A DNA stretch of 64,000 bases from NCBI GenBank assembly GCA_017560765.1, contig JAFZEI010000028.1, positions 361 through 64,360 on the forward strand. The letters run 5' to 3'. The stretch is from Clostridia bacterium. GTDB lineage: Bacteria; Bacillota; Clostridia; UBA1212; UBA1255. Below, piece by piece: positions 1-64,000 of the stretch (positions within the stretch are counted from its first letter, which is position 1; every line of letters begins with the position of its first letter). Under the pieces are notes generated by a model, which searched no databases, was not told where the DNA came from, and saw only the letters and a program-made list of their open reading frames with translations. The translations under genes were made by a program, and so were the position numbers.

Positions 1-142
1 GTCTGTAAACAACGGTGATAGCTACAATTAAAACGCCCACAATATGAATATTAGGAAAGGCTTCCATAAGTATTTTGGAGGCATACATCAAGGCGCCTAA
101 CATTCCGAATATTGCAATTTCTTTAACATTTAATTTCATATA

Positions 143-595
143 TTACTCAACCTTAAATGCATAAGTGGAGCCGGCTGTGATTTCCGTAGAGTCAACGCCT
201 GACATGGCATACTCGCCGCCTACGTAAAATGCCCAGTATTTGCCATCTTTGTCAAAATCAACGGTGATGCCGTTTACTGTTTTAACATACAAGCCGTAAT
301 CGCCTTGCTCGCCATCAATAAGGTTAAGCTCTAAAAGTGCCTCTCCTACAATTTTTTTGTCCGTGTGAATTTCGAACACGGTTTCTTTCCCGTCTGCTTC
401 TATCACGGAGAAGAAGAATTTGGTAGCACCTTGTCCAAGTATGTTTTCAGACGGAATGATGCTCGGGTCTGCCGCTGCTGTAGGTGCAGCTTTGTCTTTG
501 TTATCGTTACAACCTGTTGCAATAAGTGCTGTAGCCGCAATAAGCACAACGCAAAGGAGGCAAGACAACAATTTTAAAAATCGTTTGTTTTGCAT
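143..595 (-). CDS. Secreted lipoprotein with a DUF4430-like (transcobalamin-like) C-terminal domain. It has a signal peptide and a lipobox (TGC).
   Basis: The N-terminus is a signal peptide plus lipobox. The C-terminal stretch YWAFYVGGEYAMSGVDSTEITAGSTYAFK fits the DUF4430 pattern. A B12-riboswitch-like leader lies upstream. Confidence 0.55.
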   Translation of the reverse strand: MQNKRFLKLLSCLLCVVLIAATALIATGCNDNKDKAAPTAAADPSIIPSENILGQGATKFFFSVIEADGKETVFEIHTDKKIVGEALLELNLIDGEQGDYGLYVKTVNGITVDFDKDGKYWAFYVGGEYAMSGVDSTEITAGSTYAFKVE

Positions 596-619
596 AATAA
601 AAACTCCTTTATATTTTAT

Positions 620-870
620 TTGTATAAAAATCTCTTAGTCGGCACTCGCAACTTGTATAAGAGTCGGCTTTAACGGCAGAAAAGTATTTCGACTCGGCGC
701 AATGAAAATCCGCCTTCTCAAGAATTTTTATTCTCAATGGCTTGTCCTTGATTTGCGGCATCAAGTAGGAATCTCATTATTTGTTGTGCGCCTCACGGCG
801 ACGGGCTCGTACAGGATTTGCACCTGTTTCCGTTTCTGCAACAGCCGTGTTAATGGTATAACATATTTTG
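620..870 (-). ncRNA. Cobalamin (B12) riboswitch in the 5' leader of the lipoprotein gene.
   Basis: The minus-strand core reads AAACGGAAACAGGTGCAAATCCTGTACGAGCCCGTCGCCGTGAGG, matching the conserved GGTGnAAnTCC...GCCCG.C.CTGTGA aptamer core. Downstream there is an AGCCAttgaGAA...GAGAAGGC segment and a weak hairpin plus U-run before the AAGGAG ribosome-binding site. Confidence 0.5.
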
Positions 871-935
871 CGTGATTTTTAAAGTGTTTTTTGATATAAT
901 TGTAACTGTTATTTGAAAGGAAGATAAGTAAGGAT

Positions 936-1412
936 ATGTTTAGAGATTTAACGCGAAAGAATAAACAGCTTTCATCGGAGGAATGTGTAGAGATTCTAAC
1001 TAATGAAACTCGCGGTGTGCTTAGTGTAAACGGAGATGACGGGTACCCTTACGGCATGCCTATGAATCATTTTTATGACGATAAAAGCGGGAAAATATAT
1101 TTTCATTGCGGCAGGGGCGGTCACAGAAATGATTCGCTTGTTAAAGATAGTAAAGTTTCCTTCTGCGTATACGACAAGGGGTATTGCAAAGAGGGCGAAT
1201 GGGCTCTTAATGTAAAAAGTGTAATTGTTTTCGGTACGATAAAAATAATTAATGATATTGATGTGATAAAAGATATTACCCATAAGCTCAGTCATAAGTT
1301 TACGCAGGACGAAGATTATATCAATAAGGAAATTAAAGCTTTTGCCCCTGTGACATCACTTTTGGAGCTGACGCCTGAACATATTTGCGGAAAGTTGGTC
1401 AATGAATCATAG
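936..1412 (+). CDS. Pyridoxamine 5'-phosphate oxidase-family / Nim-like FMN-binding split-barrel protein.
   Basis: 158 aa. It has the typical GYPYGMPMN...YFHCGRGG pattern of PNPOx/NimA-like flavoproteins. Confidence 0.5.
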   Translation: MFRDLTRKNKQLSSEECVEILTNETRGVLSVNGDDGYPYGMPMNHFYDDKSGKIYFHCGRGGHRNDSLVKDSKVSFCVYDKGYCKEGEWALNVKSVIVFGTIKIINDIDVIKDITHKLSHKFTQDEDYINKEIKAFAPVTSLLELTPEHICGKLVNES

Positions 1413-1436
1413 ATGTAAATATTTTAAAAAAAGTGG

Positions 1437-1465
1437 TTGACAAGTGTTTCTTTATGTTGTATTAT
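1437..1465 (+). promoter_or_regulatory. Sigma-70 promoter driving tRNA-Glu, of the form TTGACA-17-TATTAT.
   Basis: TTGACA at 1437-1442, a 17-nt spacer, then TATTAT at 1460-1465, about 12 nt before the tRNA 5' end. Confidence 0.6.
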
Positions 1466-1477
1466 AGCGGAGCTTGA

Positions 1478-1552
1478 GGCTCATTGGTCAAGAGGCTAAG
1501 ACGCCGCCCTCTCACGGCGGAAACAGGGGTTCGATTCCCCTATGAGTCACCA
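1478..1552 (+). tRNA. tRNA-Glu with anticodon CTC.
   Basis: Hand-folded cloverleaf. Acceptor stem is ggctcat/atgagtc, anticodon stem ccgcc/ggcgg with loop cTCTCac, T-arm agggg-TTCGATT-cccct, discriminator A, and encoded CCA. Confidence 0.75.
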
Positions 1553-1553
1553 A

Positions 1554-1587
1554 AACCGAACTAATCAGATTAGTTCGGTTTTTTTAT
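1554..1587 (+). terminator. Rho-independent terminator after tRNA-Glu.
   Basis: Hairpin ccgaacta...tagttcgg followed by TTTTTTT. Confidence 0.7.
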
Positions 1588-1592
1588 TACTT

Positions 1593-1781
1593 TTATTTGC
1601 CTTTGTTATCGTCAGAAAGTTGCTTGTATATCTGATTAGAAAAAATACTCACCGCTGCAACCAAAACGCCTTGTGTAACCGACGTAAATATCGCAATCAA
1701 AACTTCTTTAAAACCGGATATGTCAGACGAAGCAAATACCCATAAAGCTGACAAAATTATTCCGATTGTTCCAAGTATCAA
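1593..1781 (-). CDS. Small hydrophobic membrane protein (62 aa) immediately downstream of sigma-fusion gene A.
   Basis: Two predicted transmembrane helices. It sits 21 nt after the stop of the 540-aa sigma-fusion gene and before the terminator hairpin. Coding status is uncertain. Confidence 0.3.
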   Translation of the reverse strand: MILGTIGIILSALWVFASSDISGFKEVLIAIFTSVTQGVLVAAVSIFSNQIYKQLSDDNKGK

Positions 1782-1802
1782 AGGGATACGAGTATCAGAT
1801 AA

Positions 1803-3425
1803 TCAATTTATAAAAAGAGCCATTCCAAGCGAAGATTTACTGGGATCGTCGGGCAGTTTTAAATAACCTTCTTCAACCAGATCATGAATGGCCATCATAC
1901 GCATTGCATATAATTCCATACCAATATAAAATTCCATATTTTTATGCAATACCTGATGAGTGTATTTTTTTAATATAGTCTCCACCTTTTTATACAAATC
2001 CGTCACATTTTGAACAAGCCACTGTATGTCATCCGGTAAAATATCTGGGGGTTCTCCCTCCTTTGCGCGTACTACGACAATATCAGGAATTAAATATCCG
2101 TCTTCGGACAAATGAGCATACCTGCCATTTATCGATTCCCAAACTCTTTTTTCATTATCGCTTAATGAAGATATTTTTTTGTTTTCTTTTATACAGCTGC
2201 ACATTAATTCGACTTCTTGGCTGTTTGGCTCTCCGCATTGCTCCCACATAGAATAATCTCCGCATTTGTATACATTAAAAGCACCACTATCAGTGATATA
2301 ACCATTACATCCCATTATGGTTATTTCCGGAAGTTCCACCGTTTCATAACCAACAAATCCCCAAGATTCTCCATTAGCCCTTTTAGGCAACTTACCGTCA
2401 AAACCTCCGTATAATCCATTAGGATTCTGTTCTTGTTGCACCATGTTGATCAACACATCAATAGCAAACGGAACCAAAAGCCAACGAATAGTGTTATCTT
2501 CTATATGAGGATATTCACAAAAAGCCGAACGATCTTCATTCAATCTGTTTTCTATAAGTTCACGTATCAAGCGGCTTCTTTCTTTTGATTCTTGACGCAG
2601 AGCGTTATAGATTTCCATACGACATTCTTTATCTAATATGAAGAAATTAGTTATATATTTATCTCCTTGCTTTTCAAGAAGCGTAGCTTGATGGAGTAGG
2701 TTCACTTCTTCCTCCATATACGGAAGTGCCACACCAAGTTCAATGGATAATTCTTCAAGTGTAGAAGGGTTATTGTTTGCTTGTAATAAAATATTATTTG
2801 GTATTTTTCTATTTACCGCTCTCCAAGGCAGACCTGTAGGTTGAGCTCCGTCTGCCGCATATGTTATATTTTCAGGGTTATAACTGCGTTTTCCAAATGT
2901 TCTTGCCATTTCCATACCTTCTTTCAAAATGTTTCTTGCGCGAAAAAGTCTCTGTTTTACCGCGCTTTCCGTAAGTGAAAGTGCTGATGCAATGTCACGA
3001 ATACTTTTATTTTCTATATAATAAGTAACGACAATATTTCGGTAATCGCTCTTGATGAATGCCAGCTCACGCCTGAGCAAAGCCATCTGCTCTGAATGTA
3101 TTAATTCATCAGAAATGCTTTCGTTAGCGTCCTCAATTTCATAATCATATACATCTTTATCGGTTACTGATTCATTTCGATTATGTTTTTCTTTTGCCCA
3201 TACAGAATAACGATTACGTGCGATTTGCCATATCCATGCAGAAAAATCATTCGGTATTGTACCTTTGTTTAATGCCATAATAATTTGAAACGCAATATCC
3301 TGTGTCAAATCATCTGCGTCATTTGGGTTACCCGTCTTTTTCAAACAAAAGTAAAATATCTTTTCTGCATAGTTTTCGCTAAATTCGTTGATAAGCTTAT
3401 CTTTTATTTCGTTCGATTCTTGCAT
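1803..3425 (-). CDS. ECF-type sigma-70 factor (regions 2 and 4) fused to an uncharacterised ~350-aa C-terminal domain. Referred to here as sigma-fusion A.
   Basis: The N-terminal ~180 aa carry sigma2 (DADDLTQDIAF...WIWQIARNRY) and sigma4 (IRDIASALSLTESAVKQRLFRAR). This is followed by a YNPENITY linker, a second HTH-like segment (TLEELSIELGVALPYMEEEV) and a long Cys/Trp-containing domain. There are no transmembrane segments. Confidence 0.6.
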   Translation of the reverse strand: MQESNEIKDKLINEFSENYAEKIFYFCLKKTGNPNDADDLTQDIAFQIIMALNKGTIPNDFSAWIWQIARNRYSVWAKEKHNRNESVTDKDVYDYEIEDANESISDELIHSEQMALLRRELAFIKSDYRNIVVTYYIENKSIRDIASALSLTESAVKQRLFRARNILKEGMEMARTFGKRSYNPENITYAADGAQPTGLPWRAVNRKIPNNILLQANNNPSTLEELSIELGVALPYMEEEVNLLHQATLLEKQGDKYITNFFILDKECRMEIYNALRQESKERSRLIRELIENRLNEDRSAFCEYPHIEDNTIRWLLVPFAIDVLINMVQQEQNPNGLYGGFDGKLPKRANGESWGFVGYETVELPEITIMGCNGYITDSGAFNVYKCGDYSMWEQCGEPNSQEVELMCSCIKENKKISSLSDNEKRVWESINGRYAHLSEDGYLIPDIVVVRAKEGEPPDILPDDIQWLVQNVTDLYKKVETILKKYTHQVLHKNMEFYIGMELYAMRMMAIHDLVEEGYLKLPDDPSKSSLGMALFIN

Positions 3426-3589
3426 CTTTGCTCTCCTTTCATTTTAATAGTGTGGCATTTTTCAAATTGGTTACATTGATTTATAAAAAATTTTTTTATT
3501 TATTATTCTTCATGATAATATTATTGCGGTTCGGCCTTGAAATAAAATTTTCATTATTTTAGCACAAAAACAAGAAACCATCTACAAAA

Positions 3590-3632
3590 ACCGCCGAGAG
3601 TTACAATGACAGTTACTCTCGGCGGTTTTGTT
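3590..3632 (-). terminator. Bidirectional rho-independent terminator after sigma-fusion gene B.
   Basis: ccgccgagagt-loop-actctcggcgg with flanking A and T runs. Confidence 0.6.
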
Positions 3633-3633
3633 A

Positions 3634-6600
3634 TTATTGTTTATCAATCATATTTTTAGCTCGTTCGATATATTCCTTGAAACAGTCCTCGTTTCGGACA
3701 GAGTCGAACCATTCCCAGCCATAAGGTGCGGTCAGACCGTAATACATAAGGCTGCAAGTTTCATTAAACAGATGTTCATAAGATATAGGTTCTATCGTGT
3801 CATCGGGAAGTTTTATTAAACTCTTTCCTTTAATCACTTTTATATCACCGTAAATCAGCGGATCACCTACATCCATTTCCGTACCATTGGGGATGCTATC
3901 CCATTTAGTATAAATTTCAAATGCTTTTTCAAGCAACTCATAACCTTCCTCTTTTTTACCGCATCCAAAAAGAGCACACGCAGTACGGAAACTTGTGCTT
4001 GCGTAAAGTCCTAGCCAAGCATTCGGCACTTCACCATCTCCGAGACTTTCCATCATTTTCAAACGATACTTATTCCAAGCAACTGCTTTTCCTTGTGCTG
4101 CCCAATTTCTTGACGGACGTCCAAAAAAATGACAAAGAATATGAAAATTGTTGGCATCATGACGAAGGCGGCTTTCTTCGTGTTTTCCTTGATCCCATAA
4201 ACGTTCTTCGACGATTTCTGCTTGGATTTGACTATATTGAGTAATAGGCGGCGGAAGCTTACGAACACCTGTAAGGTCAGAAAATACAACGATATCTCCG
4301 TCTTCATCTGCTACGAATGCATATTCAGCAGCACCGACAAAGCCATCAGTTAAATCAATTGCATCATAACGGCGCACAAGTCCATCCTTCACAGGCATAT
4401 AACCCTCGCCTGTTCCCTCGTAAGAGGTCAGCTCATAAACTGCTGTTTTAGCGCCACCACAGTATTCATTTTCGGTACGAACAATACCGATTTTATAAGC
4501 AAAATAGTAAACTTTCTTGCCGCCGCGGTACGACCAACCGTCATTCATTCCGTCAATATCAAGACAAAGCTTGAAGCAATTATCAAACGTACCCGCCTTA
4601 GTGGTAACAGTGCCGCCATTCTCACATGTAATTTTCGTTTTGAAAGTTCTATCCCATTTTGTATACTCAACAATGGGATATGCACCTATGCGCCACTCGT
4701 CAGACCAAATGCAATTTGTCGCATCTTGTAAAATCCCAAATATATCATTATATAGAATTGGTTTTTCAGCTGCACCCATACCGCCTGCACATTTCCACTC
4801 AAAAGACCAACGAGAATTATATTCTGTGAGAAATAAAGAATTTGATTTCTTTTGGATATATTCCCTACAGAAGAAATTCCAATGTCCCGTGGTGGTATAA
4901 TCGGGATTAAAAGTGGTATCGGCAGACAATATTCTTCGCGCTACCGACGCCGCGGCTTTTGTATGAGCCTTTTCCATTGGTGTCACAGAAAGTTGTTCGG
5001 CGCGTTCTATGGCGGAATACACGTCACATATATACGACCTGCCGTTAGCTTCGTTATGGCAAACATAGTCATTGGCTATTTTTTGCACCATATCAAGCCA
5101 AGAGTTATTATCATAATCAATTCTCTGAGTATTTCCCCAATATGAAAAAATAATATGTTCATTATCAGCATATGAAACATCAATCCTCAGTTCAGACAAA
5201 ACAGTATCGGGAGCATACATAGCATCGTATTCCCAAGTATTTCCGGAGAACACGGGAAGAAATCCACTGCCACCTTTTATTTCATATTTGCTGAGAAGGT
5301 GCGTAACTGTCGTTCCATCTGTGATATGATCTTGACGAACTATACCAACACCGTCTTTATAATAAGTTCTGCATACGATTTTTTGTACATCCGTCCAACG
5401 CCTGACTTCCCAAAGCTGACATTTTTCATATCTGCCCGAAGGAGTATCTACCAATTCATTGTCCGAAATGTAAGTAAGTTTCGTGCCATCAGAACCTACG
5501 TAGGTTTCTCCCTGAGAAACCTCTGCAAAGAAAAAGCCGTCACAACTTGAGGCATTACGCAGTATATGTGGGCTCTTGCTATCTATAGAGCCGAGAAAAC
5601 CTTGGCAAAAACCATTCTCTGTCCAATAGCGTGGTTTACCGTTTATAATACGGATTTCTTCGGCACCTGCGCTTATCAGATAGCGTTCTTTTACTGTTTC
5701 TTTATATCGTGTTTGCAAAACGTCTTCCATTTTGCGAGCCCAAGGCACAAGCACACGATAAATATCATCTTTTGCAAGAATTTCTTCTGCTTTGTCATAT
5801 GCCGCTAGCCCCTCCTCTGCTCTGCCTTCTCTAAACAAAAAATATCCGAGCCAATACCACTCGCGTCCGAGAGACTTAACAAATCCTGCTTTTTCAAGAC
5901 GCGGTATCTGCTTGTCACGAATAAAGTCAATGCGCGCCCCACCGTATACCTTTGAATCCTCTCGGTCAACAATAAAACACATTACTTCTTCATTCTTGCC
6001 CTCCATAGCAGCATTTGCAATTCTAGCAAACAGAGCATCATTCTTTTCGCCCGGAAGCCACCACCATCCTCGCATCAGCACATCAGCAATAGCGTGTTGC
6101 TTTTCAGTACATTCGGGAAGTTCCTCTACTTCGCGAAGCACCTTCGTGTACACCTTTTCAAAACCACATTTATCATTCTTGACTTGCCATAATTTCAGCT
6201 CTTCAACCTTCTTCATAACACGCTGTACAAGAGTATCATTATACTTCTCATTCATAGCACAAAGTTCCTTTCTGATTCGTTTTCTGCCGTCATGAAGTTG
6301 CCACTTGACTGTCCCTTCGGAAATTCTCATACGGTCTGCTATTTCCGCAATAGAAAGCTCTTCAAAATAGTGCAGATGTATAATCTGCCTTACTTTTTGC
6401 GGTAGCATCCCAACAATTTTGTCAACCTCATTTCGTTCTTCGGAAAGTGCATACAACTCTTCGGGATTCTTTGCTCTGTAGTCGGAAATACTGAGATTAT
6501 CCACCACATCAAGCGGAAGGAAACTGCGATATCTGCTTATCATATTTATTGCGCAGTTTTGAGCAATACGGCATACCCAGGAAGCGTACTTTTTCGTATC

Positions 6601-6801
6601 CTGCAGAGTATTTAGTTTCATCCAAGCTGTAACAAAAGCATCCTGAGCGGCATCCTCTGCCATAAAATGATTTTTAGTTATTTTCATTGCAGCGGATATC
6701 ACCATATTCTGATAACGAGTTACCAAAATCTCGTATGCATTTTGTTCGCCTGCAAGTGTGAGCATTACCAGCGTTTCGTCCGTTTCATTTTTATAGTACA
6801 T
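3634..6801 (-). CDS. Giant (~1055 aa) ECF-type sigma-70 factor fused to a ~870-aa cytoplasmic C-terminal extension. Referred to here as sigma-fusion B.
   Basis: sigma2 (YEILVTRYQNMV...ASWVCRIAQN) and sigma4 (LSIAEIADRMRISEGTVKWQLHDGRKRIRK) occupy the first ~200 aa. The remainder has TPR-like helical stretches (GREWYWLGYFLFREGRAEEGLAAYDKAEEI; LLEKAFEIYTKW) and two Gly/Thr/Tyr-rich beta-type modules. The likely start is the ATG after the AAGGAG ribosome-binding site (MYYKNETDE); the ORF track extends it to 6867. Confidence 0.55.
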   Translation of the reverse strand: MYYKNETDETLVMLTLAGEQNAYEILVTRYQNMVISAAMKITKNHFMAEDAAQDAFVTAWMKLNTLQDTKKYASWVCRIAQNCAINMISRYRSFLPLDVVDNLSISDYRAKNPEELYALSEERNEVDKIVGMLPQKVRQIIHLHYFEELSIAEIADRMRISEGTVKWQLHDGRKRIRKELCAMNEKYNDTLVQRVMKKVEELKLWQVKNDKCGFEKVYTKVLREVEELPECTEKQHAIADVLMRGWWWLPGEKNDALFARIANAAMEGKNEEVMCFIVDREDSKVYGGARIDFIRDKQIPRLEKAGFVKSLGREWYWLGYFLFREGRAEEGLAAYDKAEEILAKDDIYRVLVPWARKMEDVLQTRYKETVKERYLISAGAEEIRIINGKPRYWTENGFCQGFLGSIDSKSPHILRNASSCDGFFFAEVSQGETYVGSDGTKLTYISDNELVDTPSGRYEKCQLWEVRRWTDVQKIVCRTYYKDGVGIVRQDHITDGTTVTHLLSKYEIKGGSGFLPVFSGNTWEYDAMYAPDTVLSELRIDVSYADNEHIIFSYWGNTQRIDYDNNSWLDMVQKIANDYVCHNEANGRSYICDVYSAIERAEQLSVTPMEKAHTKAAASVARRILSADTTFNPDYTTTGHWNFFCREYIQKKSNSLFLTEYNSRWSFEWKCAGGMGAAEKPILYNDIFGILQDATNCIWSDEWRIGAYPIVEYTKWDRTFKTKITCENGGTVTTKAGTFDNCFKLCLDIDGMNDGWSYRGGKKVYYFAYKIGIVRTENEYCGGAKTAVYELTSYEGTGEGYMPVKDGLVRRYDAIDLTDGFVGAAEYAFVADEDGDIVVFSDLTGVRKLPPPITQYSQIQAEIVEERLWDQGKHEESRLRHDANNFHILCHFFGRPSRNWAAQGKAVAWNKYRLKMMESLGDGEVPNAWLGLYASTSFRTACALFGCGKKEEGYELLEKAFEIYTKWDSIPNGTEMDVGDPLIYGDIKVIKGKSLIKLPDDTIEPISYEHLFNETCSLMYYGLTAPYGWEWFDSVRNEDCFKEYIERAKNMIDKQ

Positions 6802-6900
6802 ATGCATCTCCTTCTTTTTATAAAATCGGAAATTTCCAATTTTTAAGCGCTTGTTTATTAGACACAAAGCACTATGAAAAGGTTGGGTGAAGTAAAAATA

Positions 6901-8547
6901 TTAATTTTGAACAATAAGTGTTGTAAGTGATTTTTTCTGTTCTTCGGTAGGAGGTTTTATCTTGCCGTTGTTAAGAAGTGTTACAATACAGTGTAGTACG
7001 AACAATCCATCAGAATGAAATACATACTGCAATTCAAATGCTTGAACTTTTCTGAGGTGTGCAGGTACAGAGTTTAGCACAGCTTCAACATAAGGAGCTT
7101 TCAGTGTATTGAAATCTTTCAAGTACTTTGCCTTTATGCGTTCACCGATAGCAAGTAGTTTATCTTGAATCTCTTTGTTTGCTAAAATGACAATCTGCCA
7201 CACGGACTCGAACTGTTCATCATATTTTCCGTTAGTTTTAACGTATCCGCGTTCTGCCAGCCACGCATATTCATCTTTTGAAAGGCGCTCCCCAAGCAAT
7301 TCTCTGTCGTACAGCGACAGAATGCGTTTTGCTTCGTCTGAATATATAAGCTTATTGCTATTTTTGTGGTCAGACCACTCACTGTCTATCTGCCAAAAGA
7401 TATGCTTATTATCACCATTCCACATAGGGCCGCACCAATTTCTCATATGAACGTAGTCGTCGGGAAGTATAATTTCCGTAGGCGCTACGGATGTGTTGTA
7501 AATATTATGTGCGCCGTCGGGACGAATTGTAGCAACTTCTTCAAACGAAATACTCTCGTCAATAAGACTCTTGCCTGAGCAAGCAGCGATATAAGGAATC
7601 AGCGACCACAGTACAAAATTACGGTCTGTATGTCCGCACAAAATATCAGTATCATCAAGAATACCTGATAATGTTAATTCATCATAAAGTTCGTTTGCAA
7701 ATAAATCAGTAACACGCTTATACATACTATTCTGTATAGTAAACAGTTCTACTGTTGGCTCGCTAATTATGAAGTTTACAATGTATTTATCATTTTGTGC
7801 CTGTAAAAAGCCGTATTCTTCAAGAACTTCTACTTCTGATTCAATGTACACGGGCGAAACGCCAAGGTCATCGGCAATCTCATTAATACCCTTTGCTTCG
7901 TCACGCACACAATAGCATATATTTTGAGCCAATGCAGAACGTAAAAACTCGTCCGGGGATTTTGTCCCGACAGAACCTGCAACGCTGTAAGAGCTGAATT
8001 TAATAGGATTAAATTTAAGTTCACTTGTTTTTCTCATAGTTTTCATACCTCTTTTCAATTCTTTTTTTGATTCAAACAAGTGCCACTTTACAGTGCCGAG
8101 GGGAATATTTAATTCTTTTGCAATATCGGATTGCTTACGGTTTTCAAAATAATACGCAATTACAATTCTGCGTTGAAGTTTTGAAAGATAAGCTATTTCG
8201 CTTTGCAAACGAATAATAGAATCAGCATCGTCGTCTTCATACGGAAAAGTGTCGGGAGCAACCGCAATTTCCGTCACATCATCAATTGGCACACCGATAA
8301 CAGCTTTGGAAGTGTCACGGTAATAATTGCTGAGAGCATTGTGGGCAATAGTCCAAATAAATTTACCAACATCACCAATGTCATCTTTAATTAACAGAGC
8401 GCGGTAAGCCTTTAGCACTATTTCCTGCGATAGATCCTCTGCATCTTCTGCATTTTTGCACCTTTTAAGAGCGAATCCAAATATAGGTTTTAAATATTCT
8501 GTTATAAATTTTTCAGCATCTTGTCTGTTCACTTGTTTGTACCTCAT
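6901..8547 (-). CDS. ECF-type sigma-70 factor fused to a ~360-aa C-terminal domain; a paralogue of sigma-fusion A. Referred to here as sigma-fusion C.
   Basis: sigma2 (EDAEDLSQEIVLKAY...FIWTIAHN) and sigma4 (QSDIAKELNIPLGTVKWHLFESKKELKRG) are present. It has the same linker (LKFNPIKF), second HTH-like segment (INEIADDLGVSPVYIESEVEVL) and DKYIVNFII motif as A (DKYITNFFI). Confidence 0.6.
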   Translation of the reverse strand: MRYKQVNRQDAEKFITEYLKPIFGFALKRCKNAEDAEDLSQEIVLKAYRALLIKDDIGDVGKFIWTIAHNALSNYYRDTSKAVIGVPIDDVTEIAVAPDTFPYEDDDADSIIRLQSEIAYLSKLQRRIVIAYYFENRKQSDIAKELNIPLGTVKWHLFESKKELKRGMKTMRKTSELKFNPIKFSSYSVAGSVGTKSPDEFLRSALAQNICYCVRDEAKGINEIADDLGVSPVYIESEVEVLEEYGFLQAQNDKYIVNFIISEPTVELFTIQNSMYKRVTDLFANELYDELTLSGILDDTDILCGHTDRNFVLWSLIPYIAACSGKSLIDESISFEEVATIRPDGAHNIYNTSVAPTEIILPDDYVHMRNWCGPMWNGDNKHIFWQIDSEWSDHKNSNKLIYSDEAKRILSLYDRELLGERLSKDEYAWLAERGYVKTNGKYDEQFESVWQIVILANKEIQDKLLAIGERIKAKYLKDFNTLKAPYVEAVLNSVPAHLRKVQAFELQYVFHSDGLFVLHCIVTLLNNGKIKPPTEEQKKSLTTLIVQN

Positions 8548-8628
8548 TGAAAGCTTTCACCTATATAGACACAGCTTTTGAAAAAGGTTGGAAAAATTTT
8601 TATAGTGAAACAATCTTTAAACTTCCAA

Positions 8629-8830
8629 TCACTCACAGGGCAAATCAAAAAGTGTTTGAATATAATTACGTCTGCCGTAGAGCACACGTATAATATGTAC
8701 TTCGTCACCGTCCAACTTGTAAAAAGCAATATATTTACCAGGGTTTTTCACTGCATAAATCATCTGTTATATATGATTTTATTTCTTTTAAGTCATTTAT
8801 TGCTGTAGGCGAAAAGTTAATTTTTGCCAT
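8629..8830 (-). pseudogene. Degraded RelE/ParE-family toxin gene, with a frameshift and an internal deletion.
   Basis: One frame gives MAKINFSPTAINDLKEIKSYITDDLCSEKPW* (8830-8735). A second frame continues as ...NPGKYIAFYKLDGDEVHIIRVLYGRRNYIQ (to 8629), which matches the ParE/RelE C-terminal YRIIYrvdde-v-ILRighRrd motif. The break is at an A5 run, and the alpha2/beta1 core (~25 aa) is missing. Its ATG overlaps the antitoxin stop as ATGGCAAAAATTAA. Confidence 0.55.
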
Positions 8831-9077
8831 CGTCTACCCCCAAAAGTTTCTCAACTTCAGAAATACCAACATAACCCTCTTCTTTAGCAGAAGACTCGCC
8901 TTTAACCAGTTCACTCAACAACCTAAGTGTCGCCTGTGTTCTCTCAAAATCATCTATATCAACAATAGCATACATGCCGCGACCATTTTGAGTAAGGAAA
9001 ACCGGTTCTCCTACTGCGACATCTCGTAAAACTTCATTATAATTTTTTAAATCTGATACAGGTTTAATGTTCGGCAT
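8817..9077 (-). CDS. Phd/YefM-family type II antitoxin.
   Basis: MPNIKPVSDLKNYNEVLRDVAVGEPVFLTQNGRGMYAIVDIDDFER matches the Phd/YefM fold signature. A strong ribosome-binding site (AAGGGGGGGAAG) precedes the internal ATG; the ORF track extends it to 9134. Confidence 0.7.
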   Translation of the reverse strand: MPNIKPVSDLKNYNEVLRDVAVGEPVFLTQNGRGMYAIVDIDDFERTQATLRLLSELVKGESSAKEEGYVGISEVEKLLGVDDGKN

Positions 9078-9155
9078 ACATCTTCCCCCCCTTGTTATTT
9101 CGCTGTAATGATTCTTCGTAAAATTCAACAGCAAAAAATACCATCAAGAAATCAT

Positions 9156-9989
9156 TCAAATCTTCTCAGTATCAAACACAGCATTTTCTTCCATTGCTGT
9201 TATAAATTCTCCATTCATATCCTCTACCCATTTGCGGACTTCCAAAGTCTGCCAAGGTCCCGTGCCCGGTTTCCAACCGCCCGGAGTGTTTGTCCACAGC
9301 CAATCAGGAGTAGGCCAAAATGTATATTTTGCACCTATAGCCTCATATACGGAACGCTCCACGCCGCCTTGCCCATGGTGCGCCATTTGGACTGCATCTG
9401 CTTTAAGAACAGAAGGCTCATCTTTATAAAACTCTAAAAGTTCTCTGCCCCCGTTAATGTGTAAGTCACCAAGAACAATAAAGCGAAACTCCGTGCCATC
9501 ATCTTTTTTCTCTGTAATGCTATATACTACAGACAAGTCATTTATATTGAGACTCTTAGTTTCCGGATTTGCAACGCGAAGAACATCTATCGTTACATTA
9601 TCAACTTGAAATCTGTCGCCCTTATTCACTGTAATTGTATTATAAAAAGGATTTGCTACGAGATTATCAAACGGAACTACTTCGCTAAGAGCAACAGCAT
9701 CCTCTGTCGTTTTAAAAAATGCCGGTGTAGGATTGTAACATACCTTGCCAACTTTGATAGAAGAATCTTTTCTTTGACTCAGTTCAATCAATGTCTCATA
9801 GTGATCACGGTGAGGATGAGTGATAAGCCAAAGGTCGATTTCGCCACCATTTTCCGTAACGAGACGTTTAAATTCATCGGCATCTCCGCATTTGCCGCCG
9901 TCAATAGCGATTACTCTGCCGTTTTTTGTAACAATTATTATACCCATCATCTGAATCGGGGTATTATTATGCATAAGTATTATTTTCAT
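9156..9989 (-). CDS. MBL-fold metallo-hydrolase.
   Basis: Carries the THPHRDHYETL (HxHxDH) metal-binding motif and a later DLHINGG histidine. The start is probably MKIILMHNN after an AGGAG ribosome-binding site. Confidence 0.65.
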   Translation of the reverse strand: MKIILMHNNTPIQMMGIIIVTKNGRVIAIDGGKCGDADEFKRLVTENGGEIDLWLITHPHRDHYETLIELSQRKDSSIKVGKVCYNPTPAFFKTTEDAVALSEVVPFDNLVANPFYNTITVNKGDRFQVDNVTIDVLRVANPETKSLNINDLSVVYSITEKKDDGTEFRFIVLGDLHINGGRELLEFYKDEPSVLKADAVQMAHHGQGGVERSVYEAIGAKYTFWPTPDWLWTNTPGGWKPGTGPWQTLEVRKWVEDMNGEFITAMEENAVFDTEKI

Positions 9990-10175
9990 TTTCAAGACTC
10001 CTGTCCCATCTTTTTTTATATGTTTAGTATAAAAGTAACACATGAAAGTGTCAATAATAAAGAGCCTGCATAAAAAGTTTTGTTTACAATAAAGAGCTTT
10101 GAGGATATAATATAATTTAGGTAAAATTACATAAAAATAACCACAATTAAAAATAAATCAGAGAGGATGATTTCA

Positions 10176-10655
10176 ATGAACAAAATACTTGAATTGTTAG
10201 AAAAAAACAGCACACTTACAGTTGCTGACATAGCGGTTATGCTTGATAAAAGTGAGGAGGAGATTTCCGCCGCCATAGAGCAATTCAAAAAAGACGGTAT
10301 CATTCTCGGCAGCAAAATGCTCGTTAATTGGCAAAAAACCACAAGAGAATACGTTACTGCTTTTATAGAGCTTAAAGTAACACCACAGTTCGGCAAAGGT
10401 TTTGACCAAATTGCAGAAAGATTTTATCAATATGAGCAAGTAAAAACAGTTTATCTTATGTCAGGTGCTTATGATATTGCATTAATTATTGAGGGAAAAA
10501 CATTAAACGAAGTTGCCCTTTTTGTTGCAGAACAGTTATCTCCCATGGACACTGTAATCAGCACCGCCACACACTTTGTTCTAAAAAAATACAAGCAGGA
10601 CGGTGTGCTTTTTGAACAACCTCAAGGAGACGAAAGATTGGTGATGATGGTTTGA
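10176..10655 (+). CDS. Lrp/AsnC-family transcriptional regulator.
   Basis: N-terminal HTH (ILELLEKNSTLTVADIAVMLDKSEEEISAAIEQFKKDGII) plus a C-terminal RAM/AsnC_trans domain. A GAGAGGA ribosome-binding site precedes it. Confidence 0.7.
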   Translation: MNKILELLEKNSTLTVADIAVMLDKSEEEISAAIEQFKKDGIILGSKMLVNWQKTTREYVTAFIELKVTPQFGKGFDQIAERFYQYEQVKTVYLMSGAYDIALIIEGKTLNEVALFVAEQLSPMDTVISTATHFVLKKYKQDGVLFEQPQGDERLVMMV

Positions 10656-11815
10656 ATTTTAGCAATTTACTCAATAACACGTTAACTGATTTGCCTCCTT
10701 CCGGCATTCGTAAGCTTTTTGACATTGCTGCAACAATGGATGATGTTATATCTTTGGGTATAGGAGAGCCTGACTTCCCTACTCCATGGCACGTGCGTAA
10801 TGTTGCTATCAATACATTGGAAAAAAGCAGAACAAAATACACTGCAAACGCAGGTATGATTGAATTAAGGCAAGAGATTTCTCGCTATCTTCAAAGAAGG
10901 TTTAACTTGTCTTATAAGGCGGATAAGCAAATCCTTGTAACAGTCGGAGGCAGTGAAGCCATCGACTTAACTATGCGCGCCTTTATTAAACCCGGAGATG
11001 AAGTTATAGTTCCTCTGCCAAGCTTTGTTTGCTACGGTCCTCTTGCTGCTATGTGCGGAGCAAAAGTAGTTAATATAAATATGCGCGCTGAGGATAATTT
11101 TAAATTAACCCCTGAGCTTTTAAAGAATGCTATTACAGATAAAACGAAGCTTTTAGTTCTGCCATTTCCTAACAATCCGACAGGTTCTATTATGGAAAAG
11201 AGCGACTTAGAGGCTATTGCAGATGTTTTACGCGGCACAGATATTCTTGTTCTTTCAGACGAAATATACAGCGAGCTTAATTATACAAGCACTCGCCATA
11301 TTTCTATAGCAGAAATACCCGACATGAAGGAACGCACAATTTTAGTTAATGGTTTTTCAAAAACATATTCCATGACGGGCTGGCGTCTCGGCTACGTTTG
11401 CGCAGAGCCGGAGGTTATTACTCAATTAACAAAATTACACCAATATGCCATTATGTGTGCTCCTACCACAAGTCAGTTTGCAGCAATTGAGGCAATCAAA
11501 AACGGCGACGAAGATGTACGATTAATGCGCGAAGAATATAATTACAGAAGAAAGTTTATTGTAAATGGTTTCAACAAATTGGGTCTGACTTGTTTTGAAC
11601 CATTAGGCGCTTTTTATTGTTTCCCTTGTATTAAGAGTACCGGCATGACTTCTGAGGAGTTTTGCAACAAATTACTTACACAAGAAAAAGTAGCCATTGT
11701 CCCCGGCGGTGCTTTTGGCGAAAGCGGAGAGGGTTACGTAAGAGTTTCGTATGCATATTCAATAGATCACATAAAAAAAGCATTGGATGCCATCGCGCGT
11801 TTTCTTAATAATTAA
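10652..11815 (+). CDS. PLP-dependent class I/II aminotransferase of the aspartate/aromatic aminotransferase family.
   Basis: 387 aa with the LGIGEPDFPTP motif, the lysine-containing NGFSKTYSMTGWRLGY motif, and SYAYS near the C-terminus. It has a 4-nt overlap with the Lrp regulator. Confidence 0.8.
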   Translation: MNFSNLLNNTLTDLPPSGIRKLFDIAATMDDVISLGIGEPDFPTPWHVRNVAINTLEKSRTKYTANAGMIELRQEISRYLQRRFNLSYKADKQILVTVGGSEAIDLTMRAFIKPGDEVIVPLPSFVCYGPLAAMCGAKVVNINMRAEDNFKLTPELLKNAITDKTKLLVLPFPNNPTGSIMEKSDLEAIADVLRGTDILVLSDEIYSELNYTSTRHISIAEIPDMKERTILVNGFSKTYSMTGWRLGYVCAEPEVITQLTKLHQYAIMCAPTTSQFAAIEAIKNGDEDVRLMREEYNYRRKFIVNGFNKLGLTCFEPLGAFYCFPCIKSTGMTSEEFCNKLLTQEKVAIVPGGAFGESGEGYVRVSYAYSIDHIKKALDAIARFLNN

Positions 11816-11830
11816 TTATCGAAAGGAAGA

Positions 11831-14179
11831 GTGACGGATTTTATGCAGCTTTCTCAAGGAAGTAAGTGGATTTGGGCAAAAAACTGTCCTTACGAAGTAA
11901 ATTGTTATTGCGAATTTGCTGACAAATTTATTGTAGAAAGACCTGATTCAACCGTACAAGTCAGAATCAGTGCAGACAGTCAATATGCTTTATGGGTAAA
12001 CGGAAGATTTGCAGACTTTGGTCAATATGCCGATTTTCCCGAATACAAAATTTTTGACACAATCGATATTTCCCATCTCGTCAATGTAGGAGATAACGAA
12101 ATCCGCATTCTTGCATACTATCAAGGTACTTCCTCCTCTACATACTTACACGCGGCAGCCGGGCTGCTTTATGATGTAATATGTGACGACCGTGCCTTAG
12201 CCGTAAGCAACTCGTACACTCTTTCAAGAGTGGCTTCTGAATACAAAAACGGCCCCATAGAGTTCGTTACATGGCAGCTTGGTTATACGTTTGCATACGA
12301 TGCCACCAAAAGAGGCCAAAACAAGTGGCAGAGTTCCGTAGCAGTAAGCAATAATGTAAAAGTTTTTCCAAGACCTATTGCTAAACCGGAAGTCAAAAAC
12401 CGCGTGCCTGCCACGATAATTGCACAGGGCTTTTTTATGCATCACCCTGCATACAAAGACAACGCTCCGGCTCTTGCAATGCAGAAAGCCTTTTTATCTT
12501 CAGGCAGAATTTGGGATTTAAACAAAAAAAGCGGCTGCGAGCCATTCAAACTCAGCGCTCGCAATCCTCTTGTTTGCAAGGTTGATCCAACATCCCCTGC
12601 CCATTTAGGCGAAAACGGTGTTTACTTAATAATAGATTTAGGTCAAGAAGAGGCAGGTTGCTTCGAGCTTGATATTGAGGCAACAGAAGGTACTCGTATT
12701 TTGATTGGCTATGGAGAGCATCTTGACGACTTGCGCATACGTACTGCATTAGGCGGACGCTCTTTTGCGGCGGAATACATTTGCGCTCCCGGCAGAAATC
12801 GATATGTCCACTACAACAAAAGGTTTGGCTGTCGTTATTTGTCTCTTTATATAGAAACTTTTGACTTTACTTTATATTACGCGGGCCTTCGTCCTTACCA
12901 ATATCCTTTTAAAGAGCGAGGAAAGTTTATTTGCTCTGATAATTTGCATAATAAGATATACGAAACTTGCCTGCACACATTAAAGCTAAGCGCTCATGAG
13001 CATTACGAGGATTGTCCGTGGCGTGAACAGGCCTTATACTCTATGGATTCAAGAAATCAGATTTTATGCGGATACTACGCTTTTGGCGAATATGATATGC
13101 CAAGAGAAAGCATAAGACTGCTTTCTCTTGGTTTGAGAGACGATGGGTTATTAGAGTTGTGTGCTCCCGCAAAGGTAAACGTTACCATTCCATCTTTTTC
13201 GCTTATTTGGATTTTAGAGCTGTATGAGTACGTTATGTACTCCGGTGACTTAGCTTTTGGTGAAGAAATGTGGCCTTGTGCCGAGAAAATCATACGCACA
13301 TTTTGGCGAAACGCAAAAGGCCGCGATTTGCAAGGTCCCATGTCTGATGATGGTTGTTGGAATTTCTATGAATGGTCTTACGGTTTGTCCGATGGTTTCC
13401 CGAAAAATCTTCGTGATAAAAATGACTACAGAAATTACGACGGTCCTTTAAGCGTTTTTTATATTATTGCTTTGGATTCAATGATAAAGCTCTCGAAGCT
13501 TTTATATTCTTATAGCAAATCATCCGGTGCAGAAAATTCCGGTATGCATGAAATTGATTTTGTAGAGAAAATTTCTTGGTGCGAAATGCTCTTAAATGGT
13601 GCTAAAGCTGCTTTGCACGATGCGTTTTGGGATTCCTCTGTAGGGGCATACTGTACATACGTTGTAAACGGAGAAAAGTTGCATTTTTCTGAGCTTATGA
13701 ATTCTCTTGTTTTATATGCGGGTCTTGTTCCCGAATCACATGTCAAACGTATAGCAGATATACTTTCACACAATTCGCAGTGTTCCCCTTCCCTTATTCC
13801 TGTGACTCTTAGCCATACAATTTTTAAATACGAGGCTCTTTTAAATGCAGGTGATACGTATGCCGACTATGTTATTAATGATATTGCCGATAAATGGGGA
13901 TATATGTTATATAATGGTGCCACATCTTTTTGGGAAACCATCGATGGAGCTTGGGCTTTTGATACAGCAGGCAGTCTTTGCCACGGTTGGTCTGCAATAC
14001 CTGTTTTGTTCTATTACAAATACTTATTAGGTGTTTCTCCTCGCACAATTGGTTTTAGAGATTACAATTTTAAACCTTTAAAATTAAAGACGCCCCTAAA
14101 AGCCTCGGGAAAAATCCCTCGATTTGACAGAGCGTCTTTAGATATCGAAATTAACGAAAATGGTTTTAAGCTGACTTAA
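11831..14179 (+). CDS. Six-hairpin glycoside hydrolase, alpha-L-rhamnosidase (GH78)-like, intracellular.
   Basis: 782 aa with no signal peptide. The EDCPWREQALYSMDSRNQ motif resembles the DCP-RER-W-GD motif of the GH78 catalytic domain, and the (alpha/alpha)6-like C-terminal half is consistent with this. Family assignment is tentative. Confidence 0.45.
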   Translation: MTDFMQLSQGSKWIWAKNCPYEVNCYCEFADKFIVERPDSTVQVRISADSQYALWVNGRFADFGQYADFPEYKIFDTIDISHLVNVGDNEIRILAYYQGTSSSTYLHAAAGLLYDVICDDRALAVSNSYTLSRVASEYKNGPIEFVTWQLGYTFAYDATKRGQNKWQSSVAVSNNVKVFPRPIAKPEVKNRVPATIIAQGFFMHHPAYKDNAPALAMQKAFLSSGRIWDLNKKSGCEPFKLSARNPLVCKVDPTSPAHLGENGVYLIIDLGQEEAGCFELDIEATEGTRILIGYGEHLDDLRIRTALGGRSFAAEYICAPGRNRYVHYNKRFGCRYLSLYIETFDFTLYYAGLRPYQYPFKERGKFICSDNLHNKIYETCLHTLKLSAHEHYEDCPWREQALYSMDSRNQILCGYYAFGEYDMPRESIRLLSLGLRDDGLLELCAPAKVNVTIPSFSLIWILELYEYVMYSGDLAFGEEMWPCAEKIIRTFWRNAKGRDLQGPMSDDGCWNFYEWSYGLSDGFPKNLRDKNDYRNYDGPLSVFYIIALDSMIKLSKLLYSYSKSSGAENSGMHEIDFVEKISWCEMLLNGAKAALHDAFWDSSVGAYCTYVVNGEKLHFSELMNSLVLYAGLVPESHVKRIADILSHNSQCSPSLIPVTLSHTIFKYEALLNAGDTYADYVINDIADKWGYMLYNGATSFWETIDGAWAFDTAGSLCHGWSAIPVLFYYKYLLGVSPRTIGFRDYNFKPLKLKTPLKASGKIPRFDRASLDIEINENGFKLT

Positions 14180-14197
14180 AAAGTCAGCTTTTTGTTA
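14168..14197. terminator. Bidirectional terminator between the convergent GH78-like gene and metK.
   Basis: aagctgactt-aaaa-agtcagctt hairpin with a T-run. Confidence 0.55.
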
Positions 14198-14201
14198 TTT
14201 A

Positions 14202-15365
14202 TTAAAGTGAAACTGTTTCTTCCCATTTAAGTTGACAATCTTCTTTGCCAAAATGTCCGTAATTTGTTGTTTTGGCATAAATTGGTGTGCGCAAATTAAG
14301 ATATTTAATTATTGCTGCAGGACGAAGGTCAAACTTAGAGAGGATGCGTTGCTCAATTTCTGTTTCCGGTATTGTGTTTGTACCGAATGTATCTACACGT
14401 ACAGATACAGGCTGTGCAACTCCTATTGCATAAGCAAGCTGTATTTCACATCTTTCTGCAAGATTCGAAGCAACTACACTCTTTGCTATATGACGTGCCA
14501 TATATGCTGCACTTCTGTCTACCTTTGTAGGATCTTTTCCGCTGAAAGCTCCGCCTCCGTGACGTCCCATGCCACCGTAAGTATCGACAATTATTTTTCT
14601 TCCTGTCAATCCTGAATCTCCGCAAGGTCCTCCAACAACAAATCTACCTGTTGGGTTAACGTAGAATTTAGTATCGGCGTCAATATATTGCTCCGGTATA
14701 ACCGCACCTATAACGTGTTCTTTTATATCTTTGCGAAGTGTTTCTATGTCAATGTCTGCACTATGCTGGGAAGATACAACAACTGCGTCTACTCTTATAG
14801 GTTTATTATTCTCGTCATATTCTACTGTTACCTGACTTTTGCCATCCGGTCTTAAATAACTGAGAAGACCCGTTTTTCTTACCTCTGTAAGTCTCATTGT
14901 AAGCTTGTGCGCAAGACTTATTGGCAGTGGCATAAGTTCTTTTGTTTCTTTGCAAGCATAACCGAACATCATACCTTGATCTCCGGCACCGTTTTCGTTG
15001 TCTGAATCCTCATCGGCTCCTTGTTTTGCTTCTAATGACTTGTCTACACCAAGCGCAATATCCGGAGATTGCTCATGCACACAGCTCATTACAGCACAAG
15101 TATTACCATCAAAACCCATATCAGAACTGTTATATCCTATGTCAAGCACTGTTTTTCTTGCTATTGCCGCAAAGTCTACGTATGTGTTTGTTGTTATTTC
15201 ACCCATTATGAAAATTTGCCCCGTTGCAGCAGTTACCTCACAAGCAACTCTTGCCTTAGGGTCTTCTGCTATAATTGCGTCCAATATCCTGTCTGCAACT
15301 TGGTCGCAGATCTTATCGGGATGTCCCTCTGTAACGGACTCTGATGTAAAAAGATTTCTTGCCAT
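14202..15365 (-). CDS. metK: S-adenosylmethionine synthetase.
   Basis: Hallmark motifs throughout: [20 protein letters not shown] and DRSAAY. Confidence 0.95.
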
Positions 15366-15509
15366 TTATTAAACTCCCCTTTCGGTTGTTGTTTTATTGT
15401 TAGTTTTTATTGTTAATATTGCATTAAAAGAGTCAAATGCAACGCTCCTTGAAGTATATCATATTTTTTAACCTATATAAACATTTTTTACAAAAAAACT
15501 ATGCACTGT

Positions 15510-16313
15510 TTATATGCAGAACATTATAAACTTTAATACATCCATATAATCGTGGCTCTCATATGATACTTTTTTAACGTCTGTTCTCTTAGCTCCCGGA
15601 TAATTGGAATATTTATTTGCCTCTTGCCATTCTTTATACTCCACCTCGGCAACAAAATACTCAGGTAATTCCAGAACACATGTCTTATCAATGTCTTTTA
15701 ATTTCAAAGCCTTTTCTATTCCTGTTTCTATTTCTTTACGTACTTTCTCCGGATGTTTCGCAAGTGTTGCTCCTCCTATAACACTTTTTGATGATACAGT
15801 TTCTATGCAAGGTATCATTTCTTTTGCAATTTTGCAAAGAGCCTCATCTCCCGACAAAAATACTATCGGCTTTTTAAAATATGCTGCTATATATGCATTA
15901 ATAATAAATTCAGAAGCGGCAATACCATTTATTGTAAAACGGTTTACTTTGCGCACCATAGTATGAGAGAGCGTATTTCCGTCTGACCACGCATCTGAAT
16001 GATAGCCTGTAAAAGCCACTGCGTCGTACTCATCCTTATCTAATCCACCCATCATTTCCAACATATCTCCTGTCCAGCCACGAATAAGAGTTACATTTTC
16101 AGGTATATTTTCGGGATTAATATTTCTGCCGTTACAATGTGCATCCTTTACGGTTACTTCCCAACCTGCATTCTCTGCTCCTCTGCATGCAGCGGCAACT
16201 TCTTTTGTCATAATTTCAGCAAAATACGGATATTTCGTACCGCCGGGCAGAGCCTCATCCCAATCCATTATTGCTGCACTGCCTTCTATATCTGCACTAA
16301 TATATAATTTCAT
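15510..16313 (-). CDS. M55-family D-aminopeptidase, DppA-like.
   Basis: MKLYISADIEGSAAI N-terminus with DppA-like conservation. The start was moved to the ATG after a GAAAGAAGG ribosome-binding site; the ORF track gives 16385. Confidence 0.6.
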   Translation of the reverse strand: MKLYISADIEGSAAIMDWDEALPGGTKYPYFAEIMTKEVAAACRGAENAGWEVTVKDAHCNGRNINPENIPENVTLIRGWTGDMLEMMGGLDKDEYDAVAFTGYHSDAWSDGNTLSHTMVRKVNRFTINGIAASEFIINAYIAAYFKKPIVFLSGDEALCKIAKEMIPCIETVSSKSVIGGATLAKHPEKVRKEIETGIEKALKLKDIDKTCVLELPEYFVAEVEYKEWQEANKYSNYPGAKRTDVKKVSYESHDYMDVLKFIMFCI

Positions 16314-16440
16314 TAAAAAGCCTTCTTTCACTGTTAATTTCTTTATTATACGATGCCACTTCAAAAAAATAAAGACGAAATTCACTTAATTGAATATAAG
16401 GTTTTTTTGTGGGCAATATATACTTGAAAGGATGATGAAC

Positions 16441-16650
16441 ATGATGTCTAAAAGCGGAAATGAATTGCCCATCAATTTTGCCTTAGAGCTGGCCACTGAT
16501 TTAGATGCAATGGATGCTTTTGCCGAAATGAGCGAAAATGAGCAACAAAACTGCATTGATGAATCAAGAAGAATGAATACAAAACAAGAAATGCATGAAT
16601 ATGTTGCATCAATAAAAAAATCAACCTCCAATAGAAAGCTTCACACCTAA
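16441..16650 (+). CDS. Small YdeI/OmpD-associated (OmdA)-like protein.
   Basis: ELP...LDAMDAFAEMSENEQQNCIDESRRMNTKQEMHEYV resembles PF13376. Its 3' end overlaps the convergent methyltransferase gene by ~30 nt. Confidence 0.35.
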   Translation: MMSKSGNELPINFALELATDLDAMDAFAEMSENEQQNCIDESRRMNTKQEMHEYVASIKKSTSNRKLHT

Positions 16651-17778
16651 TTCATTACAAATCTTGCGGTATTTGTTAAGAATCGCATCATTTTTACCTG
16701 ATGTTCTTATAGCTTTTATCATAAGATTTTTCGGCGTATCTATAGGCGAAATATATTCTAACATTGATACATCATATCCGTGACCTTCTAAATACATGGT
16801 GCGGAGTCCATCTGTGAGACTATCTGCAATACGAGCTTTAAGAATACCATATTTTAGAATATCTTCAAAGCCTTCCATATGGTATTGAGAATTCATTTCT
16901 TTGTGGCAACAAGGAACGCAAACAATAGATGCAACCTTGTGATCAAGAGCAAATCTAAGAGCTTTATCTGTTGCTGTATCACATGCATGCAATGTCAGCA
17001 GCATGTCATATTGACAATCAGGTTCGTATGCGCCTATATCTGTTTCTATAAATTGCATATTATTATAATGTAGTTGCTTTGCAATTCTTGCAGACTCGGC
17101 AATAACAGCACCGTTATAATCAAGGCCTGTGAAATAACAATTTTTACCCAAAACTTCCTTAATATAGTAGTTAAGCGCAAAAGAAAGATAAGACTTTCCG
17201 CAGCCACAATCAACAATACGAATTTGTTTTTTGTTTGAACATAATTTGCGCAGCATAGGATCAACAAGCTCAACGAAATGGTCGATTTGATTATACTTAC
17301 GAATTTTATCATTGCGAATTTTACCATTTTTTGCCAATATGCCTATTGCCTCCAATAATTCTGCCGCTCTGTCAGGTTTAATGAAATATTCTCTGTCGCT
17401 CATTACTGCTGAGGCAGAAGCGTTGGCTGCTTTTTCCTCATTTACCTGTAAATCCTTTGTTTGAGAGCTTACATCTTTATTGTCTGCTTTAACGGTAATT
17501 TGCTTGCCGCGTTCTGAATATACAAAAAGCATAGAATCAAACTCAGGTATTGTCTTTTTGACGAAATCACGCACATCTAAGAAACTGCCCTTATAACTGT
17601 TCCCCATAAAATTATAAGAAAGCAATCCCCCCTCTGCTTGTTCTATATGTGCAGAATACTTCTTGTTTCCCGAAACAAAATCAACATCTATATATAGGAA
17701 GAAATCCTTGCCATCCTCATATCTTCCCTGCATTCCCATAAGGAATAAATCTACCTTATCTGCTGTTTGTCTATTCAT
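16621..17778 (-). CDS. Class I SAM-dependent methyltransferase.
   Basis: Motif I IVDCGCGKSY; motif post-I DYNGAVIAESARIAKQL. Confidence 0.6.
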   Translation of the reverse strand: MNRQTADKVDLFLMGMQGRYEDGKDFFLYIDVDFVSGNKKYSAHIEQAEGGLLSYNFMGNSYKGSFLDVRDFVKKTIPEFDSMLFVYSERGKQITVKADNKDVSSQTKDLQVNEEKAANASASAVMSDREYFIKPDRAAELLEAIGILAKNGKIRNDKIRKYNQIDHFVELVDPMLRKLCSNKKQIRIVDCGCGKSYLSFALNYYIKEVLGKNCYFTGLDYNGAVIAESARIAKQLHYNNMQFIETDIGAYEPDCQYDMLLTLHACDTATDKALRFALDHKVASIVCVPCCHKEMNSQYHMEGFEDILKYGILKARIADSLTDGLRTMYLEGHGYDVSMLEYISPIDTPKNLMIKAIRTSGKNDAILNKYRKICNELGVKLSIGG

Positions 17779-18530
17779 TGTAACCGTTCTCCTTTATCTG
17801 TGATAATACTGTCTTTTTCTTGCTGTGTCATCTCTCTGTATTGGCCTTTCTCCAGCGATTTATCAAGCCATACATCTCCGATTTTTATACGTTTTAAATA
17901 TAAGACTTTATTATCTCTTGCCAAAAACATTCTTTTAACTTGATGAAATTTACCCTCATGAATTGTAACAAGAGCTCCGTAGCCTTGCTCTTCTGTTGTT
18001 TTAGCTTCTTCTAATTTAGCTGTTCTGCACACTGTACCGTCTGCAAGTACAATGCCTTTACTGAAAGCCTCTATATCCGTTGCAGAAATCGCCTTCTCAA
18101 GCAGACAAAAATATACCTTATCTACATGTTTATTAGGAGAAATAACCTTATGAATATATTCTCCGTCATTAGTCAAAATCAAAAAACCTTCGCTATCCTT
18201 ATCGAGTCTGCCAGCCGGAGAAACGCCATAATGACCATACTCCTCTGCTACTAAATCAGCGGCTGTGACAGCTCCTCTTGCATCCTCAGACGCAGAAAGA
18301 ACACCGGCCGGTTTATTCATCATTATATATACATACGGCTTATATTCCACTACCTCATTAAATACAACGACGGAATCCTCTTCTTCGTTTATTTGCATGC
18401 CTGAATCACCGGCAATTTTACCATTAACCGTAACAGCGCCTGCTGATACAAACTTTTTAACTTCTTTGCGTGTACCTACGCCCATATTTGCCAAAAAGCG
18501 ATCAAGACGAATCATATAAGACGCCTCCAT
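17775..18530 (-). CDS. rRNA pseudouridine synthase of the RsuA/RluB family, with an S4 domain.
   Basis: S4 RNA-binding N-terminus (RLDRFLANMGVGTRKEVKKFVSAGAVTVNG) and PseudoU_synth_2 core (GRLDKDSEGFLILTNDG). Confidence 0.8.
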   Translation of the reverse strand: MEASYMIRLDRFLANMGVGTRKEVKKFVSAGAVTVNGKIAGDSGMQINEEEDSVVVFNEVVEYKPYVYIMMNKPAGVLSASEDARGAVTAADLVAEEYGHYGVSPAGRLDKDSEGFLILTNDGEYIHKVISPNKHVDKVYFCLLEKAISATDIEAFSKGIVLADGTVCRTAKLEEAKTTEEQGYGALVTIHEGKFHQVKRMFLARDNKVLYLKRIKIGDVWLDKSLEKGQYREMTQQEKDSIITDKGERLQ

Positions 18531-19939
18531 CCTTTAGGATACATATTTTTTAACATTCCGCCATTTATTACACCCGTTCCCAAAACATATCCTTTTTCTG
18601 TTTTTCCTTTAACACCTACACAAACAGCATGCCATCCATCACCAAAATCACTTGATACGGTTATAGTCTCCCCTCTCAAATATCTTTTAACGTCCTCGCT
18701 GTCGTAAGCAAAAGTAATTTTTCTTGCAAACATATCTCCGTAAGCCATGGCAAACTGTTGTGAGGGTTTAAATTTGCAATGATTTAACTCTCCCATGTTC
18801 AAACCGATTTTGGGCACCTTGAGCCCGTCAATATCAGGTGGTACACAAGGCAAAAAATACAGTCCATCACCTGCAACGTAATAATATCCCGACGGAATAT
18901 CACCTTGCATGTTCTTTTTCCAATACGTTTTAAACTCATCGGGAGCATCTTTTAACACTTTATAGCTTTTATTATTGTTTGATTTTTTCTCACAATCGGA
19001 TTTTTTACTATTTTCTTCTTTTGCATGCGTTTTCTTTTCAAGCATTGCAGTAAAATGCCCCTCGCCTTTCAGCTTGTGTGGCCACAAACGGGCAGCCTCT
19101 GACATTCCGTAAAGGCCATCAGTAATTCCGCCGCGCTTTTCAAGAGGTAAAAGCTCGTACTCCGGGAACTTTTCCATGAATTCTTTAATCATATATTCGT
19201 CCTCGCTGGGATCGAAAGTACACGTAGAATACAAAATATGTCCGCCCGGCTTTAACATAACGTGTGCATATTCAAGAATTTCACGTTGCATTCCGGCACA
19301 TACTTCTGTCTTAAATTTACCCCAACTTTTTACTGCTTCGTTATCTTTACGGAACATTCCCTCTCCGGAACACGGTGCATCTACTAAAATTTTGTCAAAA
19401 TATCCATTAAATTTTTTTGCCAATCTCTCCGGAGACTCATTTGTGACAATAACATTCCTTACACCGGCCAACTCCAAATTATAAATAAGAGCTTTAACTC
19501 TCTCCTGACTTATATCATTTGCCACAAGCAAACCCTCTCCGGATAGTTTTACACCAAGTTTTGTACTTTTGCCTCCCGGGGCTGCACATAGGTCAAGTAC
19601 TTTATCCCCCGGCTTTACATCAAGCTGCTGTGCAGGATACATTGCACTCGGTTCTTGTATGTAGTAAAGCCCTGCATGATAAAAAGGCAATTTACCGGGA
19701 AGCTCCGTGTTCTCTTTCTCGAAAGGCGCATAATAGTATCCGTCATTAGTCCACGGAATTACTTTTTTAACATTAATGATTTCCCCTAAATTTTCTAAAA
19801 AATCTTCGTTTGAAATCTTCAATGTATTAACCCTCACACCGAAGGATCTCTCTTCTTCTAAAGATGCCAGGTAAAGAGAAAATTCCTCTTCACCCAGCAA
19901 ATTTACCATTTTGTCAATATATTCCTGTGGCAGTTCCAA
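18512..19939 (-). CDS. rsmF: RsmB/RsmF-family 16S rRNA m5C methyltransferase (NOL1/NOP2/Sun).
   Basis: LDLCAAPGGKST, DAPCSGEGMFRKD and TCT motifs, plus an RsmF-type C-terminal domain. Confidence 0.8.
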   Translation of the reverse strand: MELPQEYIDKMVNLLGEEEFSLYLASLEEERSFGVRVNTLKISNEDFLENLGEIINVKKVIPWTNDGYYYAPFEKENTELPGKLPFYHAGLYYIQEPSAMYPAQQLDVKPGDKVLDLCAAPGGKSTKLGVKLSGEGLLVANDISQERVKALIYNLELAGVRNVIVTNESPERLAKKFNGYFDKILVDAPCSGEGMFRKDNEAVKSWGKFKTEVCAGMQREILEYAHVMLKPGGHILYSTCTFDPSEDEYMIKEFMEKFPEYELLPLEKRGGITDGLYGMSEAARLWPHKLKGEGHFTAMLEKKTHAKEENSKKSDCEKKSNNNKSYKVLKDAPDEFKTYWKKNMQGDIPSGYYYVAGDGLYFLPCVPPDIDGLKVPKIGLNMGELNHCKFKPSQQFAMAYGDMFARKITFAYDSEDVKRYLRGETITVSSDFGDGWHAVCVGVKGKTEKGYVLGTGVINGGMLKNMYPKGWRRLI

Positions 19940-19972
19940 ATTAAATACTCCTTAATTTTATTTATTTTTATA

Positions 19973-22588
19973 TCAATACACCCGAAGCTCCGGATTTGAA
20001 CTTGTTCTGTCAACATCAACCGTAATTTGAGAATTAATCTCAATATCAGTTGACAGAATCATTCTTGCTATCATAGTCTCAACATGGCTTTGCATATACC
20101 TTTTTAAAGGACGTGCTCCGTAAATCGGATCAAAACCATGCTCTATAATATAATCTTTAGCATCATCAGTAATATAAAGCTTCAATGATTTATCAGCAAG
20201 ACGATTACTGAGTTTCTCGGCAAGTATGTCTATAATTTTTCTCATATCTTTTTTGCCTAAAGGCTTATAAAAAACAATCTCATCAAGTCTGTTTAAAAAC
20301 TCCGGTCTGAAAGTTTGTTTTAAAAGCGCTGTTACACTTTCTTTAGCCTCATCAGAAATATAACCTTTAGGAGTAAATCCGTCAAGCAAAAATTGTGAGC
20401 CAAGATTGCTCGTCAAAATAATAACAGTATTTTTAAAATCTACAGTACGTCCTTGAGAATCCGTAATACGACCATCATCAAGCACTTGAAGCAAAATATT
20501 GAATACATCGGGATGAGCCTTTTCTACTTCGTCAAAAAGGATTACGGAATATGGTTTTCTTCTCACTGCCTCAGTAAGTTGTCCTCCCTCATCATATCCT
20601 ACGTATCCGGGAGGTGCTCCTATAAGTCTTGAAACAGAAAACTTCTCCATATACTCAGTCATATCTATCCTTACCATGTTATGCTCATCATCAAAAAGAC
20701 TTTCTGCCAATGCCTTAGCCAGCTCTGTTTTGCCAACACCTGTAGGACCTAAAAACAAGAAAGAACCTATAGGTCTGTTTGGATCGCTTATTCCGGCTCT
20801 TGAACGTATAATTGCCTCTGTAACTTTCGTTACTGCCTCATCCTGGCCAACAACTCTTTTGTGAAGAATCTCATCCAAATGAAGAATCTTTTCTCGTTCA
20901 CCCTCCATAAGTTTTGCTACAGGTATACCTGTCCATCTTGCTACAATTGCTGCAATTTCTTCTTCTGTAACAGTATCCCTGACAAAGCTTGCGGCTGTTT
21001 TATCGCTTGTCGCCCTGTTTTCACTTTTCTTTTGAGCCTCCTCCAATTTCTTTTCAAGCTCCGGCAATGTTGAATATCTCAATTTTGCTGCCTTTTCATA
21101 TTCATAATTTCTCTGTGCAGCCTCAATTTCTACATTAACGCTGTCGATTTCTTCCTTAATATTTTTAACCAAGTCAATCTCTTGTTTTTCTTTTTCCCAA
21201 GAAGATTTCATCGCGTTAAATTTATCTCTGTTCTCGGCAAGCTCTTCACTTATTTTCTCGCTTCGTTCTTTAGATAATGTATCTTTTTCTTTCTTCAAGG
21301 CCATTTCTTCTATTTCAAGTTGCATAATTTTGCGACGTACATCGTCAATTTCTGCAGGCATAGAATCAATCTCAGTCCTTATCTGAGCGCAAGCCTCGTC
21401 TACCAAATCTATTGCCTTATCCGGCAAAAATCTGTCGGTTATATATCTGTCAGAAAGAGTTGCTGCAGCAATAAGTGCTCCATCATGGATTTGTACTCCG
21501 TGAAAAATTTCATATTTTTCTTTTAATCCTCTTAATATTGAAACAGTATCCTCAACATTAGGCTCGTCTATCTGCACCGGCTGAAACCGTCTCTCCAAAG
21601 CCGCATCCTTTTCTATATACTGTCTGTATTCATCCAATGTGGTAGCTCCTATACAATGAAGCTCGCCTCTTGCAAGCATAGGCTTTAATAAATTACCGGC
21701 ATCCATTGCTCCGTCAGTCTTACCGGCTCCTACAATGGTATGAAGTTCATCAATGAAAAGAATTATACTGCCCTCACTGCTTTTTACTTCGTTAAGAACA
21801 GCTTTAAGCCTCTCTTCAAATTCACCACGGAATTTTGCTCCGGCAATTAAAGCTCCCATATCAAGAGAAAAGATAGTCTTATCTTTTAATCCCTCCGGCA
21901 CATCGCCTCTTACAATTCTCTGTGCCAGGCCCTCCGCAACAGCCGTCTTACCTACACCCGGCTCACCTATTAAAACAGGATTATTCTTTGTCTTTCTTGA
22001 AAGAATTCTAATAACATTTCTAATTTCACTGTCTCTGCCTATAACAGGGTCAAGTTTACCCTGTTTTGCTCTCTCTACAAGATCAAAGCCGTATTTATTT
22101 AAGGCATCGTAAGTTTCCTCCGGATTGTCACCAGTCACACGATTAGTTTTGACTTTGTTGAGCTCTTGCTCAAAAGATTCTTTTGTTAAACCGTATTGGC
22201 GAAAAACATCCTTCAACTTTGCTGTAGGATTTGAGATACAAGCCATCATTATGTGTTCTACAGAAACATACTCATCCTTGTTTTTCTTGGCCAACTTCTC
22301 CGCATCATTTAAAATCTTATCGGTTTCTTTTGAAATATATACCTTGTCCGGCTCCCGTCCGCTGCCACTAACCTTAGGAAGTTCGGAAATAACCTTATCC
22401 ACCGATGCTAAAAAACGATCTGCATCAATGCCGAGCTTACCGAGCAAACTTGCTATCAGTCCCCCGTCCTGATCCGCAAGTGCATATACAATATGCTCCG
22501 GCATAATTTGCATATTATCATTTTCTATTGCCATACCTTGGGCATTTCTCAATGCCTCCAGTGTCTTCTGCGTAAGCTTATCTGTCAT
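19973..22588 (-). CDS. clpB: ATP-dependent chaperone ClpB.
   Basis: 871 aa with two AAA+ modules (GEPGVGKTA; GPTGVGKTE), a long coiled-coil M domain and a Clp N domain. Confidence 0.95.
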
Positions 22589-23232
22589 ATTAAACCAACT
22601 CCTTTGTTGTAATATTCAAGATATATCATTTCGACATCACGGGAATTGTAACTGCCGCTGACATATCCCTTAACCAATTTGTCAAAAATCTGAATATACG
22701 AAGAAATGTTATCACCAACCTCTTCGTTGGTATAATTCCTGTCCGGACAGATATTTATGCTTCTTGTAAATCTGCCGTCATAGAGTGCATAACTTATTTT
22801 TACATCATGTCTGTAGACAGACTCAATCCCGGTCCATAATCTGAAAAAATCTGTCATTGCTCTTATAAGCTCCTCGGACTGTGTCCTGAATACAACATTA
22901 AGCTCGCCTATCGTGCCTTGTTGTGGTGTCCTATACATGGATACCTCATACTTAATTGTTGGTCTGTATTTATACTCAAGGCTGCTTTTAAGCGACATCG
23001 TCATCTGATTCGGCGAAACATACGGCACAATATTCATACCGCATTGATTGATTAAATCCTCAATGCTTTTAAAAATATTGCTCACTCTCTTCTCGGGAGT
23101 CATCATGGATACATATTCTGCTAAAATTTGATTTACTAAATTGGACCTATTTGTATTTTGCTGTAAGGCTAATCTGTCAATCGCTCTTACCACATCGTCC
23201 ATCAACATAAGACTGTATAAACTTTTCTGCAT
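22585..23232 (-). CDS. Ribbon-helix-helix-domain protein with an uncharacterised ~170-aa C-terminal domain, translationally coupled to clpB.
   Basis: The N-terminal [34 protein letters not shown] stretch is a CopG/Arc-like RHH. Its stop overlaps the clpB ATG (ATGA). Confidence 0.45.
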
Positions 23233-23258
23233 ACTAAGGTGCCTCCTTTACAGCCCTT

Positions 23259-23287
23259 AGTATACCCTTGTATAAAACTTTTGTCAA
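23259..23287 (-). promoter_or_regulatory. Sigma-70 promoter (TTGACA-17-TATACT) for the RHH-clpB operon.
   Basis: Minus-strand TTGACAaaagttttatacaagggTATACT lies ~25 nt upstream of the GGAGG ribosome-binding site. Confidence 0.55.
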
Positions 23288-23306
23288 ATAATTTATATAA
23301 CTTTTA

Positions 23307-24119
23307 TTACGAGTTTTGTATATTTAAATCCCAGTTCGGTGTAAGCTTCATGTGAAGAACTCCCAGAATATCTCTAACCCAATATTCCCCAAAAAGCGGC
23401 CAAAATATATCCGAACTTATATTTTTAGCTGCATAACCGTTCTTTTCGGCAAACAAAAATCCTCTTAATGAATGAAAAGTATCCGTTACAATATACATGG
23501 TTTTCGGCAAACCTTTTTCTTTAATAATTTCTCCTGAAAACTTTATATTTTCATCTGTATTTACAGACTTTTCCTCCATAAAAATCCTTGTTTCTTCGAT
23601 TCCTCTTTCCACAAGGTAATTTTTCATAACGAATGCTTCTGAGACTTCTTCGTCCCAACCTTGTCCCCCGGAAACTATCGCTACGGAATTCGGGTGCTCG
23701 TTTAAATATTTATACGCAGCATCCAATCTGCCTGCCAAGGTAAGCGATGGTGTGGTTCCGTTTATTTTACACCCCAAAACAACGACCGTACCGCTATCTC
23801 CCGATTTATCTGCAGGATTATTAAAAAAAGCATACTTTATCATAAAAGCACTTACAAATACGCCTGTAATGAAACAAACCGCAAGTAAGCCTATTAATAT
23901 CTTTTTAGAAATATCAAAAAATTTTCTCAATCTTTTTCTTCTAATGCTGTAAGGTTTTATCAACAGCAAAAAGAGCAGTAACATTCCGTATATTATAAGC
24001 GAAATGTTGCCGGGGTTGACATGTCCGAAAAACACAAGAGGGACTATGCCACACACGAGGCAGAGCACTGAAAAAAAGCAGCAAAGTATTTTAAAAATTT
24101 TAATCAGAGAAAAAGCCAC
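23307..24119 (-). CDS. YdcF/SanA/ElyC (DUF218)-family membrane protein.
   Basis: N-terminal transmembrane helices followed by a DUF218-like domain (VVLGCKINGTTPSLTLAGRLDAAYKYL...IVSGGQG). Confidence 0.55.
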   Translation of the reverse strand: MAFSLIKIFKILCCFFSVLCLVCGIVPLVFFGHVNPGNISLIIYGMLLLFLLLIKPYSIRRKRLRKFFDISKKILIGLLAVCFITGVFVSAFMIKYAFFNNPADKSGDSGTVVVLGCKINGTTPSLTLAGRLDAAYKYLNEHPNSVAIVSGGQGWDEEVSEAFVMKNYLVERGIEETRIFMEEKSVNTDENIKFSGEIIKEKGLPKTMYIVTDTFHSLRGFLFAEKNGYAAKNISSDIFWPLFGEYWVRDILGVLHMKLTPNWDLNIQNS

Positions 24120-25287
24120 GTTGCCTCCTGGTGGAAATGCTTAAAAGTACGCCGATTGCCATATAGTTTGTAATCATGGAACTTCCTCCCTTGCTAACAA
24201 AAGGCAATGGCAATCCTGTTATTGGCATAATTCCTATATTCATGCCAATGTTTTCTATTATATTAAAAGCAAACATTGCAAAAATGCCTGCCGCAACACA
24301 CTTACCGAAAGTTTCTCTGGCTTTATATGAGATAAAAATCATTCTGCCCAGCATGACGGTCATTAAAATTACCACAATCAGGCAACCTATAAAACCGGCT
24401 TCTTCTCCTATCACAGCAAAAATAGAGTCGGACATTTTTACAGGTATTTTTTTACCCATATTCATCGTTCCCTCTCCAATTCCCTCTCCCGTCAAACGAC
24501 CTGAGCCTATTGCCATTATTGTTCTTCTGAGCTGATAAGAATAATCAAGATATTTATCAGGATCAATAAAAGATAAAAGTCTGCCGCGCCTTGCATCATT
24601 CATAGCGAATTTCCAAACAAAGGGCACCGCCAACATTCCCGTACCGATAATTGTAAAAATGTATTTCTTGTTTATACCTCCAATAAAAATTGTAACTAAA
24701 AATACAAATATAAATACCATGGATTGACCTATGTCTTTTTGCAAGAAAACTAATCCTAACGGCAATAAAAAGGAGCCGAGTATAATTGCTCCGCGCTTAA
24801 CGGTCATACCGCCTTCCTTTTCTATATATTCTATTTGTTGCGCTATAACAAGTACCATAGCAAGTTTCATAAGCTCCGATGGCTGATACGTTGTTATTCC
24901 TATGTTAATCCACGCACGACTGCCGTACTGTTCTATTCCCAAAGGTGTAAAGACGCTTAACATCATTACAACATTAAACGCATAAAACGGCCAACTGAAA
25001 ACCCTAAACAAATAATAGTCCGCAAATGAAAAGGCAATTGCAATAACAACACCTGCCGCCAATCCCACAATCTGTACCAGCATTGCACTTTTGCCGCCAT
25101 CAAGATACATATTCTCCATGGCACTTTCAAGAAAAACAAGACCTATCAAGGAAATCATTAATACTGTTCCCATGAGAAAATAATCAAATTTCGTTATATA
25201 GTCGAGTTTGCCTTTTTCCTCGATTTGCATCATGTACGGACGTTTCGTGTAAAGGCCACCTGTCCGCAAGTTGTTATTGATTTTCAT
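24100..25287 (-). CDS. SEDS-family peptidoglycan glycosyltransferase, FtsW/RodA/SpoVE-like.
   Basis: Polytopic membrane protein with conserved SEDS C-terminal motifs (PITGLPLPFVSKGGSSM). The start is probably the internal MMQIEEK. Confidence 0.8.
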   Translation of the reverse strand: MKINNNLRTGGLYTKRPYMMQIEEKGKLDYITKFDYFLMGTVLMISLIGLVFLESAMENMYLDGGKSAMLVQIVGLAAGVVIAIAFSFADYYLFRVFSWPFYAFNVVMMLSVFTPLGIEQYGSRAWINIGITTYQPSELMKLAMVLVIAQQIEYIEKEGGMTVKRGAIILGSFLLPLGLVFLQKDIGQSMVFIFVFLVTIFIGGINKKYIFTIIGTGMLAVPFVWKFAMNDARRGRLLSFIDPDKYLDYSYQLRRTIMAIGSGRLTGEGIGEGTMNMGKKIPVKMSDSIFAVIGEEAGFIGCLIVVILMTVMLGRMIFISYKARETFGKCVAAGIFAMFAFNIIENIGMNIGIMPITGLPLPFVSKGGSSMITNYMAIGVLLSISTRRQRGFFSD

Positions 25288-26272
25288 TTTCTGCGGAATT
25301 GTCCCCTTCTGCCGCTTCGTCCAGCTGCATTTTTTCTACCACACCCTCAAGGCCTCCGGCAGATTCTTCACCAAGCTCGTACGACGCTTTCTTCTGTCTT
25401 CTTTTAATGTCTGCGAACAAAGCTACACCTACAATGACCAGTACTGCAGAAAGCAATTGCGATACTCTTACACTTGTGTTTCCAATGTAAAGGCTGTCCG
25501 TTCTCAAACCTTCTACCAAAGTTCTTTCTATACCGTATAAAATCATATATAAACAAAGACTCTCGCCCTCGTGCTTTTCCCATTTTTTGCGATATATCAT
25601 CATAAATGCAAACGCTGCAAAACACCACAAGGACTCATATAAAAAGGTAGGATGCACCAAGGTGCCTACGGAATACCCTTCTACGCCTTTTGCTACTTGT
25701 GTATATACCCAGTTTTCTATTTCGTTTCCCGTCATTCCCCACGGAAGTGTGGTGTATCTTCCAAAAGCCTCTTGATTAAAGAAGTTACCCCATCTGCCTA
25801 TTGCCTGACCTAAAATTATGTAAGGCATTGCAAAACCGGCAACTCTTATAAATGATTGCTTTTTATATTTTGCCACACATAAAAGTGCAATCAAAGCTGC
25901 TATAACTCCGCCGTATACTGCCAATCCGCCTTCCCATACATACAGGGCTGTAATCGGTTCTTCAGCATAATTTTCCCATTGGAATATTACATAATAAAGT
26001 CTCGCTCCTACCATTGCAGAAGGAATTGCAAATAAAATATAATCAAGAATATCGTCTTGTGTCATGCCATGATTTTTACATGCCTTTAATCCGAGCACAA
26101 TACACAGAACTACTGCAAGGCAAATAATCAAACCATACCATTTTACTTCAAAGCTACCAAGGTTAAACACGGTATCATTTATTGGGATTCTGAGTCCCTT
26201 ATCACCAAATAATTTAGGGAATTCTACCCAACCCTTTGCCATCAAACAAATACTATTTAAAATATTACACAT
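25274..26272 (-). CDS. lgt: Prolipoprotein diacylglyceryl transferase.
   Basis: Lgt signature GRWGNFFNQEAFG and conserved transmembrane architecture. Confidence 0.9.
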   Translation of the reverse strand: MCNILNSICLMAKGWVEFPKLFGDKGLRIPINDTVFNLGSFEVKWYGLIICLAVVLCIVLGLKACKNHGMTQDDILDYILFAIPSAMVGARLYYVIFQWENYAEEPITALYVWEGGLAVYGGVIAALIALLCVAKYKKQSFIRVAGFAMPYIILGQAIGRWGNFFNQEAFGRYTTLPWGMTGNEIENWVYTQVAKGVEGYSVGTLVHPTFLYESLWCFAAFAFMMIYRKKWEKHEGESLCLYMILYGIERTLVEGLRTDSLYIGNTSVRVSQLLSAVLVIVGVALFADIKRRQKKASYELGEESAGGLEGVVEKMQLDEAAEGDNSAENENQ

Positions 26273-26277
26273 AAAGC

Positions 26278-27543
26278 TTACCTGCCTTTCGGTTCAACTA
26301 TTGTTACTACCATTTCTTTACATAACAAATCTTTAATAAAATCATTAACTTCATCTTCTGTTATTTTATCATGGGCTTCACAATAGTCAAATAAGTTATA
26401 TCCATCATTATTACAAAATACAATACTGGTTGCGAGATTTGACAAAGAGTCAAACATTCTGACATTCCAGCTTCTAAATGCTCTTCTAATGATTTGAAGC
26501 AAGTTGTTGTCGATACCCTCTTTTAATATATTTGCAATATAGTCTCGTATAGCTTTTTCTACTTTATCCGGATTATCTGTTGCACCGAAAATTCCAAAAA
26601 AGCCGTAGTTTTCAGCAATTTCATAAAATGCATAAAGAGAATATATGTCTCCGGAACGATATAATTCATCGACCAAATCAGAAGTTTGACTAAAAAGCAA
26701 TTCTACCACATAATCTCCGACTATTTTTCTTCTTAATCTTTCATCTTTGTTATACTTTGAAGGATTATCTTTAAAACCAAAAGCAAACAAATTGTAACTT
26801 GTATCCATTTTGCATACACTTCGAAGACTTGCCGGCTGTTCCGGTTCTTCAGGTTGAATTCTTTCAATTATATCATCATGATACATAGGCAAATTTACTC
26901 TATCCAATACCTTTTCTATATTTTCGACATCTACATCTCCCACTATGGTAAGGCTTGCAAATTCAGGTCGATAAAAAGCTTTATGGCATTTGTACAGTAT
27001 TTCCGGTGTAATGCTATTCACTGTTTCTTCTGTGCCGGCAATATCTATTTTAATGGGATTATTTTTATATAACAACCCCAAAAAGTTTTGTTGACATACG
27101 GCTTGAAAATCATCTCGATACATATTAATTTCTTGTATTATAATTCCTTTTTCTTTTTCTACACTTTCCGGTGTAAAAAAAGGAACAAACACTTCTTCAA
27201 ATAAAATCTCAAGATTTTCTTCAAACTTATCGACGCAATTAAAGTAATACGAAGTCATCGTCTTATTTGTAAAAGCATTACATTCTGCTCCGGTTTTCGA
27301 GAATTTTTCAAAAATATTCGTTCCCTCTTTCTCAAACATTTTATGTTCAAGAAAATGAGCTGTCCCATGAGGAACATCAATTCTTTTACCGTTATACATA
27401 AAAGCAGAATCACAGGAACCAAAATCAACAGTAATATATGCATATTTTCTGCGAAAACCCTTTTTGGGAAGAATCTGTATTTTTAATCCGGATTTATGTT
27501 TAAATTCATAAAATTTTTCATCATATAAAGAAAAACATTGCAT
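26278..27543 (-). CDS. M16-family zinc peptidase, active subunit.
   Basis: HGTAHFLEHKMF, the inverted zincin HxxEH motif. Confidence 0.8.
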   Translation of the reverse strand: MQCFSLYDEKFYEFKHKSGLKIQILPKKGFRRKYAYITVDFGSCDSAFMYNGKRIDVPHGTAHFLEHKMFEKEGTNIFEKFSKTGAECNAFTNKTMTSYYFNCVDKFEENLEILFEEVFVPFFTPESVEKEKGIIIQEINMYRDDFQAVCQQNFLGLLYKNNPIKIDIAGTEETVNSITPEILYKCHKAFYRPEFASLTIVGDVDVENIEKVLDRVNLPMYHDDIIERIQPEEPEQPASLRSVCKMDTSYNLFAFGFKDNPSKYNKDERLRRKIVGDYVVELLFSQTSDLVDELYRSGDIYSLYAFYEIAENYGFFGIFGATDNPDKVEKAIRDYIANILKEGIDNNLLQIIRRAFRSWNVRMFDSLSNLATSIVFCNNDGYNLFDYCEAHDKITEDEVNDFIKDLLCKEMVVTIVEPKGR

Positions 27544-27544
27544 T

Positions 27545-29776
27545 TTATTTATCTTCCCCTTTCAAGAAATATACTGTATCAAGTTGCATTCTTTTTGCTG
27601 CCGCAACAATTTCTTCTACTTTTACAGCTTTAAGCCTATCTATATATTCTGAAATATCTGTAATTCTGCCCATAATATATTGATTGAAATAATAAGACAT
27701 CATTTGTTCTTGGTTATCATTGTGCGAATATAAATCATCACAAAGCATTTTTACTGTATCCTCTATTTCTTCTTTTGAAATATCTCCCTTTTTTATTGCT
27801 TCTAATTGTTCTTTGATAAGATTAACAGTAATATCTTTATTAGCAAAATCTATACCGCATATTACCTTCATGGAACCTTTTACACGGGACAAAACCGAAT
27901 ATATATAATAAGCAAGACTATTCTTTTCTCTTACATTAACAAAAAGTTTTGACTTCTCACCTTGTCCTAAAATTGCAGAGCAAATAAAAGTTGCATAATA
28001 ATCATCAGAAAGAGGATGCGTGTTTGTCCTGTAACCTAATAACAATATGCCTTGAGTAACGTCCATTTCTTCCTCAACTGACTTTACTTCTTCCGGCTTT
28101 ATAAGCAGACGTTCAACATACGCTTCATTTATTTCGATTTTAGGTGTTTCATCAAAATATTTCTTAGCGCAATCAGTAAGTTTCTCCGGATATTCACTTC
28201 CGCTGAAAATTATTTTTACCGGAAGATTCTTTAAAAAAATATTTTTATAATAATTAAATAGTTCTGTGGAGGTGAGATTATCTCCATCCTCTACCTCTCC
28301 TGCAGTTCCAACAGAATAAGACTCATTTTCATACATTGCTTTGTTGAAACGACTAGCTGCATATCTTACTTTGTTGTTTATAATTGATTTTATGCTAATA
28401 TTTTGATTTTCTCTTTCCAATTGAAAAATTTCCTCCGAAAATCCCGTTTGTCCATTAATATCTTCTGTCAAAGGATTAAAAATAATTTCAAATAAAAAAT
28501 CAATTATTTCATTTTCTGCATCTGATGCGTCTGACAAATATTTCTTATCTGTGTATTCTGCGCGAAATTCACAAACCTGTACTTCGTCTCTACTAAAAGC
28601 ACTTCCAAAGATGTTTGAACCATATAGTTCAAGTTTTTTGCGGTTAAAACTTTTGTATGAAGAATAATTCTTTGTTGCTGATGATAATATATTTGTCATA
28701 AGGCAATTTTTGTACGCTGTTTCTCTTGAAAGATTATCACAAAACAACACCTTTATAATAGATGTTTTAAATTTATCTGTGGGAATATAAAAGATTTCCA
28801 CACCATTTCTCTCATAAACTTTTTGTATTCCTTCGCTCATTTCTTTCCTTTCTTTCAGATCACTGTTTATTTGCGCCACTAAATCCTCCACCGACGAAAA
28901 AGCTATCTCGCCACGCATTTTTTGTATAAACTCCACTTCTATATCTTGCCCGTAAAGCTCACCTTCAAAACCTATTAAGTACGTTTCTACTGTAATTCTT
29001 TTAATTTCTTTAAAGGTAGGGTTATCACCAATATTAGTAATACTCCTGTATACTTTGTCTCCTATATGTGTTACCGTGGCGTATACGCCAAATTCCGGCA
29101 AGGCAAAACCGTCCTGTGGCACAATATTCGCCGTTGGGAAACCTAATTTCTTACCCACTTTTCTGCCGCATTGTACTTTACCGGGGATAAAATAGTTTCG
29201 ACCTGTCAGAACTTTGTAATCTATCATATTTCCGTTACGAATCAATTCTCTTAATACGGTACTTGATACTGTCACTTCTTTTTTCTCTCTTGGCAAGAAA
29301 CTTTTTATTTGCGGTATTACAATTACATCAAAACCATATTCTTCGCCTTTCTTTTTAAGTTCTTGAACATTCCCCTTCCCAAATTGTCCGTAAGAATAAT
29401 CAAAGCCTACTACAACTAACTTAACACCCAATTTTTCTATTAAAATATTTTTAATAAAATCATCGGGAGTGGTGGATGCATAATTTTCATCAAAATGCTC
29501 AAGAAAAAGCTCATCTATGCCAAGTTCTTCTGATATTTTGATTTTTTGTTCTGCTGTCATAATAACAGGTGTATGCTTGTCCTTAAAAATTACGTTATTG
29601 GGATGATTTTCAAATGTATAAACACACGCCTTAATATTCCTGTTTCTGCATTCTTTTACCAATGTTTGAATCAATTGAGAATGACCTTTGTGAATACCGT
29701 CAAAATTCCCCAAAGCGACACCGCGGGGAATTTTGCTGTCTTTTTTATTATCAAATTGGTTTTTGAAGATTTTCAT
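27545..29776 (-). CDS. ribF: Bifunctional riboflavin kinase/FAD synthetase (RibF) fused in frame to an M16-family non-catalytic peptidase-like domain.
   Basis: The first ~345 aa are RibF (GNFDGIHKGHSQLI FAD-synthetase motif; riboflavin-kinase PTANI...E motifs). The following ~430 aa resemble the inactive partner of M16 pairs. There is no stop between them. Confidence 0.65.
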   Translation of the reverse strand: MKIFKNQFDNKKDSKIPRGVALGNFDGIHKGHSQLIQTLVKECRNRNIKACVYTFENHPNNVIFKDKHTPVIMTAEQKIKISEELGIDELFLEHFDENYASTTPDDFIKNILIEKLGVKLVVVGFDYSYGQFGKGNVQELKKKGEEYGFDVIVIPQIKSFLPREKKEVTVSSTVLRELIRNGNMIDYKVLTGRNYFIPGKVQCGRKVGKKLGFPTANIVPQDGFALPEFGVYATVTHIGDKVYRSITNIGDNPTFKEIKRITVETYLIGFEGELYGQDIEVEFIQKMRGEIAFSSVEDLVAQINSDLKERKEMSEGIQKVYERNGVEIFYIPTDKFKTSIIKVLFCDNLSRETAYKNCLMTNILSSATKNYSSYKSFNRKKLELYGSNIFGSAFSRDEVQVCEFRAEYTDKKYLSDASDAENEIIDFLFEIIFNPLTEDINGQTGFSEEIFQLERENQNISIKSIINNKVRYAASRFNKAMYENESYSVGTAGEVEDGDNLTSTELFNYYKNIFLKNLPVKIIFSGSEYPEKLTDCAKKYFDETPKIEINEAYVERLLIKPEEVKSVEEEMDVTQGILLLGYRTNTHPLSDDYYATFICSAILGQGEKSKLFVNVREKNSLAYYIYSVLSRVKGSMKVICGIDFANKDITVNLIKEQLEAIKKGDISKEEIEDTVKMLCDDLYSHNDNQEQMMSYYFNQYIMGRITDISEYIDRLKAVKVEEIVAAAKRMQLDTVYFLKGEDK

Positions 29777-31949
29777 TATATTTTTTTCTCCCGTTACAAT
29801 TATTCTGCGTGCAAAATCCACATGAACGGCAGTCTTTACAGTTTGGCTTAAAAGATTTAATAATACATCCCATAGCAAAAATAATAATCAAGGCTGCCAA
29901 TATATACGGGAAATATTTCCCTGTTTTATTTACAAGTATTGCAAACATATATGCTATCAAGGTTTGATATGTTGCACTTCCCAAAGCCCATTTCCAGCCT
30001 CCAAGTTCCCTTTTCATTGCAGAAAAAGCCGCTACGCAAGGCATATACAATAAAACAAATACCAAAAAGGCATACGCCGAAGCAGGTGTTGCAAAAGTTT
30101 CCGACAAAATTGCGGCTGCCTCTGTACCGGCCGTTGCCGGAATTCCGTAGAAAAGGCAAATCGAAGAAACAACTGCTTCTTTAGCAACGAGACCGCTCAA
30201 CAAGGAAACTGCAGCTTGCCACGTACCAAATCCGGCCGGTTTGAAAACGGGTGCTATAAACCCACCGATAATTCCAAGCATGCTTTCCCTGCCTTCTTGC
30301 GTGAAGCGCAATGCAAAATCAAAACTTTGCAAAAACCAAAGCAAAACACTCATGCCAAATATTAGTGTGGCGGCCTTTTTTATAAAATGCTCTATTTTAT
30401 CCCAAACGTGCCTGACAGTACTGTTTAATCCCGGCAGTCTATATGGAGGTAACTCTAAAAGAAATGATGTTTTCTGTTTCTTGAAGAGAATATTTTTAAA
30501 TAAAATTCCGGATAATATACCGCAGATTATTCCCAGGATATAAAGAATGAGAACAAGAAGACCTCTATAGCAAGGGAAAAAAATCTGCGATATAAATCCG
30601 TATATAGGAAGCTTTGCGGAACATGACATAAAAGGGACGAGTAATACTGTCATTCTTCTGTTTTTTAAGCTTTCTGTTGTTCTGGCAGCCATAACAGCCG
30701 GAACAGAACATCCGAAGCCCATCAACAATGGAATAAAAGCTTTACCTGACAGGCCAAACTTACTTAACAATCTATCCATGATAAACGCAATTCTTGCCAT
30801 ATAGCCACTGTCTTCAAGTAGCGAGAGTAGACAGAACAGTATGGCAATTTGCGGCAGGAATGTAAGTACGCCGCCTACACCGCCTATTACACCATCGACC
30901 ACAAGACTTTCTACCCAATTAGGAGTATTAAACGATATTAGCAAATTTGAAACAAATCCCGCCAACAAATCTCCTACTATGTACGAAACACCTTTTTGAA
31001 GGAATGCCCCAACAGTAGAAAAAGTAATCGTAAATACTGTGAACATTATTAAAATAAATATCGGGATGGCCAAATATTTATTTGTAACAATATCGTCGAT
31101 TCTCTGTGTAACCGTTTTTTTATTCTTTTTTTCTTTGGAGACAGATGCTTTAACAGCCTTTTCTATATATCGGTATCGGCTGTCAATCACCATGCTTTCT
31201 CTGTCACCTTTTTCATTTGAACCTTCATATTCTTCAGCGAGTCTTTCTATTCTGTCAGAGTCTGCTTTTGAAAGCTGAAGTTTCTTTTGGAGAAGCATGT
31301 CTCCCTCTAATATTTTAATCGAAACCCAGTGAGTTGGCAAGCATTGTTTTTTTGCATATGGATTTAATATAATATCCATTTTTCTTTGAATCGCACGAGT
31401 GAAGTTATCGTAAACTTTCTCAGGTTCCAAAAAAGCACCTTTTTGTGCCTGCCTTATGGCTTCTTTTATAACGTCTTGTACTCCTTCGCCTGTTTTTGCA
31501 GTGATGGGTACAATAGGTACGTTAAAAAATTTTGATAAAAGACTTACGTTTATTTTATCGCCTCTTGCATTTACCTCATCCATCATGTTCAAAGCAATAA
31601 CAACGGGTCTTTCCATTTCCAGGAGTTGAATACTCAAATAAAGATTGCGTTCAATATTCGTAGCATCTACAATATTTATTACAACATCAGGCGTCTCTTT
31701 AACAATATAATCTGCTGCAACAATTTCCTCCAATGAGTATGGTGATAAGGAATAAATCCCGGGTAGGTCAACCAATGTAATATTATAGTCACGTTCTATT
31801 GATTGCTTGACCTTTCCCTCTTTCTTTTCTACAGTAACTCCCGGTCTGTTCCCTACGTATTGATTGCTGCCTGTCAAATAATTAAAGAAAGTAGTCTTTC
31901 CACTGTTAGGATTACCTACTAAAGCCATTTTGAGATTTTTCGACTCCAT
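29751..31949 (-). CDS. feoB: Ferrous iron transporter FeoB.
   Basis: N-terminal G-domain (GNPNSGKTT, DLPG) plus a polytopic permease domain and a Cys-rich tail. No feoA ORF is adjacent. Confidence 0.9.
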   Translation of the reverse strand: MESKNLKMALVGNPNSGKTTFFNYLTGSNQYVGNRPGVTVEKKEGKVKQSIERDYNITLVDLPGIYSLSPYSLEEIVAADYIVKETPDVVINIVDATNIERNLYLSIQLLEMERPVVIALNMMDEVNARGDKINVSLLSKFFNVPIVPITAKTGEGVQDVIKEAIRQAQKGAFLEPEKVYDNFTRAIQRKMDIILNPYAKKQCLPTHWVSIKILEGDMLLQKKLQLSKADSDRIERLAEEYEGSNEKGDRESMVIDSRYRYIEKAVKASVSKEKKNKKTVTQRIDDIVTNKYLAIPIFILIMFTVFTITFSTVGAFLQKGVSYIVGDLLAGFVSNLLISFNTPNWVESLVVDGVIGGVGGVLTFLPQIAILFCLLSLLEDSGYMARIAFIMDRLLSKFGLSGKAFIPLLMGFGCSVPAVMAARTTESLKNRRMTVLLVPFMSCSAKLPIYGFISQIFFPCYRGLLVLILYILGIICGILSGILFKNILFKKQKTSFLLELPPYRLPGLNSTVRHVWDKIEHFIKKAATLIFGMSVLLWFLQSFDFALRFTQEGRESMLGIIGGFIAPVFKPAGFGTWQAAVSLLSGLVAKEAVVSSICLFYGIPATAGTEAAAILSETFATPASAYAFLVFVLLYMPCVAAFSAMKRELGGWKWALGSATYQTLIAYMFAILVNKTGKYFPYILAALIIIFAMGCIIKSFKPNCKDCRSCGFCTQNNCNGRKKYNENLQKPI

Positions 31950-32002
31950 AAAATCACCTCTGAGATACAGTATATTTACATACTGCTCTCAAATATGACT
32001 CG

Positions 32003-33421
32003 TCAATCTATATAATCTCTTAATTTCTTACTGCGGCTGGGATGGCGAAGTTTTCTTAAAGCTTTTGCTTCAATTTGTCTTATACGTTCTCTTGTAACAT
32101 TAAATACCTTACCAACCTCCTCTAAAGTTCTCTGGCATCCGTCGTCGAGACCAAATCTAAGTCTTAAAACTTTTTGCTCTCTGCTGGTCAATGTCTCAAG
32201 TACCTCCATAAGTTGTTCTCGAAGTAATATTGCCGCTGCACTTTCCGAAGGTGCCGGAGCATCATCATCAGGAATAAAATCGCCTATATGACTATCTTCT
32301 TCTTCTCCTACAGGTGTCTCAAGTGAAACGGGATCTTGTGATATTTTCATTATTTCACGAACCTTATCCACCGGCATATTCATTTCTTGCGCTATTTGTT
32401 CAGGTGTTGGATCCTTACCTAACTCTTGCGAGAGCTGTCTCGAAACTCTGCCCAATTTGTGAATTGTTTCTACCATATGAACAGGGATACGAATAGTACG
32501 TGCTTGGTCTGCTATAGCTCTCGTAATCGCCTGACGAATCCACCATGTGGCATAAGTACTGAATTTATATCCCTTCCTATAGTCGAATTTTTCTACTGCT
32601 TTAAGTAAGCCTAAATTTCCTTCCTGAATAAGGTCTAAAAACTGCATTCCCTTGCCTACATAGCGTTTTGCTATACTAACAACTAATCTTAGATTTGCTT
32701 CATTAAGTCTGTCCTTGGCTGCCTCATCTCCATGTTCAATTCGAATAGCTAACTCAACCTCTTCTTCTGCTGTAAGAAGAGGAACTTTGCCTATTTCTTT
32801 TAAATACATTCTTACATGGTCCTCAAGGCCGACACCTTCCGCCAAAGACTCAAGGTCTTCAACATATTGCTTATTTGCCTCTGTATTTGAAACATCATAA
32901 TCTCCAACAATGGCAATACCGACTCTTTCTGCTACTTCATAAATCTTGTCTATTATTTCAGGTTCTAAGTCTGTTTCATCAAGAACAGCATTTATTTCAT
33001 CAAATGTCATAGAGCCTTTAATTTTACTCTTTTCAAAAAGAGCAATTACCAAAGGTTCATCATTAAAAGCAGCCTTGTCCTCCTTTGTTAAAATAGGATT
33101 TGCAATAAAATCATTTTCTTCGTAATCTTCAATTCCATCGCTCTCCTCAGAAATAGATGCATCAACATTAACATCAATGTCCACATCAATGTCTACATCT
33201 ATATCCATATCGAAGTCAATAGTTTCTTCTATGTTGTCAAGATTCTCAGGCTCCTCAATTTCAAATAAATCAATATCATCCGGTTCTTCATCATCAATGC
33301 TGTCAATATAATCGTTCTCTTCATCATCTGCAAAAGTTTCATCAAAATCCTCAGATGCCTCTATTGCATCAATTTCATTAAAATTGTCTTGTTCTTTCTG
33401 ATTTTTCTTCTTAGTTGCCAT
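32003..33421 (-). CDS. rpoD: Primary RNA polymerase sigma factor.
   Basis: Acidic N-terminal region, regions 2, 3 and 4 conserved ([29 protein letters not shown]), and the conserved dnaG-rpoD order. Confidence 0.95.
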
Positions 33422-35273
33422 TTTTGTACTTCATCCTTTCTTTGATTATAGCAGCTGCTTCCCTGACAAGGGCACTTCTTTCTTCTCTATTTAAATTAGC
33501 ATCATTTATCATCTCGTTAATACATGCAAGTCTTCGCTCACAGTCGATTATTATACATTTATTTAAAATCTCCTCACAAGCTTGAATGTAATCAGGCGGC
33601 CTCATCCATTTGCTTATCATATCTGTCAAAAGCCGAATGTCTTCTTCCGGTGCATCCGTCATGTCTGCAAGTACCGTCTCCACACCGGTTTTTAGCTTCT
33701 GCTCATATCTCTCATTAAGTTTTTCAAGGAGCTTCCCATTGACTTCGGAATCATTTATCTCTTTTACTTTGCCATAGTACTTCTCCTTTGCTTTTTTATC
33801 TTCACTCATTAGAAGTATTAATCTTTTTATATGCTTGTCCAGTTTTATTTCTTCCGGTGTCTTCTGTCTGATTTGTTCATGAGTTTCTTCTGATTGCGAT
33901 TTGTTTTTGCTCGCAATACTCGCACTTCTTACGATTTTTCTTGTTCTGTTATCTGTATCTTCTGAAAAGCCACTGCTTTGCAGCCTTTCTATTTCTGAAA
34001 GAAGTGCATCTTTTGATATGTTGTATTTTTTTGCAAACCAATCAGCATATAAATCTTTTTCCGCTTCGCCCGTAATGCTTGCCAATACCTTGGTAGAGTA
34101 TTTTAAAAACATAGCTTTAGACTCTAATTGTGTTATAGGATATTTCTCTGCAATTTTGCTTATTTTATACTCCACAAGAGATTTTGAAAGCTCTACAGCC
34201 TTATTAAAATCATCAACAGTATGCTTTCTCAAAAATTCATCGGGATCTTTTACCTTTGCATCCACTTCTGCAAGCGAAAGAACTCTTACCCTAAAGCCTG
34301 CGTGAGCTAATATATCAAGTCCCCTTAAAGTAGCTTTTTGACCTGCACTGTCAGCATCATATCCTATTATTACTTCATTAAAATACTTTTTTAAAAGCCT
34401 TGCTTGTGCTTGTGTCAAAGCAGTACCTAACGAAGCTACAGCCCAATTAATACCGGCCTTATGAAGCGCAATACAGTCCATATAACCTTCTACTATTATG
34501 ACTCTCTCTGATTGAGATTTTTTTGCAACATTTAAGGCGTACAGGTTATTACCCTTGCTGTAAGCAGGTGTTTCCGGAGAATTAAGATACTTGGGTATAG
34601 AATCATCCATTACTCTGCCGCCAAAAGCAATGACATTGCCTTGCACATCAAATATCGGGAATATAACTCTGTTTCTGAATTTATCGTAATATCCTCTATC
34701 ATCCTTCTTTGCAGTAATAAGACCTGCCTTTTCAAGCAGTTTGGGATTTGGCGCTATTGCATTATTCGCAAAATATTTATACAAAGCATCAAAGCTGTCA
34801 GGTGCATATCCCAATCCAAACTGCTTTACTGTCTCTGCCCTTATACCTCTGTCATATAAATATTTTTGAGCATTAGGAGATTTTTTTAATGTTTCATAAA
34901 AGAACCTTGCTGCAAGCTTATTCACCGCATATATATCATTCTTAATTTTTTGCTTTTCTTCTTGTTCCTTGCTTACAGACTTGTCCAGAACAATTCCTAC
35001 TCTTTCCGCTAAAAACTCAAGTGCCTCAAAATAACTTAAATTCTCTGCAAGCATAATAAAATTGACTACATTACCACCCTTGCCACAACCGAAACACTTA
35101 AAAATTTGTTTGCCTTCATGCACAGAAAAAGAAGGAGTTTTTTCATTATGAAAGGGGCAAAGACCGCTGTAACCGCTTCCTTTACGTTCTAACCTCACAT
35201 ATTCACCTATAACATCACCGATATCATTTCTTTCTATGATTTCATCGATTTGCTGTTGTGAAATTAAACTCAA
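33411..35273 (-). CDS. dnaG: DNA primase.
   Basis: Zinc ribbon [13 protein letters not shown]...CFGCGKGG and a TOPRIM domain (EGYMDCIAL). Confidence 0.95.
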
Positions 35274-35393
35274 ATTCCCCTCACCCTTCTACAGAATAAT
35301 TGACAACCGAAGGCTTTTTGCCTAACTAAAAAAGCAGCAATTTAAAGCCACTGTCATGTTATACGACACAATAAAAAAAAATCCTCTTTTTAT

Positions 35394-37148
35394 TTAGCAA
35401 AATTTTAAAATATCTTCGATTTCTCTTACAATCACTATGTATGCGTTATCATCAATCATTCTCATGGATTTAATCATTTTATCTTCGGGAATAGAAATAC
35501 AACCTGCGGAATATAGCGCTCCCGGTCTTGTACAGTGCAAAAAAATAGCTGAGCCCTTACCTTTCACTGTTGGATTAACATTATAATTAATCATTGCTGC
35601 ATAATTATATGAATACTTATAATCTATTAAATGCTCAGAAGCACTACTGTTCCAAGATGATGGCATTTCACTGCCTCTAACATATTGATTATATGTATCT
35701 GAATATCTGTCTCCGTCCCAATAATCGTCTTCATCTACTTTTTTATAAAATTTTTTTAATTCTCCCGGATTATCTTTAATGCCAAAAAGCATTCCAAAAG
35801 AATAAACTCCCTCAGGAGTAGTTCCGTTACCCTCTACACGATTTACCGGATCTTTCACACCACTTCGGCCGACATATCCGTCTGTATTAAAAACCTGTTT
35901 CCATTCACCATCACTTTTATTAAATGCATAAAAATCACATGCTGTCGTCCCTCCGGCTCTTTGCACCGTTAAAAAAAGTGTGTTTGCTTTTTCAGCAATG
36001 TTTAATTTGGAAATAACAGAGGAATAATCACCGCTGTATTTTGCTGCTTTTATTTCTTCGATACCTGACATTTTATACCAATCTCCCGGCTCACTATATT
36101 TTAAATTAACTTTTAAAATCATTTCTTCGTCTACTTTTTGCTGTATATATGCCTCTTTTACAGCACTTTTAACAGATTCTGAATTATCCCAAGTAAAATA
36201 TCCCTCGCACATTACCACATAAGCGTTTTCGTCGTCATGAATAACAGTTTTAGAATTAACTGCATTGCTGTTTTTGCTTAACGTCTCTGCAAATTCGTAG
36301 AACAAACTATTTGTTTCGCTCATATATATCGTTATTTGACCATTTGACGAGCCTTCGCTTTGTTTATCAGATTCTCCGCCAATTATATTGAGCATTTCTT
36401 CTACAGTATTTAATCTTCCACACAATTTCTCTGCTTCTCGAGTTATTGATTGATTTGAAGATGAAGAACCGCCCGGATTTAATTTATAAGAAATATACCT
36501 TAAGACTGCAAAATCATAGGCTGTCTTATTTTTATCATAAAAATTCTTTATTTCCGATTGCTGTAAATCATCTGAAACATATTTGTCAACAAGGTCATTA
36601 CGACACTTTTCAACCATTGACTCACACAACCTTATCTTATTATATTCTTTAAAAGATATCCCAAATAGCTCTTTTGAAATATCATCTAAAGTTTCTTCAC
36701 AAGACAATCCAAGAGTATAATATTGCATTTTTAAGTAATTCTCAGCGTTTTTTTCAATTTCTGCCTTTTCTGCTGTATCAAGAAAATAATCACTGTTTAT
36801 TGAGAAAAGTAACATTTTCTTAAGCTCTGTTGCTTTTATGAAAGCAGACTCCTTATTGGCATTTTTATAAAATTGATAGACACACTCATATGCATAAACA
36901 TTACTTAAAAAGTCACCGAAAAGCTGCATATTTTCATCATAATGTTCGCCCTTTTGCGCCGGAGACGGCAAAGACGATTCTAACCCTGAAATCGAACTGT
37001 TTGAACTGTTTGTTGCAGGCGGAATATTTTGTTTTTGACAACCCGGCAAGCAAAAAAGAAAGCACAACACCAAAATCATCACCAAAGATGCGACACGCAA
37101 AATCCTATTCTTCACAAATATACCCCCGTTTTTAAGCTTAATAATCAA
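35394..37148 (-). CDS. Lipoprotein with a C-terminal L,D-transpeptidase (YkuD-like) domain.
   Basis: Signal peptide with LPGC lipobox. The C-terminal catalytic motif is AIFLHC...SAGCISIP. Confidence 0.55.
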   Translation of the reverse strand: MIIKLKNGGIFVKNRILRVASLVMILVLCFLFCLPGCQKQNIPPATNSSNSSISGLESSLPSPAQKGEHYDENMQLFGDFLSNVYAYECVYQFYKNANKESAFIKATELKKMLLFSINSDYFLDTAEKAEIEKNAENYLKMQYYTLGLSCEETLDDISKELFGISFKEYNKIRLCESMVEKCRNDLVDKYVSDDLQQSEIKNFYDKNKTAYDFAVLRYISYKLNPGGSSSSNQSITREAEKLCGRLNTVEEMLNIIGGESDKQSEGSSNGQITIYMSETNSLFYEFAETLSKNSNAVNSKTVIHDDENAYVVMCEGYFTWDNSESVKSAVKEAYIQQKVDEEMILKVNLKYSEPGDWYKMSGIEEIKAAKYSGDYSSVISKLNIAEKANTLFLTVQRAGGTTACDFYAFNKSDGEWKQVFNTDGYVGRSGVKDPVNRVEGNGTTPEGVYSFGMLFGIKDNPGELKKFYKKVDEDDYWDGDRYSDTYNQYVRGSEMPSSWNSSASEHLIDYKYSYNYAAMINYNVNPTVKGKGSAIFLHCTRPGALYSAGCISIPEDKMIKSMRMIDDNAYIVIVREIEDILKFC

Positions 37149-37977
37149 ACACAGAGAATTTTAAATTATGCATTATATTCCCAACAACACTATTATATCT
37201 TGTAAAAGCAGAATTGGTACCTTCAACAAAAATTACATAATATGCCATTGCACGAGAAGCAACATACATTTCTCCTGACATTTTAATGTCATTCTGAATG
37301 TATGTGTAAGGAAGAATGCAGTATTCAACAGAATTACCCTTATGCATTTTTGCCTCGGCATATTTGTATTCTGTTTTTTCAAGCTCTGCATTCTCGTGGC
37401 TTTTCTTAAAATTGTCAAATAAATATTCTGATAAATCAGCCAAACTTACCGGAGCGGAATGTTTGTCTGTTACGGCTGTTCCCGTTGCAACTGCTGCGTT
37501 TTCCGTATCGGAAATTTTCGATGCAGCTATTTTATCTGCTATATCTGCGTACTCTTTATAGTAAATCTTCAACGTCAAGTCAGGATTCCTCTCCATTCCG
37601 GCTCTCGGATCTGCTGTAGCAGAAGAAGTACTTTCAGAAACGGTAGGAGAAGGCGTGTTAGTCGATACACTGCCTGTTGCCGACGGAGTACTCGTGATTT
37701 TTTTCAGCGGAAACAACTCAAGCACAAGGCCTTCTTCATCCATAAAAAAGCCATAAGGATCAGCACTTACATCCCAATCATCAGGATAGAAGACGCGAAA
37801 GAAATATCTTGATGCATTATACATAGACTCGTACGGTTTAAACTCTTCTTCTTTGTTTTCTTCTTCAATTTTGAAGAAACTTATAAAAGACACAACCAAC
37901 ACAACTGCCATAACAGCAGCAATCAAAAGTATAATTTTTTTCTTTTTTTGTATCCATAAGTTTTGTTTTGAACTCAT
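37138..37977 (-). CDS. Membrane-anchored protein with a Ser/Thr-rich linker, hypothetical.
   Basis: A single N-terminal transmembrane helix followed by a TSTPSATGSVSTNTPSPTVSESTSSAT low-complexity linker. It overlaps the downstream L,D-transpeptidase gene by 11 nt. Confidence 0.4.
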   Translation of the reverse strand: MSSKQNLWIQKKKKIILLIAAVMAVVLVVSFISFFKIEEENKEEEFKPYESMYNASRYFFRVFYPDDWDVSADPYGFFMDEEGLVLELFPLKKITSTPSATGSVSTNTPSPTVSESTSSATADPRAGMERNPDLTLKIYYKEYADIADKIAASKISDTENAAVATGTAVTDKHSAPVSLADLSEYLFDNFKKSHENAELEKTEYKYAEAKMHKGNSVEYCILPYTYIQNDIKMSGEMYVASRAMAYYVIFVEGTNSAFTRYNSVVGNIMHNLKFSVFDY

Positions 37978-38047
37978 ATTTTTTCTCCGCTTTTGTGTTT
38001 TACAGATATAACTTAGCACGACTTTTTCAAAAAATCAATTTAATTAA

Positions 38048-39775
38048 TTACATCTTTTCTACAACACGTACTCCAATCAAATACAATGCAGATTTTATAC
38101 ACACACAAGTAGCCTCTGTCAATTTAAGACGAGCATCTCTCAGCATCGGTTCAGACTTCATTATGTTACATGTATTGTAAAATTTATTAAACAACTGAGC
38201 AAGATCTGTAACATATCTTGTAACGCAGCATGGCTCATTCTTATTGGCAGCATCTTTTACAGCATCACCAAAGGAATTAATAAGCTTCACTAATTCAAAC
38301 TCATCATTTCCCTCAAGCAAAGATAAATCAGCCGCAGAATAATCTATTCCGCTTTCCTCTGCTTTTCTCAACACGCTTTTGCCTCTTGCATAGGCATATT
38401 GTACGTAAGGTCCTGACTCACCTTCGAAATCAAGTATATCCTTCCATGTGAAAACAATATCCTTTTCTCTACCGTTTTTAAGGAAGGAATATAAAATAGC
38501 TCCCACACCAATTTTTTCAGAAACCTCATCTATATCATCGATATTTTTACTTGTAGCACTGTTTATAATTACTTCTTTTGTTTTCTCAATAGACTCACGC
38601 AGTACATCCTCTAAAAATACAACATCTCCATGACGCGTTGATAAAACCTTATCAGGGAAGCGTACATAACCAAAGCCTACATGAACACAGTCTTTAGACC
38701 ACTCATATCCCATCTTATCAAGCACAGAAAAAATCTGTTTAAAATGAAGTGCTTGCGGTGTTCCCACGACATAAATATTCTTGTCAAAATCATACGTTCT
38801 TTTACGGTATATAGCAGCCGCCAAATCACGAGTTGCATATATTGTGGTACCGTCAGATTTAAGTATAATGCAAGGCGGTATATTGTCGTCATCGAAACGA
38901 ACAACTTGCGCTCCGTCACTTTCTTCTAAAAGGTTCTTTTCTTTAAGAAGCTCCACAACCTCAGGCATTTTATCCGAATAGAAGCTTTCTCCGGCATAAG
39001 AATCAAATGATATATCAAGAAGTTTATATGTCTTATTAAACTCCTTTAAGCTGGCGTCCACGAAAAATTTCCATAACTTTGTAATTTCTTCGTCCCCGTC
39101 CTCCAACAATTTGAAATATGCTCTTGCTTCATCCTCTAACTCCGGGTGCTCCTCTGCTTCACTGTGAAACTTAACGTATATTTTGAGAAGCTCGTTAATA
39201 GGATCTGCCTCGATTGTTTCCGCATCACCCCAGCGTTTATACGCACTGATAAGCTTACCGAATTGTGTTCCCCAGTCTCCGAGATGATTGATTTTTACAG
39301 TATCATAACCCAAGAACGAATATATTCTCTCCAACGAACTACCCAAAGCAGTTGTAACAAGGTGTCCTATATGAAAAGGTTTTGCTATGTTAGGCGAAGA
39401 AAACTCCACAAGAACCTTCTTACCTGCCCCTTCGTCTGACATTCCGTATCGTTCACCCTTTGCCAAAACGTCGGAAACAACTTCGCTCGCCAATTCACCG
39501 CGTTTAAGATAGAAATTCAGATAACCGCCTACTGCAGCAACTTTTTGAAAAAGCTTGCTGTTTGATACAGCTTCTCCAACTTTCTCGCATAATTCAGTAG
39601 CAATTGCAGGAGGAGCTTTACGAAAAGCCTTCGCAAGTGTAAAACACGGAAAAGCCGCATCTCCCATATCAGGGTTGGGCGGAACTGCCATAAGACGCTC
39701 TGCCTGCTCTGCTGTCAACTGCTCTGAATCCATCACGGATGCTATTATTTCTGCCGCTGCTTTTTTATAATTCAT
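38048..39775 (-). CDS. argS: Arginine--tRNA ligase.
   Basis: HIGH motif (SPNIAKPFHIGHL) and the class I Arg-tRNA synthetase domain arrangement. Confidence 0.95.
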   Translation of the reverse strand: MNYKKAAAEIIASVMDSEQLTAEQAERLMAVPPNPDMGDAAFPCFTLAKAFRKAPPAIATELCEKVGEAVSNSKLFQKVAAVGGYLNFYLKRGELASEVVSDVLAKGERYGMSDEGAGKKVLVEFSSPNIAKPFHIGHLVTTALGSSLERIYSFLGYDTVKINHLGDWGTQFGKLISAYKRWGDAETIEADPINELLKIYVKFHSEAEEHPELEDEARAYFKLLEDGDEEITKLWKFFVDASLKEFNKTYKLLDISFDSYAGESFYSDKMPEVVELLKEKNLLEESDGAQVVRFDDDNIPPCIILKSDGTTIYATRDLAAAIYRKRTYDFDKNIYVVGTPQALHFKQIFSVLDKMGYEWSKDCVHVGFGYVRFPDKVLSTRHGDVVFLEDVLRESIEKTKEVIINSATSKNIDDIDEVSEKIGVGAILYSFLKNGREKDIVFTWKDILDFEGESGPYVQYAYARGKSVLRKAEESGIDYSAADLSLLEGNDEFELVKLINSFGDAVKDAANKNEPCCVTRYVTDLAQLFNKFYNTCNIMKSEPMLRDARLKLTEATCVCIKSALYLIGVRVVEKM

Positions 39776-39792
39776 CTGAATTTCTCCTCTTT

Positions 39793-42228
39793 TTATACAA
39801 CTATATTAACAATTCTTCCCGGAACAGCAATTACCTTGCGTATTGTCTTACCGCCGATAAGTGCTTGTACTTCAGCATTTTCAAGTGCAAACTTTTCGGT
39901 TTCTTCCTTGCCATACTCAGAAGGTACCATAAGTTTCATTTTTACTTTGCCGCAAATCTGTATTGCCACCTCAACTTCAGCCTTAGCCATGGCTTTTTCG
40001 TCGTATGTGGGCCATTCGGATTTATAAATCGGCTTGTCTGAAAGCTTTTGAATCTGCCAAATTTCCTCTGTAATGTGAGGTGCTGCAGGATTCAAAAGTA
40101 ACAACAAAGCACTGAGCTCTTCACGTGTAATTTTGCCATAAGCATAAATATCATTTACAAGTGACATCATAGCTGCTATGGCAGTATTAAATTTCATCTT
40201 TTCATAGTCCTCAGATACCTTTTTAATTGTAGTATGGACTGCCGGCTTAAGCTCATCAGACATACCTTCTTCGTCTGTAAGAATGTCTTGTAACTTCCAC
40301 ACTCTGTCAAGGAATCTGTAGCATCCTCTTGCGCCTTGTGTAGACCACGGAATAGCTTGGTCAAATGCTCCCATAAACATCTCGTACACACGGAATGCAT
40401 CTGCACCGATTTCTGCTACAATATCATCGGGATTTATTACATTACCTCTGGATTTAGACATTTTTTCGCCGTTTTCTCCTAAAATCATACCATGAGAAGT
40501 TCTCTTAATGTATGGCTCAGGGCAAGAAATTACTCCTGCATCATAAAGGAATTTATGCCAAAATCTGGAATAAAGCAAGTGAAGTGTTGTATGCTCCATA
40601 CCACCGTTATACCAGTCAACAGGCATCCAATAATCCATAGCCTCTTTGGAAATCATTTCCTCTGAGTTCAGCGGATCACAGTATCTTATAAAATACCAAG
40701 AAGAGCCTGCCCACTGAGGCATTGTATCTGTTTCTCTCTTAGCCGGAGCGCCGCATTTAGGACATGTAGTATTCACCCATTCCGGTACATTTACCAAAGG
40801 TGACTCTCCGCTGTCTGTTTGAACGTAATTCTCTATATCGGGAAGTTTAACTGGAAGATCCTTTTCCGGAACAGGAACCCAACCGCAATGCTCACAATAA
40901 ACGAGCGGAATAGGCTCGCCCCAATATCTCTGTCTGCTGAATACCCAGTCACGAAGTTTATAATTAACTTTTTTGTGTCCGTATCCCTTATCTGCCAACC
41001 ACTCTTTGATTGTCTTTTTAGCCTCGGCAACAGACAATCCGTCAAGGAATTGAGAGTTTGTCATAATACCGCTTTCTATATCTGTATAAGGCGCGTTTTG
41101 AACGTCTCCGCCTTCAACTACTTCAATAATAGGAAGCCCAAATTTCTTAGCGAAAGCCCAGTCACGATCATCGTGTGCCGGTACCGCCATAATAGCACCT
41201 GTACCGTAAGATATAAGAACATAGTCAGAAATCCATACGGGTATTTCCTTACCGTTTACGGGATTTACAGCTGTGATACCCTTAAGAGGAACGCCTGTCT
41301 TGTCCTTTGCCATCTCAGTACGTTCAAAATCTGATTTTTTTGCTGCTTCTGCTTTATATGCAAGTACATCACTGTAGTTTTCAATTTTATCCTGTAATTT
41401 TTCTATAATAGGATGCTCCGGTGAAACAACCATGTATGTTGCACCGAAAAGTGTGTCGGGACGTGTAGTGTAAACAGTGAGTATTCCGCCGTCAATATCA
41501 GCTGCTGCAGGAACTTTAAAGTCTACCTCTGCACCCTCGCTTCTGCCTATCCAGTTACGTTGTTGTGTTTTTACTTTTTCTATAAAATCTACGCCGTCAA
41601 GACCGTCAAGAAGTTTTTGTGCGTAGTCTGTGATTTTAAGCATCCATTGAGACTTTACTTTTCTTACTACTTCTCCTCCGCAACGCTCGCACACTCCGTT
41701 TACAACCTCTTCGTTAGCAAGGCCTACTTTACATTCTGTGCACCAGTTTATCGGAATTTCTGCTTTATAAGCAAGTCCTTTTTCAAATAATTTTAAGAAA
41801 ATCCACTGTGTCCATTTATAGTAAGCAGGATCTGTTGTGTTTATTTCTTTTGACCAGTCAAAAGAAAAGCCTATTTTCTTAAGCTGACTCTTAAAATGTG
41901 CAACATTTTTCTCTGTTACAATTGAAGGATGTACTTTATTTTTTATTGCAAAATTTTCTGCAGGAAGACCGAATGCGTCCCAACCTATAGGAAAAATTAC
42001 ATTGTAGCCTTCAAGTCTGCGTTTTCTTGCAATAATATCCATTGCTGTATTAGAACGAGGATGACCTACGTGAAGACCATTTCCCGAAGGATACGGGAAC
42101 TCAATCAGACCATAAAATTTCTTTTTGCTTTTATCAATAACGGCTTCGAAAGCTTTATCTTCTTCCCAAATTTTTTGCCATTTAGCTTCTATATCTGCCG
42201 GTCTATACTCATACATTTTTTCTTTCAT
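39793..42228 (-). CDS. leuS: Leucine--tRNA ligase.
   Basis: HVGHPRSNT and KMSKSRGN motifs and a CP1 editing domain. The start is the ATG 9 nt after the AAGGAG ribosome-binding site. Confidence 0.95.
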
Positions 42229-42259
42229 TACAAGCATCTCCTTAAATTATATCTGTAAA

Positions 42260-43648
42260 TTATTCTGATCTTTCTGACAACTCGATATATCCTTGTTTGC
42301 CGCCTACATTTTTATAGGCAGGTCTGATAATCCTATTGCTGACAGCAAGCTCTTCAAGTCTGTGAGCACTCCATCCTGCAATTCTTGATATTGCAAAAAT
42401 AGGAGTATACAGTTCTTTTGGAATATTAAGCATAGTATACACTAAGCCGGAATAAAAATCCACGTTGGCACACATAACCTTTGAGGATTTCTTATATTCT
42501 TCAAATGCAATAGGAGCCAACTCTTCGACTGTATTATAGAATTCAAATTCGTCAACCCATTCCTGTCCCATTGCATTTGCAAGTTCTTCTGCTTTACGCT
42601 TTAAAAGTTTTGCTCTCGGGTCAGACTTTGTGTAAACTGCATGACCTATACCGTAAATAAGTCCTGATTTGTCATAAGCCTGTTTATCTAAAATTTTGAT
42701 AAGATAGTCTTTTATCTGTCCTTTGTCCTTAGTGTCGGTGATATGATTTTTCATATCTTTTATCATCTCCATAACACAGTGATTTGCACCGCCGTGTTTA
42801 GGACCTTTTAATGCACCTGTTGCGGCTGCCATAGCAGAATACGTATCTGTTCCCGTAGATGTTACAACATGAACTGTAAAAGTGGAGTTATTTCCGCCAC
42901 CGTGTTCCGCATGTAAAACTAACGCAAGGTCAAGTGACTCTGCCTCAAGCTGTGTAAACTTGCTGTCAGGGCGAATCATCTGCAAAAAGTTCTCTGATGT
43001 AGAAAGTCCTTTTTGAGGATTGTGGATATAAAGGCTCTCGTCATAATAATAATGGCACCTTGTTTGATATGCATACGCTGCCATTGTAGGCATTTGAGCG
43101 AGAAGTCTTATACATTGACGCATAACGTTCTTATACGATATATCATCCGGATTAGGATCGTATGAATAAGAAGCCAAAATACATCTGGCGAGCTTATTCA
43201 TAATGTCTTTGCTGGGAGCTTTCATTATCATGTCCTCTGCAAAGCCCTCGGGAAGTCTCCTGTATTCGTCTAACAGAGCTTTGAAATCTTTAAGCTGCCT
43301 TGCTGTGGGCAACTTTCCTGTAATTAAAAGATATGCAGTTTCTTCAAAGCCGCAACGGTTGTCTCGTTCAAAACCATTAGCCAAATCCTCTACACTTATT
43401 CCTCTGTACAAAAGTTTACCGTCAATAGGCACTTTCTCGTTTTCTTCAATAATATATGCACGTACATCACCAATGCTTGTAAGACCTACAAGCACACCCG
43501 TATTGTCTGAATTTCTCAAACCGCGCTTTACGTTATATTTAGCATAAAGATCCGGGTCAAAGGTATCTTTTGCTACGGCTGTTTCTGCCATTTCTTGTAT
43601 AAAACCGCCGTACTTTTCTAGTGTAGAATCATAATCGTGACGATACAT
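42260..43648 (-). CDS. Citrate synthase.
   Basis: Catalytic His motifs (LHAEHGGGNNSTFT; GIGHAVYTKSDPRA) and a conserved Asp region. The start is the ATG after the GGAGGA ribosome-binding site. Confidence 0.85.
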   Translation of the reverse strand: MYRHDYDSTLEKYGGFIQEMAETAVAKDTFDPDLYAKYNVKRGLRNSDNTGVLVGLTSIGDVRAYIIEENEKVPIDGKLLYRGISVEDLANGFERDNRCGFEETAYLLITGKLPTARQLKDFKALLDEYRRLPEGFAEDMIMKAPSKDIMNKLARCILASYSYDPNPDDISYKNVMRQCIRLLAQMPTMAAYAYQTRCHYYYDESLYIHNPQKGLSTSENFLQMIRPDSKFTQLEAESLDLALVLHAEHGGGNNSTFTVHVVTSTGTDTYSAMAAATGALKGPKHGGANHCVMEMIKDMKNHITDTKDKGQIKDYLIKILDKQAYDKSGLIYGIGHAVYTKSDPRAKLLKRKAEELANAMGQEWVDEFEFYNTVEELAPIAFEEYKKSSKVMCANVDFYSGLVYTMLNIPKELYTPIFAISRIAGWSAHRLEELAVSNRIIRPAYKNVGGKQGYIELSERSE

Positions 43649-43799
43649 TTTATTTCCTCCAACAAAATAAGCTACAAATAAATAAGCCATTATACCGACC
43701 TATCTGCATAAACAGTAAGCACAAGTATAATAGCTTATTTTATTAAATCGTTTCAATTATGTCAATCGTTTATTGCAAATTTACTTTGCCTGCCAAAAA

Positions 43800-45869
43800 T
43801 CACTCTTCGTCATCAACCAAGTTTTTCTTAGCTTCTTCAATGATTTTCTTAGCTATATTATCCGGAACATCCTCGTACCTTGCAAATTCAGTCTTGAATG
43901 TACCTCTTGCCTGCGTCATAGCGCGAAGGTCTGTAGCGTATTTAACCATTTCCGAATAAGGAGCCTCAGCAACGATTTCCTGCATTCCGTTCTCCATAGG
44001 ATTCATGCCCAAAACGCGGCCGCGGCGCTTGTTCATATCACCTATTATATCGCCCATGTATCTTTCCGGCACATAAATATTTACACTGAGAACAGGTTCG
44101 AGCAATACAGGATTTGCTTGTTTCATACCTGCTTTAAAAGCAATCTTTGCAGCAGAAACAAATGCGACTTCTTTTGAGTCAACGGGGTGATACTTACCAT
44201 CTACGAGAGTAGCTTTAAGATTAACAACAGGGAATCCTGCAAGTACACCTTTCTTAACGCTTTCTTGAAGACCCTTCTCAACAGACGGGAAGAATTGTTT
44301 CGGCACTGCGCCTCCGAAAACTTTTTCGCAGAATTCCAATTCAGCATTTTCTCCCGGTTCGAACTCAATAACAACTTTACCGTATTGACCTGCTCCGCCG
44401 GACTGTTTCTTGTGAAGTCCTTCTGCCGAAACTTTCTTTCTGATAGTTTCTCTGTACGGAATTATTGGCTCTTCCAGCTCAACGGAAACGCCGTAACGCG
44501 TTTTGAGCTTACTTACTATTGTATCTATGTGTTGGTCGCCAAGACCTGACACAAGCATTTGGCCTGTCTCTTTATTCGTTTCAAATTTAATAACAGGATC
44601 CTCGTCTCTTAATTTTGCAATGCCTGCACTGATTTTTTCTTCATCGCCTCTTGCTTTAGGAGCAATGCCCAATGTAAGCTGAGGCTCCGGGAATGGCGTT
44701 GCGGCTATTATAATAGGTTTTGTTTTAGAACCTAATGTGTCATTTGTTGTAGTAACACTTAATTTTGCAACTGCTCCCAAGTCACCGCACACAAGCTCTT
44801 TAACAGGGATTTGCTTTCTGCCTCTTAATACGAAAATCTGTCCTATCTTCTCGTCTGCACCCTTATTTGCATTGTACATTATGGTATCAGGCTTCATAGT
44901 ACCTGAACAAACTCTGAAAAGTGACAAACGACCGACAAACGGATCTGCAATAGTCTTATATACAAACAAAGTAGGATGTCCGTCAGGATCAGGCTTCATC
45001 TGTTGCGGATTACCGTCTGCATCTGTGTAGTCCAATATAGTTCTCTCAAGCGGAGAAGGCATATAATCAACTATAAAGTCCATAAGTTTCTTAACACCGA
45101 TATTTTCATACGAAGAGCCCAAAAGAACAGGTGCGCAAGTACAATTATTAATTGCAACTTTAAGTCCCTTTATAATTTCTTCTCTTGTAAATCTCTCTCC
45201 GCCAAAGAATTTTTCCATAAGCTCATTGTCAGTCTCAGCAACTATTTCTGAGAGATTCAAATGAATGGCCTCTGCTTTTTCAACCATATCTGCAGGAAGT
45301 TCTCCGTCGACCAAATTACCGAAGTTATCAAATACTCTTGCTTGCAAGGTGATTCCGTCTACAACGCCCACAAGTTTACCGTTCTTTCTTATAGGAAGCT
45401 GAAGAGCAACACACGGTTTTCCCAGCATTTCTTTAAGCTCTGCGTAAATTTTATCAAAATCTGCATTTTCATCATGCATTTTATTAACAAAAATCACTCT
45501 CGGTATATTTCTGTTACTTGCAAATTCCCACGCTTTCTCTGTACCTACCGTCATTGTGGAAGAAACAACAATAACAGCAGAATCTACTACCGAAACAGCC
45601 TCTAACATCTCTCCCGCAAAATCAAAATATCCCGGTGTATCTATAATATTAACTGTAGAACCTCTCCAATCAAAAGGAGCTGTAGCAAGGCTCACAGAAG
45701 CTTTTCTTCGAACTTCTTCAGGGTCGCAATCGAGAACGGTATTACCGTCACTTACTCTGCCCAAACGATCTATTGCGCCTGCATTATACAACATTGCCTC
45801 AGCAAGGGATGTTTTTCCCATACCGCCGTGTCCCAAAAGTACCACGTTTCTTAAATCAGAACTTTTCAT
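43800..45869 (-). CDS. EF-G-family translational GTPase; a stand-alone EF-G paralogue.
   Basis: G1 GHGGMGKTS, G3 DTPGYFDF, G4 NKMH, and EF-G domains II-V. It is not in a str-operon context. Confidence 0.7.
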   Translation of the reverse strand: MKSSDLRNVVLLGHGGMGKTSLAEAMLYNAGAIDRLGRVSDGNTVLDCDPEEVRRKASVSLATAPFDWRGSTVNIIDTPGYFDFAGEMLEAVSVVDSAVIVVSSTMTVGTEKAWEFASNRNIPRVIFVNKMHDENADFDKIYAELKEMLGKPCVALQLPIRKNGKLVGVVDGITLQARVFDNFGNLVDGELPADMVEKAEAIHLNLSEIVAETDNELMEKFFGGERFTREEIIKGLKVAINNCTCAPVLLGSSYENIGVKKLMDFIVDYMPSPLERTILDYTDADGNPQQMKPDPDGHPTLFVYKTIADPFVGRLSLFRVCSGTMKPDTIMYNANKGADEKIGQIFVLRGRKQIPVKELVCGDLGAVAKLSVTTTNDTLGSKTKPIIIAATPFPEPQLTLGIAPKARGDEEKISAGIAKLRDEDPVIKFETNKETGQMLVSGLGDQHIDTIVSKLKTRYGVSVELEEPIIPYRETIRKKVSAEGLHKKQSGGAGQYGKVVIEFEPGENAELEFCEKVFGGAVPKQFFPSVEKGLQESVKKGVLAGFPVVNLKATLVDGKYHPVDSKEVAFVSAAKIAFKAGMKQANPVLLEPVLSVNIYVPERYMGDIIGDMNKRRGRVLGMNPMENGMQEIVAEAPYSEMVKYATDLRAMTQARGTFKTEFARYEDVPDNIAKKIIEEAKKNLVDDEE

Positions 45870-45967
45870 ATACATTCCTCCCAATAATATATTTAAATTT
45901 CTTTAAAGAATATTAAATTTTCGCGTTCTTACTAATGGAGAAATTTTATCACAAGCCGTACTTCATG

Positions 45968-47155
45968 TCAATTATTTTCCGAAAAAACCGTTATCCCCAC
46001 ATCTTCTAAAACTTCTGCGGTTATACAATAATATTGTTTGCCTGACCTTTCAAAAACGCTGCTTTTTGTATTTAACACTTGCCCCTCATCCGGTATCGAC
46101 GCATCCAAAGCTCCTTGCGCTTTAAGCGCCGCTCTGTATACAGCTTCTTCTTCTGAAAGCGTAACTGTCTCCCAAACGGTCTCCCTCTTCACAAGCTTCG
46201 ATGTGCCGAAAGGCATTTTTACATTTTTACCAAAATATTTCTCTGTATACACACTGTCATAGCTTTTAAAAGCTTCATCTCCCCAATTCCACGGGAGCCA
46301 CTTCCACTCAGGCGGTTCAATTTTAAAATCAAAAATCAAAAGAGATTTTACAGTTTGCTCTTTACCTGTATATTTAAGTGTTTCTACTTCCTTTTCTACG
46401 GGAACCTCAGCCTTATACCACACAATCCCCATTATTTGCGCTTTGGCATGCTTGCCCTCTCCCATAACTACTACCTGTCCTTTCAGAGCAGTATTTCCCG
46501 TATCTATTATCTGTTTCCCCTGCTCTACAGTGACCTTTTGCAAAAGGCAATCTTTCGACACTGCCAAATCACACGCCTCATCTTCGGAAATCTCGTCGCC
46601 CTTTTTGCCTTCGTAGTGTACACCCTCTACTATTTCAATACATATTTTTGTTCCCTTCTTTTTCACCCCTACCCAGCAGAGATTCTTTTGCCCAAGAAGC
46701 AGTTGTTCTGCCAGCGCCCGTGAATTAACATTTGACATAAACATACCTTTTCTTATGCCTAATTCAGAGGCGAGCACCCTGGTATTCCGTACAGAAAGAG
46801 GATCCGTCCCTTCTACTGAGACATTCCACACAAGCGAGCTCATAAGCGCAAACAAGCCGCAAAGCAGTACAGACAGTATCATCAAAGCTTTTCTTGTCTT
46901 ATACCGCCTTAACGTATATATAAGGCCTTCTTTTTTTAAAACTTTTACTCTGACACATGCCTTTAACGCAGTAGAATGCACGTTTTTTAAATATTCCGAA
47001 GCAAGCATACACATGGTAAATTCTTTCTCGGAAATTTGTGTAAGATCCCAAATAGCAATCCTTCTTCTTATACAAATATTGATAAATTTTTGCGGTCTTT
47101 GTCCTGTTATTTTTATTTTTACATAATTTTGAATATAGCTTAAAACTCTGTACAT
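45968..47155 (-). CDS. yqfD: Sporulation protein YqfD.
   Basis: ~395 aa with a single transmembrane helix and YqfD-like organisation. It lies downstream of a YabP/YqfC-family gene. Confidence 0.6.
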   Translation of the reverse strand: MYRVLSYIQNYVKIKITGQRPQKFINICIRRRIAIWDLTQISEKEFTMCMLASEYLKNVHSTALKACVRVKVLKKEGLIYTLRRYKTRKALMILSVLLCGLFALMSSLVWNVSVEGTDPLSVRNTRVLASELGIRKGMFMSNVNSRALAEQLLLGQKNLCWVGVKKKGTKICIEIVEGVHYEGKKGDEISEDEACDLAVSKDCLLQKVTVEQGKQIIDTGNTALKGQVVVMGEGKHAKAQIMGIVWYKAEVPVEKEVETLKYTGKEQTVKSLLIFDFKIEPPEWKWLPWNWGDEAFKSYDSVYTEKYFGKNVKMPFGTSKLVKRETVWETVTLSEEEAVYRAALKAQGALDASIPDEGQVLNTKSSVFERSGKQYYCITAEVLEDVGITVFSENN

Positions 47156-47170
47156 AGCTGTTCTCCGTCG

Positions 47171-47377
47171 TTATTTATAAGCAATGCCGTCTATTATTCC
47201 TTTCACACATAAATATTCATCAGTAATCTCTGCAATTTCCAATTGTTTACCGAAAACACAAATTATTCCTGCAATACTAAATATTTCCACACATCTGTCA
47301 TTACAAGAACATATTCCCTTATGTGTAAGAATCTGTGCTTTTCGTTTGCCGTAAAGCCTTATAGACGGAATGTTCAT
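47171..47377 (-). CDS. yqfC: YabP/YqfC-family sporulation protein.
   Basis: IRLYGKRKAQILTHKGI...GKQLEIAEITDEYLCVKGIIDGIAY fits the YabP-family pattern. It is short (68 aa). Confidence 0.55.
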   Translation of the reverse strand: MNIPSIRLYGKRKAQILTHKGICSCNDRCVEIFSIAGIICVFGKQLEIAEITDEYLCVKGIIDGIAYK

Positions 47378-48204
47378 ATTAATTCCTCCGGCGAGCCAAA
47401 TTCATATCCTTGCTTTCGCGCTTCTCTTATTATCGCCGAAAGTGCATCGGCATTGTCTTTTGATACTGCGTGGAGCAATATAACTGCTCCGTTATGAAAA
47501 TTATCGCTCACCATTTTCAAAGCGTAATCTGCGCCCTTTTGAGAATCAGTCAGCCAATCTTGATAAGCAAAACTCCACATGATACACTTATAGTTAAGCT
47601 TCCTCGTAATTTCAAGAACCTGACTGTTATATTCCCCTTTGGGCGGTCTAAAAAAATGCATGTGCTGACCGAACTTGTTATAAAACAGTCTGTCAAGCTC
47701 CAAAATCTCACTTTCACACTTGTCGTATTTAAGTTCCGGCATGGAATAGTGGTTCAAGGAATGATTCCCCACACTATGTCCCTCTTCAAGCATTCGTCTT
47801 ATGATACTATCGTTTTTCTCAAAATAATCACCGGTTATAAAAAATATCGCCTTAACATTTTCCTCTTTCAATGTGTCAAGGATATCTTCTGTGTAGCCAT
47901 TCTCGTATCCTTCATCAAAAGTCAAATACATCTTATTCTCATTAATATCCCCAAGGTACATTCCGCCTCCGTCTAACAAAAGACGCACCTCGTCCTTCCC
48001 TGCCTCCGGAATAGCTCCGTTTTTACCCCTGCACAACCCCCATCTGTAAACGGATTTATCTGCACTCGTGGCTGTTTGTACTATTTCTACGGAATACCTG
48101 TCTTCGCCTTCTTTGTACATCACACCTGACATTCTCATTATAGGATACACAAGAAGCAGCATAAGAAGCATTGCCGGCATTGTAATAAAAATTTTTGAAC
48201 GCAT
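47374..48204 (-). CDS. Polysaccharide deacetylase-family protein (sporulation PdaB-like).
   Basis: N-terminal transmembrane helix or signal peptide. NodB motifs TFDEGY and HSLNHY are present. Confidence 0.7.
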   Translation of the reverse strand: MRSKIFITMPAMLLMLLLVYPIMRMSGVMYKEGEDRYSVEIVQTATSADKSVYRWGLCRGKNGAIPEAGKDEVRLLLDGGGMYLGDINENKMYLTFDEGYENGYTEDILDTLKEENVKAIFFITGDYFEKNDSIIRRMLEEGHSVGNHSLNHYSMPELKYDKCESEILELDRLFYNKFGQHMHFFRPPKGEYNSQVLEITRKLNYKCIMWSFAYQDWLTDSQKGADYALKMVSDNFHNGAVILLHAVSKDNADALSAIIREARKQGYEFGSPEELI

Positions 48205-48290
48205 AAAAAAAGCGGCACTCCTTTACAATATTGTCTTTACAATATCTATTCCGGTTTGCCGCTGTTTATGACGTGTTAGTATTATTTGTT

Positions 48291-49133
48291 TTATTCTGCG
48301 TTTTTAAGTAAATTTGTATTTATATCATCCGGCTTGCAGCCCTCCATAATAATGCTTTCTCTCATACCCCATGTTATTTCACAAGCCTTTTCATTCTCTA
48401 ATGCTCCCAAGGGGCCGTTACCGTTTAAATAAACGCCGCTGTAAAGCTTATCCGGTGCACCTATTGCATAAATTTCAAACGGGGCAGAGTGCTGTCTGCC
48501 GTTAATTATAACATACTGTCCTACAATTCTGATTTCAGACATGGCAGTAAGCCTTTCTCCGTTTATAGAAATTGCTTGTGCAGAACTTGCCTTTAACTCA
48601 TTTACCAAACTCAGCAGATGTCGCTGAAGTGTTGCTGAAAGTATATCTCCCGTCAATGTAACGGAAATATACAATCCTTCCCCCTCAACCTTTGTAACAC
48701 CTGAAAATTTTTTAATGCTGTTTAATTCTTCTTCCAGCTTTTGTATTTGTTCTTCATTTGTTGCACTTTCGAGAAGTTCTACCTTTTCAGATAGTTCTTT
48801 ATTTTCTGTTTCAAGAGTGTTTAGTTCTTGCTCAAGATTAAGTATATTTGTCTGATACAGCGCTATCTTATCTGTATCTGCACCATGGCTCCCGGCCGAA
48901 TTAAGACTTTTATACTGAATCGAAATAACAACACCCATTACTACGCATACTGCGGTTATTGCCACATCACGTATAACGGCTGCTTTTTTCTTTTTCTTTT
49001 CTCTCATTCTTTTCACTACGTCAGTAACGTCAGAAGCTTCAGCTTCTTTATTAGCAGTAGTATTCTGTTGTTGTATATTTTTATCTTCTTCTGCCATTTT
49101 TTTCTCCTGATTTTTATTATTTAAGCAAATCAA
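48291..49133 (-). CDS. DUF881-family protein (YlxW/YlxX-like, cell-division associated).
   Basis: Transmembrane anchor, coiled-coil, and DUF881-like C-terminus. Confidence 0.5.
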   Translation of the reverse strand: MICLNNKNQEKKMAEEDKNIQQQNTTANKEAEASDVTDVVKRMREKKKKKAAVIRDVAITAVCVVMGVVISIQYKSLNSAGSHGADTDKIALYQTNILNLEQELNTLETENKELSEKVELLESATNEEQIQKLEEELNSIKKFSGVTKVEGEGLYISVTLTGDILSATLQRHLLSLVNELKASSAQAISINGERLTAMSEIRIVGQYVIINGRQHSAPFEIYAIGAPDKLYSGVYLNGNGPLGALENEKACEITWGMRESIIMEGCKPDDINTNLLKNAE

Positions 49134-49854
49134 CAGACGATAAATAAGATTTGCTGTATTTCTTAATTATAATATTGTCTTTTACAACAGGGTCCACAAT
49201 AAGATTGTCTTTTATCATAATTGCATATATTGTGCTGGACTTAAATGCCGCTAAAAGCTCTTGCGGATTGCCGATTGCCTCAATATGATAAGGGGCGAAA
49301 AGCTTTGTCCCATTTACTCTTATACTGGGGCCAAGGCAAAGTGTTTCACTCATTGACACAATCCTTTCTCCGTTTACAGCTATTGCTTGCGCTCCTGCCG
49401 CTCTTAATGTATTAACTATTTCATTCAGATATATATCATGCACCAAAAGCCCCGGTACCGAATCATATCTTGAAGGTGCATCATCAAGTCCTATATCTAT
49501 GCCTGCTCCCGAAACAGTCGTAAGACCGGCATTAAATCTGTACTGCGTTATATCCGATTCATATTTTTTATATAATTCATAAAATTGTTTTTCATTGTTA
49601 TAAAGGTAATTCATTTCAGAATTATATCTGCTTTGAAGAGCTTCTTTTGATTCATGTTCTTTTGCAATTTTTTGCTCAAGCTCTTTTATTATTTCTTCAT
49701 ATTGCAATATTTCGGCAGAAGCATTTTTTTCTTGTTCTTTTTTTGCATTTGAGACAGATTTAAATTGAAGGGCGACAACGACTCCAAGCAACACAAAAAT
49801 CAGCATTGCAATGATACTGTTTTTTCTGCTTGTTTTGCTATCCACCTTACTCAT
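49117..49854 (-). CDS. DUF881-family protein; a paralogue of the adjacent gene.
   Basis: Same architecture as the adjacent gene (transmembrane anchor, coiled-coil, C-terminal domain with the AINGERIVSMSE-type motif). Confidence 0.5.
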   Translation of the reverse strand: MSKVDSKTSRKNSIIAMLIFVLLGVVVALQFKSVSNAKKEQEKNASAEILQYEEIIKELEQKIAKEHESKEALQSRYNSEMNYLYNNEKQFYELYKKYESDITQYRFNAGLTTVSGAGIDIGLDDAPSRYDSVPGLLVHDIYLNEIVNTLRAAGAQAIAVNGERIVSMSETLCLGPSIRVNGTKLFAPYHIEAIGNPQELLAAFKSSTIYAIMIKDNLIVDPVVKDNIIIKKYSKSYLSSVDLLK

Positions 49855-49986
49855 ACGGACTCTTCTCCCTAATTAATTTACTATAGGCAAACACAGTATA
49901 ATAGCTTTTATTTTTTATGTCAATTGACAATCATTCCCCCTTTGCCTATAATTTCAAAGTAATTTCTATTAAAAAGGACAATTATT

Positions 49987-51294
49987 ATGGATTCAAAAAA
50001 ACTCACGGCTGCTATATATACTTTAGGTTGTAAAGTTAATTTTTACGAAAGCGAAGCTATTACAGAATCACTTTCATCGATGGGTGTTTTAATAAAAGAT
50101 TTTGACGATATTTGCGATATTTATATCATAAATACTTGTACCGTTACAGCCGACAGTGACCGTAAAGGTTTAAAAATAATACGCCGTGCCATCAAAAGAA
50201 ATCCAAATGCTTTTATTGCCGTTACAGGTTGTCTTGCTCAAAGAAATCACGAAGCCATTTCCAAAATACCGGGAGTTTCTCTCATAACCGGAAACGAAGA
50301 CAAAATTTCCGTAGCAAAACAGATAATGGAGCGTTTTAATCTTAGCAGGCACCAAACGGAAATACGCATTCTGCCCTTTTCAGACACATTACAAAGCTCT
50401 TTTATTGATGCTTTTAACAGAACGCGCGCCTATATAAAAATAGAAGATGGTTGCAGTTCAAAATGCGCGTACTGTATAATTCCAAAAGCTCGCGGGCCCG
50501 TTCGTTCAAAGCCTCGGGAAGATATTTTGCGCGAGGTGAATGCTCTTGTTTCAGGTGGTTGCAAGGAAATAGTTTTGACGGGAATTGAAATATCTTCATA
50601 TCAATTTGATTTTATAACACTTCTCGAGGAGTTAGACAAAATTGACGGACTGGAGCGCATACGTCTTGGCTCTCTTGATCCTTTCTTTATCTCTAAGGAA
50701 CTTGTTGATTCTTTAAGCAAAATCAATAAGCTTTGTCCGCATTTTCACATATCTTTGCAAAGCGGTTCAAGTAACACACTTGCCGCCATGCGCCGCAAAT
50801 ATAACGCTAAAACAGCATTAGAGAGGATTCTGTATTTAAAAAATTCCTTTAATAATTGTAATCTTTTCGCTGATGTTATTGTAGGTTTTCCCGGTGAGAG
50901 CGATAGTGATTTTGCTGAAACGGTACACTTTATCGAAAGTGTTCGTTTTTTGCATCTTCATATATTCCCATATTCTCAAAGGGCAGGCACAGAAGCTGCT
51001 GAAATGACAAATCAAATTTCACCTCAAGTAAAAAAAGAACGTGCTGCCTTTCTTGCAGACGTTCAATCACGCATTAAAATGGATTTAATAAAAGAATATA
51101 TATCTTCGGGTGAAAAAGCAAATGTCCTTTTTGAAACCTATAAGGACGGTATTCTAAAAGGACATTCCGATAATTTTATTGAATTTGTTTGTGAGTCAAA
51201 GGAAAACCTCCGCGGTACAACAGGAACGGTAATTCCCGTATCTACCGATGGCGAAAGTATTACAGGTTATTTAATGTCATCCTCATTGTCATAG
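49987..51294 (+). CDS. mtaB: Radical-SAM tRNA methylthiotransferase, MtaB/MiaB-like.
   Basis: MTTase N-terminal domain (YTLGCKVNFYESE) and radical SAM CSSKCAYC. The ~435-aa size fits MtaB. Confidence 0.7.
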   Translation: MDSKKLTAAIYTLGCKVNFYESEAITESLSSMGVLIKDFDDICDIYIINTCTVTADSDRKGLKIIRRAIKRNPNAFIAVTGCLAQRNHEAISKIPGVSLITGNEDKISVAKQIMERFNLSRHQTEIRILPFSDTLQSSFIDAFNRTRAYIKIEDGCSSKCAYCIIPKARGPVRSKPREDILREVNALVSGGCKEIVLTGIEISSYQFDFITLLEELDKIDGLERIRLGSLDPFFISKELVDSLSKINKLCPHFHISLQSGSSNTLAAMRRKYNAKTALERILYLKNSFNNCNLFADVIVGFPGESDSDFAETVHFIESVRFLHLHIFPYSQRAGTEAAEMTNQISPQVKKERAAFLADVQSRIKMDLIKEYISSGEKANVLFETYKDGILKGHSDNFIEFVCESKENLRGTTGTVIPVSTDGESITGYLMSSSLS

Positions 51295-51794
51295 CTATTG
51301 TCAAACTCGTCTTCGTCATCTTCGTTTACAATTGCGTCTTCTGTATAATTCTCTTCGTCCTCTGTATCATCCTCCAAAGCTTCTTCTAAAGCTGCTTTGT
51401 TTTTATCAAGGTCAATAAAGAACTGTACCAAATACGCAACGCAGAACAATGCAATGCCTACAAACGCTTCACCGAATATGCCAACTTTCTTAACTGTAAG
51501 AATAAGAAATACTACAGCGACGATAAAGAGAACTCCCTTAACTATCGTCTTAACTTTATATGAAGTTTCCTTCTTAAATCTGTCTATATTGTCTATCAAC
51601 GGGAAAACCACATCAACTAACAACACGGAAATAAGTGCTGTTGACATAGAAATCATCAAAATAGGCTGTTGGAGATTCTCCGGAAGAATTTGGAAAAATG
51701 CCAAAAGCACAAAAACGATTGATATCATCAAAACAATAATAAATATATTTGTAAGTAATGTTCTTTTTTTCATTTTCAGAACTCCTTCTATCAA
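51267..51794 (-). CDS. Membrane protein with a highly acidic C-terminal tail, hypothetical.
   Basis: Four predicted transmembrane helices. The tail is EEALEDDTEDEENYTEDAIVNEDDEDEFDNSYDNEDD. It overlaps the 3' end of the convergent mtaB gene. Confidence 0.4.
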   Translation of the reverse strand: MIEGVLKMKKRTLLTNIFIIVLMISIVFVLLAFFQILPENLQQPILMISMSTALISVLLVDVVFPLIDNIDRFKKETSYKVKTIVKGVLFIVAVVFLILTVKKVGIFGEAFVGIALFCVAYLVQFFIDLDKNKAALEEALEDDTEDEENYTEDAIVNEDDEDEFDNSYDNEDDIK

Positions 51795-51836
51795 AATTTA
51801 TATAAATTCTACATATATTTGAATACGTTGTCAAAT

Positions 51837-53177
51837 TTATTTTTTAACTATATTTGCCGCATCCTCAGGTGTGGAAACTTCATATTGCTGACCGCTTTCC
51901 ATGTCTTTTATTTTAAACACACCTTGTGTCATTTCATCGCCGCCTATGATGGCAACATACGGTATACCCAACTTATTAGCGTAAGTAAGTTTCTTAGCCA
52001 TTTTACCATCGTTCATATATACCTCTACAGCGTATCCTGCCTTACGGAATTCCGTAGCCTTTTCTAAGGTGTATTGCACAGTGTCGCTCATTGGTATAAA
52101 CAGAATCTCTGTAGGTGTACATCTGTTATCATATTGGATGGCTCCAACTTCGTTAAGTTGGTAGAACAACCTTGAAAGGCCAATGGATATGCCGACTCCG
52201 GGCAAACTTTGTTTTGTGTAATTTGAAGCTAATTCATCATATCTGCCGCCGGAACAAATACTTCCCAATTGAGGATAATCGCAAAGCATCGTTTCATAAA
52301 CTGTTCCTGTGTAATAATCAAGTCCTCTTGCAATTTTAAGATTAACTGTAAAATATTCTTCGCTTACACCTAATGCCTTTATATTCTCACATACTGCTTC
52401 AAGTTCAGCTAAACCTTCTTTGAATTTGTCGTTAGGAATATCATAAGCTTTAAGTCCCTCCAAAATATCGGCAATGCTTCCTGAATTATCCAAAAACTTC
52501 AATACATTCTCTGCAGTATCCTCTGTAAGGTTTACTTCCTTGATTAATTCCTTTTTAACATTGTCTCTGCCTATCTTGTCTATCTTGTCAACGATTCTCA
52601 AAGTTTCAACAGTATTCTCAATTTGGAGATATTCGAAATATCCATTGAGCAATTTCCTGTTATTTATCATTATCTTAAAAGAGCCTATATTCAGAGCTTT
52701 AAAGGTAGAGAAAATAACACTTACAATCTCAGCATCATTTACAATGCCCAAAGAGCCATTTCCTATAATATCAATATCGCATTGATAAAACTCACGGAAT
52801 CTTCCTTTTTGAGGTTTTTCTCCTCTGTATACTTTACCTATATGATAACGTCTGAAAGGAAATGTAAGTTCTCCGTAATGCTGCGCAACATATCTTGCAA
52901 GAGGTACCGTCAAATCAAATCTCATGGCAATATCACTATCGCCTTTGTTAAACCGGTAAACCTGCTTAGCTGTCTCTCCGCCGCTCTTAGCAAGCAAAAC
53001 TTCCGATTTTTCAAGAACTGGTGTATCTAAAGGAATAAATCCGTAACTCTCAAAAGTTTTTTTGATTATATCTGTCATTCTTGTCATAATCATTTGTTCT
53101 TTGGGCAAAAGCTCCATAAAACCGGAAAGAATTGATGGCTCCACTATTTTTCTTTGATTATTTTGATTTTCGCTCAT
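51837..53177 (-). CDS. hisS: Histidine--tRNA ligase.
   Basis: Class II motifs (RYHIGKVYRGEKPQKGRFREFYQ; GGRYD) and a C-terminal anticodon-binding domain. Confidence 0.9.
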   Translation of the reverse strand: MSENQNNQRKIVEPSILSGFMELLPKEQMIMTRMTDIIKKTFESYGFIPLDTPVLEKSEVLLAKSGGETAKQVYRFNKGDSDIAMRFDLTVPLARYVAQHYGELTFPFRRYHIGKVYRGEKPQKGRFREFYQCDIDIIGNGSLGIVNDAEIVSVIFSTFKALNIGSFKIMINNRKLLNGYFEYLQIENTVETLRIVDKIDKIGRDNVKKELIKEVNLTEDTAENVLKFLDNSGSIADILEGLKAYDIPNDKFKEGLAELEAVCENIKALGVSEEYFTVNLKIARGLDYYTGTVYETMLCDYPQLGSICSGGRYDELASNYTKQSLPGVGISIGLSRLFYQLNEVGAIQYDNRCTPTEILFIPMSDTVQYTLEKATEFRKAGYAVEVYMNDGKMAKKLTYANKLGIPYVAIIGGDEMTQGVFKIKDMESGQQYEVSTPEDAANIVKK

Positions 53178-53220
53178 TTCAAATACCCCTTTGATATGCG
53201 TGAAGTTATTTTATATAAAA

Positions 53221-53257
53221 AAATCCGAACCTGATTGTTTCACAGATTCGGACTTTG
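53221..53257 (-). terminator. Rho-independent terminator after tRNA-Lys.
   Basis: Minus-strand tccgaatctg-loop-caggttcgga followed by TTTTTTT. Confidence 0.65.
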
Positions 53258-53333
53258 TGGTGATCCATCGGAGACTCGAACTCCGGACACCCTGATTAAA
53301 AGCCAGGTGCTCTACCGACTGAGCTAATGGATC
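53258..53333 (-). tRNA. tRNA-Lys with anticodon TTT.
   Basis: The reverse-complement folds as a cloverleaf: acceptor gatccat/atggatc, D-arm gctcagtcggtagagc, anticodon loop cTTTTaa, T-arm cggag-TTCGAGT-ctccg, and an encoded CCA. Confidence 0.75.
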
Positions 53334-53369
53334 ATAACCCAATGCTTCGCTCTCGCAAAGCGCTTGGAT

Positions 53370-53398
53370 ATAATACATCACTAAACAAGTGTTGTCAA
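53370..53398 (-). promoter_or_regulatory. Sigma-70 promoter (TTGACA-17-TATTAT) for tRNA-Lys.
   Basis: Minus-strand TTGACAacacttgtttagtgatgTATTAT ends ~30 nt upstream of the tRNA 5' end. Confidence 0.55.
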
Positions 53399-53436
53399 TA
53401 GTTTTTTTAAGATTTTTAAAAAAAATTTTTGCCGAA

Positions 53437-54420
53437 TTATTTGCTAAGTACTGAGTCGGATACTTTAATTACAGGACGAACGCCCTCTGTTATATCATTA
53501 ACAGTATAACCGCCTTCTGAAATCTTTCCTGCACGATCAACAGCCAACATAAATGTTTTAGCTCCGGGATCTCTCAACCACCAAATACCTGCATCTTTGT
53601 TGTCAGAAGCCAAGCCTCTTGCTTTTGCATAATTTGTGCCGTATGCCATTGAGTTAAATCCACTTTCTGCTGTGAAATACTTATTAAATTCTGCTTGAGA
53701 GAGTAAGTAAACAACATTCTCAGAGTCGTTGCCACCCTCTGTCTTATAAGTGTCATTGTCTGCACAAGATACTGTAACCTTCTTTAACTCAGCTATTTCT
53801 GCTTCTGAGAAAGCTCTGTTAAGGAAATTGAGTTTTTCTTTATATTTTGCACCATTATTAATATTATACTCGTCTGTACCGTTTAACCAGTCACGTAAAG
53901 AAGAAGTTTCCCATGTACAATCACCGTATAAATCGTTGTATTTTATACCACCGTCGAGAATCTTGCTTGAAATAAGAAGACTTTCTCCTCCTGTTTTTTC
54001 AAGAACTATCCACTTAATCGGCTCAACAAGGTACAAATTATCTCCGCAAGACATATACAACTGTTCTTCTTGTGCTACTCCGTCTACTTTTGCCTGATAG
54101 ACATAATAACCTGTCTCCAAATCGTATTTTGCAGACATCTTGTCATCGCTATACTCGGTCCACAAACCTGTTTCAGGGTCAATTTTAACATTGTTTTTAA
54201 TTGCACTTTGAACGTCGGCTGCTGCTTTTGTCTGAGGATACATACCAAATTCTACCAACTTATCATCTGCAACCTCATCTTGCTTTGAAATTGAAGGATC
54301 TCCGCCGTTAGTAGTCCAATCAGACTCACCTATCTCTGTATCCTTACATCCTGTAAACAAAACCAAACTTGACATGATAACAAGCGCCAATATCACGGAC
54401 AATAACTTTTTGTGTGTCAT
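53437..54420 (-). CDS. Lipoprotein with a DUF6273-like C-terminal domain.
   Basis: Signal peptide plus LFTGC lipobox. The C-terminal WWLRDPG...GVRPVIKV motifs are typical of DUF6273. Confidence 0.5.
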   Translation of the reverse strand: MTHKKLLSVILALVIMSSLVLFTGCKDTEIGESDWTTNGGDPSISKQDEVADDKLVEFGMYPQTKAAADVQSAIKNNVKIDPETGLWTEYSDDKMSAKYDLETGYYVYQAKVDGVAQEEQLYMSCGDNLYLVEPIKWIVLEKTGGESLLISSKILDGGIKYNDLYGDCTWETSSLRDWLNGTDEYNINNGAKYKEKLNFLNRAFSEAEIAELKKVTVSCADNDTYKTEGGNDSENVVYLLSQAEFNKYFTAESGFNSMAYGTNYAKARGLASDNKDAGIWWLRDPGAKTFMLAVDRAGKISEGGYTVNDITEGVRPVIKVSDSVLSK

Positions 54421-54544
54421 AAATTAAATGCCTCCCAATACGATAGATAACACGCATAGACAATGCGGTAAACAACACAATAATATATACTAACGAAGTA
54501 TACCTTCTATTGTTTTGGATGTCAATAAATAAATAAAAATTTTA

Positions 54545-54574
54545 GTATTAAATCTTGCCTTCCGCTCATATACT
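54545..54574 (+). promoter_or_regulatory. Possible sigma-E-type sporulation promoter upstream of spoIVA.
   Basis: gTATTAaa, a 16-nt spacer, then CATATAct, resembling the sigma-E consensus (ATa..-16/18-cATAcanT). A strong AAGGAGGT ribosome-binding site precedes the GTG start. Confidence 0.3.
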
Positions 54575-54628
54575 TGCTTTGTAAACCGCAGCGAGTACAG
54601 GGTTACTATTTAATAAGGAGGTATTTCA

Positions 54629-56107
54629 GTGGATAGATTTGATATTTACCAGCAAATAGCGCAAAGAACTAACGGAGATATTTACATCGGAGTTGTAGGC
54701 CCCGTCCGCACGGGAAAGTCTACTTTTATTAAAAGATTTATGGATTTATTGGTGATTCCCAATATTACCGACACTTTTGAACGTGACAGGGCAATAGATG
54801 AGTTGCCTCAAAGTGCTTCAGGCAAAACCATTATGACAACAGAGCCGAAATTCATCCCAAACGAGGCTGCTAACATCACGATTGACGGCAACATTAATTT
54901 AAGAGTTCGTCTCGTTGACTGTGTTGGCTATCTTGTTTCCGGAGCCTTAGGCCATCTTGAAAACGATGTTCCCCGTATGGTCGACACACCTTGGTTCGAA
55001 GAAAAGATTCCCTTCGGCCAGGCGGCGGAAATAGGCACTAAAAAGGTTATTACGGAGCATTCAACCATTGGGCTTGTTATCACGACAGATGGCAGCATTA
55101 CTGATATTTCAAGAGATGAATACGAAGAAGCAGAGGCGCGCGTTATTTCCGAATTAAAAAGCACCGGCAAACCTTTTGCCATTCTTCTCAATTGCATAGA
55201 CACCTCTTCTGAGGATATTATTCCTTTAAAAGAAGAATTAAGTGAAAAATACGGTGTTCCTGTGCTTCCTGTAAATTGCAGCACAATGACACAAGAAGAT
55301 ATTAACAATATTATGCAAACATTACTGTATGAATTTCCAATATGCGAAATAGGCATTAATATTCCGTCGTGGATGATTAGTCTTGATTACAATGAGGAGC
55401 TAAAGTCCTCCTTGACGGATGCTATAAAGGATTCTTTTGAGGAAGCATCTAAGGTTCGCCATATTAATGATTGTGTAGAGGCTTTAAAAGGATATTCTTT
55501 TGTAAAAAATGCTGTTGTTGCTTCTATTGACGCAGGAAGCGGTTGTTCTTTAATTGATATACAACTGCCGGATGAACTTTTTTATAATATTTTATCCGAA
55601 CGTTCCGGGCTTGATATTACTGATGATAAAGCACTCATTTCAATGATTCGTGATTTAGGCCGCATTAAACGTGAGCACGAGCGTTTGGAAACTGCTCTTC
55701 GTGAGGTAGAGCTTAAAGGCTACGGAATAGTCATGCCCACCATGGAGGAAATGCATTTGGAAGAGCCGCAAATAGTTAAGCAAGGCAACCGCTTCGGCGT
55801 GCGTCTGCGCGCTCACGCTCCGTCAATACATATGATAAAAGCCGATATCGAAACTGAAATTGCGCCTTTTGTTGGCACGGAGAAGCAATCCGAAGAACTT
55901 GTAAATTACATTTTAAATGAATTCGAGGGCGATCCTCAATCAATATGGACTTCGAATCTATTCGGCAAGCCTCTTAATGAGCTTATGGGCGAAGGCCTCC
56001 AAAGTAAACTAAACCGTATACCTGATGAGGAGCGTGTCAAACTCCAGGAAACAATACAACGCGTAATAAACGAGGGCAGTGGCGGACTAATTTGTATAAT
56101 TCTGTAA
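54629..56107 (+). CDS. spoIVA: Stage IV sporulation protein A (spore coat morphogenetic ATPase).
   Basis: N-terminal Walker A GVVGPVRTGKSTFIKRFMD and full-length (~492 aa) SpoIVA conservation. Confidence 0.9.
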   Translation: MDRFDIYQQIAQRTNGDIYIGVVGPVRTGKSTFIKRFMDLLVIPNITDTFERDRAIDELPQSASGKTIMTTEPKFIPNEAANITIDGNINLRVRLVDCVGYLVSGALGHLENDVPRMVDTPWFEEKIPFGQAAEIGTKKVITEHSTIGLVITTDGSITDISRDEYEEAEARVISELKSTGKPFAILLNCIDTSSEDIIPLKEELSEKYGVPVLPVNCSTMTQEDINNIMQTLLYEFPICEIGINIPSWMISLDYNEELKSSLTDAIKDSFEEASKVRHINDCVEALKGYSFVKNAVVASIDAGSGCSLIDIQLPDELFYNILSERSGLDITDDKALISMIRDLGRIKREHERLETALREVELKGYGIVMPTMEEMHLEEPQIVKQGNRFGVRLRAHAPSIHMIKADIETEIAPFVGTEKQSEELVNYILNEFEGDPQSIWTSNLFGKPLNELMGEGLQSKLNRIPDEERVKLQETIQRVINEGSGGLICIIL

Positions 56108-56126
56108 GAACAGCTTATAAGAAAAC

Positions 56127-56166
56127 ACGGGAACATCACATAAAAATGTAATTTTCCCGTGTTAAT
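56127..56166. terminator. Hairpin or bidirectional terminator between spoIVA and the convergent phosphatase gene.
   Basis: aacacgggaa-loop-ttcccgtgtt, a 10-bp stem. Confidence 0.4.
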
Positions 56167-56186
56167 ATCAATTAAACTTTAAGTAT

Positions 56187-56678
56187 TTATTCTATTATCT
56201 TATCAAAAGCAAGTTCAAGTGCCTTTTTAATATCAGAGGCACACTCCTCGTAATCATCCTCGTCACCGCGGTAAGGATCATCAATGTCAAGATTACCGTC
56301 TAAGCCCTTGGCACCGTATGCCAGCTCATTTAAAGTATATGTCTTGCTTACAGTATCAGAAAATGCATCCTCAATTGCCTGCTGATGACTGTCAGACATA
56401 GCAATAACCAAATCACTTTCTTCAAGTAAATCACGGTCCAATTGCTTCGCTCTGTGCTTATCAGAGTCTTCTATGCCGTAATTTTCCTCAAGAACTTTAA
56501 CTGCCGGAGAGCCGGCCTCATCATCTTCTATGGCAAACAAGCCTGCTGATGAAACCTTATAGTCTCTCTTGTTTAATTTACCCTCTTCATCGGCTTTCTC
56601 AAGCATATCTTTTAAAATATACTCTGCCAAAAAGCTTCTGCATATATTACTCGTGCAGACGAAAAGAATATGTTTCAA
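56187..56678 (-). CDS. Low-molecular-weight protein-tyrosine phosphatase.
   Basis: CX5R P-loop VCTSNICRS at the N-terminus and a DP motif near the C-terminus. Confidence 0.8.
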   Translation of the reverse strand: MKHILFVCTSNICRSFLAEYILKDMLEKADEEGKLNKRDYKVSSAGLFAIEDDEAGSPAVKVLEENYGIEDSDKHRAKQLDRDLLEESDLVIAMSDSHQQAIEDAFSDTVSKTYTLNELAYGAKGLDGNLDIDDPYRGDEDDYEECASDIKKALELAFDKIIE

Positions 56679-56735
56679 AATTAAAATAACACCTCATTCT
56701 CTAAAACAAATATGATTACTTGCTGTTCCGGGCAC

Positions 56736-57803
56736 TTACACTGTAAAAATATTCCCTCCGGCAGCACGATACAATCTGTTCATAACAGCATCTCCCGTTC
56801 CGCCTTTAGGTAGTGCCTCTGCAAAAACCATATTAACGCCCATGTCATCAAATCTTCTCAGGCAATGGAACAAATTAGATGCCTGCTCTAGACTATCTTG
56901 CAGACTGCCTAAAGATAAAACAACAACATTGTCCTCCTTATAATAACAAAAGCTTTCGTCAGTTGCAAGAACTCCGCAAGAATATCCTTCATTTTTTGCC
57001 TTTTTTATTTCTGATAATATATGTGATACTACAGCCGAAGGCTCTCCGTCACATATTTTAACGGTTGCTTTCGGTGCATAATGTCTGTATTTAAGTCCCG
57101 GCGAGCGAGGCTTTTCCGTAGCATTATCGTGCGGCTTCATCCAATCAAGTTCGTCTGCCGATTCAACGACAGTAGATATTTGCTCCAGCGTTACAGCTCC
57201 CGGCCTTAATATGCTCATTTGCTCACCTGCTATGTCGAAAACTGTCGATTCTACTCCAACTTCGCAATTGCCGCCGTCAATAATAATATCTACTCTGCCC
57301 ATCATGTCTTCTATAACATGTGCGCCTCTTGTGGGGCTTGGCCTTCCTGATAAATTTGCGCTGGGAGCCGCAATCGGTACTCCGGCGGCTTCAATTAAGG
57401 CTTGTGCGATTGGGTGAGACGGAAATCTTATGCCTACCGTATCGAGTCCGCAAGACACATTGGCAGGTACTGCATCATCTCTGTGAGCAATCAAAGTAAG
57501 CGGTCCCGGCCAAAATTCATCTGCCAACTTGTCTAAAATATCTCTTTGTATGCCGTCACAATCTGTAACAAGCTCCAGCATTTTATAATCCGAAATATGT
57601 ACAATAAGCGGATTGTCTGCAGGTCTTCCCTTCGCTTTGAAAATATTATTTACTGCATCTGCGTTAAAAGCACTTGCCCCGAGGCCGTAGACCGTTTCCG
57701 TAGGGAAACAAACCAAACCGCCTTTTCTTATAACCTCAGCACAATGGGCGATTTTTTCTTTATCGATATTGTTTATGTCAATTTTTATTATTTCTGTATT
57801 CAT
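56736..57803 (-). CDS. tsaC: L-threonylcarbamoyladenylate synthase (Sua5/YwlC/TsaC type, with a Sua5 C-terminal domain).
   Basis: YrdC domain (FPTETVYGLGASAF...KGRPADNPLIVHI) plus a Sua5 C-terminal domain. The start is probably MNTEIIK, 4 nt after the prfA stop. Confidence 0.85.
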   Translation of the reverse strand: MNTEIIKIDINNIDKEKIAHCAEVIRKGGLVCFPTETVYGLGASAFNADAVNNIFKAKGRPADNPLIVHISDYKMLELVTDCDGIQRDILDKLADEFWPGPLTLIAHRDDAVPANVSCGLDTVGIRFPSHPIAQALIEAAGVPIAAPSANLSGRPSPTRGAHVIEDMMGRVDIIIDGGNCEVGVESTVFDIAGEQMSILRPGAVTLEQISTVVESADELDWMKPHDNATEKPRSPGLKYRHYAPKATVKICDGEPSAVVSHILSEIKKAKNEGYSCGVLATDESFCYYKEDNVVVLSLGSLQDSLEQASNLFHCLRRFDDMGVNMVFAEALPKGGTGDAVMNRLYRAAGGNIFTV

Positions 57804-57807
57804 AGCT

Positions 57808-58878
57808 TTATCCGTTTCCCTGCGCAAGCTTTTCTGCTCTCTCATTTGTAATCAAAGCCTCAACTATTTCATCAATATCTCCGTCAAGAATAGGCTCTAA
57901 CCTATACAAAGTGAGATTGATTCTATGATCAGTCACGCGGTTTTGAGGATAATTATACGTCCTGATTTTTTCGCTTCTATCTCCTGAGCCTACTTGATTT
58001 TTTCTCGTTTCTGCTACTGAATTATCTCTTTCAGCCTTTTGCATTTCATATAATTTTGAACGAAGCACCTTAAAAGCTCTTTCTTTGTTTTTAAGCTGCG
58101 AACGTTCATCCTGACACGTAACAACAATTCCTGTAGGCTTATGGATTAATCGAATGGCAGATTCCGTTTTATTAACGTGCTGTCCTCCTGCTCCGCCCGA
58201 GCGGCAAGTTTCTATTTCTACGTCGCTTAAATTAAGTTCTACGTCAACGTCCTCCACCTCAGGAAGTACGGCAACCGTTGCCGCCGAAGTGTGTATTCTG
58301 CCTCCTGACTCCGTAACAGGAACACGCTGAACTCTGTGGGCGCCGCTTTCGAATTTCAGCTTGCTGTAAGCACCGTTACCCACCACCGTAAATGTACATT
58401 CCTTGATGCCGCCGATTTCCGTCTCGTTAAAGTCGATAATTTCAATTCGCCAGCCCATGCGCTCTGCATATTTTGAATACATTCTGAAAAGCACCGCGCC
58501 GAAAAGCGCCGCTTCTTCTCCTCCTGTGCCGCTTCGTATCTCCACGATAACATTCTTGCTGTCATTAGGGTCTTTGGGGATAAGCATTATTTTGAGTTTT
58601 TCTTCCAATTGGGCAATTTCTTCTGTTTTGTTATGAAATTCCTCTTTTACCAGCTCTCGAAATTCTTCTTCAAGCTGTCCGGAAAGCATTTCTTTTGCCT
58701 CTTCCCGTTCTTTTACTGCTTCTTTATATGCTCTGTAGACCGTCACAAGCTCTTCTAATTCGGAATGCTCTGTGGCCGTCTTTCTGTAAGCCTGAGAATC
58801 ACCTAAAACCTCAGGGTCTGTTAATTTTTGTGTAAGCTCGTCAAATCTGTATTCGGCTGCTTGTAATTTATCTATCAT
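57808..58878 (-). CDS. prfA: Peptide chain release factor 1.
   Basis: GGQ motif ([17 protein letters not shown]) and PxT-region conservation. Confidence 0.95.
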
Positions 58879-59471
58879 AGTTCTTTTCTGTTCTCCAAAG
58901 CTCTTGCTATTGTAACCTCATCCACATATTCCAAGTCGCCGCCTACCGGCACACCGTGGGCAATTCGTGTAACCTTAACTCCTAATGGTTTTAACAATCT
59001 GGCTATATACATTGCAGTAGCCTCACCTTCCACATTCGGATTTGTCGCTACTATTATCTCGCTAACGGTATCATCAATTCTCGCCAGAAGCTCTTTGATG
59101 CGGATTTCATCAGGCCCTATGCCGTTTATCGGAGATATGACGCCATGTAAAACATGATATCGTCCTGAGAAAACCTTTGACCTTTCCATTGCCATAACAT
59201 CTCTGGGGTCCTCTACAACACATATTTTCCCGTTGTCACGTGCCGGATTACCGCAAATATCGCAGATATCTTTGTCTGACATATTTTGGCAAATTTGACA
59301 ATATTTCAGCTCTTTTCTTGCAGTTTTAATTGCCTCCGCAAATTCTTCCGCTTCTTCTTGTGTTCTGCCGAGAATATAAAAAGCCATTCTTTGTGCAGAT
59401 TTATGTCCTATACCGGGCAGTTTCTCGAATTGCTCTATTAACTTTGTAACCGATGCTCCGTATACACTCAT
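58875..59471 (-). CDS. recR: Recombination protein RecR.
   Basis: HhH motif, C4 zinc finger (CQICQN...CDICGN) and Toprim domain. Confidence 0.95.
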
Positions 59472-59472
59472 T

Positions 59473-59811
59473 TTATATTCCCATTGTATATTTGCCCATT
59501 ACAGCTTGTGTTTCTTCTTCAATTGCATCAACGCACTCATTGATTGCTGCCACAATAAGGTCTTGAAGCATTTCAACATCCTCAGGGTCAACAACCTCAG
59601 GTTTGATTTCCAGTGATTGAAGTTTCTTCTCACCTGTCATAGTAACCTTTACTGCACCGCCTCCGGAAGTCGTCTCAAATACTTTTTCGGAAATTGCAGC
59701 TTGCTCCTTCTCCATTTCTCTTTGCATTTGTTGTGCCTGCTGCATCAGACGCTGCATATTATTTCCGCCGCCGTTTTTTGCTCCAAATCCGCCTCTGAAT
59801 CCTTTTGCCAT
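59473..59811 (-). CDS. ybaB: Nucleoid-associated protein YbaB/EbfC.
   Basis: [20 protein letters not shown] signature. The start is the ATG after the AAAGGA ribosome-binding site; the ORF track extends it to 59856. Confidence 0.85.
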
Positions 59812-59907
59812 TTTTCTCAATTCCTTTCGATATATAATAATAAACTTAATCAACAAAGTTATACTTATTTATTTTACCACAAAGTATTTTATTTTTCATT
59901 ATAAACT

Positions 59908-60158
59908 TTTCGTCCCAAACAGCCCCCGTAACGGACGAAAAACCACTTCTACGAGAGGCTTGAGCCGTTGCAAAGCACTTTTTCGTCCTAAACAGCCCCC
60001 GTAACGGACGAAAAACCACTTCTACGAGAGGCTTGAGCCGTTGCAAAGCACTTTTTCGTCCTAAACAGCCCCAAAACGGACGAAAAACCACTTCTACGAG
60101 AGGCTTGAGTCGTTGCAAAGCTCTTTTTCGTCCTAAACAGCCCCAAAACGGACGAAAA
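59908..60158. repeat. Tandem direct repeat, ~73-bp unit, 3.45 copies (three full units plus a 33-nt partial copy).
   Basis: Units start at 59908, 59981, 60054 and 60126. Each is a 33-nt hairpin-capable element (tttcgtccTAAACAGCCCC(CGT)AACggacgaaaa) plus an identical 40-nt segment (accacttctacgagaggcttgagccgttgcaaagcactt). The only differences are 2-3 point changes and one 1-nt indel. Confidence 0.9.
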
Positions 60159-60201
60159 TCTGCCGGCGAAAGCCAACTGCACACCACGCTTTTACTTTTT
60201 A

Positions 60202-60230
60202 TTGAAAAAAACTCCCCGGTCATTTATAAT
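60202..60230 (+). promoter_or_regulatory. Sigma-70 promoter (TTGAAA-17-TATAAT) for the downstream GH-like gene.
   Basis: TTGAAA at 60202-60207 and TATAAT at 60225-60230, with a GAGGAG ribosome-binding site before the ATG at 60274. Confidence 0.55.
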
Positions 60231-60273
60231 ACAGGCAAAGTAAAACACGAATATTAAGAGGAGAAGTAATACC

Positions 60274-61926
60274 ATGATATTAAAAACACTTAATTCTTTA
60301 GCAAAAATATATGCAGACAGAGAGCTTGACGATAGATTTATCCAAAACGAAGGTTGTATGTTACAAAACGAAGCCTTTTCTTTTCAAGTTGCTTTTAAAT
60401 TAGAAGAAAATTCAGATCCGGCAAAAGCAGCGTTCGGTTTCAGCGTTGACATTCCGGAGGAGCTTAAGCCTTACACAAAGGTAAAAGCTATTGATTATGT
60501 TCCGTGCGATTATACGTTATATCCTCGTTGTCTCGGTTTAAGCGATCACCCCGAACAGGGACTTTTCCCAGATATTTTAAGAAGCATACCACCTGTTTTT
60601 TGGGCTTCCACTAATTCTTGGCGCGGTGTATACATTACGATTGATGCACAAAATGCCTGTCTCAAACCGGGAATTTATACAATAAAAACAATATTCAAAT
60701 ATAAAGGCGAATACACAAAAGAATTCCGTATAGAAGTTCTTGACGCAATGTTACCTCCGCAAAGCATACCTGTAACCAATTGGTTTCACACCGACTGTTT
60801 ATGTAATTATTACCATGTAGAATTCGACAGCAAAGAATACTGGCGTATTACGGAAAATTTTGCAAAAACTGCCGTTCACTACGGCATTAACATGTTGCTT
60901 ATGCCGATTTTCACACCGCCACTCGATACAGCCGTTGGTGCCGAGAGAAGAACAATTCAGTTAATAGATGTTTTTAAAGATGGAGATACATATACTTTTG
61001 ATTTTAAAAAGCTCCGCAAATGGGTAAAAATGTGTAAGCGTGTCGGCGTTAAATATTACGAGGTTTCACATTTATTTACACAATGGGGATGCAAATATGC
61101 GCCAAAAGTTATGGCAACCGAAAACGGCGAATACAAACGTATTTTCGGTTGGGAAACAAACGGTCACGGAGAGGAGTATCTCGATTTCTTGTCACAACTT
61201 TTACCGGTGCTTATTGCCGAGCTGAAAAAACTTGGCATTTTCAAAAAGTGTTACTTCCATGTTTCGGATGAGCCTACCGGCGAAATGAAAGAAGACTACG
61301 GTATATGCTCGAAGTTCTTGCGGGAATTTATTTCCTCAGACAGAATAATCGACGCTTTGAGTGATATTTCTTTCTACAAGGAAGGACTTATCTCTTGTCC
61401 GGTAGTAGGTCTTGACCATGTGCATACTTTTGTCGAGGAAAAAGTTCCCACTATATGGGGGTACTATTGTTGCGGGCACGACATGACAAGCAACAGGTTT
61501 TTGGCACTTCCTGCAGGACAAAACAGGATGCTCGGTCTTCAGCTTTACAAATTTAACATTAAGGGATTTTTACAATGGGGATATAACTTCTATAACTCCC
61601 ATTTATCTTTAGAAGAAATTGATCCTTACGCTACTTCTACAGCCGGCGGTTGGGTTCCCGGAGGAGATGCTTATATTGTTTATCCCGGAGCAGACGGCAA
61701 CGCCGTTGTTTCCATACGTCTCGAAGTTTTCAGGGAAGCTCTTCAAGATATGAGAGCATTAGAAGCTCTTGAGAGCAAATTTGCAGCAAAAGTCGGTAAA
61801 AGAAAAGCCCACAAAGCAGTTATTGCAGCTCTGGGGCTTGAAGATATGACATTTCTTAAATTTAACAATGACGGCAAATATCTTGTAGAATTAAGAGAAA
61901 AAATCAACAGATTACTCGTCGAATAA
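60274..61926 (+). CDS. Putative intracellular glycoside hydrolase-like protein (DUF4091/GH123-like); assignment tentative.
   Basis: 550 aa with no signal peptide. General resemblance to DUF4091-containing GH-like proteins (W/Y-rich; WGYNFYNS; GWVPGGDAYIVYPG). Not verified. Confidence 0.3.
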   Translation: MILKTLNSLAKIYADRELDDRFIQNEGCMLQNEAFSFQVAFKLEENSDPAKAAFGFSVDIPEELKPYTKVKAIDYVPCDYTLYPRCLGLSDHPEQGLFPDILRSIPPVFWASTNSWRGVYITIDAQNACLKPGIYTIKTIFKYKGEYTKEFRIEVLDAMLPPQSIPVTNWFHTDCLCNYYHVEFDSKEYWRITENFAKTAVHYGINMLLMPIFTPPLDTAVGAERRTIQLIDVFKDGDTYTFDFKKLRKWVKMCKRVGVKYYEVSHLFTQWGCKYAPKVMATENGEYKRIFGWETNGHGEEYLDFLSQLLPVLIAELKKLGIFKKCYFHVSDEPTGEMKEDYGICSKFLREFISSDRIIDALSDISFYKEGLISCPVVGLDHVHTFVEEKVPTIWGYYCCGHDMTSNRFLALPAGQNRMLGLQLYKFNIKGFLQWGYNFYNSHLSLEEIDPYATSTAGGWVPGGDAYIVYPGADGNAVVSIRLEVFREALQDMRALEALESKFAAKVGKRKAHKAVIAALGLEDMTFLKFNNDGKYLVELREKINRLLVE

Positions 61927-61933
61927 AAATATA

Positions 61934-63613
61934 TTACTTTTTTCCTTCTTCTGCCCGGATTGCAGCACGGCGAATTTTACCGCTTGTAGTCTTGGGCAGT
62001 TCTTTTACAAATTCTACTATTCTTGGATATTTATACGGAGCTGTAACCCTCTTTACATGATTTTGCAGCTCTTTTTTCAATTCATCTGATGGTTCATAAC
62101 CCTTTGTCAAAACAATTGTTGCTTTAACAACTTGTCCTCTTACAGGATCAGGAGCTGCTGTAATTGCACACTCTAATACAGAAGGATGTGTCATAAGGGC
62201 ACTCTCAACTTCAAAAGGACCTATTCTGTATCCGGAACACTTAATAACATCATCAACACGGCCTATAAACCAAATATGACCGTCCTCATCATACCAAGCA
62301 TTATCACCGGTGTGAAAATCTCCGCCGGCATAAAGCTTTTCATTTGCTTTATCATCATTGTAATATCCTATAGTAAGACCAACAGGACGGTTAGCTTTTG
62401 CATTTTTAATTACAATTTCGCCCTCTTCACCTATTTCGCAATCCTTACCATCTTCATTTACTATATGAATATCATAAAGAGCAGAAGGTTTTCCTGTAGA
62501 GCCGGGCTTAATATTAATCCACTCAAAGTTAGCCATAAGTACAGGTGTTTCCGTCTGACCAAAGCCCTCGTAGAGCTTATGTCCTGTTAAGCTTTCCCAC
62601 TGTTCGAAAACAGCCGGGTTTAGCGGCTCTCCCGCCATACAGCAATGATGGATAGAAGACAAATCGTATTTTGTAACATCTTCCTTAATCATAAATCTGT
62701 ACATTGTAGCAGGTGCGCAAAATGTAGTAATTCTATATTTTTCAATAACACTCAACAACTTATGGGGCTCAAACTTGTCCATATCATAACCGAGATTTGC
62801 AGAACCAGAAATCCATTGACCGTAAATTTTTCCCCAAGAAAACTTTGCCCAACCGGAATCTGCAACAGTTAAATGAAGACCGTTCTCCTCTACTTGTTGC
62901 CAATATTTGGCTGTAAGAATATGTCCTAAAGGATAAGACTGAACGTGCTGCACCATTTTAGGCATACCTGTTGTACCGCTTGTAAAGTAAATTATCATCA
63001 AATCATTTGCCCATACGAAATCCTCTCCCTGAGGGCGGTCAAAAATGTCACTTTGCGAAGCATACGCGTCAGTATAATTTATCCATCCGTCTCTTGTTTC
63101 TCCGCTTTCCATAACAAGAGCTTTAAACTTTAATGTAGGACATTGCTCTAAGGAATTCTCAACATGGGAAATTATATTATCATCCTGAGCACAAATAATC
63201 ATTTTTGCAGAAGCAGCGTTAATTCTGTATACTAAGTCCTTTTCCGTAAGCTGAAATGTTGCCGGGATAATTACGACGCCCATTTTATGCAGTGCAGTTA
63301 CAGTAATCCAATATTCCCAACGGCGCTTCATAATAAGTAATACTTTATCACCTTTTTTCAGCCCAATAGATTTAAAGTAATTACACATTTTATTACTGAT
63401 TTTCTTTACATCTGTAAAAGTGAATATTTTCTCTTCCCCGTGGTCGTTGCACCATACGAGAGCACGTTTTTCCGGCTCTGCTTCTGCCCATGCGTCAACA
63501 ACATCATATCCGAAGTTAAAATCCTCCGGCACATTTATTTTAAAATTCGCCTTAAAATCCTCGTATGAATCAAACTTAATACGAGGCAAAAATTTATTTA
63601 ATATATAATCCAT
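61934..63613 (-). CDS. AMP-forming acyl-CoA synthetase/ligase (adenylate-forming enzyme).
   Basis: AMP-binding motif IIYFTSGTTGMPKMV, A8-like GYRIGPFEVE, and a C-terminal TSGKIRR lysine motif. Confidence 0.85.
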   Translation of the reverse strand: MDYILNKFLPRIKFDSYEDFKANFKINVPEDFNFGYDVVDAWAEAEPEKRALVWCNDHGEEKIFTFTDVKKISNKMCNYFKSIGLKKGDKVLLIMKRRWEYWITVTALHKMGVVIIPATFQLTEKDLVYRINAASAKMIICAQDDNIISHVENSLEQCPTLKFKALVMESGETRDGWINYTDAYASQSDIFDRPQGEDFVWANDLMIIYFTSGTTGMPKMVQHVQSYPLGHILTAKYWQQVEENGLHLTVADSGWAKFSWGKIYGQWISGSANLGYDMDKFEPHKLLSVIEKYRITTFCAPATMYRFMIKEDVTKYDLSSIHHCCMAGEPLNPAVFEQWESLTGHKLYEGFGQTETPVLMANFEWINIKPGSTGKPSALYDIHIVNEDGKDCEIGEEGEIVIKNAKANRPVGLTIGYYNDDKANEKLYAGGDFHTGDNAWYDEDGHIWFIGRVDDVIKCSGYRIGPFEVESALMTHPSVLECAITAAPDPVRGQVVKATIVLTKGYEPSDELKKELQNHVKRVTAPYKYPRIVEFVKELPKTTSGKIRRAAIRAEEGKK

Positions 63614-63632
63614 TATAAGAAACCTCCGTAAA

Positions 63633-63971
63633 TCACAGTAAAATAACTGTTAAAAATTTAGCATCCTTGCCGCCCATTGCATTTTGAGAATGAGGCGTAG
63701 TCGGATCAAAATACAAGCAATCACCCTCGTTTAATATAAACTCTCTGTTACCGAAATGAACTTTTACAGTTCCTTCTAAAACATAGTTAAACTCTTGTCC
63801 CGTATGAGAAACCATTTTGGGCGGTTCTTTTTCTGTTGAAGCATCAACAGTAACCACCATGGGTTCAATTTTTCTTCCGATAAATTTATAAGCAATACTC
63901 TCAAAATCATACCCTTGGTATCTGTCTACAGCAATGCCCTCACCTTTTCTCACAAGAGAGCAATTTGCCAA
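63633..63971 (-). CDS. Cupin-domain protein; the 5' end is uncertain and it may extend beyond the window.
   Basis: Cupin beta-barrel motifs (SHTGQEFNYVLEGTVKVHFG...EGDCLYFDPTTPH). The annotated start is a TTG, and the frame stays open to the window edge. Confidence 0.5.
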   Translation of the reverse strand: MANCSLVRKGEGIAVDRYQGYDFESIAYKFIGRKIEPMVVTVDASTEKEPPKMVSHTGQEFNYVLEGTVKVHFGNREFILNEGDCLYFDPTTPHSQNAMGGKDAKFLTVILL

Positions 63972-64000
63972 TCTGGGAGATGTACCTGTCAGAAGCTCTG

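Follow-up and report, generated by a model that had tools for sequence, protein, structure and literature searches.

Two paralogous ECF sigma factors from gut Clostridia share a long C-terminal extension with a predicted acidic winged helix

Introduction

Sigma factors of the ECF type that carry a fused regulatory domain attract interest as compact, orthogonal switches and as a third route of bacterial signalling. How can such a protein be controlled by a part of its own chain? Three described systems come close to the proteins reported here. In the SigJ type of Mycobacterium tuberculosis, and likewise in ECF56, ECF205, ECF294 and ECF295, a sigma2–sigma4 core is followed by a fused soluble extension of 120–150 aa; there is no cognate anti-sigma factor, the phylogeny of the core tracks the extension and the proteins have their own ECF-type promoter (PMC7826278, PMC8999054). 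ECF42 has a long soluble TPR extension, thought to touch sigma4 only through its proximal part. In the CorE type and ECF238, a single polypeptide carries both sigma factor and sensor, the latter being a C-terminal, Cys-rich, metal-binding tail of ~20 residues. Here we describe two genes, A and C, from a 64-kb stretch of DNA (the window), in which they lie on either side of a third sigma fusion, B (Table 1).

Table 1. Features of the A–B–C locus, with positions counted along the window
Feature	Position	Strand	Basis
Gene A, ECF sigma with 365-aa C-terminal extension, 540 aa	1803..3425	-	ORF, Pfam, TIGR02937, AF2
A residues 1–175, sigma2, disordered linker and sigma4 core	2901..3425	-	Pfam, pLDDT
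A residues 205–262, acidic winged helix (predicted)	2640..2813	-	AF2, wHTH profile matches (PDB, Pfam), charge
A residues 263–540, distal extension	1806..2639	-	AF2, homology to C distal part
Gene C (548-aa ORF), paralogous to A	6901..8547	-	ORF, Pfam, NCBIfam
C residues 203–260, acidic winged helix (predicted)	7768..7941	-	AF2, hhalign to A segment, PADLOC, pI
C residues 261–548, distal extension, diverged homologue of the A distal part	6904..7767	-	hhalign
Gene B, ECF sigma with TPR/DUF3108-like extension, context only	3634..6867	-	Pfam
Predicted ECF-type promoter of C, TTCCAACC-N13-GTGTCTATAT	8563..8593	-	conserved in C orthologues
Predicted ECF-type promoter of A, GTAACC-N14-CACACTAT	3447..3474	-	conserved in A clade
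Predicted C-like ECF-type promoter ahead of B (C–B spacer), CCCAACC-N15-GTGTCTAAT	6857..6887	-	motif match
Predicted intrinsic terminator after B	3585..3629	-	hairpin -26.9 kcal/mol, then T run

Two sigma factors alike beyond sigma4

Sigma70_r2 (residues 17–72) and r4_2 (residues 125–165) exceed the Pfam cut-offs in A, as PF04542 and PF08281 do in both A and C, and TIGR02937 scores 74.3 bits in A and 75.5 bits in C against a cut-off of 42.9. Neither protein matches Sigma70_r3 or r1 in Pfam at E ≤ 1, and the spacer between r2 and r4 is a short disordered linker (AF2 pLDDT below 50 at residues 84–109 of A). Judged by sequence, A and C thus have the make-up of ECF (group 4) sigma-70 factors, with r2 and r4 and without regions 1 and 3. 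Translation of C probably starts at the GTG at 8532, which would give 543 aa, since a GAGGT ribosome-binding site precedes this codon and the family consensus begins MNRQD; B likely starts at the ATG at 6801. B stands outside the A/C family and its extension, in which Pfam finds TPR-like repeats, is unrelated to theirs: BLASTP of B against the post-sigma parts of A and C gave no match (E > 1). A and C have no transmembrane segment (maximum 19-residue Kyte–Doolittle mean 1.45) and no Cys-rich tail, the 7–8 cysteines of each being scattered. An exact look-up of the C sequence returned no record. A defence or phage origin of A and C was considered and rejected, as PADLOC gave weak wHTH matches only and PHROGs matched the sigma core only.

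An earlier note on this DNA described A and C as paralogues sharing an HTH-like segment and a DKYI(T/V)NF(F/I)I motif after sigma4. Both ORFs and the peptide strings quoted for them are present as described, and the kinship holds. A and C align by BLASTP over 311 aa at 29% identity (E=4e-35), and the parts after sigma4 (A from 176, C from 173) still align when taken alone, with 27% identity over 143 aa (E=1.5e-12). Comparison of the A-family and C-family profiles gives a probability of 99.8% (E=6e-30), and the 90-residue HTH segment alone reaches E=1.1e-12 in hhalign. These statistics rule out chance similarity. The motif reads DKYITNFFI in A (residues 255–263, nt 2637–2663) and DKYIVNFII in C (residues 253–261, nt 7765–7791); across 120 diverse relatives, position 257 is Y in 110, a basic residue stands at K256 in 91%, and conservation extends to N260 and F261.

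Age of the A/C split

When did A and C part? Their position on either side of B had been read as a sign of duplication followed by specialisation, with a phylogeny proposed as the check for duplication within the lineage. In a sigma-only neighbour-joining tree, built without bootstrap, no split within the family lies deeper than that between A and C: the smallest clade to contain the C-type proteins has 37 members, 35 of them C-type, and A-type proteins together with derived types form its sister clade. Orthologues of each gene occur in many species at 52–73% identity, against 25–29% between A and C. A contig of the same species (97–99% DNA identity) has B and A and only a remnant of C. These data speak against the earlier reading and point to A and C being ancient paralogues, not products of local duplication. 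A recent duplication around B, after which one copy gained a different sensing domain, is therefore highly improbable, even though A and C are neighbours on the same strand, tandem arrays recur in the family and the paralogues have a homologous upstream cassette: the basal split, the gap between paralogue and orthologue identities, and the deletion of C from the conspecific contig all run counter to it, as does the homology of the distal domains described below, which were not swapped.

Because the sigma-only tree separates C-type from A-type extensions, core and extension may have co-evolved. The same tree argument was used for contacts between core and extension by Casas-Pastor et al. (PMC7826278).

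Predicted promoters and transcription units

ECF-type promoters pair an AAC-type -35 element with a short -10 element of the GTC/CGT type some 16 nt away, and they often stand ahead of the gene for the sigma factor itself; motifs of this kind precede both A and C. The C promoter motif (CCAAC-N16-GTCTA) is kept in 68 of 71 upstream regions of C orthologues, and its pattern has two matches in the window where 0.00 are expected. For the A clade, the conserved motif is AACC/ACCC-N14-CACACTAT; of 44 distinct regions upstream of its genes, 35 contain the AC[AT]CTAT element, compared with a background of 4%. No further copies of either motif occur elsewhere in the window. C-like motifs also lie ahead of B-like genes at two other loci (L051 and L084). 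The terminator after B separates the transcription unit of A, and its hairpin sequence also precedes paralogues in other genomes. That a conserved ECF-type promoter, different in each clade, stands ahead of the genes suggests that A and C are autoregulated through these predicted promoters. Two kinds of flanking sequence are conserved as well. The C-clade promoter has AAAAAGTT just upstream of the -35 element and a palindrome, TGAAAGCTTTCA, just downstream of the -10 element; the A and C promoters have in common a TGAAAG block, CTATATGG(G/A)TGAAAG, which overlaps the ribosome-binding region.

An acidic winged helix

Both AF2 models place an H1–beta–H2–H3–beta–beta topology after sigma4. In A (mean pLDDT of the whole model 80.4) it comprises H1 207–218, a beta bridge at 221, H2 223–230, H3 234–246 and strands 250–253 and 256–259; in C, whose model is poor overall (pLDDT 56.9), helices 205–213, 221–228 and 232–244 and strands 248–251 and 254–257. 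The pLDDT of the region is 70–89 in A and ~65 in C, and DKYI(T/V)NF forms the second wing strand. The segment is thus modelled as a canonical winged helix, and profile searches, weak and consistent with one another, bear out the earlier description of an HTH-like unit. The segment profile matches solely winged-helix proteins of the GntR, ArsR, MarR, Lrp and Csa3/CasR types, with a best PDB match of E=0.0037 and PADLOC CARF/CasR wHTH models at about E=1e-4. Pfam has no model above cut-off for the winged helix of A or C; among 30 members the sub-threshold matches are to HTH_Cmi2_C (15/30), HTH_PafC (11/30) and DUF4423 (9/30). Is the unit winged-helix-like or region-4-like, as the earlier note asked? 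The first half of the question is supported by the modelled topology together with these weak wHTH matches. The second fares less well: hhalign of the winged helix against the family's own sigma4 aligns 33 columns (H1–H2 and the start of H3, NILLQANNNPSTLEELSIELG vs NIVVTYYIENKSIRDIASALS) with a probability of only 58.6%, and Sigma70_r4 is matched by the winged helix of just 2 of 30 members. This looks like generic HTH resemblance, and sigma region 4, as the possible source of an internal duplication, differs from the winged helix of A and C in having no beta wing.

The surface of the domain is unusual. Its recognition helix, H3, reads PYMEEEV and is acidic at E238 in 95%, at E239 in 67% and at E240 in 95% of 120 relatives; the mean charge of the core is -3.5 and the pI 4.1–4.6 (4.1 in C). 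The winged-helix effectors that give the best sub-threshold matches (Csa3/CasR, the Cmi2 C-terminal domain, the PafC HTH, ArsR/MarR/GntR) have the same H1–beta–H2–H3–wing topology and rely on a basic or polar helix to bind DNA, whereas the helix of A and C is conserved as acidic. Classical DNA binding is unlikely in view of this helix and of the net negative domain.

Could the winged helix still be a second DNA-binding element, as the earlier note had offered, reading an additional element and so making a three-part promoter? The fold is the canonical wHTH fold, the C-clade promoter has its conserved flanks, the nearest sequence relatives bind DNA and the wing residue K256 is largely basic among relatives. 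The last two observations also count against a protein-contact role of the domain. The exposed recognition-helix positions are conserved glutamates, however, and alignment to GntR-type HTH puts hydrophobic or acidic residues at the usual DNA-contact positions. The TGAAAG block is common to A and C and overlaps the ribosome-binding region, so its presence in both can be put down to shared ancestry of the upstream cassette. Together with the negative charge of the domain, this makes the three-part promoter improbable. The alternative offered in the same note, an intramolecular mimic of a sigma-binding partner, may hold; it would agree with the acidity of the domain surface and with the fact that the extension is almost always joined to sigma factors.

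The distal part of the extension

From its start, the extension consists of a conserved linker strand, the acidic winged helix, three long helices and an alpha/beta region. In the AF2 model of A, residues 263–540 (pLDDT mostly above 85) form the three long helices, a beta sheet (354–388), a helix–helix–beta unit (402–453), a helical bundle and a terminal strand; the model of C, with pLDDT below 50 at residues 335–403, is too poor for its distal part. The last ~250 residues of A and C were said to diverge, and they do so beyond pairwise detection, yet they are still homologous from end to end. In hhalign, diverse alignments of A-type and C-type distal parts match at 97.8% (E=8.6e-13) and ~15% identity; the match covers 253 columns and extends to the last residue. 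Alignments of close relatives had given weak signals by segment (middle, E=0.004; C-terminus, E=0.017), and iterative HMM searches never bridged the two distal regions. The distal parts are homologous and colinear, though strongly diverged. A domain swap between them, and with it the idea that the sensing domain had been specialised in this manner, is overturned by the end-to-end alignment: A and C have the same domain. Searched as a whole-module profile, the distal domain has no match in Pfam or PDB, and no recognisable anti-sigma domain (zf-HC2, RskA or a similar four-helix bundle) was matched in A or C.

Family, fusion partners and neighbours

Clustered at 50% identity, the proteins with the ~365-aa module make up at least 1280 clusters, most top matches spanning profile positions 1–358; the module far exceeds the 50 aa taken as the lower bound for a conserved extension after sigma4. 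In a sample of 392 module-bearing proteins, the module follows a sigma domain in 318 and another N-terminal domain in one, and stands at the N-terminus in 68, which look truncated. A stand-alone form of 360–390 aa was considered; P0195, the single example inspected, is truncated by the end of its contig. Where the N-terminal part is usable, 318 of 324 sampled proteins have an ECF sigma domain, so the extension is fused near-exclusively to ECF sigma factors. In P0213, a real gene, an XRE HTH instead of sigma is fused to the module, which suggests that a different output domain can also be served by it and that its tie to sigma is not strict. All members whose source is named come from gut Clostridia MAGs. 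Neither a Pfam model nor a solved structure for the family was found, and a literature search returned no published description of it.

Members often stand in tandem arrays. In 80 genomes there is no conserved neighbour, an anti-sigma gene included; at 37 of 78 loci the gene that follows lies on the other strand, and nothing recurs downstream except a further sigma fusion. These surroundings bear on the idea that the extension serves chiefly to dock an unlinked partner or to oligomerise, a role proposed for the TPR part of ECF42, and is not itself a ligand sensor. Winged helices commonly mediate protein contacts, no ligand-binding fold is recognised in the distal part, and arrayed paralogues might cross-talk; but no adjacent gene is conserved in those 80 genomes, and the fast, colinear divergence of the distal part fits recognition of varied small molecules or substrates at least as well. 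We regard a chiefly docking role as quite unlikely.

A possible mechanism

On balance, and by a little more than an even chance, A and C are single-protein ECF sigma factors whose extension acts as a sensor in cis, as in the precedents reviewed in PMC8999054. Each would be an autoregulated sigma factor reading its own AACC...CTAT-type promoter. The extension would replace a separate anti-sigma factor, with the fast-evolving distal region sensing a cytoplasmic cue and the acidic winged helix making a protein contact, docked on a basic surface of sigma4, sigma2 or RNA polymerase. More speculative is a reading in which the winged helix itself mimics DNA or acts as an internal anti-sigma element, sitting on the DNA face of sigma4 or on a polymerase contact until the fast-evolving distal part binds a cytoplasmic ligand; we hold it as a tentative idea with the odds against it. 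If true, the family would add a new class of sigma factors, a very large one whose members are self-contained and gated by a signal, and the tandem arrays would result from its expansion in gut Clostridia, with a promoter code and a signal for each copy. If the extension is a sensor at all, the arrays would mark many cytoplasmic signals in abundant gut anaerobes. The family is large and comes from poorly studied organisms, and it offers testable parts: the two clade-specific promoter motifs, E238 and E240 of the winged helix and a natural strain without C.

Comparison with known systems

The extension domains of the named groups (ECF41/56/205/294/295, ECF42, ECF238/287/288, ECF48/52/53/263 and ECF264) are absent from A and C, and SnoaL, TPR and DUF1835 have no matches in A, C or their relatives. 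The likeness to the CorE type and ECF238 lies in the single polypeptide with a C-terminal part that, in A and C, would do the sensing, without the short metal-binding tail. ECF42 resembles A and C in layout, its proximal contact with sigma4 corresponding to their conserved proximal wHTH and variable distal part; unlike ECF42, A and C have no TPR and no conserved YCII-type neighbour. With the SigJ type (ECF56, ECF205, ECF294 and ECF295) they have in common the sigma2–sigma4 core with a fused soluble extension, the lack of a cognate anti-sigma factor, a core phylogeny that tracks the extension and an ECF-type promoter of their own, predicted in the case of A and C. The extension of A and C is far longer (~365 aa) than that of the SigJ type and, in contrast to it, has no SnoaL match, opens with a predicted winged helix and is found in gut Clostridia MAGs.

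Gene organization of the locus

Three ORFs on the same strand, A, B and C, occupy 1803-8547, and all encode acidic proteins with an N-terminal ECF-type sigma core and no transmembrane segment. In each of them Sigma70_r2 and r4_2 exceed the Pfam cut-offs and TIGR02937 its own, and the Pfam search found no region 3 in the three sigma cores. The sigma4 recognition helix carries GTVKW in B and C, and SAVKQ in A. A GAGGT ribosome-binding site, the family consensus MNRQD and nearest homologues of 543 aa make the GTG at 8532, rather than the ATG at 8547, the probable start of C (8527-8547, minus strand). The ORF of B opens with TTG (6801-6867, minus strand), and translation probably begins at the ATG at 6801, which has AAGGAG 6 nt upstream and would give about 1055 aa and a C-B spacer of 99 bp; B-like proteins start MYYKNE, and B measures 1055-1077 aa depending on the start chosen. 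Nearby, a parE toxin gene (8629-8830, minus strand) is broken: 108 bp have been lost, there are other changes, and ORFs of 31 and 44 aa remain beside an intact phd/yefM antitoxin gene (8817-9134); parE is intact (106 aa) in L002, a conspecific metagenome contig.

Genes, predicted signals and protein segments of the sigma-fusion locus
Feature	Location	Strand	Remarks
Gene A	1803-3425	-	ORF, 540 aa
Predicted ECF-type promoter of A	3447-3474	-	A-clade motif
Terminator after B	3585-3629	-	-26.9 kcal/mol
Gene B	3634-6867	-	ORF; ECF sigma factor, TPR-like repeats, weak DUF3108-like match
Palindrome AAGCGCTT, B type	about 6840-6850	-	
C-like predicted promoter ahead of B	6857-6887	-	C-clade pattern, spacer before B
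Gene C	6901-8547	-	ORF, 548 aa
Palindrome TGAAAGCTTTCA, C clade	8548-8559	-	
Predicted ECF-type promoter of C	8563-8593	-	C-clade motif
Palindrome TGAACGTTCA, fourth type	L026, L061, L080		
Winged-helix segment of A (residues)	H 207-218, bridge 221, H 223-230, H 234-246, strands 250-253 and 256-259		AlphaFold model
LSxxE...W...G unit (residues)	A 421-443, C 422-434		Common to A and C

Homology and history of A and C

How far does the likeness of A and C extend? The earlier note had them alike well beyond sigma4, and every peptide it quoted is present in the ORFs. The two proteins align with E=4e-35 over 311 residues, and still significantly without their sigma cores (E=1.5e-12, 143 aa, 27% identity); the 90 residues that span the HTH and the DKYI(T/V)NF motif reach E=1.1e-12 by themselves, and the family profiles (42 homologues each) match at 99.8% probability, E=6e-30. 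B, which had been called unrelated, indeed matches the post-sigma remainder of neither A nor C, and in the window an HMM of the post-sigma module, the C-terminal tail of about 365 residues, hits no protein other than A and C. The likeness is thus genuine and confined to this pair. The last ~250 residues have diverged as described, to about 15% identity: in close-family alignments the middle and C-terminal thirds give E=0.004 and E=0.017, and iterative HMM searches did not join the C-termini of the A and C types. They are nevertheless still homologous, since diverse representatives (Neff 6.9 and 5.5) align after the winged helix from the first column through the last residue (97.8% probability, E=8.6e-13, 253 columns). 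Both proteins also share the LSxxE...W...G unit and a terminal motif, L(V/L)xxGxLKxPxxxxKSSL, and the order of secondary-structure elements is identical in their AlphaFold models (55-sequence alignment as input; mean pLDDT 80.4 and pTM 0.65 for A, pLDDT 56.9 for C). On this sequence evidence A and C are homologous over their entire length, and the replacement of the sensing domain by another was rejected because the end-to-end alignment shows divergence instead of a swap. Searches of Pfam and of PDB sequences gave no match to the distal part.

The proposed duplication around B does not hold as a local event. Orthologues in many species are 52-70% (A) and 62-73% (C) identical, versus 25-29% between A and C. 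In a neighbour-joining tree of sigma cores only, built without bootstrap, 35 of the 37 members of the smallest clade that includes the C-type proteins are C-type; its sister clade is made up of A-type proteins, among which more derived types are nested. L002 (97-99% DNA identity) retains intact B and A, with most of C absent; pieces of 156 and 184 bp remain (6241-6525, read as a 94-aa ORF; compared with window 6958-7092 and 7277-8583), so C is strain-variable. Taken together, these comparisons indicate that the duplication is ancient and the arrangement around B neither recent nor fixed.

The winged-helix segment and a proposed mode of regulation

After sigma4, each of the two models has three helices, a beta bridge of one residue between helices 1 and 2 and a beta hairpin, which as modelled is a canonical winged helix in which DKYITNF makes up wing strand 2. 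In the PDB, a profile built from 30 diverse segments matched winged-helix proteins exclusively (top 6sbs, E=0.0037, then SSO2273, ArsR, AdcR and Lrp). Pfam scans of single members gave sub-threshold hits to HTH_Cmi2_C (15/30), HTH_PafC (11/30), DUF4423 (9/30) and HTH_11 (9/30), with Sigma70_r4 matched by only two of the 30, and in PADLOC the segment of C resembles CARF/CasR effector domains (E about 1e-4). These matches favour a winged helix over a sigma region-4-like unit. In a direct profile comparison the match to the family's own sigma4 (58.6% probability, 33 columns) is a generic HTH resemblance, and the domain may or may not have arisen by internal duplication.

Is this winged helix reading DNA, as the earlier note considered? 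The fold itself, and the conserved sequence flanking the promoters, would fit this main rival explanation, but the recognition helix is acidic. Its consensus among 120 diverse relatives is (L/P)PY(M/V)E(E/D/S)EV, with an acidic residue at 238 and 240 in 95% and at 239 in 67%. Helix 2 is likewise acidic, the core has a mean net charge of -3.5 in the same 120 relatives, the pI is 4.6 in A and 4.1 in C, and the usual DNA-contact positions, aligned to a GntR-type domain, hold hydrophobic or acidic residues. Classical major-groove binding is thus unlikely, which speaks against a second DNA-binding element.

The favoured reading is that A and C are single-polypeptide, cis-regulated sigma factors, given the bare sigma2-sigma4 core, the long conserved extension, the lack of an anti-sigma neighbour and a core phylogeny that follows extension type. 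The conserved acidic winged helix would make the contacts, and sensing would fall to the divergent distal region. No gene is conserved next to the C orthologues across 80 species-level genomes; the next gene lies on the opposite strand at 37 of 78 loci, a same-strand gene follows within 60 bp at only 12, and another sigma fusion is the only gene to recur downstream. Tandem arrays are common on other contigs (three family members and a B-like gene in L061, three in L081, two each in L026, L053, L059 and L080), and B-like giants adjoin C orthologues in L051, L084, L061 and L080.

Predicted promoters and transcription units

Of 71 C orthologues, 68 are preceded by the motif AAAAAGTTCCAACCTTTT-N9-CGTGTCTATATGGGTGAAAGCTTTCA; written as CCAAC-N16-GTCTA, it agrees with the layout usual for ECF promoters. 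The A-clade motif differs from it (TGCACCC/GTAACC-N14-CACACTATATGGATGAAAGGAGG), and an AC[AT]CTAT element occurs in 35 of 44 distinct A-clade upstream regions versus a 4% background. Many paralogues share an upstream cassette in which a strong terminator is followed by a TGnTATAAT-type housekeeping promoter and an ECF-type promoter. The clade-specific motifs, this cassette and the terminator after B suggest that A and C are separate, autoregulated transcription units with predicted promoters of their own. The C-clade pattern has one further match in the window, ahead of B (0.00 expected by chance), where CCAACCTTTT...GTGTCTA resembles the C promoter with a spacer 2 nt longer; C-type motifs also precede B-like genes in other genomes, and the sigma factor that drives B may be C, B itself or both. 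Further copies of either motif in plausible promoter position are missing from the 64 kb, which places the regulons elsewhere. An A-like match at 12257-12286 (minus strand) is antisense within an ORF and looks like chance.

Between the B terminator and the A promoter lies TTTCAAGGCCGAACC (3528-3542, minus strand), a match to the -35 half of a fourth-paralogue-type promoter (TTTCAAGTCCGAACC...CGACTATA; L026, L061, L080) without its -10, which may be the relic of a lost paralogue. Short perfect palindromes sit just 3' of the -10 elements in three promoter types; they could be operators, 5'-UTR hairpins or simply inherited cassette sequence.

A family of sigma fusions

The post-sigma module profile recovers at least 1280 clusters at 50% identity (E<=0.001; 746 at E<=1e-10). 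Nearly all family proteins are 510-570 aa long, with the module beginning near residue 165-175. Among 392 module-bearing proteins, 318 have the sigma core and 68 start at the module; the single such case checked, P0195, proved to be a fragment, its gene running off the end of a contig. One, P0213 (484 aa), a real mid-contig gene in the region 597-3905 of L087, has an XRE-type HTH in place of the sigma core before an A-type module, so the module is able to serve another output domain. The P0213 gene is downstream of an Abi_2 gene. In three contigs (L003-L005) a gene for DUF4368, a domain found in serine recombinases, directly follows the A-family orthologue P0171, which hints at mobile DNA near some copies. 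The sources that carry a name are MAGs assigned to Oscillospiraceae, Lachnospiraceae, Christensenellales and other Clostridia, most of them recovered from gut or faeces, and wherever the proteins are named the annotation is sigma-70 family sigma factor, nothing more specific.

No paper describing this family was found in the literature. The phage profile phrog_1740 (RNA polymerase sigma factor) spans 567 positions, of which only about 50-225 match A, B and C, so long sigma fusions of a different type may exist in phages too. Described ECF extensions are of SnoaL, TPR, Cys-rich, WD40, membrane-spanning and DUF1835 types (PMC7826278, PMC8999054); compared by extension domain rather than by ECF Hub group, the extension of A and C differs from every one of these.

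What the first reader, a model, noticed from the sequence alone, without database searches (positions are those of the whole stretch)
59908..60158. Array of ~73-bp tandem repeats with an embedded hairpin, at the position where dnaX normally precedes ybaB-recR
Three near-identical 72-73-bp units plus a 33-nt partial copy. Each unit is a 33-nt hairpin-capable element (tttcgtcc-N17-ggacgaaaa) followed by an identical 40-nt segment. The array lies in the divergent region between the ybaB-recR operon and a +strand gene that has its own TTGAAA-17-TATAAT promoter. It is not CRISPR-like, because the would-be spacers are identical. It could be an array of protein-binding sites, a repeated small-RNA or attenuator element, or a recent slippage expansion. 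It generates spurious ORFs with repeated peptide sequence on both strands.
Basis: seen in the sequence. Interest (0 to 1): 0.55.

Follow-up and report, generated by a model that had tools for sequence, protein, structure and literature searches.

The report
Strain-variable hairpin tandem repeat between promoters
The repeat is real: it is a 73-bp minisatellite whose copy number differs between strains of an uncultured gut Clostridium, it grew out of a small DNA palindrome that related species keep as a single copy between two back-to-back promoters, and it is a fairly ordinary kind of bacterial repeat rather than a CRISPR array, an RNA gene or a dispersed repeat family.

Summary
Window 59907-60158 holds 3.5 copies of a 72-73-bp unit: four 34-37-nt hairpin elements separated by three 40-nt segments.

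- **Not an assembly artefact.** The longest exact internal repeat is 83 nt, shorter than the k=141 in the contig names. The same array occurs in two independent assemblies.
- **A real copy-number polymorphism.** Among contigs that encode the identical YbaB or RecR protein, the same locus carries 1, 2, 3, 4 or at least 5 hairpins, always in steps of 72-73 bp.
- **An older single-copy origin.** Sister species (RecR 87-91% identical, Candidatus Egerieisoma-like) have one hairpin of the same design at the same place, between the divergent GH123 and ybaB-recR promoters. Their stem sequences differ but stay complementary.
- **What it is not.** The array lies upstream of both promoters, matches no Rfam family, has no cas genes nearby and has segments that are copies of one another. 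No copy was found elsewhere in the window, in 185,579 reference genomes, or in phage or plasmid collections.

Best reading: a locus-specific minisatellite made by slippage or unequal recombination between hairpin copies, probably close to neutral. A role as a copy-number-tunable DNA element is not excluded. It is a new member of a known kind and of modest interest.

The parts
59907..60158 (.). Tandem array: 3.5 copies of a 72-73-bp unit (hairpin, then three repeats of 40-nt segment plus hairpin).
   Evidence: TRF gives period 73, 3.5 copies, 96% matches, score 441. Repeat families D1 and D2.
59907..59941 (.). Hairpin 1, nearest to ybaB: TTTTCGTCC-N17-GGACGAAAA.
   Evidence: The DNA fold of this hairpin type is about -7.6 kcal/mol, z = -3.4.
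59942..59978 (.). Segment 1. It is 40 nt when measured between the TTTCGTCC...GGACGAAA cores. No significant structure.
   Evidence: Fold z-scores are about 0 on both strands.
59979..60015 (.). Hairpin 2: TTTTTCGTCC-N17-GGACGAAAAA.
   Evidence: (I4).
60016..60051 (.). Segment 2, identical to segment 1.
60052..60087 (.). Hairpin 3: TTTTTCGTCC-N16-GGACGAAAAA, with the loop variant CCCCAAAAC.
   Evidence: (I6).
60088..60124 (.). Segment 3, with 2 substitutions relative to segments 1 and 2.
60125..60158 (.). Hairpin 4, nearest to GH123: TTTTCGTCC-N16-GGACGAAAA.
59871..59899 (-). Predicted ybaB-recR promoter, ATGAAA-17-TGgTAAAAT. Its -35 hexamer starts 8 nt from hairpin 1 and it points away from the array.
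   Evidence: The same promoter is conserved in sister species and in the DUF4097 allele.
60202..60230 (+). Predicted GH123 promoter, TTGAAA-17-TATAAT. It lies 43 nt from hairpin 4 and points away from the array.
   Evidence: 11 of 12 matches. Sister species have TTGCAA-17-TATAAT at the equivalent place.
60162..60177 (-). Small hairpin GTTGGC-TTTC-GCCGGC between the array and the GH123 promoter. It is kept, with an occasional point change, in all array-type alleles. Function unknown.
59473..59811 (-). ybaB (YbaB/EbfC nucleoid-associated protein), first gene of the ybaB-recR-prfA-sua5 gene string.
   Evidence: Pfam PF02575, E = 2.5e-31. Called genes.
58875..59471 (-). recR.
   Evidence: Pfam RecR domains.
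60274..61926 (+). GH123-family glycoside hydrolase gene, transcribed divergently from ybaB.
   Evidence: Pfam PF13320, E = 8e-103.
59846..60223 (-). Spurious 125-aa ORF created by the repeats. It is not a gene.
   Evidence: It matches only itself among 5.8 billion proteins. The 73-nt unit is not a multiple of 3, so alleles with other copy numbers shift the frame.

Best explanation
The array is a locus-specific bacterial minisatellite (a variable-number tandem repeat). Its anatomy is LF-H-(S-H)n-RF, where H is a 34-37-nt palindromic hairpin element (T4-5-CGTCC, a 16-17-nt loop, GGACG-A4-5), S is a 40-nt unstructured segment, and LF and RF are the left and right flanks.

**Shown:**
- n is 3 in the window. 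In other strains of the same species n is 0, 1, 2, 3 or at least 4, on otherwise near-identical flanks.
- Sister species carry exactly one hairpin of the same design at the same place, midway between the back-to-back GH123 and ybaB-recR promoters.

**Inferred:**
- The single palindrome is ancestral.
- In this one species an S-H unit arose. The origin of S is unknown.
- Copy number now rises and falls by slipped-strand mispairing or unequal recombination between the hairpin copies. The palindromes favour slippage.
- The array is not transcribed from either main promoter and encodes nothing.
- Each promoter keeps the same neighbouring hairpin at a fixed distance whatever the copy number. Copy-number change therefore alters only the distance between the two promoters (about 84 to over 300 bp between the -35 hexamers) and the number of palindromes. 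This is probably why it is tolerated and close to neutral.
For: **Real tandem array.**

**Population polymorphism in steps of 72-73 bp.**
- The GH123-ybaB intergenic region is 243-245, 316-317, 388-389 or 462 bp long, and 616 bp in one scaffold that carries an N gap inside the array.
- These lengths correspond to 1, 2, 3, 4 and at least 5 hairpins.
- There are 12 distinct alleles among the 17 array-bearing contigs examined, all of which encode the identical YbaB or RecR protein.

**Alleles behave as recombination products of one another.** The three-hairpin allele L004 carries segments S1 and S2. L094 has only S1 and L002 has only S2, all on nearly the same flanks.

**Not an artefact.** The longest exact internal repeat is 83 nt, below k=141. 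The array is identical in independent assemblies.

**Sister species have one hairpin at the same position.**
- Fourteen loci were examined (L102, L109-L118, L122-L124). All have a 197-209-bp intergenic region with a single hairpin.
- Types B and D are perfect 16-bp-arm palindromes. They differ at two arm positions, and both changes are matched on the other arm.
- The window type has a 2-nt insertion (GT and AC) in both arms.

**Promoters flank the array and point outwards.** They are conserved across species.

**No RNA, CRISPR, dispersed-repeat or coding signature.**
- No Rfam family.
- The segment is not structured.
- No cas gene was found: 44 of the window's 49 ORFs of at least 150 aa were scanned (the other five are internal overlapping ORFs), along with ybaB and the cupin ORF.
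- No other copy in the window, in 185,579 representative genomes or in phage and plasmid records.
- The only hit in the metagenome collection is this same locus.
- The ORF over the array is an orphan.

**Published precedent.** The Wolbachia intergenic repeats VNTR-105 and VNTR-141 have periods containing 23-bp hairpins with 9-bp stems. Their authors propose that the hairpins trigger slippage (PMC3287509).
Against: - Copy numbers come from short-read metagenome assemblies. These can collapse identical units, and one allele (L098) is broken by a scaffold gap. The exact distribution, and any variation within a sample, is therefore uncertain.
- The hairpin's outer stem is intact in all 20 hairpin variants but one, and it stays complementary across four species-level lineages. 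That argues the palindrome is not junk, so extra copies may not be neutral.
- The unit length is close to 7 helical turns, and the T5 and A5 tracts fall roughly in helical phase (spacings of 32 and 41 bp). This would suit a DNA-level function.
- The origin of the 40-nt segment is unexplained. Its similarity to flanks in sister species is not above shuffled controls.
- The complete genome of this organism was not available, so the absence of dispersed copies rests on 64 kb plus one metagenome assembly and reference genomes of other species.
- There are no expression data.
Confidence: 0.65

Rival explanations
1. The array is a copy-number-tunable DNA regulatory module. The palindrome is a functional DNA element shared by the two divergent promoters. 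It could be an operator for a dimeric regulator or a nucleoid protein (YbaB itself is a candidate), phased A/T-tract curved DNA acting like an UP element, or a cruciform that absorbs the negative supercoils made by divergent transcription. Changing the number of copies would then tune expression of ybaB-recR and/or GH123 between strains.
For: - The hairpin holds its position and its design (T5, GC-rich arm, loop, arm, A5) in four lineages. Arm changes are matched on both sides.
- The outer TTTTTC...GAAAAA is invariant across the lineages.
- The A-tract lies 8-31 nt upstream of the ybaB -35 hexamer.
- The unit is about 7 helical turns long, and the A/T tracts are spaced 32 and 41 bp apart, roughly in phase.
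- From my own knowledge, not tested here: phased A-tracts upstream of the Clostridium perfringens plc promoter stimulate transcription, and divergent transcription favours cruciform extrusion.
Against: - An allele in the same population replaces the whole intergenic region with a DUF4097 gene and has no hairpin, so the element is dispensable.
- Matched arm changes can also arise mechanically, by template switching within quasi-palindromes, without selection (my own knowledge).
- In the window species the inner stem has decayed to a 16-17-nt loop, which is poor for cruciform extrusion (-7.6 kcal/mol against -17 for the sister-species palindrome).
- The half-site centres are about 2.5 turns apart, which is unusual for a dimeric operator.
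- No regulator gene lies next to the locus.
- Each promoter sees the same proximal hairpin whatever the copy number.
Confidence: 0.2
2. The array is a set of transcribed RNA elements. It would be part of a long 5' leader, or a set of repeated small RNAs or attenuator hairpins, acting on ybaB-recR or GH123 expression.
For: - The whole array folds more stably than shuffled sequence on both strands (z = -4.2 and -3.5).
- A weak plus-strand promoter-like site at 59814-59841 (9 of 12 matches) could in principle read through the array towards GH123.
- One sister-species hairpin (type C) contains a G-T apposition that would be a G-U pair only in ybaB-sense RNA.
Against: - Any tandem array of palindromes gives excess folding energy.
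- Both strong, conserved promoters lie outside the array and point away from it.
- In sister species the 197-209-bp intergenic region leaves no room for another promoter.
- The hairpin has a U-run before the stem and an A-run after it on both strands, the opposite of the AAAA-stem-TTTT terminators elsewhere in the window.
- There is no Rfam match even at E <= 10.
- The 40-nt segment has no structure and no compensatory variation.
Confidence: 0.08
3. The array is a degenerate or orphan CRISPR-like array, with 34-37-nt palindromic repeats and 40-nt spacers.
For: The geometry resembles CRISPR: repeats of 34-37 nt separated by spacers of about 36-40 nt, a period of 72-73 nt, and a palindromic repeat.
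Against: - All the 'spacers', within an array and across 12 alleles, are variants of one sequence that differ by 0-11 substitutions, with no indels. They arose by duplication, not by acquisition.
- No cas gene was found in the 64-kb window.
- The 'spacer' does not match viral contigs, phages or plasmids.
- The repeat exists as a single copy with no spacer in some strains and in sister species.
Confidence: 0.02
4. The array is an assembly artefact, with the tandem repeat wrongly expanded or collapsed.
For: - The sequences come from short-read metagenome assemblies.
- One related scaffold (L098) has a run of N inside the array.
Against: - The longest exact internal repeat is 83 nt, below k=141.
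- The array is identical in independent samples and pipelines.
- Alleles form an ordered series (1, 2, 3, 4 hairpins) with allele-specific point variants.
Confidence: 0.03

Closest known systems
Wolbachia intergenic repeats VNTR-105 and VNTR-141 (PMC3287509)
   Same: - They are locus-specific intergenic tandem repeats with long periods (105 and 141 bp).
- Each period contains a short palindromic hairpin with a 9-bp stem.
- Copy number differs between very closely related strains.
- The hairpins are thought to promote slipped-strand mispairing.
- No product is known.
   Different: - The phylum differs, and so do the unit length and sequence.
- Here the hairpin can be traced to a single-copy palindrome kept at the same inter-promoter position in sister species.
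- Here the array sits exactly between two divergent core promoters.
Mycobacterial interspersed repetitive units (MIRU-VNTR) and other repeat loci used for strain typing (my own knowledge)
   Same: - They are minisatellites with 40-100-bp units in intergenic regions of housekeeping operons.
- Copy number is polymorphic between strains.
   Different: - MIRUs are a dispersed family with about 40 loci per genome, and some carry small ORFs that overlap neighbouring genes.
- This unit was found at one locus only.
CRISPR arrays
   Same: The geometry is similar: palindromic repeats of about 35 nt alternate with intervening segments of about 36-40 nt.
   Different: - The intervening segments are copies of each other.
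- There are no cas genes in the window.
- There are no matches to mobile elements.
REP/BIME-type palindromic intergenic elements (my own knowledge)
   Same: Both are imperfect palindromes of about 35 nt in intergenic DNA that can occur in clusters.
   Different: - REP elements are dispersed in hundreds of copies and usually lie at the 3' ends of genes.
- This element is single-locus and lies between two promoters.
Bidirectional intrinsic terminators
   Same: Both have a GC-containing stem flanked by complementary A and T runs.
   Different: - The orientation is inverted. Here the order is T-run, stem, A-run on both strands.
- The genuine terminators in this window are A-run, stem, T-run.
- This element also sits upstream of both genes, not downstream.

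Membership tests
Bacterial minisatellite / VNTR | Head-to-tail tandem copies of a unit of tens of bases. | tested here: met
   Period 73, 3.5 copies, 96% matches.
Bacterial minisatellite / VNTR | Copy number varies between strains at the same locus, with conserved flanks. | tested here: met
   There are 1, 2, 3, 4 and at least 5 hairpins across 12 distinct alleles. The step is 72-73 bp and the flanks are near-identical.
Bacterial minisatellite / VNTR | Copy-number change happens by slippage or unequal recombination. | not testable with these tools
   This is inferred from alleles that look like deletion or recombination products of each other. Rates would need culture or long-read data.
CRISPR array | Repeats are separated by unique spacers unrelated to one another. 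| tested here: not met
   The three segments in the window differ at 0-2 positions. All 8 segment variants across alleles are 40 nt long and are variants of one sequence.
CRISPR array | cas genes lie in the neighbourhood. | tested here: not met
   Pfam scans covered 44 of the window's 49 ORFs of at least 150 aa (the other five are internal overlapping ORFs), plus ybaB and the cupin ORF. They show housekeeping genes only. A cas locus elsewhere in the genome could not be checked.
CRISPR array | Spacers match phages or plasmids. | tested here: not met
   There were no hits in viral contigs, phage records or plasmid records.
Dispersed intergenic repeat family (REP/BIME, MIRU, MITE-like) | Many copies are scattered over the genome. 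| tested here: not met
   - No other copy in the 64-kb window.
- No hits in 185,579 representative genomes.
- One hit in the metagenome collection, which is the same locus.
- Limit: the complete genome of this organism was not available, and the 20-nt pattern had to match exactly.
Intrinsic (Rho-independent) terminator | A GC-rich stem-loop is followed directly by a U-tract in the transcript. | tested here: not met
   The T-run precedes the stem and the A-run follows it on both strands. The terminator scan does not call the hairpins.
Known RNA family (Rfam 15) | A covariance-model match at or above the gathering score. | tested here: not met
   There is nothing in the region at gathering thresholds. 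At E <= 10 there are only chance-level hits, with E of at least 3.3.
Protein-coding repeat | An ORF is conserved in relatives and the unit length keeps the reading frame. | tested here: not met
   The 125-aa ORF matches only itself in 5.8 billion proteins. The 73-nt unit shifts the frame between alleles.
Operator or iteron array (repeated protein-binding sites) | A specific protein binds each repeat. | not testable with these tools
   Conserved arm complementarity and position are compatible with this but not specific to it. No cognate regulator was identified.

The most novel reading that the evidence does not exclude
The palindrome between the GH123 and ybaB-recR promoters could be a functional DNA element maintained across the Egerieisoma-like clade. 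It might be a site for a nucleoid protein such as YbaB itself, or a supercoil-absorbing or curved-DNA module shared by two back-to-back promoters. Its amplification into a strain-variable array would then act as a heritable, reversible 'tuning knob' that sets expression of a recombination-repair operon differently in different strains.
Probability: 0.12. Interest if true: 0.5.

Novelty: new member of a known kind. Interest (0 to 1): 0.27.

Why it matters
- **Strain marker.** The locus is a ready-made, high-resolution marker for an uncultured gut Clostridium lineage related to Candidatus Egerieisoma. It shows at least five size classes in public metagenomes.
- **A view of how such repeats start.** It is a clean natural example of a minisatellite growing from a pre-existing palindrome, with the single-copy ancestor-like state still visible in sister species.
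- **A caution for annotation.** Gene callers have already placed an orphan 125-aa 'protein' over the array.
- **If the palindrome proves functional.** It would point to a small, lineage-specific DNA element shared by divergent promoters, and to copy-number variation as a way of tuning ybaB-recR expression. Nothing here shows that yet.

Tried and rejected
- **Known RNA families.** Rfam at gathering thresholds and at E <= 10 gave no credible match.
- **CRISPR reading.** I searched for the 'spacer' and the repeat in viral contigs, phages and plasmids and found nothing. A Pfam survey of the window's ORFs found no cas genes.
- **Dispersed family.**
  - Searches with up to 3 mismatches in the window found no other copy.
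  - An exact-pattern scan of 185,579 genomes gave 0 hits.
  - An exact-pattern scan of the metagenome collection returned only this locus.
  - A short-word blastn against 80 relatives' loci and the rest of the window gave only 12-mers at chance level.
- **Orphan ORF as a probe.** I used the 125-aa ORF to look for other arrays in the protein database. It found only itself.
- **Origin of the 40-nt segment.** Local alignment to the flanks of single-hairpin alleles and of sister species gave scores within the shuffled controls. The best case was reached by 22 of 500 shuffles. An apparent TTGCAA...CTCAA resemblance was dropped.
- **Cross-species alignment of the intergenic regions.** MAFFT placed the sister-species hairpin against the window's GH123 -35 region instead of its hairpin. 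A direct alignment of the hairpins was out of register for pair counting. Homology of the hairpins therefore rests on position, design and the shared TGGGGCT...TTTAGG...GAAAAA stretch, not on a formal covariation statistic.
- **A general ybaB-upstream hairpin in Clostridia.** A scan of 80 more distant loci found no recurring T-run, stem, A-run hairpin.
- **Spo0A-box and CodY-box resemblances of the arms.** I considered these by eye and dropped them, because the sister-species arms lack the motif.
- **GTnAC (EbfC site) in loops 1-2.** The motif is a 4-base pattern that is absent from loops 3-4, so it is not informative.
- **Relatives in the genome collection.** Closer relatives came from the protein search and the contig look-ups instead.

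Full report
**1. What is there**

Tandem Repeats Finder reports one outstanding array in the window: 59907-60158, period 73, 3.5 copies, 96% matches, score 441. Reading the sequence and the repeat and pattern searches gives the anatomy.

- There are four hairpin elements of the form T4-5-CGTCC, a 16-17-nt loop, GGACG-A4-5. They lie at 59907-59941, 59979-60015, 60052-60087 and 60125-60158.
- Three 40-nt segments separate them. Segments 1 and 2 are identical. Segment 3 has two substitutions.
- Loops 1-2 carry CCCCCGTAAC and loops 3-4 carry CCCCAAAAC.
- None of these patterns occurs in shuffled sequence or anywhere else in the 64 kb.

**2. Context**

- The array lies between ybaB (59473-59811, minus strand; followed by recR, prfA, sua5 and a low-molecular-weight phosphatase gene) and a divergent GH123 glycoside hydrolase gene (60274-61926).
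- A promoter-like site for GH123 lies at 60202-60230 (TTGAAA-17-TATAAT). One for ybaB lies at 59899-59871 (ATGAAA-17-TGgTAAAAT). Both lie outside the array and point away from it.
- The rest of the window is ordinary chromosome: tRNA synthetases, sigA and dnaG, fusA, clpB, spoIVA, yqfD and others. There are no cas genes.

**3. Not an artefact**

The longest exact internal repeat is 83 nt. That is shorter than the k=141 in the contig names, so the path through the array is unique. The array is base-for-base identical in contigs from two other samples. Each of those contigs differs from the window at a different single position elsewhere.

**4. The key result: a population polymorphism**

I looked up contigs that encode exactly the window's RecR or YbaB protein. 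They show the same locus with GH123-ybaB intergenic lengths of 243-245, 316-317, 388-389 and 462 bp, plus one 616-bp scaffold with a run of N inside the array. These correspond to 1, 2, 3, 4 and at least 5 hairpins.

Among the 17 array-bearing contigs there are 12 distinct alleles:

| Hairpins | Distinct alleles |
|---|---|
| 1 | 4 |
| 2 | 3 |
| 3 | 3 |
| 4 | 1 |
| at least 5 | 1 |

- The 40-nt segment is always exactly 40 nt long. It occurs as 8 point-variant forms.
- Alleles look like recombination products of each other. L004 has segments S1 and S2, L094 has only S1, and L002 has only S2.
- The single-hairpin alleles contain no segment at all.

This is the behaviour of a minisatellite or VNTR.

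**5. Not dispersed, and not from a mobile element**

- A 20-nt pattern covering half of the hairpin has no match in one representative genome for each of 185,579 species.
- It has a single match in the metagenome collection, which is this same locus.
- The hairpin and the segment have no match in viral contigs, phage records or plasmid records.
- They have no match in 80 relatives' loci or in the rest of the window.
- The 125-aa ORF that the repeats create was called as a gene in one assembly but matches only itself among 5.8 billion proteins.

**6. Where the hairpin comes from**

RecR homologues at 86-91% identity include one named Candidatus Egerieisoma faecipullorum, from a chicken-gut study (GTDB genus UMGS1537, family UBA1255). 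Their contigs keep the same gene order, with GH123 divergent from ybaB-recR-prfA-sua5. The intergenic region is 197-209 bp. All 14 loci examined have exactly one hairpin, midway between the two conserved promoters.

Four sequence types exist:

| Type | Source | Sequence |
|---|---|---|
| A | window species | TTTTTCGTCC-GTTTTGGGGCTGTTTA-GGACGAAAAA |
| B | L102, L122, L123 | TTTTTCCCTGAGGCCC-A-GGGCCTCAGGGAAAAA |
| C | Egerieisoma type | TTTTTCCCTGAGCCCTGGGGCGTAAGGGAAAAA |
| D | L124 | TTTTTCCCTAAAGCCC-TG-GGGCTTTAGGGAAAAA |

- B and D are perfect 16-bp-arm palindromes. They differ at two arm positions, and both changes are matched on the partner arm.
- C is a partly decayed version.
- A shares TGGGGCT..TTTAGG..GAAAAA with D. 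It has a 2-nt insertion in both arms (GT and AC) and has lost pairing in the inner stem, which is now the 16-17-nt loop.
- All types have the T-run before the stem and the A-run after it on both strands. That is the reverse of the AAAA-stem-TTTT terminators elsewhere in the window.
- More distant Clostridia show no such hairpin upstream of ybaB.

The hairpin is therefore an older, clade-specific, single-copy palindrome. Only the window species has amplified it.

MAFFT alignments across species were not reliable enough for a formal covariation count. Matched arm changes can also come from template switching within quasi-palindromes, without selection (my own knowledge).

**7. How it most likely works**

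Shown:
- A tandem array.
- Polymorphic copy number.
- A single-copy counterpart in sister species.
- Promoters that lie outside the array and point outwards.
- No RNA-family, coding, CRISPR or dispersed-repeat signature.

Inferred:
- Copy number changes by slipped-strand mispairing or unequal recombination between hairpin copies. This is the mechanism proposed for the hairpin-containing Wolbachia repeats VNTR-105 and VNTR-141 (PMC3287509).
- Each promoter keeps the same adjacent hairpin at a fixed distance in every allele: 8 nt from the ybaB -35 hexamer and 43 nt from the GH123 -35 hexamer. Copy-number change therefore alters only the inter-promoter distance (about 84 to over 300 bp between the -35 hexamers) and the number of palindromes. 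This probably explains why it is tolerated.

The origin of the 40-nt segment is unresolved.

**8. Rivals**

- **A tunable DNA regulatory module** (protein sites, phased A/T-tract curvature, or a cruciform between divergent promoters).
  - It remains possible because the palindrome is conserved, the unit is about 7 helical turns long, and the A/T tracts are spaced 32 and 41 bp apart.
  - Against it, an allele in the same population replaces the whole intergenic region with a DUF4097 gene and has no hairpin.
  - Also against it, the window-type hairpin is a weak cruciform candidate (-7.6 kcal/mol against -17 for type B).
- **An RNA role** is disfavoured by the promoter geometry, the absence of Rfam hits and the unstructured segment.
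- **CRISPR** fails on its defining feature of unique spacers.
- **An assembly artefact** is excluded for this allele.

**9. Verdict**

The finding is real and well described. It is a locus-specific, strain-variable minisatellite that grew from a conserved inter-promoter palindrome in an uncultured gut Clostridium. That makes it a new member of a known kind, not a new kind of system. It is useful as a strain marker and as an example of how minisatellites begin. Its interest is modest unless the palindrome proves to be functional.

Noticed in passing
window about 60470-61720 (GH123 gene); L002, L004 and L009 compared with L003: The GH123 gene next to the array is hypervariable between strains. 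Nucleotide identity is 74-90% across the central 1.25 kb of the gene, while the flanking DNA (the AMP-binding gene and ybaB to spoIVA) is mostly 95-100% identical. This suggests divergent GH123 alleles exchanged by recombination, or diversifying selection.
   Followed up: partly
L001 2726-3660; also L007, L096 and L105-L108: Some contigs with the identical YbaB and RecR proteins have the whole GH123-ybaB intergenic region replaced by a 235-aa DUF4097 gene, with no hairpin or repeat. The ybaB promoter (GTGAAA-17-TGgTACAAT) is retained.
   Followed up: partly
window 59812-60273 compared with L011-L090: dnaX lies upstream of ybaB on the same strand in 74 of 80 more distant Clostridia. It is missing from the window and from all Egerieisoma-like loci, where a GH123 gene is divergent instead. 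The clade therefore has a rearrangement breakpoint exactly where the palindrome sits.
   Followed up: partly
window 1803-8547, minus strand: Three consecutive large ORFs (540, 1077 and 548 aa) each begin with ECF-type sigma-70 region 2 and region 4 domains, followed by long uncharacterised C-terminal parts.
   Followed up: no
window 684-831 (minus strand); 1478-1549 (plus strand); 53261-53333 (minus strand): A cobalamin riboswitch match (37.3 bits, covering model positions 47-167 of 189) and two tRNA genes.
   Followed up: no
window 35394-38019, minus strand: Two adjacent ORFs (584 and 293 aa) between dnaG and argS have no Pfam match at E <= 1e-5.
   Followed up: no
window 27545-29878, minus strand: A 777-aa ORF joins RibF domains (FAD synthetase plus riboflavin kinase) to a peptidase M16 C-terminal domain. 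It is either a gene fusion or an artefact of the mechanical ORF start.
   Followed up: no
window 60162-60177, minus strand: A small hairpin, GTTGGC-TTTC-GCCGGC, is followed by AGATTTTCG and lies between the array and the GH123 promoter. The scan calls it terminator-like, and it is kept, with an occasional point change, in all array-type alleles. Its function is unknown.
   Followed up: no
L098 (ERZ28633377 scaffold_15), intergenic region: The longest allele seen has at least 5 hairpins but is interrupted by a scaffold gap of N inside the array. Short-read assemblies therefore probably under-report long alleles.
   Followed up: no
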